Positions 1 to 64,000 of a stretch of 64,000 bases of DNA are shown in pieces. Positions within the stretch are counted from its first letter, which is position 1. Every line of letters starts with the position of its first letter. Source of the stretch: Laetmonice hystrix (lineage: Eukaryota); assembly GCA_965235115.1 (NCBI GenBank), contig OZ249436.1:1180001-1244000 (forward strand), given 5' to 3'. Below the pieces are notes generated by a model. That model was given only the letters and a program-made list of their open reading frames with translations. It had not been told where the DNA came from and did not search any database. Position numbers and translations under genes: made by a program.

Positions 1-12596: not shown

Positions 12597-14287
12597 CTGC
12601 GATAATTTATTGGTAGCTATCCTCTTTTACCTTGAGTGGATGATAAGGACAAAGAGACCTGATTAAATAAAGCTAAAAGAACTATAATTCTCACCGGAGC
12701 TAACTTGATAAATTCCATAATTTCAGCAGTGTCTTTTAAAGAATTGGTATTACCACAGCTCGTGCGCTAGCCTATTGTCAAGTTAACGCTGAAGTTTTGT
12801 TTTTGTTTTTGTTTTATTTTGTATAATATTACAAATGGTCTTTGTCCACTAGACGTGATGTACGAGGCATTTGGTACAACCCTACAATGTTGTTCTTATA
12901 TATGTTTGTAAACCCCAAAACAGAGCTAACGATATTGACAGGACGGTGAGTTTTGTTGAGCAGTGTGTGCCACTCCCTGACAACAATTGCCGCCTTACCA
13001 GCTGTTCATACACTGATATCGCTGCAATCCGTATATTTACCGCGGCTTGACGCTGGAGGTTTTCATCTGACTTCCTCTGTCAAAGACCCGGTTCTGATAC
13101 TATCCTGGTGGTCTAGACACAACCCCCAAGAGCCTAGATCCTATGGGTGTGCACTGAGAAAGTCTGCTGTCCTCTTCCAATGCTTCGTATTGTTACGGCA
13201 GAGGTCGGCGATGCGTGACCCTTGTAGACTAAAGGGAACCTATTGCATCTTATGTTAGAAAAAATTCAACTATTTCGAGATATCTACCTACATGTTTGCA
13301 AATTCATCTCCGACCAGACGCCAATCGTGTTTGGTAGAATATGGCATTGTAGTCCTATGTGATTGTATACATGAAACCCGGTTTCGGTACATCGGGGCCG
13401 AGCCGAGCGAATTTACCACAAACGACCTTGGCATGTCGACACCGACCTCCAGATGACAATCGTCAGCTTCGGTCGGGTTTGGTCAGTTTCGGTTGGTTTG
13501 GGTGTTTAGTCGGACCGGTGCTCCCAGGCAGGAATGTCAACAAGCTGGGGTACAATGCGATCATATTTTTCAATGTCCAAGCAAGTATGGCATGTTTGCT
13601 CGTCCAGTTTCACTATTGTTACAAGTAAATCGACACATAATGAGATAGATATTTGTAATACGATACATTTCTGTGCAGACAGGGCAGCTAATTATCTCTG
13701 AAAAATGCGATGCAACACTTTCCCTTTAACTCCTTTTATACTTCGAATGTATGGAACTGTAAGCAAACACCAGCCGGAATAATAATATATCTCCAGTTAC
13801 ATGAATCGGAGGTGATACAATAGTTTATTTGGAGGGGGTGCTTTATGCGAGAATAATCTTGACTTCCCCTGCCTGTGGAAAGAGACAGGATACCCTCATG
13901 TCGTGAGTCAAGCGTTTCACGGATACACTGTAATATATACCTCACAAACATCATGATACAAACATCTGGCGCAGGTATCATTCCTGCCTAGCTCGAACTC
14001 GACCTCCTGCCTCTCCATTCTTGGAAAGTATCAGCTTCCTTTCAAACTAGGTAATCGGTTATGTCACTCGATACTCCCCTGTGCCTAGAGGTTAAAAGGC
14101 AGATTTCGTGAGGCACGGATTGGCTTTTCTCCTAACGGACGTGTTGTCACTGCACCTGCAGTCAAAGAAAATGGATTCGGTGCCCATCGTTTCATTCTAA
14201 CTTGGTGCCATATTCTGATATAAGCAGGCCTTCTGACCGTCCCATGCTTCCCCGTAACTGTGTACTACGTCACTTTATTGTGTACAC

Positions 14288-15211
14288 CAGGCCCGTAGGC
14301 TGGGGGGGTTACTTGGGTTACTCGTAACCTACCCGCAGAGCCAACCAAGGTCCGCCTAGTCAAGATAAAAAGGTCTGCCCATGCAGGGGCGTGGCACCAA
14401 TTTTTCAGTTGGGGGAGGGGGCACAAATATGCCCCGCCAATTGAAAAAAAACCAGATGTATGGTTGTTAGGCCTCCAATTTTTCATTTTCTTCTGGGGGA
14501 ACATGTCCCGGACCCCGGCCCAGATGCAGACCCCCCTAGCACGCCCATATTCAATATGACCGGACCAGGGGCAGAACTGCACTGCCACTGGTATCTCAGA
14601 AGGGGCGAGAACCACCGGGGGGGGGGGGGGGTTACTTCCCAATCTAAAAATCTAAAGAGATTCCTTGTATACTGTGCCTCAGTAATTGCTCTCAGAATTC
14701 TGAAACATAGCCAAAATGCCCCCAGAATGCACCATTTCACTCCTAGTTTTAAAAAATTCCTGCCGGGGGGAGCATGCCCCCGGACCACCCTACAATCGCT
14801 TCATGCCTATGGTGCTCCCTACAGTGGCTTTGCTGCTGCATTTCACATTCTTAAACGTTGGAACCACTGGTATTGGAAACCAGTTTCAATATCAGTGCAT
14901 GGTCAAGAAACAGCTCTGGATCCACCCTATGCAAATTTATGGAACTCATTTCACTATAAGCAGTGCACCCCCCTCTCGCCCCATGTGCCCTTTTCTCTCC
15001 CCTCAAGTGCCCTTTTTTATTTTTACGAAAGATATTTAAAATCTAAATGTCCAATTGTCTAGGCCTATTATAGCCCTAAAGGCTGGTCTATATCGCGTAT
15101 TTGGCACTGTAATTTAAATTTTTTTCACCCCCCCCCCCCCGTTTTGAAAATCCTGGATCCGCCCAGGGCTGATAAGTAACCCACCCATTTTCAGACCAGC
15201 CTACGGGCCTG
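14288..15211. mobile_element. Composite CAG...CTG TIR element with 5-bp TSD (hAT-like, non-autonomous), containing related inner termini
   Basis: TACAC|CAGGCCCGTAGGCTGG ... CCAGCCTACGGGCCTG|TACAC, a perfect 16-bp TIR. Inner CAGGGGCGTGGCACC (14384) and AAATCCTGGATCCGCCCAGG (~15148-15167) look like ends of nested relatives. Confidence 0.85.
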
Positions 15212-15439
15212 TACACCAGCATGTTAAATAAAAAAAAAACAGGCGCACATGTGTTTTCTTCCAATCTCTGCTTGGCCACGGTAGAACAACATGCCGCGGA
15301 AAAGAATCTACTCGACCAAGCACGTCAGGTGAAGCTTATGTACTGAAGTTGTCATTATAGTCCGTTTGTACACAAAACTTGTCGTAAGGTCTAGACGTTA
15401 ATGCAAGTAGATCCTTCTTCTGATCCGGTGTATGTGATA

Positions 15440-15610
15440 ATGTGTATTCCATGTATGTGCTATACGTATTCTATGTATGTGATATAATATGTATTTTATG
15501 TATGCGATATAATATGTACTCCATGTATATGAAATACTATGTATTCCATGTATGTGATATATGTATTCCATGTATGTGATATAATGTGTTCAATATGTAT
15601 TCCATGCATT
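15440..15610. repeat. Degenerate ~25-bp AT-rich tandem repeat
   Basis: Recurring TATGTATTCCATGTATGTGATATAA-like units. Confidence 0.75.
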
Positions 15611-16253
15611 GTTATATCTTGAAGTGCACGTATATTTTAACGAAGTTATAAAATATCATACCAGCAAGCCAGCATTGACGACCACCATTTTCTGGCCATT
15701 CGATCCGCGACTCGAGTCGAAACAAATGGAACCGGCACTTGACGAGCTGTTAGATCCATTATAGTATATCTTCGTACAGTTGGACCAATTCTAGATTTAT
15801 ATTGTTGATCTCGCGAATCTTTCATCATGTGCGCATGCAGGAAGACACTGCGTATCCCGGGATGACAGCAAGAAAACACATGACACGTGACCCATCTGCT
15901 AATTTCTGGAGAAAAATGTCAATAATCCTTGTTTATCAATCAATTTTAATGAAACAGCAGAAAAAGTGTTTTTGTTACTTTCTACCGAACTACCTCTTCA
16001 ATAATGTCGAGTTCCTGTCACGGAGAACTGGAAACAATACGCTATACCAGAATTAATACAATGGACCAAAGGATAAAAAAACGACCTTCTCGACCATGCG
16101 CGCTCGGGGCGTGTGGGAATGGCATTTGTAAAAATGGGGGAAGGCACTCATATTGCATGGCCCCTATTATATAACATAAAACATACACAAGGTCTCTGAA
16201 TAATGGGACTACTCAGGGAATTATGTAACACGACACTTGAAATGCGAATCATG

Positions 16254-16341
16254 GGGATGTTTCATAAACCGGGTTAGTTAATCACACGACTACTTACAGT
16301 GTGCTGCTATACAAGTTAACGCTAGGTTGTGAGACGCCCCC
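16254..16341. mobile_element. Possible short degenerate TIR element
   Basis: GGGGATGTTTCATAAACC ... GGTTGTGAGACGCCCC imperfect inverted ends, resembling the element at 25222. Confidence 0.4.
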
Positions 16342-16414
16342 TAGGGCCATAACCAGACCTTAAAAAGCGACGAGACGAGGAACTTTATTCATTAATATTT
16401 AATAGGCCTATTCA

Positions 16415-16917
16415 TATCTGAATGCTCCACCAATCAATTGTTTTTTTTAACTCTGTACTGTACGTATACCATGTACGATACGAGGATGCTCACTTCTCAA
16501 GTCAACTTTTTTCTATCTGAATGTGCCATCAATCATTTATTTTTAAACTCTGTACTGTACGTATACCATGTACGAGGATGCTCACTTCTCAAGTCAATTT
16601 TTTTCTATCTGAATGCTCCACCAATCAATTGTTTTTTAACTCTGTACTGTACGTATACCATGTACGAGGATGCTCACTTCTCAAGTCAACTTTTTTCTAT
16701 CTGGATGTGCCATCAATCATTTATTTTTAAACTCTGTACTGTACGTATACCATGTACGATACTATAGGATGCTCACTTCTCAAGTCAACTTTTTTCTATC
16801 TGAATGCTCCACCAATCAATTGTTTTTTAACTCTGTACTGTACGTATACCATGTACGATACTATAGGATGCTCACTTCTCAAGTCTTTTTTCCATGCCAC
16901 CTATCTGGATGTGCCAT
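16415..16917. repeat. 92-99-bp tandem repeat, five units alternating between two subtypes
   Basis: Units start at about 16415, 16514, 16606, 16698 and 16797; shared core AACTCTGTACTGTACGTATACCATGTACGA...GGATGCTCACTTCTCAAGTC. Confidence 0.95.
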
Positions 16918-18034
16918 GGGACAAAACACATCAGTAAGATAGGATATAGGCAAAAAACAAAACCAAAAAAAAAAAAAAACAACAACCAAAAAAATCCCGG
17001 TTTCTGGTACGCGCGCGCGTCACCTCAGACGCCGCGCATTAGTGTTTTTTTTTGCCCTCACAATGATTGTGCTGCCACCTAGTTGTTATAAGGCTTGAAA
17101 CTAACCAGTGTTGTAATGGATATTTCATTAACACTGCAACGGAAGTCTGTTGTATTCAAAGCGATGGCAGCAAAGGTCATGGTCCTTAATTGTTTATGAG
17201 TTCATTTTACATGATAATTCTCAATAAGGCTTGCCATTTTAGCCAACTGCCACCAAAGAAAAAAATATCTTTAAAAAACACGGCGTCACCTCACCACTTT
17301 TGAAACGTTCTTCTCTTGTTTACTGTGGGCTCTTTTCCTCAAATTAGAAATAATCCAAGGGCAATAAACACGTAACGGGATTCGGCTCCTTCCCTGTGGG
17401 AAAGTATAGAACTCGATACCTGGCGCATAAATACGGCAATCCACCTTTGGTGTCGTGCCGTATTTATGCGCCAGGTTTCGCCGCATATTTTCCCCGCAGT
17501 GAAGGACGTCTCGTCACTTGTTTTATTTATTTTATTTGAAACATGTTATCACCTTTTATTTTATTTGAAGCAGGTTATCACTTTCCCGATATAAATACCT
17601 CGACCGATTTCTGTTTACAGGTATCGTCTTGCGTGACACACGATATTATTGGCAATTGTTATCCATGTTGCAGCGAAGCATTGTGGTTGGAATGGATATT
17701 GCACGCCTTTGAGTTCGAGGATTATATTCTGAAACGATCTGAAACCTTATATATTTGGTGACCTATTGTGGCCATACCAATTACAATCTTAGCTAATTAT
17801 AGTATTCTGTTCAAATATGATCTCTGCTGGCCGTTAACAAGAACGTTCGATATAGGTAATCGATATAGGTAATCGAGAGATTTATTACCATGGTGTAAAA
17901 GTTGAATCGGCATTTCATAATAACTCGCCGTCTCTGGCATCGTTTTACCGGCAGAAAATGACACTATAGTCTTATCATTAGTCGTCTTATGTTAGTGACT
18001 GACAATGAGAATCGGGAAGATGATCCTAGTGAGT

Positions 18035-18261
18035 TATCACTCGTTATTACGACTTATTGACGTCACTAAGTGGTAATTTTGAGATCACCACAATTTTTTT
18101 TTCTCTGAAACCAACGCGATTAACTCGTTTTAATGACTTAGTGACGCCATTAACTCGTTATTACGACTTATTAATGACGTCACTAAGTGGTAATTTAGAG
18201 ATCACCACAATATTTTTTCTCAGAAACGATTTTTTTCTTTCTGTCCTTAACAGGGCTCCGT
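18035..18261. mobile_element. Fragment of a dispersed repeat with internal ~21-bp subrepeats; related to 56855-56958
   Basis: CTCGTTATTACGACTTA and TGACGTCACTAAGTGGTAAT motifs plus ACCACAATTTTTTTTCTCTGAAAC are shared with 56855-56958; ends in GGGCTCCGTA. Confidence 0.65.
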
Positions 18262-21016
18262 ACTGTTGTTACCTCCAACTGGTCATTTATTTTCTAGACC
18301 CCCAAAAACACTATTTATTCGTGCTTCCATCGTACCAGCATGGCTTTTCGGAGGTCATTCATCCTTTGGTGATTCATTTCCAGTTCCTTTTGATTCATTT
18401 CCAGTTTGATTCGTGGAATCTAATCAGGCTACAGTGTCCATGGACAAAACCCTAACCCTAACCCAAACCCTAATAATAGGTCGGCTTCACTGCAAATAGT
18501 CTAACCTTGTTTTTGTTCACGAACATTGTTCTCCCCACTCCCCAACAAGGCTTGGGTGAGAAGAACAAATATGGCGGACTGCATGCCAACAACCTCAATG
18601 TCCTCATGTCAAAATTGGAATATTTGTATATTTATTCAAGAACAGTATTTATTTTGAAAGAAAAGATGCTTAGTATCAATCATATAGGATACCGGTAATT
18701 GACTGACCAAGAAGAGCGGTTAGGCCTAGGTCTATGTGGTAGGCCTAAACACCGCCGCTGTGGCACTGGGCGCTGTGAAACTTGCGGCAGTTGCGCTAAG
18801 CCAAGCTGCCGACGCTGGATACGTCGATCACAGGACGAAGTGCTAGCTTGTTGATAGTTGACAGTGATCCAGAAAGGTCCAAAAAGGCCTTCCCCCCCCC
18901 AAAGTCATAAAACAACTACCAAAGGCATCACGCTGTCACATTTTGAAAGAACTAGTGATTCATCACCAGATAGCCTAACTGTTCAATTCATCATTGCTGG
19001 GTGCAGCCATTTTGTAAGGTTATAGTTCTTGGTCTTTGGATGCTATGAAGTGCTATGGTGCTATGAAGAACATGTTCCAGGTGCATGTTCTTTGTTGTTT
19101 GGATGACGCAGCCCAGCTGTCACGAAATTGGGGGTAGTAGGGTCAAGAGCAGCGCTAAGGACAAGGGTGAGTTTTTGGGGGAGGTAGCCCCCTATTTAGG
19201 GAGTCTAAACTTGGGGAGGTCTAAACTGATCCAAGGACCTTGTAGGCCTAAATATAACCAGCGGAACTATACGCATTGCATAACAGCTTTCTAAGACTTA
19301 ACGTAATGTAACGAAAAATGAAGCGGAGTTTGTTCTCAGATCTAATGCTGTTCTTTCTCGCTCGTCCCTGTGCTGAACGCCTCCTGTCTGCCGCCTTCCT
19401 TCCTGCCACCACAAGTAAATAGCCATGTTAGTCCTTTGATACAAGTCGTCTGGTGAAAATCTGTGAAGGATTACAGGTCTGTGAGAGGCGACAGAAGAGT
19501 TCCGTCCTTTACATCAAAGTTAACTCAAGATCAAAGTGCAGCAAGCCGGCGTCGCCATGACACCCGTGGACATGCTGGTTTGACAGTGAAGCGGAAGGAG
19601 CGCTATTCGTCTGACATCCATGGTTACAATATGTTTGAATAGATTGGACGCCATTATGACCTTGGGAGGGACCACATTTACGGATACTTAGTCTCAGAGA
19701 AAGTTTTCTTTGATTAACACGCCGTACGATATGAATAAACTCAACCCAGACGATAATGAAGCCACAAAGTATACGATGCTATGTCGCTTGAAGTAGGTCA
19801 GCTGGCTCTAGTTGACCTTGAACTGAGTGATTCGTAGACATCCGAGTGACCTCTGTCTAAACACAGGACTTGTCGGATTAGGCCACAAGAGGGCGCTGGT
19901 CGTGGCACCTCTCTGCAAAGAAGGTAGCTTGTCATGTGATTAACCCACCTGCCACCAGGTGTAGGCTACTAATCCGTACGAAGTTGGCGCGCAGGCTGCA
20001 GACTGTTGATCTAGAGCTGCTGATGTCTATTACGACACAACGAACTCTAGACGCTAATCCTCCCGTCATTTGGATAACTGAGGCAACAGCAAAGAGTTTC
20101 TATCTATACTCAAAGAATGCCGTGGGTAATGCTAACTTTTTCCCAAGCTGGTTGTCTCAAAACTCACACCCTGGTCAGCAGAGTCGACATTTAATGCTCT
20201 AGATTGCGTGAAATATATCAATTCTTCCTGGCCTTGGCCATGAGGGTTGGGAAAAATAATTGAGGCAGCCCACTTCTTGGAATAAAATAAATATTCCCAA
20301 GAAAAAACCCAGACCCCCCTAAATATCTAATGGTCGCCCCCTAAGACATCATGAGAAACAAATCAAACTGCTTCCCCATCTTTGAAAAGTTATAGGCAGA
20401 CTATCTGATAACTGCCAATGAGAATTATTACTCAGAAAATTATGGATGTGGCATTCAATGATCTATTTTATTGGGACATGAAGCCTAGAATACATTTCGT
20501 TGAGAGTTTGGCGTCTGGGCGATAATGGAGCGTTCCGGGACCTTGACCTCTGACCCCAAGACCTGACAGAGTCTGGTTACGCTACGTTGACTTACCGTAG
20601 TGTTGTGACAAATAGAGCCGACTGCCATGCACCGAACCTGTGGTAATTTTATGCTTGTCTCCATCAAGTCAGGATTATACATACTCCTAGACTTCTAGAC
20701 TGCCAAGGGACGTTGCAAATTGAAGTATTTTTCCGTGAAATATCTTTCATCAGATGCCACAGTAAATCATCTGTGAGTTAAAGGAGGTTTTTTATATCAA
20801 AATCTGATAAGCCGTTACGGTGGTAATCCATGTTGCCTCGAGACAACTGTCGAGGAGAGACCCATAAAGGCTAGAATTAAATAAAAACGAGATTCAGCAT
20901 ATACACATTCTGTTCTCAGGTACTACTGTCAGATAGGCTGCCAAAATATAGCCGTTTTAATTAAAAAGTCGGTGGTTCCCAGTATAACAATCCAATTAAA
21001 ACTTTGCTAGCATTAA

Positions 21017-21549
21017 AGGTAATATGTCACGAATTTCAAATAATACGTCGTCTTTCAGCAAAAATATGTCTGCATTGCGGTTCTCCGATATGCCCCAAAG
21101 GTCCCCTACCTGTTTATGTAGCTTTGGCCGGCATTTTGTAAAAAAAATCGTCAATTCTTAATTCAGTCACTAAAAATGACATACATGCACTTAGATTCCG
21201 AGACCCCGGGATTTGCAGCCGGCTGTGTTTTGCACCCTTTTCACATGATCAGCGGATGGATCATTATAGTCCCACTCTCATTGTATAGATTTGTTATTTA
21301 CTTATTTATTTTTTTTGTTCATTTATTTATTTGTTATTTACTTAGATGGCGAATTCACCGCACTTTGTGGACACTGCAGCTAGTTTTATTCATTTTTCCA
21401 CATTATGGAGAATTCCATAGCTGTCTACTCGTAGAATGTGTTAACAGAATCAATATGAAAAACAATCAGTGCCATAAAGTACGTCAGTGGTGAGCAGGTA
21501 AGCAGAAAACTGAAGATTTCGGTCGAAACCCCCCCGTGACATATTTCCT
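21017..21549. mobile_element. Kolobok-type MITE (second family)
   Basis: TTAA|AGGTAATATGTCACG ... CGTGACATATTTCCT|TTAA: 15-bp TIR with one mismatch. Confidence 0.88.
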
Positions 21550-21553
21550 TTAA

Positions 21554-22777
21554 AGTAATGGCCTATTCTCGAATTTTTCCAGTATCACACTGGTTCTGCC
21601 TTATCCTAACTGAAGAGAAACATGTAATCTTACCAGATTTGCCCCAAAAGGGAGCTATTACTCGTAATTATTGCGAAATTTGATGAGCAAACCTGCACAC
21701 CTCGATCGGTTCTGAAAAACTCGGCACGAGTTCTTCAGTATGGTGTTTACATAACGTCGTACACAGTTTCACTTCGAGCCAAGCACTGTCCCCCAAGATG
21801 CATTGCACTAGACGAAAGCGAGGCTCGCACCTGCCAGTGTGGAGGGGGGGGGGCTTTCCCAACGACATGCCGCTTGCATGCGCGGGCTACTGAATCAGTG
21901 AAGAATCGTAAGAAGTATGCTCAGAATCAGGATAGATCGAAACTCCGCGTCTATATCGCGGCTGCTTTTAATCGCTGGGTGAATTTACGGGAAGTTATTG
22001 ACTTTCGAGCAGCTTACAATGCCGGTGTTGCTTCGGTGCTAGGGTAGACCTACCACACAGCCAACGTGGTGGCCCCCGGCCCTGTGCTGGCGTGTTCCCG
22101 GTATGTCCAAACCGTCATACCGCCCCGCAGAACACATTTCATCGGCCTTCGACCAGCTTAAGGCACCGGCCCAAAGTACCATCATTCTTTTTATGGAATA
22201 CATTTCCAACCAGTGCCGCAGATGGTCAACCTACGACTGGTCTATTTACGGCCGTGTACGGTGAGTACGCCGGGCGGTAGAGCCGGGCGGCCGGCCGCAA
22301 GGCGAGGCCCAGGCGGCAGAACAGGAGATTACAACCGGTGAAACCCTCTTATGCTGGATTGTCAACAGCAAAACATATCACCCTCGGAGGCCCACTCGTC
22401 CCCCCTCCTGTCTACATAATGTGAATACGACAGATATATTTCGTTGTATTATAAAATATGAGTTAGGTCTGGGCTACTTTGCTGGGTGATCGAAATAGGC
22501 TTGCTGAACGATGAGGACGCCATCTTGTTTGGCTGCGTCATCAGACACTGCGTAGAAAGCTACGTGAGGGAATTCCCTTCCAGTTCAAATCCAATGGTGG
22601 TGGAATCATTGCACGTTTTTCTTTCGATTGATTGCGATTTTCGCTTATACTGCAAGTAGCACGCAGGTATTGTCCCTATTGGACATGGCAAATATTTGTA
22701 CACGTCTTTGGTAACATGCAGGAAGTAATATTAGAAAGTCGTTAAAATATTCCTACATTCCACGCTATACTATGACT
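21554..22777 (+). mobile_element. Probable decayed Kolobok derivative carrying a short protein relic
   Basis: Bounded by TTAA|AGT ... ACT|TTAA with a weak TIR (13/21 by eye). 21901-22047 (+) reads KNRKKYAQNQDRSKLRVYIAAAFNRWVNLREVIDFRAAYNAGVASVLG*, resembling the RVxIGxAFxRWxxL motif I recall from Kolobok-associated proteins. Confidence 0.5.
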
Positions 22778-23380
22778 TTAAGCCAGGTACGCGACTTGAT
22801 GTGGTCGAAGCTAGCAATGTGAGTAAGCAAGACGAGATACACGAGACGCCAAGGTTGAAGGGGGTTGGATGTATAGTAGGGTTTCGGAGGTATAGGTGGA
22901 GTGGAGCATATAAGTAAAGAAAGCCATGTTAATTAACCTCCGAGTTTCCTGAGGGGTTTTCATTTCGGGTGAATCATACAGAGTGACAATATCGTCTCAC
23001 GAGGCGTTTCAGCCGAATACACATCGCAATACCATCACTCTATCAGGATGTTTCGGTAGAGTGCGATTCTTTCTCCAAGCTTCATCGGAGATAGTCGAGA
23101 TTAGCCGAATTCGGATGACCTTTCTCTCGACCTGTCGTCTAAATCGGATTGATTTACCGAAGGGAAGTCTTATCTGAAATAGGAAAAAAATATCCGAAGT
23201 TCACCGTGATTCCGTCAAGGAAAATGTCATATAAAGAAATGATGGATGTTTCCCACGCAGTTTAAAGGAGCACAAAGAGGAGAAATGAAAACTTAGAAGA
23301 TGACTATAAATCATACCCTTTTTACGGACTTTGAAATGTTGTGAATACTTTGAAGCAATTTCCTTTTCCCATATAATTAA

Positions 23381-23889
23381 AGGGGCATGCTATGAAACAC
23401 GTTTTGGAGGATTTCCGGCAATTATCCAACATGACCGTGTACTAGGGATCCAAGTAAATAATCCTACCACAGCATTTTGTCCTCCGACGTGTTTTCGCTG
23501 CGTATGCAGCACAAGTAGGGCCTAGATTCTATATGACCAAACCTATAGATTTCTCCCGATAGCACACCTTCCGCCATAATGTGCCATAGACAACCCCCCA
23601 TCAACCCGTGTAATTGCATACTGTGTCACATCCTGTGTGTGCACTCTCTGCGTGTGCTTAGTCAGCCGTTGCACTCGATCGCCCAGCATCAGAATGCCAC
23701 CCAAAAAATATTTTACGAAATCGACAGAAAAGCGGGCAGGGGAGCTTCATAAACTTCGATTTCTCACACAAAATGAAACTGATAAGACTGTCTTTGTTTA
23801 CCAAGCAATATTAATGAAGGGTCTCTTTATGAAAACAGCAAAAGTTCTTTGAAATACCGATTTTTCACGTTTCCTCATAATATGCCCCT
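23381..23889. mobile_element. Kolobok-type MITE, copy 2 (509 bp)
   Basis: TTAA|AGGGGCATGCTATGA ... TCATAATATGCCCCT|TTAA; highly similar to 9237-10194 minus the nested insertion. Confidence 0.93.
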
Positions 23890-25221
23890 TTAAGGTGTTT
23901 TGGGAAATTAGTCTACTAACAGTTATTATCGGAATTGAAATTGTAAGATAATTCTATAATTCTATTCCATAGTTTTTTTTTACGATTTCAGAAAACTCAA
24001 AACCGGACATGCTAAGTGCACCTGAGTGTATTAGTCTGAATGTCTCGACCGATTACTCTCCAATATTGAGCCTTTGCTCGGAAGTATCTAAATGCTGAAA
24101 CCAGACGTAAAATAAATGAAGCCATAATATCTTCTGTCGTGGTTACAATAAAGATACATGTCTAATGATTGTCTACAACCTCCACTCGTTAGGGAAGGAA
24201 GGAAGAAATTGTTTCTAATGTCTCATTGGGGGTAATGAGTGCGGCGATACCTGAAGCTGACCCCGCAAGGCATGCTGGGTAGGCCTATCGCCGCCTGCCA
24301 TTCAGCCTCAGCACCATCCTTCCTTCCACACAACCACTGGACACTGCAACGCGTCCTCCTATAAACGGGACACTGCAAACACATGTTGCAAAGGAACATC
24401 ATTTCTTTCATGTTGTACCTCGGCAGCGGAGGGATTTTTCTACGACAGGGGATTGGGACTTATGCTACAAGAAGTGGGATTGCTTTTACCGCGTCTTTTT
24501 GAGGCAAAGAAGGCTTGTCAAAAATCACATTTGGACCGCCGCAAGGCCTCCATGTATACTCACCTTTCACAGTAGTGGTTAGAAATAAATGTCCCCCCTC
24601 CCCCCATTCCAAGAAGTCACATGTCGAACATGACATCCGTGTCTATATCGCCGGCTTCAGGCCTTTGTAGGCCTGATATAACTACCACTATCCTTAACCC
24701 TAACGGTAAACCCTAACCCTTTTTGAAAAGGCTAGCAATAGGTCTGCTCACTGCCCGGATCTCAGTGCCCGTTCGTAGTCAGGGTGGGGGCCTGATATAT
24801 CCTGATATATCCTACATCCTCATGTCGGTAGGCTTAATTGCTAGCGCAACGCCGCATGTGTTTAGGTTTTTAGTTCCTCTCAAAGTGGAGAGCAGTCGTA
24901 CTGTGATTGGTCAGACACCGTGACGTCAAATTAGCAGACGCTATGGCGGCATCCACAAGGTGAGCAGCCTCTGGCACTAATATGCTTATATCTGAACTAT
25001 TTGAGCACCAATTGTGTTCAAATCTTTTCTAACTTGCTTAAAGTTTCACGCCTTTTGTGCCTGGCCATGTGCCAACTGGGGTGAACTTTTTCTGTTGCGT
25101 GGAAGTTGACCGTGAATAGGCGTTTAACACTTTGGTCTGAATATATTAATTGTCAATTGTTACAAACTACAGGGTAAGAACTGGGCCCTGCTCTTTTATA
25201 GCTGTTGCTGAATCAGCCAAT

Positions 25222-25334
25222 CTGGGGTGCGTGTCACAACCATCGTTATCCTGTCGTGCGTTAAAATCCCCATTGGAAATACATTGGCGTTAACGATAAG
25301 ACAAGCTAACGACATGTTGTGAAACGCACCCCAG
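25222..25334. mobile_element. Short (~113 bp) TIR element, Harbinger-like
   Basis: CTGGGGTGCGTGTCACAAC ... GTTGTGAAACGCACCCCAG: 19-bp inverted repeat with one mismatch. Confidence 0.75.
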
Positions 25335-26204
25335 AAGTGTTAGTCTTAAGCTTAAGCAAGGTCCAATGTTTTTACAAACTGGACCTTGACTTTGTAAGGG
25401 AAATGCCATCAGGGGCTTGGGATTGTGTATCGTGATTCCCTTTGACAGATTTCTATCATAATGTGAGGGATCATTCACAGGGGATTAAGCATTTTGTCAC
25501 CGTGCCCTTCCAAGAAAAATAAAACATATTCGTCTGAGCCACGGTGGACCGTGACTGATGACCAACCATCCTTATATTATCGATAACTCTTAATCACAAA
25601 GTAGTCAAGTAAGTAAATCCTGCGGTACTGGTCGCCTCGGGACTCCCGACAATGCTGCATAATGTTTTGTACGGGGGTAGGGCGGTTTGAGACTCGTGAG
25701 GCTAGAGTCAGTTCGGGCTAGGCCATTCCCTTGCTGTGTACACCTAGTGTTACACGTTAAAGAATCCTTGCAATTTATCAAAGAGTGCGAGGCATTGTGC
25801 TAATGTGCGGGGTTTTCTGTCCCTTGTACCCCCAATGGATTTGATGAATTTAATGCAGTTAGCGGTTTCTGAGGGAGGAGGACTTGCACCACAGAGGAGA
25901 TGTCACAAATCCTTGTTTCAGACTCGCAGATTGTCCCAGATTAATGTTATTTTGTGACGGATTATTCAGACAGGGGGAAGGATTTGTCATCGTGTTCACA
26001 TCAGAAACCGACCCACCGGGATTTGCATCAGAAGATCATAAAAAGTCGCAGTTCCTTCCATACAAGAATATTTATAGAGGACATACAAGGTGCTGAAAAC
26101 ATCCAGTATGAAGTGTATAGCATCTATTCTATAGGCTCAGGCACAGCTACATAAAACGAAGCCAACATCGTACGCTTTATCATGACTTTTTCAGTCATCC
26201 CGTC

Positions 26205-26541
26205 CATCTCTTTCTCTCTATTAGTCTGTCTGTCTGTCTACTTCTCTCTCTCTATCTCTCTCTCTCTCTCCCCGTGTCCATCGCTCTCTGTCTGTCTCTC
26301 TCCCTCTGTCTCTATCTGTCTGTCTCTCTCTCTGTCTCGCTCTATCTCTCTCTGTCTCTCTCCGCGTGTCCATCGCTCTCTGTCTCTCTCGGTCTCTCTC
26401 TCTCCTCTGTCGCTCTCCCCGTGTCAATCTCTTTCTCTCTGTGTCTCTCTCTGTCTCTCCCCGTGTCCATCGCTCTCTGTCTCTCCGTCTCTGTCCCTCT
26501 CCGCGTGCCACTCTGTCTCGCTACCTGTCTCTCTGTCTCTC
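26205..26541. repeat. (TC)n-rich low-complexity repeat with recurring CGTGTCCATCGC interruptions
   Basis: Direct reading. Confidence 0.93.
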
Positions 26542-26555
26542 AGTTCTCATCGGAA

Positions 26556-26893
26556 GTTTGCCACCACAGCATGGCAAGGCATACAGGTCATACCTTTCGT
26601 TTGCCACCACTGCATGGCAAGGCATACAGGTCATACCTTTCGTTTGCCACCACTGCATGGCAAGGCATACAGGTCATACCTTTCGTTTGCCACCACTGCA
26701 TGGCAAGGCATACAGGTCATACCTTTCGTTTGCCACCACTGCATGGCAAGGCATACAGGTCATACCTTTCGTTTGCCACCACTGCATGGCAAGGCATACA
26801 GGTCATACCTTTCGTTTGCCACCACTGCATGGCAAGGCATACAGGTCATACCTTTCGTTTGCCACCACTGCATGGCAAGGCATACAGGTCATA
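26556..26893. repeat. 43-bp minisatellite (~8 units)
   Basis: Unit GTTTGCCACCACTGCATGGCAAGGCATACAGGTCATACCTTTC; contains a TTGCCA...TGGCAA mini-hairpin. Confidence 0.98.
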
Positions 26894-27751
26894 TACCTTA
26901 CATAATATATATATATCCGTTACGCATGGACACCCGTGCCGAGTCGGAAATGAGACGGAATGAATCGTATTGAATGTTAGCCAAGTTCTGACAGAATACT
27001 GAGGGCGCCGAAGTCTCGCGGCACGGTTATGGATTTTCTGGATAGGAGGTACAAATGGAGCGTCAATGTTGACACCCAAAATGTTACGTCACAAATTTCC
27101 CATTGGTGGTTAACATAGGAGGAACAGACATGGTTCCAAAGATCGGCCTAGTCTTGAAGAATTTCGTGTATTTATGTATCAAAATTATCTATTCAAGCAT
27201 AAAACAGGTTGATACAAATATCTGGGAAGGTTTCATTACAAAGGACAGCATAATTACAGAGAAATCACAAGTTGAAGTTGGCAGTCGCCGTTCCGTATGG
27301 CCGGCGCAATGCTAAACAAGCGTGAGCGATAATGAAGTGTCACCAAAACCGACTTTTATCGCGTTGTAACGCAACGTCTCGTGACCTACTTCGGCGCCCT
27401 ATAACAATTTCTGGGTAAAGGCGCCCTCTGGTGTCCTGTAAATGTTCCGTATTCCGCCATGCGTCCATGTCAGCAGCAAGCGTTTCCCGGCATGCACCTG
27501 GCTATCAGCAACCAATCCACATGGCGACCGAATCCTCGACATGTTCGTGTCGACAGAGTTCACATGGTCATTACAACAGTCAGTCAAACCTCTATCGACA
27601 TCTTCCAGACGCTCCTTCCTAGTATCTCATCACCCCTCTGACACAGCAATTCTAGCGATTATACTTGGACCCCTTGATGTAGCCTTCTCCGAAAGGTGTG
27701 AGAGGTTAGGACTTTAGTTCCACGGGAGGCATATAACACGTCACGCGATCA

Positions 27752-27915
27752 CCCCCCCTTCTCTGTCTCTCTCCCTCTCTCTCCTCTCTCTCCTCTCTCT
27801 CTCTCCGACTGGAAGGGGACAACCTAGACACCCCGCCACCGCCCCACCTTCCTCCTGGACACCTCGCCACCGCCCCACCTTCCTCCTGGACACCTCGCCA
27901 CCGCCCCACTTCTTC
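27752..27915. repeat. TC microsatellite followed by ~3 copies of a C-rich ~31-bp unit
   Basis: ACCTCGCCACCGCCCCACCTTCCTCCTGGAC repeated. Confidence 0.85.
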
Positions 27916-29400
27916 CATTCTCTCGGTTCGACTCCATAGTAGTAGATAAAAAAATGAAACTTCCGTATGCTAGCTGAAGAAGGGAAATGTTTTAAAAAGT
28001 CAGCATGTGTGGTGATGACACATCGGTGTCTGAACGGACAAAATTAAAACATGAAAATGTTTTCCTCATTTTCTTTGTGACATTCTGTGCCTCTATTTAC
28101 CCTAGCTGTGATTGTATTAGTCTGTATGCTGGCCACAGCAATCCTCTCTGATAATTAAACGACTTTCATCAGTTAGTTTTACGCTGTCGACAATTGAATT
28201 ATGATGTAACAATTAGATGATGACGTAGACCAGTTTCCCAAGATGCAGTGGGACTGTTCGTACTAACTTAATATACTTGCTTGAGAAGACAACCACATGC
28301 TGAACTCTTGAAGCCAGGCTTTAGTCTCGCACGGCCTTTAGGACGGCTCATCCTTGCTGTGGGGACGCTATACATGCCGTGAGGCACTGACACACAATGT
28401 TGAAATAGGTCAACAGTCTGACAATGATGAGTATCACAATTGAATACATTTCCACTTGTGTTCTACAGTCGGTACTTCATACACTGTACATGGTTCTGTA
28501 ATAGGATCTTCAGACGTTTAAGATATCCCTCTTCATGATGGAGGTCAGCAAGGATGCGACTTCAGACGAAGTGATGCACATAAGGAACTCTCTGTGAATT
28601 GGTGGAGGTTACCCAAAGGCGATTCTAAGATTTCAGCAATGTAGAAAATGTCATAGGAGGTCTGCAGGCGTGAATTAAGGAGCCTCTGTTATGGAGGGCT
28701 TCTATTATCTGTTCCATTATGTGATAAGCATGCAAGAGGGGCCCATAGGCACGGAACTATGTTGGGTTGGCTGAGAAGGAGACTGAACACGCTTCCCACG
28801 CCGGCAAATGCTATCGAATAACTGCACCCCTCTTTCTAGACTTCAAACTCGCCAGACTTGACAAGAATACAGCGAATGATTAGGATCTCACATTGTGATA
28901 TGAAAAGAAAATAACTCAAAATGCGTTCAGGCTTTACGCTATCACTTTTATATAACCTTAATGTGCCAAGACTCGCCTGACTGTGCAGCCTTATAACATC
29001 GAAATGCAATCGCATTTTTGAATCTCAGGTAAAACCGTTTTTGGGCGGCCTTCTGTATTCAAAATACTGTCCTCTCGAATTAGTACAGAGTGGAATTCCC
29101 CTTTAGTCTAGAGGTGTTTTTTAACGTGGAAAACGTTAAAGGTGTGATCCAAATGTTATTTCCCCTTACATTTTTCATCTTAGACCTCCGGTAAGGAAAG
29201 ACATGTTCTCCCATCTTAAAGGCACTTTACCTGAGTCTGTTGTGCTTCTCGCACGAATCATTTGGTTTACAGTGCTGTTATTGTGCTGTTCAAGTATATA
29301 TTTTTCGTTCATAAAATATATATTCGCTCACGAGTACAGCGAAGGAGTCTACGATTATTCTTTGTGTGAATGTAGTGCCGATTGTAGCAATGTGCATGTC

Positions 29401-29539
29401 ATGGTTATTAGTTGATATTTGTTGTGAAGGCGATGGTTATTAGTAACTGTTGATATTTGTTGTGAAGACGATGGTTATTAGTTGATATTTGTTGTGAAGA
29501 CGATGGTTATTAGTTGATATTTGTTGTGAAGACGATGGT
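29401..29539. repeat. 32-bp tandem repeat (~4 units)
   Basis: ATGGTTATTAGTTGATATTTGTTGTGAAGACG. Confidence 0.92.
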
Positions 29540-29849
29540 CTACCGGCAGCAGTATCACAACTGCAGTTAGTTCCCCACGGTAGGTGGACGAAACCATATC
29601 AGTATACATTTCTAATCTAACACACAATAAAAGTATTTATAAATAATATAAATGTATCTCTTTTTAGTGGCATATACGATATATTACTGAACCGTGCGTG
29701 TAGTTCCGTAAACGCAGGCGATGTTATGTTTAAAGGTAGTTACCAACAAATTAATGTATGGTAATTTGACCCCAGAATGGTCATTGACAACTACTTACGT
29801 CGGACGACGAAATATGAGCCACCATCTGTAAGTCAAAATAATAATAACA

Positions 29850-32605
29850 AACCTATACGACAGTTGGAGACAGAGACCGTCGACAAGGCTACAGATGACG
29901 AACCTATACGACAGTTGGAGACAGAGACCGTCGACAAGGCTACAGATGACGAACCTATACGACAGTTGGAGACAAAGACCGTCGACAAGGCCACAGATGA
30001 CGAACCTATACGACAGTTGGAGACAAAGACCGTCGACAAGGCTACAGATGACGAACCTATACGACAGTTGGAGACAAAGACCGTCGATAAGGCTACAGAT
30101 GACGAACCTATACAACAGTTGGAGACAAAGACCGTCGATACGGCTACAGATGACGAACCTATACGACAGTTGGAGACAAAGACCGTCGACAAGGCTACAT
30201 ATGACGAACCTATACGACAGTTGGAGACAAAGACCGTCGACAAGGCTACAGATGACGAACCTATACGACAGTTGGAGACAAAGACTGTCGACAAGCCTAC
30301 AGATGACGAACCTATACGACAGTTGGAGACAAAGACCGTCGACAAGGCTACAGATGACGAACCTATACGACAGTTGGAGACAGAGACCGTCGGCAAGGCT
30401 ACAGATGACGAACCTATACGACAGTTGGAGACAAAGACCGTCGACAAGGCTACAGATGACGAACCTATACGACAGTTGGAGACAAAGACCGTCGACAAGG
30501 CTACAGATGACGAACCTATACGACAGTTGGAGACAAAGACCGTCGACAAGGCTACAGATGACGAACCTATACGACAGTTGGAGACAAAGACCGTCGACAA
30601 GGCTACAGATACAGATGACGAACCTATACGACAGTTGGAGACAGAGACCGTCGGCAAGGCTACAGATGACGAACCTATACGACAGTTGGAGACAAAGACC
30701 GTCGACAAGGCTACAGATGACGAACCTATACGACAGTTGGAGACAGAGACCGTCGGCAAGGCTACAGATGACGAACCTATACGACAGTTGGAGACAAAGA
30801 CCGTCGACAAGGCTACAGATGACGAACCCATACGACAGTTGGAGACAGAGACCGTCGATAAGGCTACAGATGACGAACCTATACGACAGTTGGAGACAAA
30901 GACCGTCGACAAGGCTACAGATGACGAACCTATACAACAGTTGGAGACAGAGACCGTCGGCAAGGCTACAGATGACGAACCTATACGACAGTTGGAGACA
31001 AAGACCGTCGACAAGGCTACAGATGACGAACCTATACGACAGTTGGAGACAAAGACCGTCGACAAGGCTACAGATGACGAACCTATACGACAGTTGGAGA
31101 CAAAGACCGTCGACAAGGCTACAGATGACGAACCTATACGACAGTTGGAGACAGAGACCGTCGACAAGGCTACAGATGACGAACCTATACGACAGTTGGA
31201 GACAGAGACCGTCGACAAGGCTACAGATGACGAACCTATACGACAGTTGGAGACAGAGACCGTCGACAAGGCTACAGATGACGAACCTATACGACAGTTG
31301 GAGACAGAGACCGTCGACAAGGCTACAGATGACGAACCTATACGACAGTTGGAGACAGAGACCGTCGACAAGGCTACAGATGACGAACCTATACGACAGT
31401 TGGAGACAGAGACCGTCGACAAGGCTACAGGTGACGAACCTATACGACAGTTGGAGACAGAGACCGTCGACAAGGCTACAGGTGACGAACCTATACGACA
31501 GTTGGAGACAGAGACCGTCGACAAGGCTACAGGTGACGAACCTATACGACAGTTGGAGACAGAGACCGTCGACAAGGCTACAGGTGACGAACCTATACGA
31601 CAGTTGGAGACAGAGACCGTCGACAAGGCTACAGGTGACGAACCTATACGACAGTTGGAGACAGAGACCGTCGACAAGGCTACAGGTGACGAACCTATAC
31701 GACAGTTGGAGACAGAGACCGTCGACAAGGCTACAGATGACGAACCTATACGACAGTTGGAGACAGAGACCGTCGACAAGGCTACAGGTGACGAACCTAT
31801 ACGACAGTTGGAGACAGAGACCGTCGACAAGGCTACAGGTGACGAACCTATACGACAGTTGGAGACAGAGACCGTCGACAAGGCTACAGGTGACGAACCT
31901 ATACGACAGTTGGAGACAGAGACCGTCGACAAGGCTACAGGTGACGAACCTATACGACAGTTGGAGACAGAGACCGTCGACAAGGCTACAGGTGACGAAC
32001 CTATACGACAGTTGGAGACAGAGACCGTCGACAAGGCTACAGGTGACGAACCTATACGACAGTTGGAGACAGAGACCGTCGACAAGGCTACAGGTGACGA
32101 ACCTATACGACAGTTGGAGACAGAGACCGTCGACAAGGCTACAGGTGACGAACCTATACGACAGTTGGAGACAGAGACCGTCGACAAGGCTACAGGTGAC
32201 GAACCTATACGACAGTTGGAGACAGAGACCGTCGACAAGGCTACAGATGACGAACCTATACGACAGTTGGAGACAGAGACCGTCGACAAGGCTACAGATG
32301 ACGAACCTATACGACAGTTGGAGACAGAGACCGTCGACAAGGCTACAGGTGACGAACCTATACGACAGTTGGAGACAGAGACCGTCGACAAGGCTACAGG
32401 TGACGAACCTATACGACAGTTGGAGACAGAGACCGTCGACAAGGCTACAGATGACGAACCTATACGACAGTTGGAGACAGAGACCGTCGACAAGGCTACA
32501 GATGACGAACCTATACAACAGTTGGAGACAGAGACCGTCGACACGGCTACAGATGACGAACCTATACGACAGTTGGAGACAAAGACCGTCGACAAGGCTG
32601 CAGAT
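29850..32605. repeat. 51-bp minisatellite array (~54 units)
   Basis: Unit AACCTATACGACAGTTGGAGACAGAGACCGTCGACAAGGCTACAGATGACG; four of six frames are open, generating the 900-1000 aa repeat ORFs. Confidence 0.99.
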
Positions 32606-33679
32606 CAGTTTTCACGGAGCAGAGCTATTTAATCCTACAAAAATAGACTGCAAAATAGACGTCCTACAAAATAGAAAGCCCCGTCTTGGCCGATCTCATA
32701 TGTGGTCAGTTAAAGTAATACTGGTCATTGTTCAGATGAGTATTCCGAAGCTGGCGAGCCTGGCGAGGATATCCCGCTCCCAAATAGTAATTCCTTGCCT
32801 CGAGGTTGAATACGCCAGTCAGGCCGACGCTCGGAACTATAGCTCTACTCTAAATAATCGACTACGCCTTTCAGCTTCGATCGTTTTAAAAATAAATGAA
32901 GGTGAAGAAATACGTTATTGTGGAGTTTGTGGTTCTTTTTTGCTCTGATTATTAGTTTAATAGGATTCTACCTTCAATGGGAGTTCTCACCACGTCGATG
33001 AGGTATGTCAGTACGTTTGGCTTCCTCTTAGATGACCTGAGAACACAGCCGCAGCCGTTCTGATCGGCGCATGCGCGTGGGTCACTAATCGACTTGTTAG
33101 GGTATCGCGAGGGAATACTTGGCCGGCTGTCCTGGCCGAGCATTACACGATAGACAGCCAATAACAACGACTGCCGTGAAGGCACTAACACAATATGAGA
33201 CTAACACAATATGAGCGACCGGTCGGCCAGTACACCTCCCCTGCAGAGATAGATGAACCATTTATTTTGTCGTCGGAATTCTCGTGTGACTGTAAGATGA
33301 ATAACAGCGTAGCCAAGTGAAACACACCCCGTAATAGTCATTGGATTATTCAGTTATTAGGAGACAGGGATGGGTGCTCTTTCTTCCACGTACATGTTTA
33401 CATCAGACACAAAATGGTTAATCCAGTTTCCTAAAGTTCACCTATAGTTTCTCGTCATTATCTTATAATTATCAACTTATCCGAGGACAAACAATACAAT
33501 AAAAGTTGTATGCTCTTGAGAAGTAGAGAATAAAGGTGACATCACCAAAGGGAAATAACATACTTTCTGACCAACTACTTGACAATTATATACGAGCATT
33601 TATTTCGTCGAGTCGACATTAGAAAGTCGATGAAAGAAGCGTGATCTGGAAACATAAACTGTGGTCAGATATTATACAG

Positions 33680-33949
33680 CAGTAAGGGGTCCAGGATTTT
33701 GTAAGGGGGGACCTACAAAAATTAGGCCCCTTTTGGTCTATTTCAATGCTGCATAGCCCAAAGTTATATTGCTCCTGGATGACTTTTGGGCCCGATGTTA
33801 GGGCCTACTATCACGGACAATATAGGAGGCTTTTTTTTAAGAATTTGGTTGAAATTCTGGGTCCGAATAATGCATCTTCTTAAAAAAGGGGAAGGAAAAT
33901 TTAAGGGGGCCCGGGCCGCTTGGACCCCCCCCCCCCCCACCCCCCAGTG
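33680..33949. mobile_element. ~270-bp CAG-terminated MITE, copy 1 (5-bp TSD TACAG)
   Basis: TACAG|CAGTAAGGGGTCCAGG ... CCCCCAGTG|TACAG; the interior (GGTCTATTTCAATGCTGCAT..., GGGTCCGAATAATGCATCTTCTTAAAAAA) is shared with 57095-57368. Confidence 0.85.
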
Positions 33950-34651
33950 TACAGCATTATCATCTCTAATTAGCGGCGCATCTATTTAGTTTCTGCAAAG
34001 AATACCCTGCACATGCTGTCTACCTCAAATCATTTTAATCCTTTTCCTTGAGGACTAATCAGGAGTGTGCACAGACTATAGTTGGCTCCTGGAGTTGTAT
34101 TCCTGAAGGAATATCATGGTCGGGGATGATGTATTTAAGCAATTGAGATTATTGCATTCATAAGTTAAGCGATAGGATTGAAAGATATCACAGGCTTAGC
34201 ATTGATTTATGGTCATAGATACAAGAGCGAGGCTTTTAATACATGTACTTCTATAATCTAATTTATTTACATATTTTTGTGAAATAAGCAATCTACAAAA
34301 GTCCGTCTACAAAGTTGATTTACCGATTGTACAGATAGAGTATACAAGGTTTATCAACCCAGAGGATCAGAATTTTATCTACCCATACTGATACAAATAG
34401 CAAAGATTTAATAAGGTTGACAGTTCCTTTTTACAGGACATAATTAAATTGCAGAGAATGGCTTGCGCAAAGTTAACTTGATATGTGGTGGTGGTGGGGG
34501 GGGGAGGGGGTAGAGGATTCGAACTAATAGATACAGCATCGATTTTAATTAGATAGAATCATTCACGACATATCGTTTTACGACCGAGATGGGTGGTTTT
34601 TTTGCAGCAGAGCGTAAAATGCGGAACCGAACAGGGTTAATGTGTCAGTCG

Positions 34652-35305
34652 TATGGCAAGCCGTTTTAACATATATACCAATTTAGTGATATCACGAAAT
34701 GAATTCGAGATATCTACAATTCATTTCTTGATATCACAAAATCATTTCTTGATATCACAAAATCATTTCTTGATATCACAAAATTATTTCTAGATACCAC
34801 AAAATCATTTCTGGATATCACAAAATCATTTCTTGATATCATTAAATATTTAATGATATACACAAATAAGTAGAGATATAAAAAAAAGAATAAATTAGTG
34901 ATATCAAGAAATGAATTGCAGATATCAGAAGTAGAATGAATTGCAGATATTAAAAATAGAATTGCAGATAATATCACTAAATGAATTAGCGATATCAAAA
35001 ACAAAAGTGCAATTAATGATATCTTCAATTCTATTTCTGATATCTCTAATTTAGTTAGTGATATCTGCGATTATTTTTCTTATAATATATTATCTTCAAT
35101 TCTATTTCTGATATCAAAACAATAATTTCTGATATCGCAAAATAAGAGAATTAATGATATTACTAAATGCATTGGAGATATAAAAAATTGATTTGCAGAT
35201 ATCAAAAATTGAATTGCAGATATCGCTAAATGAATTAGCGATATCAAGAAATGAATTAGAGATATATCACAAATTCCTGAATATATGTTAAAACGGCTTG
35301 CCATA
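34652..35305. mobile_element. TATGG...CCATA TIR element filled with ~21-bp GATATC subrepeats
   Basis: TATGGCAAGCCGTTTTAACATATAT ... ATATATGTTAAAACGGCTTGCCATA, a perfect 25-bp TIR; flanks CAGTCG and CAGTCA; internal GATATCACAAAATCATTTCTT-type units in both orientations. Confidence 0.92.
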
Positions 35306-35356
35306 CAGTCAGGCTCAGTCAGCCGTCGATGTTTGTGGTGGAGATGTCGGTGCTTG

Positions 35357-37876
35357 AGGGTCTGTATCCTGGGTCCCACCGGGAGCTAGACCACCAGTCT
35401 TTTCGTTCACCTTGACCCCCCTATAGCAACCCTTCCAAGGGTCTGTATCCTGGGTCCCACCGGGAGCTAGACCACCAGTCTTTTCGTTCACCTTGACCCC
35501 CCTATAGCAACCCTTCCAAGGGTCTGTATCCTGGGTACCACCGGGAGCTAGACCACCAGTCTTTTCGTTCACCTTGACCCCCCTATAGCAACCCTTCCAA
35601 GGGTCTGTATCCTGGGTCCCACCGGGAGCTAGACCACCAGTCTTTTCGTTCACCTTGACCCCCCTATAGCAACCCTTCCAAGGGTCTGTATCCTGGGTCC
35701 CACCGGGAGCTAGACCACCAGTCTTTTCGTTCACCTTGACCCCCCTATAGCAACCCTTCCAAGGGTCTGTATCCTGGGTCCCACCGGGAGCTCGACCACC
35801 AGTCTTTTCGTTCACCTTGACCCCCCTATAGCAACCCTTCCAAGGGTCTGTATCCTGGGTCCCACCGGGAGCTAGACCACCAGTCTTTTCGTTCACCTTG
35901 ACCCCCCTATAGCAACCCTTCCAAGGGTCTGTATCCTGGGTCACACCGGGAGCTAGACCACCAGTCTTTTCGTTCACCTTGACCCCCCTATAGCAACCCT
36001 TCCAAGGGTCTGTATCCTGGGTCCCACCGGGAGCTCGACCACCAGTCTTTTCGTTCACCTTGACCCCCCTATAGCAACCCTTCCAAGGGTCTGTATCCTG
36101 GGTCACACCGGGAGCTCGACCACCAGTCTTTTCGTTCACCTTGACCCCCCTATAGCAACCCTTCCAAGGGTCTGTATCCTGGGTCCCACCGGGAGCTAGA
36201 CCACCAGTCTTTTCGTTCACCTTGACCCCCCTATAGCAACCCTTCCAAGGGTCTGTATCCTGGGTACCACCGGGAGCTAGACCACCAGTCTTTTCGTTCA
36301 CCTTGACCCCCCTATAGCAACCCTTCCAAGGGTCTGTATCCTGGGTCCCACCGGGAGCTAGACCACCAGTCTTTTCGTTCACCTTGACCCCCCTATAGCA
36401 ACCCTTCCAAGGGTCTGTATCCTGGGTCCCACCGGGAGCTAGACCACCAGTCTTTTCGTTCACCTTGACCCCCCTATAGCAACCCTTCCAAGGGTCTGTA
36501 TCCTGGGTACCACCGGGAGCTAGACCACCAGTCTTTTCGTTCACCTTGACCCCCCTATAGCAACCCTTCCAAGGGTCTGTATCCTGGGTACCACCGGGAG
36601 CTAGACCACCAGTCTTTTCGTTCACCTTGACCCCCCTATAGCAACCCTTCCAAGGGTCTGTATCCTGGGTACCACCGGGAGCTAGACCACCAGTCTTTTC
36701 GTTCACCTTGACCCCCCTATAGCAACCCTTCCAAGGGTCTGTATCCTGGGTACCACCGGGAGCTAGACCACCAGTCTTTTCGGTCACCTTGACCCCCCTA
36801 TAGCAACCCTTCCAAGGGTCTGTATCCTGGGTCCCACCGGGAGCTAGACCACCAGTCTTTTCGTTCACCTTGACCCCCCTATAGCAACCCTTCCAAGGGT
36901 CTGTATCCTGGGTCCCACCGGGAGCTAGACCACCAGTCTTTTCGTTCACCTTGACCCCCCTATAGCAACCCTTCCAAGGGTCTGTATCCTGGGTACCACC
37001 GGGAGCTAGACCACCAGTCTTTTCGTTCACCTTGACCCCCCTATAGCAACCCTTCCAAGGGTCTGTATCCTGGGTACCACCGGGAGCTAGACCACCAGTC
37101 TTTTCGTTCACCTTGACCCCCCTATAGCAACCCTTTCAAGGGTCTGTATCCTGGGTCCCACCGGGAGCTAGACCACCAGTCTTTTCGTTCACCTTGACCC
37201 CCCTATAGCAACCCTTCCAAGGGTCTGTATCCTGGGTCCCACCGGGAGCTAGACCACCAGTCTTTTCGTTCACCTTGACCCCCCTATAGCAACCCTTCCA
37301 AGGGTCTGTATCCTGGGTACCACCGGGAGCTAGACCACCAGTCTTTTCGTTCACCTTGACCCCCCTATAGCAACCCTTCCAAGGGTCTGTATCCTGGGTA
37401 CCACCGGGAGCTAGACCACCAGTCTTTTCGTTCACCTTGACCCCCCTATAGCAACCCTTCCAAGGGTCTGTATCCTGGGTCCCACCGGGAGCTAGACCAC
37501 CAGTCTTTTCGTTCACCTTGACCCCCCTATAGCAACCCTTCCAAGGGTCTGTATCCTGGGTCCCACCGGGAGCTAGACCACCAGTCTTTTCGTTCACCTT
37601 GACCCCCCTATAGCAACCCTTCCAAGGGTCTGTATCCTGGGTACCACCGGGAGCTAGACCACCAGTCTTTTCGTTCACCTTGACCCCCCTATAGCAACCC
37701 TTCCAAGGGTCTGTATCCTGGGTCCCACCGGGAGCTAGACCACCAGTCTTTTCGGTCACCTTGACCCCCCTATAGCAACCCTTCCAAGGGTCTGTATCCT
37801 GGGTCACACCGGGAGCTCGACCACCAGTCTTTTCGTTCACCTTGACCCCCCTATAGCAACCCTTCCAAGGGTCTGT
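35357..37876. repeat. 81-bp minisatellite array (31 units)
   Basis: Unit AGGGTCTGTATCCTGGGTCCCACCGGGAGCTAGACCACCAGTCTTTTCGTTCACCTTGACCCCCCTATAGCAACCCTTCCA; the array begins and ends with AGGGTCTGT. Confidence 0.99.
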
Positions 37877-38131
37877 CTTCCGTGAACTATCTATTGGTGG
37901 TTTTGAAGTAGCTTGCATGCATCCACGTTTGTTTGTAGTCTGGCAACACGTGCTGATGGTTCAACTGGTGAGTATTAATGAATCACGCTGTGGCCAGTTG
38001 GGGCCCGGAGGGTGAAATTTAAGGTTGATGGAATATAACATGAGCGCTAGAACAGGCCCTGGGGTAAAACCTGTTGTACCGGGCGCCTTATTCAAAATAT
38101 ATAGAAATCTGAGCCCTTGGTAGGCCTAGGC

Positions 38132-38647
38132 CTGGAGGTGGTTACCCCATCGCCCTCCCCTCTCGGTGGTACTGGTTGAGACCCCTAACTGGAGGTAGTT
38201 ACCCCATCGCCCTCCCCTCTCGGTGGTACTGGTCGCGACCCCTAACTGGAGGTAGTTACCCCATCGCCCTCCCCTCTCGGTGGTACTGGTCGCGACCCCT
38301 AACTGGAGGTAGTTACCCCATCGCCCTCCCCTCTCGGTGGTACTGATCGCGACCCCTAACTGGAGGTAGTTACCCCATCGCCCTCCCCTCTCGGTGGTAC
38401 TGATCGCGACCCCTAACTGGAGGTAGTTACCCCATCGCCCTCCCCTCTCGGTGGTACTGATCGCGACCCCTAACTGGAGGTGGTTACCCCATCGCTCTCC
38501 CCTCTCGGTGGTACTGGTCAGGACCCCTAACTGGAGGTAGTTACCCCATCGCCCTCCCCTCTCGGTGGTACTGGTCGCGACCCCTAACTGGAGGTAGTTA
38601 CCCCATCGCCCCCCCCCCCTCTCGGTGGTACTGATCGCGACCCCTAA
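38132..38647. repeat. 57-bp minisatellite (9 units)
   Basis: Unit CTGGAGGTAGTTACCCCATCGCCCTCCCCTCTCGGTGGTACTGGTCGCGACCCCTAA. Confidence 0.97.
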
Positions 38648-38918
38648 AAATAAAAGTGCAAAACTGTTCCTTACAAGCTGGTTTTATCATGCGATTGTGG
38701 TTCGTGCACCCGCGTGGAGTCACTGATCTTTGTATTTGGTTTGGGGGCGGGGAGGGGAGGGGGTATGCCAGGAGCCACATTTAAAGAACTATCCAAAGTT
38801 GCAGACGAAGTTAGGTAACACTGTTTTAGAAAATGTTAATGCAGCATTGTTGCTGATTCGCCTTGATCTTCAATCTAAGAAACAAAGGTTAGGAAAGACG
38901 TCAGTAAAAGACTGGCTG

Positions 38919-39764
38919 GATCTATGTCACATTATTACTAAAAACAATGCTACCTAAAAAATCTATATGAAGAGCTCATACGAGGAAAACGATCTATGTC
39001 ACATTATTACTAAAAACAATGCTACCTAAAAAAGGCTATATGAAGAGCTCATACGAGGAAAACGATCTATGTCACATTATTACTGAATACAATGCTACCT
39101 AATCCTATATGAAGAGCTACAACGGTCAAAACGATCTATGTCACATTATTACTAAACCAATGCTACCTAATCCTATATGAAGAGCTACAACGGTCAAAAC
39201 GATCTATGTCACATTATTACTAAAACAATGCTACCTAATCTATATGAAGAGCTCACATGGGGAAAACGATCTATGTCACATTATTACTAAACCAATGCTA
39301 CCTAATCTATATGAAGAGCTCACATGGGGAAAACGATCTATGTCACATTATTACTAAAAGCAATGCTACCTAATCTATATGAAGAGCTACCACGGTCAAA
39401 ACGATCTATGTTACATTATTACTAAAACCAATGCTACCTAATCTATATGAAGAGCTACCACGGTCAAAACGATCTATGTTACATTATTACTAAAACCAAT
39501 GCTACCTAATCTATATGAAGAGCTACCACGGTCAAAACGATCTATGTTACATTATTACTAAAACCAATGCTACCTAATCTATATGAAGAGCTCACACGGG
39601 GCAAACGATCTATGTCACATTACTAAAAACAATGCTACCTAATCCTATATGAAGAGCTCACACGGGGAAAACGATCTATGTCACATTACTAAAAACAATG
39701 CTACCTAATCTATATGAAGAGCTCACACGGGGAACACGTTCTATGTCACATTATTACTAAAAAC
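38919..39764. repeat. ~67-bp tandem repeat (~12.5 diverged units)
   Basis: Unit GATCTATGTCACATTATTACTAAAACAATGCTACCTAATCTATATGAAGAGCTCACACGGGGAAAAC. Confidence 0.96.
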
Positions 39765-40024
39765 GATGAAACAAAATCTAAAACTACTTTACAAACTTAG
39801 ATTGTTCTTGTTGCCATGGCTGATATCCTACACCATTGGACTTGGATCGTTTTGAACAACGATGTCAAATCATTATACCCCACAGCTGCGGACTCGGATC
39901 GAGTTGACTTATTTCTATTTGGTCAGAACAAAGCTTGAACAACAATTAGGCAGATGAAGCAGTAATCGTCCATCCAATAAAAATCTGCCATAGATCGTTT
40001 TTCCCGTGTACATATGGATGTATA
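39711..40024. mobile_element. Probable MITE whose left end is the last unit of the 67-bp array
   Basis: CATAGATCGTTTTTCCCGTGT (39989-40009) is the reverse complement of the array motif ACACGGGGAAAACGATCTATG with one mismatch. Confidence 0.6.
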
Positions 40025-40028
40025 AGAT

Positions 40029-40319
40029 GCCATTCACACTGGCACGATGTTTGCCACAAACTCGAGTTCGTAAAAAGTTCGTAAGGCTTTGCTAATTCGT
40101 AGGGAAAATCACAGCAGTGGAAATCAAGTTCATAAGAGTTCGTACGACTGCTTGCGAATTCGCAAGCAGCAGTGTGAATGGAGTTCGTACGAATTTCGAA
40201 ACGTAGTTAACGGGAGCCAGCGGCCGGTGTGGTGTGAATGCATAGTGTGAATGCATGGTGTGAATGCATGGTGTGAATGCATGGTGTGAATACATGGTGT
40301 GAATGCATGGTGTGAATGG
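40029..40319. mobile_element. Harbinger-like MITE with a tandemly reiterated right end
   Basis: Left GCCATTCACACTG; internal CAGTGTGAATGG; the right end is ~7 copies of 13-bp GTGTGAATGCATG ending GTGTGAATGG. Confidence 0.6.
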
Positions 40320-41487
40320 TTCATGCCGGTCGATGGCTTCCGATTTCTAGGCTCCACCGGCAAAAAGTCTGACACTTCAGACTATAGACCGGCCGGCGGA
40401 ATTCCTGACATCAGCAGTCAAGTGACCGAATAGCTGTACAAGCTGCAGTGATCCACTGCATGTACACATCCCTCGGGTTAATCTAACCATGCACGTAAGA
40501 CTGCCGATGTCCGTATGAAGTTTATCTTCACTTTGCAGCTCCATCACTAGCAAATCATCCCTGTCGTGTCTTCTGACCATCCGCCGGGGCGTTCTGGCAC
40601 CCAGGCATCCGACCTGGCTCACAAAAACTGTGAACAACTCGTCCTATTCAGGCAAACTTGGCATCGTTCGTCCCATGTGTTTCCAAATCGTATTGACTGT
40701 TTTGGATCTGGCAGGCCGAACATAAACTAATGGTTTTTTTCGAGACCACCCTGTATTTATATAGGGCCCAGAAATCGACGAGAAAGAGGGCATCTCCTTT
40801 TCCCAGCCGGTATAAACTGGAAACTCCGTTATTTTTTCATAACACTTTTATTTTCCCCACATTACATCCTTTTCAATCATCCTACGATTTCAAAACGAAT
40901 GGTGTGTAACCATTTCCTATAAATAAATCAGCTGTTTTGAAATTGTATGGCTTTCTCTACACCATCAACGAGAAAGGACTCCCTTGTAAAGTAGATGATT
41001 TGAAGGCGCAGATTCGACACGTATGAAAAATGACATCGATAACACATCTCCAAATAGGAACAGAAGTGGAGCGCTGAACCTGATCTCCCAATATTATACT
41101 GTAATCCAGCTTAAATCTAATCCGAGAGTCTGTCTTTCCACCTTTAATTTCAGATATCTCCGAAGTGGACATTTCATTTAATTAAGAGGTAACTTTATAG
41201 TGACATTAAGAAAGTTTTCTGACACCACTTTATTTCTGTTTGCATTACTTCATTTCTTTTTTTTTCTCTCCCTTTTTTCACCGCTTTTGCGGGACGTTCA
41301 AAGCGCTTACATTTAGCCTTGCCGAGCGAATGTTGACTCGGAGCACCAATTAAGGCAGACACTCAAACAGTGTTAAAACCCAATCATAATCAAGGCAGCC
41401 AACACAAGGTGTAGGCCAGACTTCACAGGCGTAAAACCATCGACACTTAACGACTTCACAGCACTCTAAACGTCCCACCGCGTTCAA

Positions 41488-44020
41488 TATCACAACTAGT
41501 CTATCACTATCCATCCGAACGTTACATCAGAGGACGGTAAACTATCACAACTAATATATCACTATCCATCCGAACGTTACATCAGAGGACGGTAAACTAT
41601 CACAACTAGTCTATCACTATCCGAACGTTACATCAGAGGACGGTAAACTATCACAACTAGTCTATCACTATCCGAACGTTACATCAGAGGACGGTAAACT
41701 ATCACAACTAGTCTATCACTATCTGGACGTTACATCAGAGGACGGTAAACTATCACAACTAGTCTATCACTATCTGGACGTTACATCAGAGGACGGTAAA
41801 CTATCACAACTAGTCTATCACTATCTGGACGTTACATCAGAGGACGGTAAACTATCACAACTAGTCTATCACTATCTGGACGTTACATCAGAGGACGGTA
41901 AACTATCACAACTAGTCTATCACTATCCGACCGTTACATCAGAGGACGGTAAACTATCACAACTAGTCTATCACTATCCGACCGTTACATCAGAGGACGG
42001 TAAACTATCACAACTAGTCTATCACTATCTGAACGTTACATCAGAGGACGGTAAACTATCACAACTAGTCTATCACTATCTGGACGTTACATCAGAGGAC
42101 GGTAAACTATCACAACTAGTCTATCACTATCCGGACGTTACATCAGAGGACGGTAAACTATCACAACTAGTCTATCACTATCCGACCGTTACATCAGAGG
42201 ACGGTAACCTATCACAACTAGTCTATCACTATCCGAACGTTACATCAGAGGACGGTAAACTATCACAACTAGTCTATCACTATCTGGACGTTACATCAGA
42301 GGACGGTAAACTATCACAACTAGTCTATCACTATCCGAACGTTACATCAGAGGACGGTAAACTATCACAACTAGTCTATCACTATCTGGACGTTACATCA
42401 GAGGACGGTAAACTATCACAACTAGTCTATCACTATCTGAACGTTACATCAGAGGACGGTAAACTATCACAACTAGTCTATCACTATCTGGACGTTACAT
42501 CAGAGGACGGTAAACTATCACAACTAGTCTATCACTATCTGGACGTTACATCAGAGGACGGTAAACTATCACAACTAGTCTATCACTATCCGACCGTTAC
42601 ATCAGAGGACGGTAAACTATCACAACTAGTCTATCACTATCTGGACGTTACATCAGAGGACGGTAAACTATCACAACTAGTCTATCACTATCCGACCGTT
42701 ACATCAGAGGACGGTAAACTATCACAACTAGTCTATCACTATCTGGACGTTACATCAGAGGACGGTAAACTATCACAACTAGTCTATCACTATCCGAACG
42801 TTACATCAGAGGACGGTAAACTATCACAACTAGTCTATCACTATCCGACCGTTACATCAGAGGACGGTAAACTATCACAACTAGTCTATCACTATCTGGA
42901 CGTTACATCAGAGGACGGTAAACTATCACAACTAGTCTATCACTATCCGACCGTTACATCAGAGGACGGTAAACTATCACAACTAGTCTATCACTATCTG
43001 GACGTTACATCAGAGGACGGTAAACTATCACAACTAGTCTATCACTATCCGGACGTTACATCAGAGGACGGTAAACTATCACAACTAGTCTATCACTATC
43101 CGGACGTTACATCAGAGGACGGTAAACTATCACAACTAGTCTATCACTATCTGGACGTTACATCAGAGGACGGTAAACTATCACAACTAGTCTATCACTA
43201 TCCGGACGTTACATCAGAGGACGGTAAACTATCACAACTAGTCTATCACTATCCGAACGTTACATCAGAGGACGGTAAACTATCACAACTAGTCTATCAC
43301 TATCTGGACGTTACATCAGAGGACGGTAAACTATCACAACTAGTCTATCACTATCCGACCGTTACATCAGAGGACGGTAAACTATCACAACTAGTCTATC
43401 ACTATCTGAACGTTACATCAGAGGACGGTAAACTATCACAACTAGTCTATCACTATCCGAACGTTACATCAGAGGACGGTAAACAATCACAACTAGTCTA
43501 TCACTATCTGGACGTTACATCAGAGGACGGTAAACTATCACAACTAGTCTATCACTATCCGACCGTTACATCAGAGGACGGTAAACTATCACAACTAGTC
43601 TATCACTATCCGAACGTTACATCAGAGGACGGTAAACTATCACAACTAGTCTATCACTATCTGGACGTTACATCAGAGGACGGTAAACTATCACAACTAG
43701 TCTATCACTATCTGGACGTTACATCAGAGGACGGTAAACTATCACAACTAGTCTATCACTATCCGACCGTTACATCAGAGGACGGTAAACTATCACAACT
43801 AGTCTATCACTATCGGGACGTTACATCAGAGGACGGTAACCTATCACAACTAGTCTATCACTATCCGACCGTTACATCAGAGGACGGTAAACTATCACAA
43901 CTAGTCTATCACTATCTGGACGTTACATCAGAGGACGGTAAACTATCACAACTAGTCTATCACTATCCGAACGTTACATCAGAGGACGGTAAACTATCAC
44001 AACTAGTCTATCACTATCCG
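41488..44020. repeat. 51-bp minisatellite array (~49.5 units), unrelated to the 29.8-kb array
   Basis: Unit TATCACAACTAGTCTATCACTATCCGAACGTTACATCAGAGGACGGTAAAC. Confidence 0.99.
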
Positions 44021-44219
44021 GTACAGTTGGATAGTGTTGTTTTAACCTACAGTTGGTACAGTTGGATAGTGTTGTTTTAACCTACAGTTGGTACAGTTGG
44101 ATAGTGTTGTTTTAACCTACAGTTGGTACAGTTGGATAGTGTTGTTTTAACCTACAGTTGGTACAGTTGGATAGTTTTGTTTTAACCTACAGTTGGTACA
44201 GTTGGATAGTGTTGTTTTA
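44020..44219. repeat. 35-bp minisatellite (~5.7 units)
   Basis: Unit GGTACAGTTGGATAGTGTTGTTTTAACCTACAGTT. Confidence 0.97.
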
Positions 44220-44285
44220 TATCGGGTGGGCATTAAAAACATGTCGAACTGTGACGTTAAATATTTGAAAGCCCCTACGTCTCAA

Positions 44286-45097
44286 GCCTGGAGCACGGAC
44301 TGCCAGCCTGGAGGACAGACCGCCAGCCTGGAGGACAGACCGCCCGCCTGGAGCACCGACCGCCCGCCTGGAGCACCGACCGCCCGCCTGGAGGACGGAC
44401 CGCCCGCCTGGGGCACGGACCGCCCGCCTGGAGGGCGGACCGCCCGCCTAGAGGACGGACCGCCCACCTGGAGGGCGGACCGCCCACCTGGAGGGCGGAC
44501 TGCCCACATGGAGGACGGACCGCACACCTGGAGGACGGACCCCAGCCTGGAACACGGACCCCCAGCCTGGAGCACGGACCGCCCACCTGGAGAACGGACC
44601 GCCCGCCTGGAGGACGGACCGCCATCCTGGAGGACGGACCGCCCGTCTGGAGCACAGACCGCCATCCTGGAGGACGGACCGCCCACCTGGAGGACGGACC
44701 GCCCACCTGGAGGACGGACCCCAGCCTGGAGCACGGACCGCTCGCCTGGAGGACAGACCGCCCACCTCGAGCACGGACCGCCCGCCTGGAGGACAGACCG
44801 CCAGCCTGGAGGACAGACCGCTAGCCTGGAGGACAGACCGCCCGCCTGGAGGACAGACCGCCCGCCTGGAGGACAGACCGCTCGCCTGGAGCACAGACCG
44901 CCCGCCTGGAGCACAGACCGCCCGCCTGGAGCACAGACCGCCCGCCTGGAGGACGGACCGCACGGCTGGAGGACGGACCGCACGGCTGGAGGACGGACCG
45001 CACGGCTGGAGGACGGACCGCACGGCTGGAGGACGGACCGCACGGCTGGAGGACGGACCGCCCACCTGGAGCACAGACCGCCCACCTGGAGGGCGGT
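44286..45097. repeat. GC-rich 20-bp minisatellite (~40 diverged units)
   Basis: Unit GCCCGCCTGGAGGACGGACC and variants. Confidence 0.97.
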
Positions 45098-45471
45098 GCT
45101 AGTTGCAGTACGTATACCCTGAGAACTGTGTTTTTATGATGTCAGGTTTCATAGTCTGATGGTCTGATGGTGTGGTCTGATAGGGTGCCACAGTTCTGTG
45201 CGAAGTACGACTTCGGATGCACTCATATAGCAGCCGTTCCAGCTGGTCCCAGCTTGCTTTGATATACGAATACCAAGGACGCCTATATGGACAAATGTAG
45301 GACTTTAATTATAACCCCAGCAGTTACCACAAAAACAAACTGGGATCCGCATTCCTTCTCCGGTTCCCAGTCGAAAGATTTATCACCAACGGTAAGCAAT
45401 TAATTAGACAGGCGTTTTACTTTTTTCTTTCTTCTCTCTTCTTTTTAAATAGAGGTTTCAAATACGCCTTC

Positions 45472-45473
<2 letters not shown>

Positions 45474-45542
<69 letters not shown>

Positions 45543-45732
45543 CAGAGAGACAGAGAGAGGGAAGGGAGATAGAGGGGGAGAGAGAGGGAGAGAGGGGGAA
45601 ATGGAGAGAGAGGGAGGGAGAGGGAGGGAGAGAGAGGAAGGGAGAGGGGAAAGGGAGAGAGAGGGAGAGGGAGGGAGAGAGAGAGAGGGAGAGAGAGAGG
45701 GAGAGAGAGAGAGAGAGGGAGAGAGAGAGAGA
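45474..45732. repeat. (GA)n polypurine microsatellite
   Basis: Direct reading. Confidence 0.97.
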
Positions 45733-46283
45733 TCTCCACACACTCTGCCGTAATCGTATAAAAAACCTCACTGAGGGAGCGAGTCTTGACGGTCCTCCAC
45801 TGTTGGCTACTGAACCAATGGAGGACTTCAGCTGCTGTCTTACCGTAAACAGGCAGAAGGGTTTTAATATCCTGTGTCTTATACATTATGAACGCAATAT
45901 TTCGCTACAAGTAATACAAATTTGTACTAATCGGTATCCTGAGGCGGCCCCACGTGACCTTGTTATTTAGAATCCCAACCTTCCCGCGGTTACTTTGCGA
46001 AAACATGATTATGATTTGAAGAGGCGTGGAGAAGGAGCAATAATGTGAGCGACACGGCACTTGGCCCGCTATATAAGGGGGTCGGCGGTTCTAATCGATG
46101 GTGAAAATGAGGCCACGTTATTTCAAAACGAGGTTCGGGTCACTCAAGATGTCGGGCGCTGTGAGTTCGGCAGATGGTACGAGGACAGAGGTTAAGGTTA
46201 AGCTTCCGGCTTACCGTTAAGGTCATCGCTTCCTAACTTAGCGAAACACCACTCTACACATAACACAGTAGCGGCGGAACAGA

Positions 46284-46369
46284 TAATATTGGGCGGTCCA
46301 TTTTGCTTGAGGTAATATTGGGGGGACATTTTGCTTGAGGTAATATTGGGGGGACATTTTGCTTGAGGT
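46284..46369. repeat. 28-bp tandem repeat (3 units)
   Basis: CATTTTGCTTGAGGTAATATTGGGGGGA. Confidence 0.85.
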
Positions 46370-46956
46370 CGTGAATAATTAATAATATGTGAAAAACAGT
46401 CTACAAAAGCCATATAATTATTGGGGGAAGACTATAATATAGGCCTATTTAAAGGCTATAGATTCCATAGGCCTACTCCGGTTAGAGCTATTTTTGACTC
46501 AGTCTCTCTGTAGTTGCCATTCTCTTCGACTTATGAGTTATATTGATTGATTTGAGGTTGTTTTAAAATGCATGGAATGGGACTGTCAACATGAGGTGCT
46601 AGCGGGTCCAAGTCAGGCCAGAGCTTCCACTAGGATTTCAAGTTCCCGTCCCTTGGGCTCTGGGCCATGTTGTATCTGTCAAAGGGTTCAGTGGTGTCAG
46701 GTCTTTGACGGGACTTACTTTACTCTGTATACATTAAGAGTAGATGGGATGTCAGTAGGCCTATATTCATTTCAAAAAGGTGCAGTCAAAGCCCTGAGGT
46801 TTCGATATGTTTACACATGTTTTAGTTCGGGTAGCGGCGGCAAGTTCGGTCCGATTGAGAAAATGTAAAGAGACAGAGGTATAGGTGTGTGTGCTGTGCG
46901 TCTGTGTGAGATGACAGTCCTAAGTATATACTATGTCAAAATTCTGACACCGGACG

Positions 46957-47421
46957 GCCGGTGTCACATCGAAAACTGACCCCCGTGGTAAATTGACCCC
47001 CGGGTCACTTTTCCACAGTGGAAAAGTGACCCCCTCTGTGGTAATCTGACCCTCAATGAAAAGTTAAGAAATTTCTTGTTCCGTATGTATGGTTCATTTT
47101 TTATATTTATGGGCGTACAGTTAGCACCCGTATCTGCTGGTTTGCCCTTTTAAATTTGCCGGGTAAATTTGGAAATTGACGAATTGCAAACACCCCATTT
47201 GCAAATTGCGCAAGTCTGCAAGGTGAGTACTACAGGCTTAAAAACTGTTGAAAGATACCAAGAAGCAGGAAAATGACGAAAGATTCCAATGTAAAGACGT
47301 TATGCCAAATATGTGCTATTCAACCTGGGTCATTTTTCCACAGTGGGGGTCACTTTTCCACTGTGGTAAAGTGACCTGGGGGTCACTTTACCACGGGGTC
47401 ACTTTACCACATCACACCGGC
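46957..47421. mobile_element. MITE with short GCCGGTGT termini and subterminal TGACCCC/GGGGTCA repeats
   Basis: GCCGGTGT...TGACCCCCGTGGTAAATTGACCCC at left is mirrored by GGGGTCACTTTACCACGGGGTCA...ACACCGGC at right; no clear TSD. Confidence 0.75.
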
Positions 47422-47956
47422 TTAGATACGTCCCCTGAGGTGAGTGGCCTTTTGATGTAAAGGCGGATTTTCTTCTGGCTGTCCTCTGTTTCTGGAAACG
47501 GGTTCCGTCCTTTGGCTTCAATATTCACAGGGAAATAAAAGGGCGATGTCAATATTGCAGTGGCGGATTCAGGGGGGGGGGGGGGGGCACCCGGCCCAGG
47601 CCCCCCTATTTTCCAAACTCTCGCCTATTTTCTATACGATGGCACCATTAAGCAATTGACTGTGATTGCTATCACCATCGTGCGACGCAAGCTGTTTGGT
47701 TACACGGTTTACTGCAAACATAGTTCCTGCCTCGTCTCCCAGACAGCTAGAGACTAGACACATTATCCGTATATAATTGACCAACATGACCACTGTAATT
47801 CCGATCTTAAGTACTATTGCAACAAACGAGGTGTAAAGTATGACGTTTTCGTTATATGATATTTCTGACTATCAGAGAGTGTGCCAAAAGACGGCCACTT
47901 GGGGTTCTAACCAGAATTTGACATTGATAGCAGCGCACGTCTCGCTGGGCTCTCCC

Positions 47957-48648
47957 ACCCCGTCACACATTCACGATTTTTACTGCCGTCCTTTCCCGAT
48001 TAATATATGTCAAAAGTCGGATCAAGATCCTCTGATTCGTGGCTGGAAATTTGTAAAAACATTTATTTAATCACGACAAAAATCAGATATTGTTCAGGAA
48101 GCGTCCCGATTCCGCCGTTTCCAGCCGAATTCGTCCCGATTATCCCGTTCTTAATCCGATTCTGCGATCAGACAGAGATCAGACAGTGACCAGGCAGTGA
48201 CGGTTCACATTCAGCAAGATCTGGACGCAATCTGGACTCAATCGGCAAGAAATGGCAATGTAAAAAATTCTCCAGATCATGCCCGTTCCACAGTACACCG
48301 TCCAGACACCGTTCAGACAACAAAGGACATTGTTACGATTTTGATCCGATACAGCAGAATCTGTCACGACATAGTCACGATTGTAATCTGACTAGACAAA
48401 ATCGGCTGAGTTTCCCGAATGTTACGGCACGCACATGACTGTTGGGAGTGCTTGGCCGACCTCTCCGGACCATTCCCGATCCCTAGGACTCTGTTACGAA
48501 CGTATACGACTGCGTTTAGACAATGATAGGACATTTCAGATCTGTTCCAGGTCATTGAGGATAGTAATCCGACTTTTTCACTTTTCGTGTCGTAGCGCTG
48601 TCTGATCTCAAACGGGGGCCATAATCGGCACTGTGTGGCCCCCGCGTT
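47957..48648. mobile_element. Possible Harbinger-like non-autonomous element
   Basis: Left CCCCGTCACACATTCACGATT and right AATCGGCACTGTGTGGCCCCCGCG|TTA, with many CCCGAT/ATCGG motifs inside; weak TIR match. Confidence 0.35.
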
Positions 48649-50178
48649 AGGAGGTGTGAACTTCTCCCGGTGCCCTTGGCGCTGGACGTGCGCATTGACA
48701 AACACACATTAAGTCAATGTCGATAGAACCCTATTTGCCAACACTGCCTGTTAGTTTCTTTGTAGCTTAAGCTGGGTATAGTTCTTAAGAAATCATGGTA
48801 TAATTAGTCTGATAGAGCAATAAAAGAGCTATGTCTTGATGACTCTACGTGATGAACACCCAGAACAAGAGTTTGGGCGATAATAGAAGGTACCAGAACA
48901 TGCACTCATTAGAGCATAATGCACTCCTAGCGGCGGAGGAATTTGCGGATCATTGCGATGCTATTTTTCTCTGAGGTTCCGTATTTAATATGTAGACGGT
49001 ACCAGGACGTAAGTATTTCTACACGTTAGTGGGTTAAATTCCATAAAAAAAGGTCATGCGGTATTGCAAATGGAGTTATATGTATTTCCAGCAGAGTCCT
49101 GACGTAGATATTGAATGACTGGATATCTCTCGCGGGACTTAGACCCCTAATAAGCACTTCGATTCGTGCTCATTCTACGGTTATGATTTGTTCAAGGTCT
49201 CATGCGGATGTCATGCTGATATCACGCTGTATTCACTAAATGAACCAGCTACACCAATAACTATCAGCAAGAGTTTTGCTATAGATGCATGGCTAAAGTC
49301 TGACTTATTTCTATAGCTAGATGTAGGTAGCATAGACGTTGCTGTAAAATATGGCGCAAACTATGGCACAATAACCTTCTTGGCCAATCCGTCAAATTGG
49401 ATTGACTCAAAGCCCGTGATATCAGCAAGCTTTCCACCGGAACACCCGCTACCAGTGACGACAGGGTAACGTAATGAGAGTTTGGAGAGGTGAGAGTCTG
49501 CACAGCATACCCGAGTCGACGGCTCCATAGTCGTAAGCCTCTTTGCCCTTGTGATGGTGACTGCCTACAAAGACGATTACTCGGGTAGATTTTTGTCAAC
49601 TGTTCTGTCGAACCCAATAACTGGAGTTGTTCGGGTTTCACTGTAGATGTACGGTTTCATTCTCAGTATGACGACGTGGCATATCCATTTTTTAATGAAT
49701 AACCTGTCATATTTAGAAGAGCGAGATACAAAACTGTAAAGAGGTCGAATTTGAGTCCAAAGTAGGATGAACGGAAGACTGGATATTATGAGTCCCTGGA
49801 TGTATACTGGCTTAAAGGTATAGACAAACTAAGAAAAGACGTTGACTTCTTTCGATTTTCCCATTATATTTCTAGTATACCTCCACAGACAGCAAAACAA
49901 CAAATATGAGACAGAGCAGTATCTAAGTACAATGCCACATATCTTTTCTTTTTGCTGGAAGAGGACACTGGCTAGACATTCCCTTTGGACGCGAAGGAAC
50001 AAAAAAAAGGGCCAAAGGTTGCGCAAGAAGACGCTCTGTGATACACCTGGGCTATTTTATATTGGATATACTTGAGATGTTATAATGATCCCGGTGTAGA
50101 AGCAGATAATATATCATTAACAGGACTTTTTCCAAGCGACATTAACGTTATAGGATGTTGCCCATACGGATTAACGTA

Positions 50179-50316
50179 CACTGTAAAAAATATTCGTAGA
50201 ATAACAGACAGAATTTACAGCTGTATTTGGTGTAAATTTATTTTACAGTAGAGTATACGTCCAGCTGGGACGCCAATGAAATTAACTGTAAAAATACGCA
50301 GCTATCTTTTACAGTG
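50179..50316. mobile_element. CACTG-terminated MITE (EnSpm/CACTA-like) with 2-bp TA duplication
   Basis: TA|CACTGTAAAA ... TTTTACAGTG|TA with internal TTTACAG/CTGTAAA motifs. Confidence 0.8.
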
Positions 50317-50529
50317 TAGAATTTCTCATATATCTTATATTCTCAAATTGCTCCTGCTATACTTGTTCATCGAACATAATATGTTCATTGCTTGCGAAAT
50401 GAAACCCATAGGTAGATTTTTTTTAAAATATTCACATGGGTAACATCTCGGCCACTTTCATTGTCATAGTCATTTTGAAATGTATTTTACTTTTTCATTA
50501 TTTGAACTGAAGACTACTGATAATACATG

Positions 50530-50768
50530 ATAGAGATATGAAAACACATATGGGTATTAATTAACACATTATAGAGATATGAAAACACATATGGGTACTA
50601 ATTAACACATTATAGAGATATGAAAACACATATGGGTACTAATTAACACATTATAGAGATATGAAAACACATATGGGTACTAATTAACACATTATAGAGA
50701 TATGAAAACACATATGGGTATTAATTAACACATTATAGAGATATGAAAACACATATGGATATTAATTG
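50530..50768. repeat. 41-bp minisatellite (~6 units)
   Basis: Unit ATAGAGATATGAAAACACATATGGGTACTAATTAACACATT. Confidence 0.97.
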
Positions 50769-51024
50769 TAATATTATACCTAAGAAGGCAGAGACAACAA
50801 AGCTGACAAAGTCCGAGACCACGAATACCCTCTCACACTCGTAATAACCCCCCCCCCCCCCACCCCGGGCAGTCGAACAGTCTCCGGATAACCCAATCAA
50901 ATCACTCCAGTCAATCTGGCCAAAGATGTCAAGACGGACCATTCCCCACATCAACAGGAAGTCTTGGGGGGATTCGGGGCGGATGTGAGACGTCTGATCA
51001 ACACAAGCCTTCCAAATGTAGAGA

Positions 51025-54000
51025 ACCCACTCGGTCTACCTGCTTGGTCGTGTTTATACCCACTCGGTCTACCTGCTTGGTCGTGTTTATACCCACTCGG
51101 TCTACCTGCTTGGTCGTGTTTCACTCGGTCTACCTGCTTGGTCGTGTTTATACCCACTCGGTCTACCTGCTTGGTCGTGTTTATACCCACTCGGTCTACC
51201 TGCTTGGTCGTGTTTATACCCACTCGGTCTACCTGCTTGGTCGTGTTTCACTCGGTCTACCTGCTTGGTCGTGTTTATACCCACTCGGTCTACCTGCTTG
51301 GTCGTGTTTATACCCACTCGGTCTACCTGCTTGGTCGTGTTTATACCCACTCGGTCTACCTGCTTGGTCGTGTTTATACCCACTCGGTCTACCTGCTTGG
51401 TCGTGTTTATACCCACTCGGTCTACCTGCTTGGTCGTGTTTATACCCACTCGGTCTACCTGCTTGGTCGTGTTTATACCCACTCGGTCTACCTGCTTGGT
51501 CGTGTTTATACCCACTCGGTCTACCTGCTTGGTCGTGTTTATACCCACTCGGTCTACCTGCTTGGTCGTGTTTATACCCACTCGGTCTACCTGCTTGGTC
51601 GTGTTTATACCCACTCGGTCTACCTGCTTGGTCGTGTTTCACTCGGTCTACCTGCTTGGTCGTGTTTATACCCACTCGGTCTACCTGCTTGGTCGTGTTT
51701 ATACCCACTCGGTCTACCTGCTTGGTCGTGTTTATACCCACTCGGTCTACCTGCTTGGTCGTGTTTATACCCACTCGGTCTACCTGCTTGGTCGTGTTTA
51801 TACCCACTCGGTCTACCTGCTTGGTCGTGTTTATACCCACTCGGTCTACCTGCTTGGTCGTGTTTATACCCACTCGGTCTACCTGCTTGGTCGTGTTTAT
51901 ACCCACTCGGTCTACCTGCTTGGTCGTGTTTATACCCACTCGGTCTACCTGCTTGGTCGTGTTTATACCCTCCCGGTCTACCTGCTTGGTCGTGTTTATA
52001 CCCACTCGGTCTACCTGCTTGGTCGTGTTTCACTCGGTCTACCTGCTTGGTCGTGTTTATACCCACTCGGTCTACCTGCTTGGTCGTGTTTCACTCGGTC
52101 TACCTGCTTGGTCGTGTTTATACCCACTCGGTCTACCTGCTTGGTCGTGTTTATACCCACTCGGTCTACCTGCTTGGTCGTGTTTATACCCACTCGGTCT
52201 ACCTGCTTGGTCGTGTTTATACCCACTCGGTCTACCTGCTTGGTCGTGTTTCACTCGGTCTACCTGCTTGGTCGTGTTTATACCCACTCGGTCTACCTGC
52301 TTGGTCGTGTTTATACCCACTCGGTCTACCTGCTTGGTCGTGTTTATACCCACTCGGTCTACCTGCTTGGTCGTGTTTATACCCACTCGGTCTACCTGCT
52401 TGGTCGTGTTTATACCCACTCGGTCTACCTGCTTGGTCGTGTTTATACCCACTCGGTCTACCTGCTTGGTCGTGTTTATACCCACTCGGTCTACCTGCTT
52501 GGTCGTGTTTATACCCACTCGGTCTACCTGCTTGGTCGTGTTTATACCCACTCGGTCTACCTGCTTGGTCGTGTTTATACCCACTCGGTCTACCTGCTTG
52601 GTCGTGTTTATACCCACTCGGTCTACCTGCTTGGTCGCGTTTATACCCACTCGGTCTACCTGCTTGGTCGTGTTTATACCCACTCGGTCTACCTGCTTGG
52701 TCGTGTTTCACTCGGTCTACCTGCTTGGTCGTGTTTCACTCGGTCTACCTGCTTGGTCGTGTTTATACCCACTCGGTCTACCTGCTTGGTCGTGTTTATA
52801 CCCACTCGGTCTACCTGCTTGGTCGTGTTTATACCCACTCGGTCTACCTGCTTGGTCGTGTTTATACCCACTCGGTCTACCTGCTTGGTCGTGTTTATAC
52901 CCACTCGGTCTACCTGCTTGGTCGTGTTTATACCCACTCGGTCTACCTGCTTGGTCGTGTTTATACCCTCCCGGTCTACCTGCTTGGTCGTGTTTATACC
53001 CACTCGGTCTACCTGCTTGGTCGTGTTTCACTCGGTCTACCTGCTTGGTCGTGTTTATACCCACTCGGTCTACCTGCTTGGTCGTGTTTCACTCGGTCTA
53101 CCTGCTTGGTCGTGTTTATACCCACTCGGTCTACCTGCTTGGTCGTGTTTATACCCTCCCGGTCTACCTGCTTGGTCGCGTTTATACCCACTCGGTCTAC
53201 CTGCTTGGTCGTGTTTATACCCACTCGGTCTACCTGCTTGGTCGTGTTTCACTCGGTCTACCTGCTTGGTCGTGTTTATACCCACTCGGTCTACCTGCTT
53301 GGTCGTGTTTATACCCACTCGGTCTACCTGCTTGGTCGTGTTTATACCCACTCGGTCTACCTGCTTGGTCGTGTTTATACCCACCCGGTCTACCTGCTTG
53401 GTCGTGTTTATACCCTCCCAGTCTACCTGCTTGGTCGTGTTTCACTCGGTCTACCTGCTTGGTCGTGTTTATACCCTCCCGGTCTACCTGCTTGGTCGTG
53501 TTTATACCCACTCGGTCTACCTGCTTGGTCGTGTTTATACCCACTCGGTCTACCTGCTTGGTCGCGTTTATACCCACTCGGTCTACCTGCTTGGTCGTGT
53601 TTATACCCTCCCGGTCTACCTGCTTGGTCGTGTTTATACCCACTCGGTCTACCTGCTTGGTCGTGTTTATACCCACTCGGTCTACCTGCTTGGTCGTGTT
53701 TATACCCTCCCGGTCTACCTGCTTGGTCGTGTTTATACCCACTCGGTCTACCTGCTTGGTCGTGTTTATACCCACTCGGTCTACCTGCTTGGTCGTGTTT
53801 ATACCCACTCGGTCTACCTGCTTGGTCGTGTTTATACCCACTCGGTCTACCTGCTTGGTCGTGTTTATACCCTCCCGGTCTACCTGCTTGGTCGTGTTTA
53901 TACCCACCCGGTCTACCTGCTTGGTCGTGTTTATACCCACTCGGTCTACCTGCTTGGTCGGTTTATACCCACTCGGTCTACCTGCATGGTCGTGTTTATA

Positions 54001-54758
54001 CCCACCCGGTCTACCTGCTTGGTCGTGTTTATACCCACTCGGTCTACCTGCTTGGTCGTGTTTATACCCACTCGGTCTGCCTGCTTGGTCGCGTTTCACT
54101 CGGTCTACCTGCTTGGTCGTGTTTATACCCACCCGGTCTACCTGCTTGGTCGTGTTTATACCCACTCGGTCTACCTGCTTGGTCGTGTTTATACCCTCCC
54201 GGTCTACCTGCTTGGTCGTGTTTATACCCACTCGGTCTACCTGCTTGGTCGTGTTTATACCCACTCGGTCTACCTGCTTGGTCGTGTTTATACCCACTCG
54301 GTCTACCTGCTTGGTCGTGTTTATACCCACTCGGTCTACCTGCTTGGTCGTGTTTATACCCTCCCGGTCTACCTGCTTGGTCGTGTTTATACCCACTCGG
54401 TCTACCTGCTTGGTCGTGTTTATACCCACCCGGTCTACCTGCTTGGTCGTGTTTATACCCACTCGGTCTACCTGCTTGGTCGGTTTATACCCACTCGGTC
54501 TACCTGCATGGTCGTGTTTATACCCACCCGGTCTACCTGCTTGGTCGTGTTTATACCCACTCGGTCTACCTGCTTGGTCGTGTTTATACCCACTCGGTCT
54601 ACCTGCTTGGTCGTGTTTATACCCTCCCGGTCTACCTGCTTGGTCGTGTTTATACCCACTCGGTCTACCTGCTTGGTCGTGTTTATACCCACTCGGTCTG
54701 CCTGCTTGGTCGTGTTTCACTCGGTCTACCTGCTTGGTCGTGTTTATACCCACTCGGT
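51025..54758. repeat. 33-bp minisatellite array (~115 units) with a recurrent 28-bp variant
   Basis: Unit ACCCACTCGGTCTACCTGCTTGGTCGTGTTTAT; the variant lacks ATACC; no stop in any + frame, hence three ~1200-aa spurious ORFs. Confidence 0.99.
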
Positions 54759-54847
54759 TGTCTTCTCTCGATCTCTTTTCCGTCAATTCTGCCTCAACAG
54801 CGCGAGACCTAGAGCTGAGAACTGAGATATATCGGAGGTCAACGGGA

Positions 54848-54902
54848 GTACAGCTGACACAAGTACAGCTGACACAAGTACAGCTGACACAAGTACAGCT
54901 GA
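54848..54902. repeat. 15-bp tandem repeat (~3.7 units)
   Basis: GTACAGCTGACACAA. Confidence 0.9.
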
Positions 54903-56854
54903 GACACGCTCCCATCTATTGAAGAAGTGAACAAAAGTAAAAGCTAAGTGCTTTGAGAAACTTTCTCATTCCGTCACAATTTCTAGATGCCAGACGCCAG
55001 GAAATAGCGGTTTTTCCCCTTCTAAATAATTGAAACGTCTGGGGGAGGTGCCCAGACCCTCCCCGACAGATGTTCGCCTGTTTGGCTCTCGAGGGCCTCC
55101 CCTCCCCCCTTCCCAGTGCTGTATCCGCGCATGTTCTGTAAGTGCCCATGGAGAAGACCCTGAACGCCAGCCTTCAAGAAATCCTGGATCCGCGCCTGCA
55201 CAACACCAAATCTCGTTTTTGCCTTCATAAAGGATCCCGGCGTATCTATAAGTCTGTACGAAAGCAATGGTTGCAACCCTCTTTTCTATGTTTCTGCTTG
55301 AAAGGTTCAAACTAAACATACACCCCCCCCCATTTGCGACCAACCCCCCCCTCCCTTGCCACCGACCCCCCCCCCCTTGCCACCGACAGCCCCCCCCCCC
55401 CGGCCGCCCTATAGAAAGGCTTACCGAAGTACAAAATGGCTCCGATGAAGGATGGAGGATGTGGGGATGAAGAAGTAGAGTACGCTGTATTCGGCAGATG
55501 TAGACGTACACCAGTCATTGTGTTATATATTCACAAGGAATTCACAAAGAAAACTCATATTACTGTGTGACTGTATTACATGATGCCTCGTCTATACGTA
55601 ACGCATTTTACAGCAACTTGAACCGTTCAATCCCGCTAGCAGGACAGTGTTTCGGGAAGACGCAATCTCTAATCTTGAGGATTTATTAACAAAACAATAA
55701 TACTACGATCATCCTCCTGGGTTTCTGTAACTGAAGTGACAAGTAAGGATAAACAGCATGTGATCCTCTGAGCTCAGCGTGTTTGTACGAAGCCATCAGT
55801 CATCATGGCCCTACAATGGCTTCCCCCAAGTAAACCATGCAGTAATTACCGATTAAATCCAACTGTCCGCACGGATAAGCGGAAGTACACAAAAACCTGA
55901 GTAATTTAGAATTCTCTCTGTCTAGAAATAACGCTGAAGGGTGAAATAATTGATAAATGACATTTGAAATGTATTTGATTGAACGAAGACGGTACTAAGA
56001 GATTAGACGTAGCTCATTCTGACCCTGTCAAGTGAATTTTTTACATGGACTCTTACACACTCTGCAAACATGCTGAATGCTGGTTAATGTGTAACTTTAC
56101 GATATCAATCTCATCTTATCAAGGCATAAAGCGTGTCCGCTGATCCTGCTGGACGTGTGATATTTTCTTCTCTTACCGAGGTGAAGTCATAAAGGTTCAT
56201 GGGTGACGATGTCTGCTCTCATCAGTCCTCATCGCAAAGATCACCCCGCCAAATACCGTCCTTGCCTTCATGATGTCAGAAAGAACGAGCAGTCTGCGTG
56301 GAGGGTTCCACTATTGAGGCAGACATAACGTGAAGAGATACGGTCATCCCTGATTCACAATCAGTCTGGTGCCATTAGAACTCTGGACACCGATGTAGGC
56401 CTATTCAGAGCATTCAGACCTGTAATGTTAGATTACCGGTTGGTTGAGCCAAGCACATTGCCTGCACAAACTGCAATTGATTGCAGTGGCCAAGTAAATA
56501 ATGATGTGTTTTGTGAGGTAACTGTACTGTTAAATAAAACGGGGGTGGATGTACCAGTAGATGGCAAAACAAGGTTACTAAACAGTGGAGCATTTGTGTA
56601 CGTTTTAAGGACTTCATTTATTACTAAACTAAGTTTTAGTCGGTAATTGTTATTTTTAAATACCGTATATCAAATTTCGTTTGTAAATAACAGTTTTTAT
56701 AGATTCCATATTGATTAATTTGTGGAGCTCATATTATTACTTTCCAATAGATTTGAAATTAAATGAAATTAAACTCCTTCGTGTACTGGTTTAGAGACAA
56801 TAATCTCAACTGTTCCAGGACGAATGGGAAGATGAATGCGGGCTACTAAATCGT

Positions 56855-56958
56855 AACTCGTAATAACTTAGTGACGTCATTAAGTGGTAATAACGAGTTA
56901 ATGACGTCACTAAGTCGTTATTACGAGTTAATTACCACAATTTTTTTTCTCTGAAACG
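56855..56958. repeat. Hairpin-forming dispersed repeat fragment related to 18035-18261
   Basis: TAACTCGTAATAACTTAGTGACGTCATTAA ... TTAATGACGTCACTAAGTCGTTATTACGAGTTA inverted arms, followed by ACCACAATTTTTTTTCTCTGAAAC. Confidence 0.7.
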
Positions 56959-57094
56959 AAGAGAGACGAGAGGGCTGAGGGCGGGATGCGGCGGAAACCA
57001 CAGACATGTCTAGGGCGGAAAGTTAAACCTACTCTGTATAACTTTACGCCATGGCCTTCTGTAGAAGAGATTTATTGGCTGTGGCATGCATTTG

Positions 57095-57368
57095 CAGTGG
57101 GGGACGCTCGGCATGATTTTATTGTGTTATGGCCATTTTGGCCCCCTTTTGGTCTATTTCAATGCTGCATGGCCCAGAGTTATATTGCTACTGGATGACT
57201 GAGGAGACCCTTTTGGGCCCGATGTTACTATCACATGCAATATAGGAGGCTTTTATTAAAGAATCCTGGTTTCAGGGTCCGAATAATGCATCTTCTTAAA
57301 AAAAGGGGGAATGAAAGTTTATGGGGGGGGGGGGGGCGGGCCCTCTGGGCCTCCTGGATCCCCCAGTG
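57095..57368. mobile_element. ~270-bp CAG-terminated MITE, copy 2 (6-bp TSD CATTTG)
   Basis: CATTTG|CAGTGGGGGA ... TCCCCCAGTG|CATTTG; interior homologous to 33680-33949. Confidence 0.85.
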
Positions 57369-58022
57369 CATTTGTGGTACAGGGCTTCGCCTGCATCCTC
57401 CGCCCATGTCTATAATATGGCGCCAAGTTAGAATAAAACGGTGGGCGCCGAAAGTCTTCTTTTGCTGCATACGGAGTGACCAGATATCTGCCAGCCCGAT
57501 GTCACCAGGAAGAATTTATATTTAAGGTCGCTTTACACTTTACAGTGTGCCTTTAACGATACTGGAAAGCGTCCTAATTTTAAACTGACATTTCTCCCAG
57601 AAGCCATGGGGTGTTCCTTAATGCATTCCTGACACCATTTTACCTCAGTAAGTTTATTGGCCCGTGATAGTCACACATTCACAGGCTGCCAGGTCTAATG
57701 GCATTTCATTCACTAAATCACAGAATCGGTTGCGCAGTGAATGATGGGAGTTTATTGCCTCAGCTCAACGAAAACGGGGCAGCTTAAATATTACTGGTCG
57801 CGTTAAATATTCCCGACAGAATCTGCCCCGAAACGCAACAAAGAATTTCTAGATGGTAACACAGCGAAATCCATGGTTGTTATTGGTGACAACATTATGG
57901 CAGCATAACCTAGACTGGCTAACCTAAACAATTAAGACATGACGTCATACATTGTCATAAAATCCCCCTCCCTAGGCCATGACGTCATTTATAAACGATC
58001 TCTAGTCCGCTTAGAATGAAAA

Positions 58023-58280
58023 GTGCACATAGAAACACTCCCATAGGAAATAGGCAGAAACGATCGAATCGGAAACGGAAACGGAAACGTGCACATAGAA
58101 ACACTCCCATAGGAAATAGGCAGAAACGATCGAATCGGAAACGGAAACGTGCACATGGAAACACTCCCATAGGAAATAGGCAGAAACGATCGAATCGGAA
58201 ACGGAAACGGAAACGTGCACATAGAAACACTCCCATAGGAAATAGGCAAAAACGATCGAATCGGATACGGAAACCCGGCT
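58023..58280. repeat. 60/66-bp tandem repeat (4 units) ending at a Harbinger-like terminus
   Basis: GTGCACATAGAAACACTCCCATAGGAAATAGGCAGAAACGATCGAATC(GGAAAC)2-3; the array ends GGAAACCCGGCT|TAA. Confidence 0.9.
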
Positions 58281-58903
58281 TAAGACACACGATGATAGTG
58301 ATGGGTAGGAACTGGCTTATTTTTTATGCTAAGACGCTCCCCTAATTTACAAGAGACTAGCCGAGGGTATACACCCATAGGCCTACTCAATTTGGTGACA
58401 ACGGGAACCCCGTATTGGATATGAAGCTATAGTTAGCCGACATCGACGTTCGTGCCAGAACTAGAGATGCTACTATTGTGACGTCCCCTTCTGTCTGACT
58501 CTACTGTTAGATTCCGAAAAAGATTTGAAATTGATTTTTATTAATGCCTAAGACAAGGATTCGTGATTGCTCAATGACGATTGGAAACGGGTTTCGTGGG
58601 CCGAAAACATTCCAACGTGGAGACATTGTACTTTGTGTTCCCTCACCAGTCACGTAGCCGGAGACTCATTCATAGAAGACCTGTGTAGGCCTCTGTTGAT
58701 TCAGGAACCTAGAAGCTTGTTTAGAATTTCCTTTTTAATTAAAATGGTAATACAATATTTCAGTTGGCCAAGCAATATGGCCTCATTAAATGCACTTATT
58801 GGCCTTCCACCAATTGTGTATTTTCCGCTTCCGTCAGAAATCGGCCGGTGTTCCGGACCTGCAAACCTGTCCATTCACCGCCGATATCTCCATGGTAACG
58901 CCT

Positions 58904-59569
58904 TCATGATGTGATTGTAGCTCCCTTAATGATTTCTTGAAACCTGCCAGAGTAGGGTCCTCTGTAGAAATACAACAAACATATTTACATATAGAATGAG
59001 TCCAAATTCATATTCACAATACAACTATACATACAGAGTAGATATACAAAGCAACCTTAAAACAAGGTAAGCCACCACCATTTTTCACACTCAATTTTCT
59101 AAAATTGTATTATTTCTGTTACTTACAGGATAATTACGACTCCCCAAATTGTATATTTCCACCTCGTGTCCTCAATCGTATACCCCGATTACAATTCGGG
59201 TTACAAAATAAACTGGGTGTGGTTAAAATAGAGAATCAATAACAAAATCTATCCGATTTCATTAGTAAGGTGTTCAATTGTTTTTTTATTACTTTCTACA
59301 CACTTTATTGTCAACTAAATCGATCTGGCTCTTAATCTCGGCACCAGCAAAAGGAAAACGAGAGACAATGAAGGAGATTATTCAAACGCTACCATAATGA
59401 CCGGATAGAAATGAGGAGAAAAGAATAAAACTTCTGGGAAATTACCTCATATTCTCTTCTTGCCGTCTTAAACTAATTGGAATGATTTTAGACGCCCGCC
59501 CAAAACAACCCCCTAATTTCATCCCTGAGAGTGTTTTCAGGCTGAAGTGTCGATCTGTCTTTTCTAAAT
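58904..59569 (-). other. Candidate spliced exons of an unidentified minus-strand transcript (59569-59446, 59212-59127, 58961-?)
   Basis: Acceptors TGTTATTTTTAG, CTATTTTAACCACACCCAG and TTGTTGTATTTCTACAG; donors GAG|GTAATT and CCT|GTAAGT. The first exon is open in one frame. No recognisable protein family. Confidence 0.3.
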
Positions 59570-59629
59570 CTAAAAATAACATCAAAGATGTGTGACCTGT
59601 CATCAGCCAGCAGTCAGATCTTCAGCCTT

Positions 59630-62600
59630 CCAAGATCAGGTCTAAGGAGGACAGAGAAAGGCTACCATCCACCAAGATCAGGTCTAAGGAGGACAGAGAA
59701 AGGCTACCATCCACCAAGATCAGGTCTAAGGACAGAGAAAGGCTACCATCCACCAAGATCAGGTCTAAGGAGGGCAGAGAAAGGCTACCATCCACCAAGA
59801 TCACGTCTAAGGAGGACAGAGAAAGGCTACCATCCACCAAGATCAGGTCTAAGGAGGACAGAGAAAGGCTACCATCCACCAAGATCAGGTCTAAGGAGGA
59901 CAGAGAAAGGCTACCATCCACCAAGATCAGGTCTAAGGAGGGCAGAGAAAGGCTACCATCCACCAAGATCAGGTCTAAGGAGGGCAGAGAAAGGCTACCA
60001 TCCACCAAGATCAGGTCTAAGGAGGGCAGAGAAAGGCTACCATCCACCAAGATCAGGTCTAAGGAGGGCAGAGAAAGGCTACCATCCACCAAGATCAGGT
60101 CTAAGGAGGGCAGAGAAAGGCTACCATCCACCAAGATCAGGTCTAAGGGCAGAGAAAGGCTACCATCCACCAAGATCAGGTCTAAAGAGGGCAGAGAAAG
60201 GCTACCATCCACCAAGATCAGGTCTAAGGAGGGCAGAGAAAGGCTACCATCCACCAAGATCAGGTCTAAGGAGGACAGAGAAAGGCTACCATCCACCAAG
60301 ATCAGGTCTAAGGACAGAGAAAGGCTACCATCCACCAAGATCAGGTCTAAGGAGGGCAGAGAAAGGCTACCATCCACCAAGATCAGGTCTAAGGAGGACA
60401 GAGAAAGGCTACCATCCACCAAGATCAGGTCTAAGGAGGGCAGAGAAAGGCTACCATCCACCAAGATCAGGTCTAAAGAGGGCAGAGAAAGGCTACCATC
60501 CACCAAGATCAGGTCTAGGAGGGCAGAGAAAGGCTACCATCCACCAAGATCAGGTCTAAGGACAGAGAAAGGCTACCATCCACCAAGATCAGGTCTAGGA
60601 GGGCAGAGAAAGGCTACCATCCACCAAGATCAGGTCTAAGGAGGGCAGAGAAAGGCTACCATCCACCAAGATCAGGTCTAAGGAGGGCAGAGAAAGGCTA
60701 CCATCCACCAAGATCAGGTCTAGGAGGGCAGAGAAAGGCTACCATCCACCAAGATCAGGTCTAAGGAGGGCAGAGAAAGGCTACCATCCACCAAGATCAG
60801 GTCTAAGGAGGGCAGAGAAAGGCTACCATCCACCAAGATCAGGTCTAAGGAGGGCAGAGAAAGGCTACCATCCACCAAGATCAGGTCTAGGAGGACAGAG
60901 AAAGGCTACCATCCACCAAGATCAGGTCTAAGGAGGGCAGAGAAAGGCTACCATCCACCAAGATCAGGTCTAAGGAAGGCAGAGAAAGGCTGCCATCCAC
61001 CAAGATCAGGTCTAAGGAAGGCAGAGAAAGGCTACCATCCACCAAGATCAGGTCTAAGGAGGGCAGAGAAAGGCTACCATCCACCAAGATCAGGTCTAAG
61101 GAGGGCAGAGAAAGGCTACCATCCACCAAGATCAGGTCTAGGAGGGCAGAGAAAGGCTACCATCCACCAAGATCAGGTCTAAGGACAGAGAAAGGCTACC
61201 ATCCACCAAGATCAGGTCTAGGAGGGCAGAGAAAGGCTACCATCCACCAAGATCAGGTCTAAGGAGGGCAGAGAAAGGCTACCATCCACCAAGATCAGGT
61301 CTAAGGAGGGCAGAGAAAGGCTACCATCCACCAAGATCAGGTCTAGGAGGGCAGAGAAAGGCTACCATCCACCAAGATCAGGTCTAAGGAGGACAGAGAA
61401 AGGCTACCATCCACCAAGATCAGGTCTAAGGAGGGCAGAGAAAGGCTACCATCCACCAAGATCAGGTCTAAGGAGGACAGAGAAAGGCTACCATCCACCA
61501 AGATCAGGTCTAAGGACAGAGAAAGGCTACCATCCACCAAGATCAGGTCTAAGGAGGACAGAGAAAGGCTACCATCCACCAAGATCAGGTCTAAGGAGGA
61601 CAGAGAAAGGCTACCATCCACCAAGATCAGGTCTAAGGAGGGCAGAGAAAGGCTACCATCCACCAAGATCAGGTCTAGGAGGACAGAGAAAGGCTACCAT
61701 CCACCAAGATCAGGTCTAAGGAGGACAGAGAAAGGCTACCATCCACCAAGATCAGGTCTAAGGAGGGCAGAGAAAGGCTACCATCCACCAAGATCAGGTC
61801 TAGGAGGACAGAGAAAGGCTACCATCCACCAAGATCAGGTCTAGGAGGGCAGAGAAAGGCTACCATCCACCAAGATCAGGTCTAAGGAGGACAGAGAAAG
61901 GCTACCATCCACCAAGATCAGGTCTAAAGAGGGCAGAGAAAGGCTACCATCCACCAAGATCAGGTCTAAAGAGGACAGAGAAAGGCTACCATCCACCAAG
62001 ATCAGGTCTAAAGAGGGCAGAGAAAGGCTACCATCCACCAAGATCAGGTCTAAGGAGGGCAGAGAAAGGCTACCATCCACCAAGATCAGGTCTAAGGACA
62101 GAGAAAGGCTACCATCCACCAAGATCAGGTCTAAAGAGGGCAGAGAAAGGCTACCATCCACCAAGATCAGGTCTAAGGAGGGCAGAGAAAGGCTACCATC
62201 CACCAAGATCAGGTCTAGGAGGGCAGAGAAAGGCTACCATCCACCAAGATCAGGTCTAAGAAGGACAGAGAAAGGCTACCATCCACCAAGATCAGGTCTA
62301 AGGAAGGAAGAGAAAGGCTACCATCCACCAAGATCAGGTCTAAGGAGGACAGAGAAAGGCTACCATCCACCAAGATCAGGTCTAAGGAGGACAGAGAACG
62401 GCTACCATCCACCAAGATCAGGTCTAAGGAAGGCAGAGAAAGGCTACCATCCACCAAGATCAGGTCTAAGGACAGAGAAAGGCTACCATCCACCAAGATC
62501 AGGTCTAAAGAGGGCAGAGAAAGGCTACCATCCACCAAGATCAGGTCTAAGGAGGGCAGAGAAAGGCTACCATCCACCAAGATCAGGTCTAGGAGGACAG

Positions 62601-64000
62601 AGAAAGGCTACCATCCACCAAGATCAGGTCTAAGGAAGGCAGAGAAAGGCTACCATCCACCAAGATCAGGTCTAAGGAGGGCAGAGAAAGGCTACCATCC
62701 ACCAAGATCAGGTCTAGGAGGGCAGAGAAAGGCTACCATCCACCAAGATCAGGTCTAAGGAAGGCAGAGAAAGGCTACCATCCACCAAGATCAGGTCTAG
62801 GAGGACAGAGAAAGGCTACCATCCACCAAGATCAGGTCTAAGGAGGGCAGAGAAAGGCTACCATCCACCAAGATCAGGTCTAAGGAGGACAGAGAAAGGC
62901 TACCATCCACCAAGATCAGGTCTAAGGAAGGCAGAGAAAGGCTGCCATCCACCAAGATCAGGTCTAAGGAAGGCAGAGAAAGGCTACCATCCACCAAGAT
63001 CAGGTCTAAGGAGGACAGAGAACGGCTACCATCCACCAAGATCAGGTCTAGGAGGGCAGAGAAAGGCTACCATCCACCAAGATCAGGTCTAAAGAGGGCA
63101 GAGAAAGGCTACCATCCACCAAGATCAGGAGGGCAAAGAAAGGCTACCATCCACCAAGATCAGGTCTAAGGAAGGCAGAGAAAGGCTACCATCCACCAAG
63201 ATCAGGTCTAAGGAAGGCAGAGAAAGGCTACCATCCACCAAGATCACGTCTGAGAAGGACAGAGAACGGCTACCATCCACCAAGATCAGGTCTAAGGAGG
63301 GCAGAGAAAGGCTACCATCCACCAAGATCAGGAGGGCAGAGAAAGGCTACCATCCACCAAGATCAGGTCTAAGGAAGGCAGAGAAAGGCTACCATCCACC
63401 AAGATCAGGTCTAAGGAAGGCAGAGAAAGGCTACCATCCACCAAGACCAGGTCTAAGGAAGGCAGAGAAAGGCTACCATCCACCAAGATCAGGTCTAAGG
63501 ACAGAGAAAGGCTACCATCCACCAAGATCAGGTCTAAGGAGGACAGAGAAAGGTTACCATCCACCAAGATCAGGTCTAAGGAGGACAGAGAAAGGCTACC
63601 ATCCACCAAGATCAGGTCTAAGGAGGGCAGAGAAAGGCTACCATCCACCAAGATCAGGTCTAAGGACAGAGAAAGGCTACCATCCACCAAGATCAGGTCT
63701 AAGGAAGGCAGAGAAAGGCTACCATCCACCAAGATCAGGTCTAAGGAGGGCAGAGAAAGGCTACCATCCACCAAGATCAGGTCTAGGAGGACAGCGAAAG
63801 GCTACCATCCACCAAGATCAGGTCTAAGGAGGGTAGAGAAAGGCTACCATCCACCAAGATCAGGTCTAAGGAGGACAGAGAAAGGCTACCATCCACCAAG
63901 ATCAGGTCTAAGGAGGGCAGAGAAAGACTACCATCCACCAAGATCAGGTCTAGGAGGACAGAGAAAGGCTACCATCCACCAAGATCAGGTCTAGGAGGGC
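59630..64000. repeat. 42-bp minisatellite array (>100 units, truncated by window end)
   Basis: Unit CCAAGATCAGGTCTAAGGAGGRCAGAGAAAGGCTACCATCCA with 41-, 39- and 35-bp deletion variants. Confidence 0.99.

What the first reader, a model, noticed from the sequence alone, without database searches (positions are those of the whole stretch)
23516..23524. Identical GGGCC+TA micro-insertion at TA sites in two unrelated repeat families: a candidate transposon excision footprint
Seen: Kolobok MITE copy 1 reads CAAGTA-GGTTCTAT (~9368) while copy 2 reads CAAGTA-GGGCCTA-GATTCTAT (23516-23524). Independently, the 270-bp MITE reads GATGTTA-CTATCAC at ~57221 but GATGTTA-GGGCCTA-CTATCAC at 33799-33807. The same 7-nt addition (GGGCC plus a duplicated TA) therefore distinguishes paralogues in two unrelated contexts. 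Established: TA-targeting Tc1/mariner elements leave TA-(few terminal bases)-TA scars on excision, for example TACAGTA for Sleeping Beauty. Inference: a very active TA-targeting element with GG...CC ends, or another sequence-specific insertion process, has scarred this genome. I did not see a donor element in this window.
Basis: partly seen in the sequence, partly recalled or inferred. Interest (0 to 1): 0.75.

Follow-up and report, generated by a model that had tools for sequence, protein, structure and literature searches.

The report
Transposon excision scars inside small repeats
Two unrelated small repeats in this animal-type DNA each carry the same extra seven letters at a TA site, most likely a rarer form of a very common scar left when a cut-and-paste jumping gene cut itself out, although that jumping gene was not found.

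Summary
Both 7-nt differences are real. In the Kolobok-type MITE the long form is derived. In three runs of one sample, at most 1.3-3.1% of family depth can carry it, and a short subfamily gives a clean TA to TA-GGGCC-TA step. The direction at 33799 is untested. TAGGGCCTA alone is rare (2 vs 0.2 expected), but its 6-nt sibling TAGGCCTA occurs 13 times vs 0.4 in 34.6 kb of non-array DNA, prefers purine-TA-pyrimidine sites and twice has a near-copy in tandem. Best reading (0.6): excision footprints of a TA-targeting element with GG(G) ends, where 2+2 terminal bases give the common scar and 3+2 give this one. Footprints of this format are published for Tc1 and Stowaway/Osmar5. No transposase and no element with TA on both sides of GG...CC ends was found. 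One 397-nt GGGC-ended repeat (27003-27399) is a weak candidate. This scan had already reported the TAGGCCTA scars elsewhere in the same genome (e1-7908793). New here are the 7-nt variant, its polarisation in one family and the tandem scars. Verdict: new variant of a known kind.

The parts
23516..23524 (.). 7-nt scar, site 1 (TA-GGGCC-TA) inside the Kolobok-type MITE; derived allele
   Evidence: family depth drop and short-allele rows
33799..33807 (.). 7-nt scar, site 2 (TA-GGGCC-TA) inside the 270-bp MITE; direction not established
9372..9373 (+). single TA, short allele in Kolobok-type copy 1
57226..57227 (+). single TA, short allele in the second 270-bp MITE copy
23377..23893 (+). Kolobok-type MITE copy 2 with its TTAA duplications (AGGGG...CCCCT ends); summed depth at the site 4,300-10,000 times single-copy depth (not a copy number)
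   Evidence: TTAA TSD and RR..YY termini per PMC9587614
9233..10198 (+). Kolobok-type MITE copy 1 (TTAA left, TTAT right), with a nested TTA-flanked TIR element
33680..33949 (+). 270-bp MITE copy carrying scar site 2
57095..57368 (+). 270-bp MITE copy without the scar
18721..18734 (.). TAGGCCTA followed directly by a one-mismatch second unit: candidate tandem scars; another TAGGCCTA at 18740-18747
38121..38134 (.). TAGGCCTA followed directly by a one-mismatch second unit: candidate tandem scars
8601..8608 (.). TAGGCCTA (6-nt scar form); no empty paralogue in window
15060..15067 (.). TAGGCCTA
16403..16410 (.). TAGGCCTA
18740..18747 (.). TAGGCCTA
19243..19250 (.). TAGGCCTA; no empty allele in the three spanning contigs (0, 0 and 4 added gap letters)
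   Evidence: table 8
24280..24287 (.). TAGGCCTA; one of three spanning contigs lacks 8 letters somewhere in 24230-24400 (place not shown)
   Evidence: table 8
46440..46475 (.). two TAGGCCTA 28 nt apart (46440, 46468)
46756..46763 (.). TAGGCCTA
56396..56403 (.). TAGGCCTA
58378..58385 (.). TAGGCCTA
27003..27399 (.). 397-nt repeat with 12/12 terminal inverted repeats starting GGGC, flanked by GA on the left and TA on the right: weak donor candidate
   Evidence: 4 of 60 simulations give an equal pair

Best explanation
Both inserts are excision footprints of a TA-targeting cut-and-paste DNA transposon whose ends begin GG(G). The element inserts at a TA, preferring purine-TA-pyrimidine, and duplicates it. 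On excision the non-transferred strands are cut a few bases inside the element, so each flank keeps TA plus 2-3 terminal bases, and end joining fuses them. Two bases from each end give the common TA-GG-CC-TA (6-nt gain). Three from one end and two from the other give TA-GGG-CC-TA (7-nt gain), the variant reported here. A 5-nt overlap of GGGCC ends with one central mismatch would give the same letters. Each scar leaves two new TA sites that can be hit again, giving tandem scars. Shown: the indels, the derived state at site 1, the motif excess, the flank bias and the tandem pairs. Inferred: the element, its end sequence, the cut positions and the repair path.
For: Site 1 is derived: depth falls from 299k/338k/316k at 23516 to 15.9k/13.7k/6.5k at 23520; at most 2.8/3.1/1.3% (at least 0.6/0.5/0.1%) of depth is left for the long form; loose ends at 23519 continue as the short allele. 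The same 9-mer arises in two unrelated contexts. Each site argues against the other's local explanation: site 1 has no other GGGCC or GGCCC within 200 nt, and the short allele of site 2 has no G beside the TA. TAGGCCTA is 13 vs 0.40, while AGGCCT with other flanks is not enriched (AA..TT 1 vs 0.68, CA..TG 0 vs 0.68, GA..TC 0 vs 0.36). 20 of 26 flanks are purine-side vs 52% background (P=0.009). 2 of 26 scar sides carry a tandem near-copy vs 15 of 4612 background (P=0.003). Published formats: both-ends footprint taCATGta for Tc1 (PMC3520976 passage citing Eide and Anderson 1988); 2-4 nt plus 1-2 nt composite footprints for Stowaway/Osmar5, and re-insertion beside an old footprint (PMC1925063 passages); 3' overhangs and NHEJ (PMC6943129 passages).
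Against: No element with TA on both sides of GG...CC ends and an 11-of-12 TIR was found within 10 kb spans (0 of 25 GG...CC pairs). No Pfam hit in 67 of 67 non-array open frames of 75 aa or more. Site 2 is not polarised and has a GGGCC 13 nt upstream that could have been a template. Site 1 can be read as GGCC plus a TAG duplication, so its extra G may be target-derived. The 3+3 product TAGGGCCCTA is absent (0). None of the 13 six-nt motifs has an empty paralogue in the window, and no empty allele was seen at 19243. The reads are contigs from one sample, possibly the assembly's own. The tandem and flank tests were chosen after seeing the sequence. Phytophthora authors read a similar TA-bounded palindrome as a transcription-factor site, not a footprint.
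Confidence: 0.6

Rival explanations
1. The scars are transposon footprints, but the only primary product is the 6-nt GGCC+TA. The extra G is secondary: a slip in the G run, a repair addition, or at site 1 a 3-bp TAG duplication of the target.
For: The 6-nt form outnumbers the 7-nt form 13 to 2. Site 1 has a 3-bp TAG register ambiguity against the clean short allele. No TAGGGCCCTA is present.
Against: 2 of 15 scars gaining one base in a two-base run is a high rate, while one-mismatch versions of the scar are not enriched (11 vs 9.3). At site 2 the target cannot supply the G.
Confidence: 0.15
2. No mobile donor exists. A host or domesticated nuclease/end-joining process adds GG(G)CC at TA breaks, a sequence-specific micro-insertion mutator.
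For: At least 15 scars against at most one doubtful intact element in 34.6 kb; no transposase in the window. An earlier AI note on another window of this genome also found no main donor (e1-7908793; unchecked).
Against: The TA duplication and purine-TA-pyrimidine preference are what an integration event leaves. Only 64 kb were searched and no genome is held. Footprints outlast and can outnumber a mobile element.
Confidence: 0.1
3. The motif is a protein-binding site kept or gained by selection, and/or the short allele at 57226 is a deletion between the two TAs.
For: Exact copies are enriched but one-mismatch copies are not. A TA-bounded palindrome was read as a factor site in Phytophthora. Site 2 is unpolarised.
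Against: Site 1 is a gain inside a non-coding MITE with thousands-fold depth. The MITE pairs differ at about 6-8% of aligned sites (31 of 505, 14 of 167), so the few decayed copies expected are within the noise of 11 vs 8-9. Selection does not supply a way to insert 6-7 bases at once.
Confidence: 0.08
4. Two independent locally templated insertions (polymerase-theta-type repair or slippage) gave the same word by coincidence.
For: GGGCC lies 13 nt upstream of site 2. The major allele at site 1 already has TAGG.
Against: No GGGCC or GGCCC within 200 nt of site 1. The probability of a given 7-mer is 7.6e-5. It leaves the 13 TAGGCCTA unexplained.
Confidence: 0.07

Closest known systems
Tc1 both-ends excision footprint taCATGta (C. 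elegans; PMC3520976 passage citing Eide and Anderson 1988; original not read)
   Same: TA + two bases + their reverse complement + TA; palindromic 8-mer, 6-nt gain at a TA
   Different: core is GGCC, so the ends would be GG...CC; described as rare in C. elegans, but here about 0.38 per kb of non-array DNA; donor unknown
Stowaway/Osmar5 composite footprints (PMC1925063, passages)
   Same: unequal numbers of terminal bases from the two ends between two TAs (2-4 plus 1-2); re-insertion at the TA of an old footprint
   Different: plant elements at one locus with the donor known; here an animal-type genome, many loci, two fixed words
Sleeping Beauty canonical footprint TACAGTA/TACTGTA (PMC6943129, passages)
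   Same: terminal bases kept between duplicated TAs after staggered cuts and NHEJ
   Different: 3-nt core from one end; canonical range 2-4 nt; the 3-nt analogue TAGGCTA/TAGCCTA is not enriched here (3 vs 2.8), and the core here is 4-5 nt
PHIS elements with GG/GGG ends: ISL2EU (AT TSD, GG ends), NuwaI (CWG TSD, GGG ends) (PMC4482050, passages); PHISTA (TA TSD, fungi; PMC12730594, section 3.1.4)
   Same: GG/GGG termini match the scar core; one fungal lineage duplicates TA
   Different: mPing/PIF excise precisely and leave no element bases (PMC4561436, passages); ATGGCCAT is only 3 vs 0.76; PHISTA termini were not given in the section read

Membership tests
Tc1/mariner excision footprint | gain sits at a TA and duplicates it | tested here: met
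   site 2 uniquely TA; site 1 TA or TAG
Tc1/mariner excision footprint | long allele is derived from the short one | tested here: inconclusive
   met at site 1; not testable at site 2 (searches found no further copies)
Tc1/mariner excision footprint | core equals the first or last 2-4 bases of the element (canonical, single end) | tested here: not met
   core is 5 nt; fits only as a 3+2 composite or a 5-nt overlap
Tc1/mariner excision footprint | core matches the ends of a resident TA-flanked TIR element | tested here: inconclusive
   0 of 25 GG...CC pairs have TA on both sides; one 12/12 GGGC pair has GA|TA; only 64 kb searched
Tc1/mariner excision footprint | a DD(D/E) transposase of the Tc1/mariner superfamily mobilises the donor | not testable with these tools
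   no genome held; 0 of 67 window frames hit Pfam
Tc1/mariner excision footprint | empty, full and scar alleles at one locus | tested here: inconclusive
   contigs of one sample over 18600-24400: no empty or full allele listed at scar sites; 139 indel rows not shown; one unplaced 8-letter gap near 24280
PIF/Harbinger (mPing-type) excision site | 3-bp TWA duplication and precise repair without element bases | tested here: not met
   2-bp TA with 4-5 extra bases kept
ISL2EU footprint | AT duplication around GG...CC ends | tested here: not met
   the duplicated pair is TA; ATGGCCAT 3 vs 0.76 against TAGGCCTA 13 vs 0.40
hAT-type flank-hairpin footprint | added bases are an inverted copy of the flank | tested here: not met
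   the short allele of site 2 has no GG beside the TA, and the 13 motifs have varied flanks
Kolobok non-autonomous element (host repeat 1) | TTAA duplication and RR...YY ends | tested here: met
   transposase partner not seen

The most novel reading that the evidence does not exclude
This genome is being rewritten at TA sites by a hit-and-run system whose scars far outnumber its visible copies (15 scars in about 2,365 non-array TA sites versus at most one doubtful element). The agent is either a TA-targeting, GGG-ended element of the Harbinger/PHIS side that, unlike mPing, keeps terminal bases on excision, or a donor-less sequence-specific insertion process. The 13:2 ratio of 6-nt to 7-nt scars would then be a fossil read-out of its cut positions, before the enzyme is known.
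Probability: 0.15. Interest if true: 0.75.

Novelty: new variant of a known kind. Interest (0 to 1): 0.42.

Why it matters
If right, short indels in this genome are not only slippage: about 0.6% of TA sites outside tandem arrays (15 of 2,365) carry a ready-made 6- or 7-base insert. That gives a dated record of germline excisions, which are usually invisible. The spectrum of scar lengths predicts the ends (GGG...CCC) and the 2-3 nt stagger of an element not yet found, which is directly testable. It also warns that an enriched palindrome such as TAGGCCTA need not be a regulatory motif. The principle (element-end footprints at TA) is long known, so this adds a variant and a scale, not a new mechanism.

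Tried and rejected
No whole genome was held, so no genome-wide tabulation was possible. Pattern scans for further copies of the 270-bp MITE found 0 in metagenome contigs and 0 in prokaryote genome contigs. The scan for the Kolobok-type MITE gave 4 loci that share only 19-22 nt and are chance matches. The empty-site search within the window recovered only the 33799/57226 pair among 15 sites (site 1 is missed because of the G>A change). TIR searches found no TA|GG...CC|TA element. Four other GG...CC pairs with one TA flank score 11/12, and one-TA pairs at that level arose in 53 of 60 simulations, so I rejected them. Pfam gave 0 hits in 67 frames. One-mismatch decay products are not enriched. TAGGCTA at 11306 is a substitution in a 22-nt array unit, not an insertion. 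TAGGCTA/TAGCCTA are not enriched. The unplaced 8-letter gap in one contig at 24230-24400 cannot be counted as an empty allele. Literature: a search for TAGGCCTA gave 283 papers, and none of the 40 listed concerns transposon footprints by title or abstract start. One search (25 of 646 listed) showed only a trout RAG 3' UTR note holding these words; its text is not held (title only). Searches returned 0. Subscription journals and Repbase Reports are not covered, so absence from print is not shown. PMC9179366 and PMC4455052 gave nothing on termini of TA-duplicating GG-ended elements in the passages shown. Supplementary figures (PHISTA termini, PHIS logos) were not seen and may bear on the donor question.

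Full report
Observation. The window is gene-poor, repeat-rich eukaryotic DNA: 34,664 of 64,000 nt lie outside tandem arrays, and 0 of 67 non-array open frames of 75 aa or more hit Pfam. TAGGGCCTA occurs exactly twice, at 23516 and 33799, with no reverse-strand copy. Both are the long side of a 7-nt indel between paralogous repeats. The first pair are TTAA-flanked MITEs with AGGGG...CCCCT ends (23377-23893 and 9233-10198), which meet the Kolobok criteria of TTAA duplication and RR...YY ends (PMC9587614, passages). The second pair are 270-bp MITEs (33680-33949 and 57095-57368). Global alignment gives 4 indels in the first pair and 5 internal indels in the core of the second; one further row was an end-gap artefact and was dropped. 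Two of the nine are 7 nt long, and both produce the same 9-mer; a given 7-mer has probability 7.6e-5. The 9-mer count by itself is only modest (2 vs 0.21, P=0.018, rank 5 of 512; 10 of 300 simulations reach 2).

Direction of change. No genome is held, so I laid contigs of three public runs on 18600-24400. They come from one sample, possibly the assembly's own, so they are not independent support for the window, but they do sample the other copies of the repeat. Summed depth over the Kolobok-type MITE is 4,300-10,000 times the single-copy depth (not a copy number). Depth falls from 299k/338k/316k at 23516 to 15.9k/13.7k/6.5k at 23520. Rows '7 left out' at 23516 and 23520 take most of the rest, and loose ends at 23519 continue with the short allele. 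Depending on how the depth column counts gapped contigs, 0.1-0.6% to at most 1.3-3.1% of depth can carry the long form. The 23516 row (1.2-2.6% of depth) is a subfamily that already has the A at 23526, so the step is a clean TA to TA-GGGCC-TA without a further substitution. Against that allele the insertion can also be written as GGCC plus a TAG duplication. Site 2 allows only the TA reading, but its direction is untested: no further copies were found.

The wider signal. TAGGCCTA occurs 13 times against 0.40 expected (order-2 Markov; 0.50 and 0.94 at orders 3 and 4). It is the top palindromic 8-mer of 256, and 300 simulations never exceed 3. AGGCCT with other flanks is not enriched. 20 of 26 outer flanks are purine-side against 52% at other TAs (P=0.009). 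At 18721 and 38121 a one-mismatch second unit follows directly (2 of 26 sides vs 15 of 4612, P=0.003), and two pairs lie within 30 nt (P=0.013). These last tests were chosen after seeing the data. No scar lies in the tandem arrays, which hold 2,144 TAs and are mostly highly homogeneous. Against: none of the 13 has an empty paralogue in the window; the contigs over 19243 show no empty allele; an 8-letter gap in one contig near 24280 is unplaced; 139 indel rows were not shown; and one-mismatch decay products are not in excess (11 vs 9.3). An earlier AI note of this scan, on a window 4.4 Mb away in the same genome, reported the TAGGCCTA excess as GGCC+TA insertions with no main donor (e1-7908793). 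I had counted the excess here and stated a footprint reading before seeing it, and I did not check that window.

Mechanism. Tc1/mariner transposases cut the non-transferred strand a few bases inside the element, leaving 3' overhangs that NHEJ joins into footprints of 2-4 terminal bases between two TAs (PMC6943129, passages). A both-ends palindrome, taCATGta, is recorded for Tc1 (PMC3520976 passage citing Eide and Anderson). Unequal composites of 2-4 plus 1-2 bases, and re-insertion beside an old footprint, are recorded for Stowaway/Osmar5 (PMC1925063, passages). An element with GGG...CCC ends and a 2-3 nt stagger would give TA-GG-CC-TA (2+2) and TA-GGG-CC-TA (3+2), which are the two words seen (inference). 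A GGC-ended element annealing through GC would explain the 8-mer but not the 9-mer, and its other expected products are not enriched (TAGGCTA/TAGCCTA 3 vs 2.8; TAGGCGCCTA 0). The 3+3 product is also absent, which is uninformative at these counts. Local templating fails at site 1 (no GGGCC or GGCCC within 200 nt) though it is possible at site 2 (GGGCC 13 nt upstream). Flank-hairpin footprints fail at site 2, whose short allele has no GG.

Donor. None was found. Of 25 GG...CC pairs with at least 11 of 12 matches within 10 kb, none has TA on both sides. One, 27003-27399, has a perfect 12-nt TIR starting GGGC, with TA on the right and GA on the left. Its ends fit the model, but 4 of 60 simulations give an equal pair and it is a single copy, so it is only a lead. 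GG and GGG termini are typical of PHIS elements (ISL2EU, NuwaI; PMC4482050, passages), and a fungal PHIS lineage duplicates TA (PMC12730594, section 3.1.4). But mPing/PIF excise precisely (PMC4561436, passages), so a PHIS donor would need different chemistry. The scar works like a Tc1/mariner footprint; membership is not shown.

Novelty. The footprint principle is known. My searches found no paper describing TAGGCCTA or TAGGGCCTA as genomic scars (open-access library only, listings read). This scan has logged the same 8-mer in this genome and similar TA-bounded scars in other genomes. What this finding adds is the 7-nt variant, its derived state in a very abundant MITE family, tandem scars, and a concrete prediction of the donor's ends. 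Verdict: observation confirmed, interpretation partly supported, new variant of a known kind, interest 0.42.

Noticed in passing
window 9523-9950: A TIR element with a TTA duplication (Harbinger-like by TSD) is nested in Kolobok-type copy 1; loose ends at 23664 show the empty site, and copy 2 has lost a short stretch there.
   Followed up: partly
window 27003-27399: 397-nt repeat with GGGC-starting 12/12 TIRs and GA|TA flanks; possible relative of the scar donor.
   Followed up: partly
window 40740-40790: A TA followed by GGGCCC at 40762 could be the left end of an element; no matching right end in the window.
   Followed up: partly
window 14288-15211: 924-nt element with CAGG...CCTG ends and an apparent 5-bp TACAC duplication; the 270-bp MITE copies also show apparent 5- and 6-bp duplications. 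It holds TAGGCCTA at 15060 and TAGCCCTA at 15071.
   Followed up: no
window 34651-35306: 656-nt element with 27-nt TIRs beginning TATGG and internal 21-nt subrepeats in inverted arms.
   Followed up: no
window 5913-6287 and 50179-50316: TA-flanked TIR elements with CTGT and CACT ends: TA-targeting families are present, but their ends do not match the GG(G)CC scars.
   Followed up: partly
window 18600-19181: Repeat at about 10-35 times single-copy depth that holds TAGGCCTA at 18721 and 18740; one contig is 20 letters shorter over 18931-19090. A good place to test for empty sites.
   Followed up: no
window 19077-20274: Eight substitution sites differ among contigs of the same sample in about 1.2 kb of single-copy DNA, suggesting high heterozygosity.
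   Followed up: no
window 1-5504, 29850-32605, 35357-37876, 41488-44020, 51025-54758, 59630-64000: About 29 kb of minisatellite arrays with 33-81 nt units at 94-98% identity; the 51-nt array at 29850 is stop-free in two frames, a property of the unit.
   Followed up: no
window 21013-21553: A second TTAA-flanked MITE family with very high depth.
   Followed up: no
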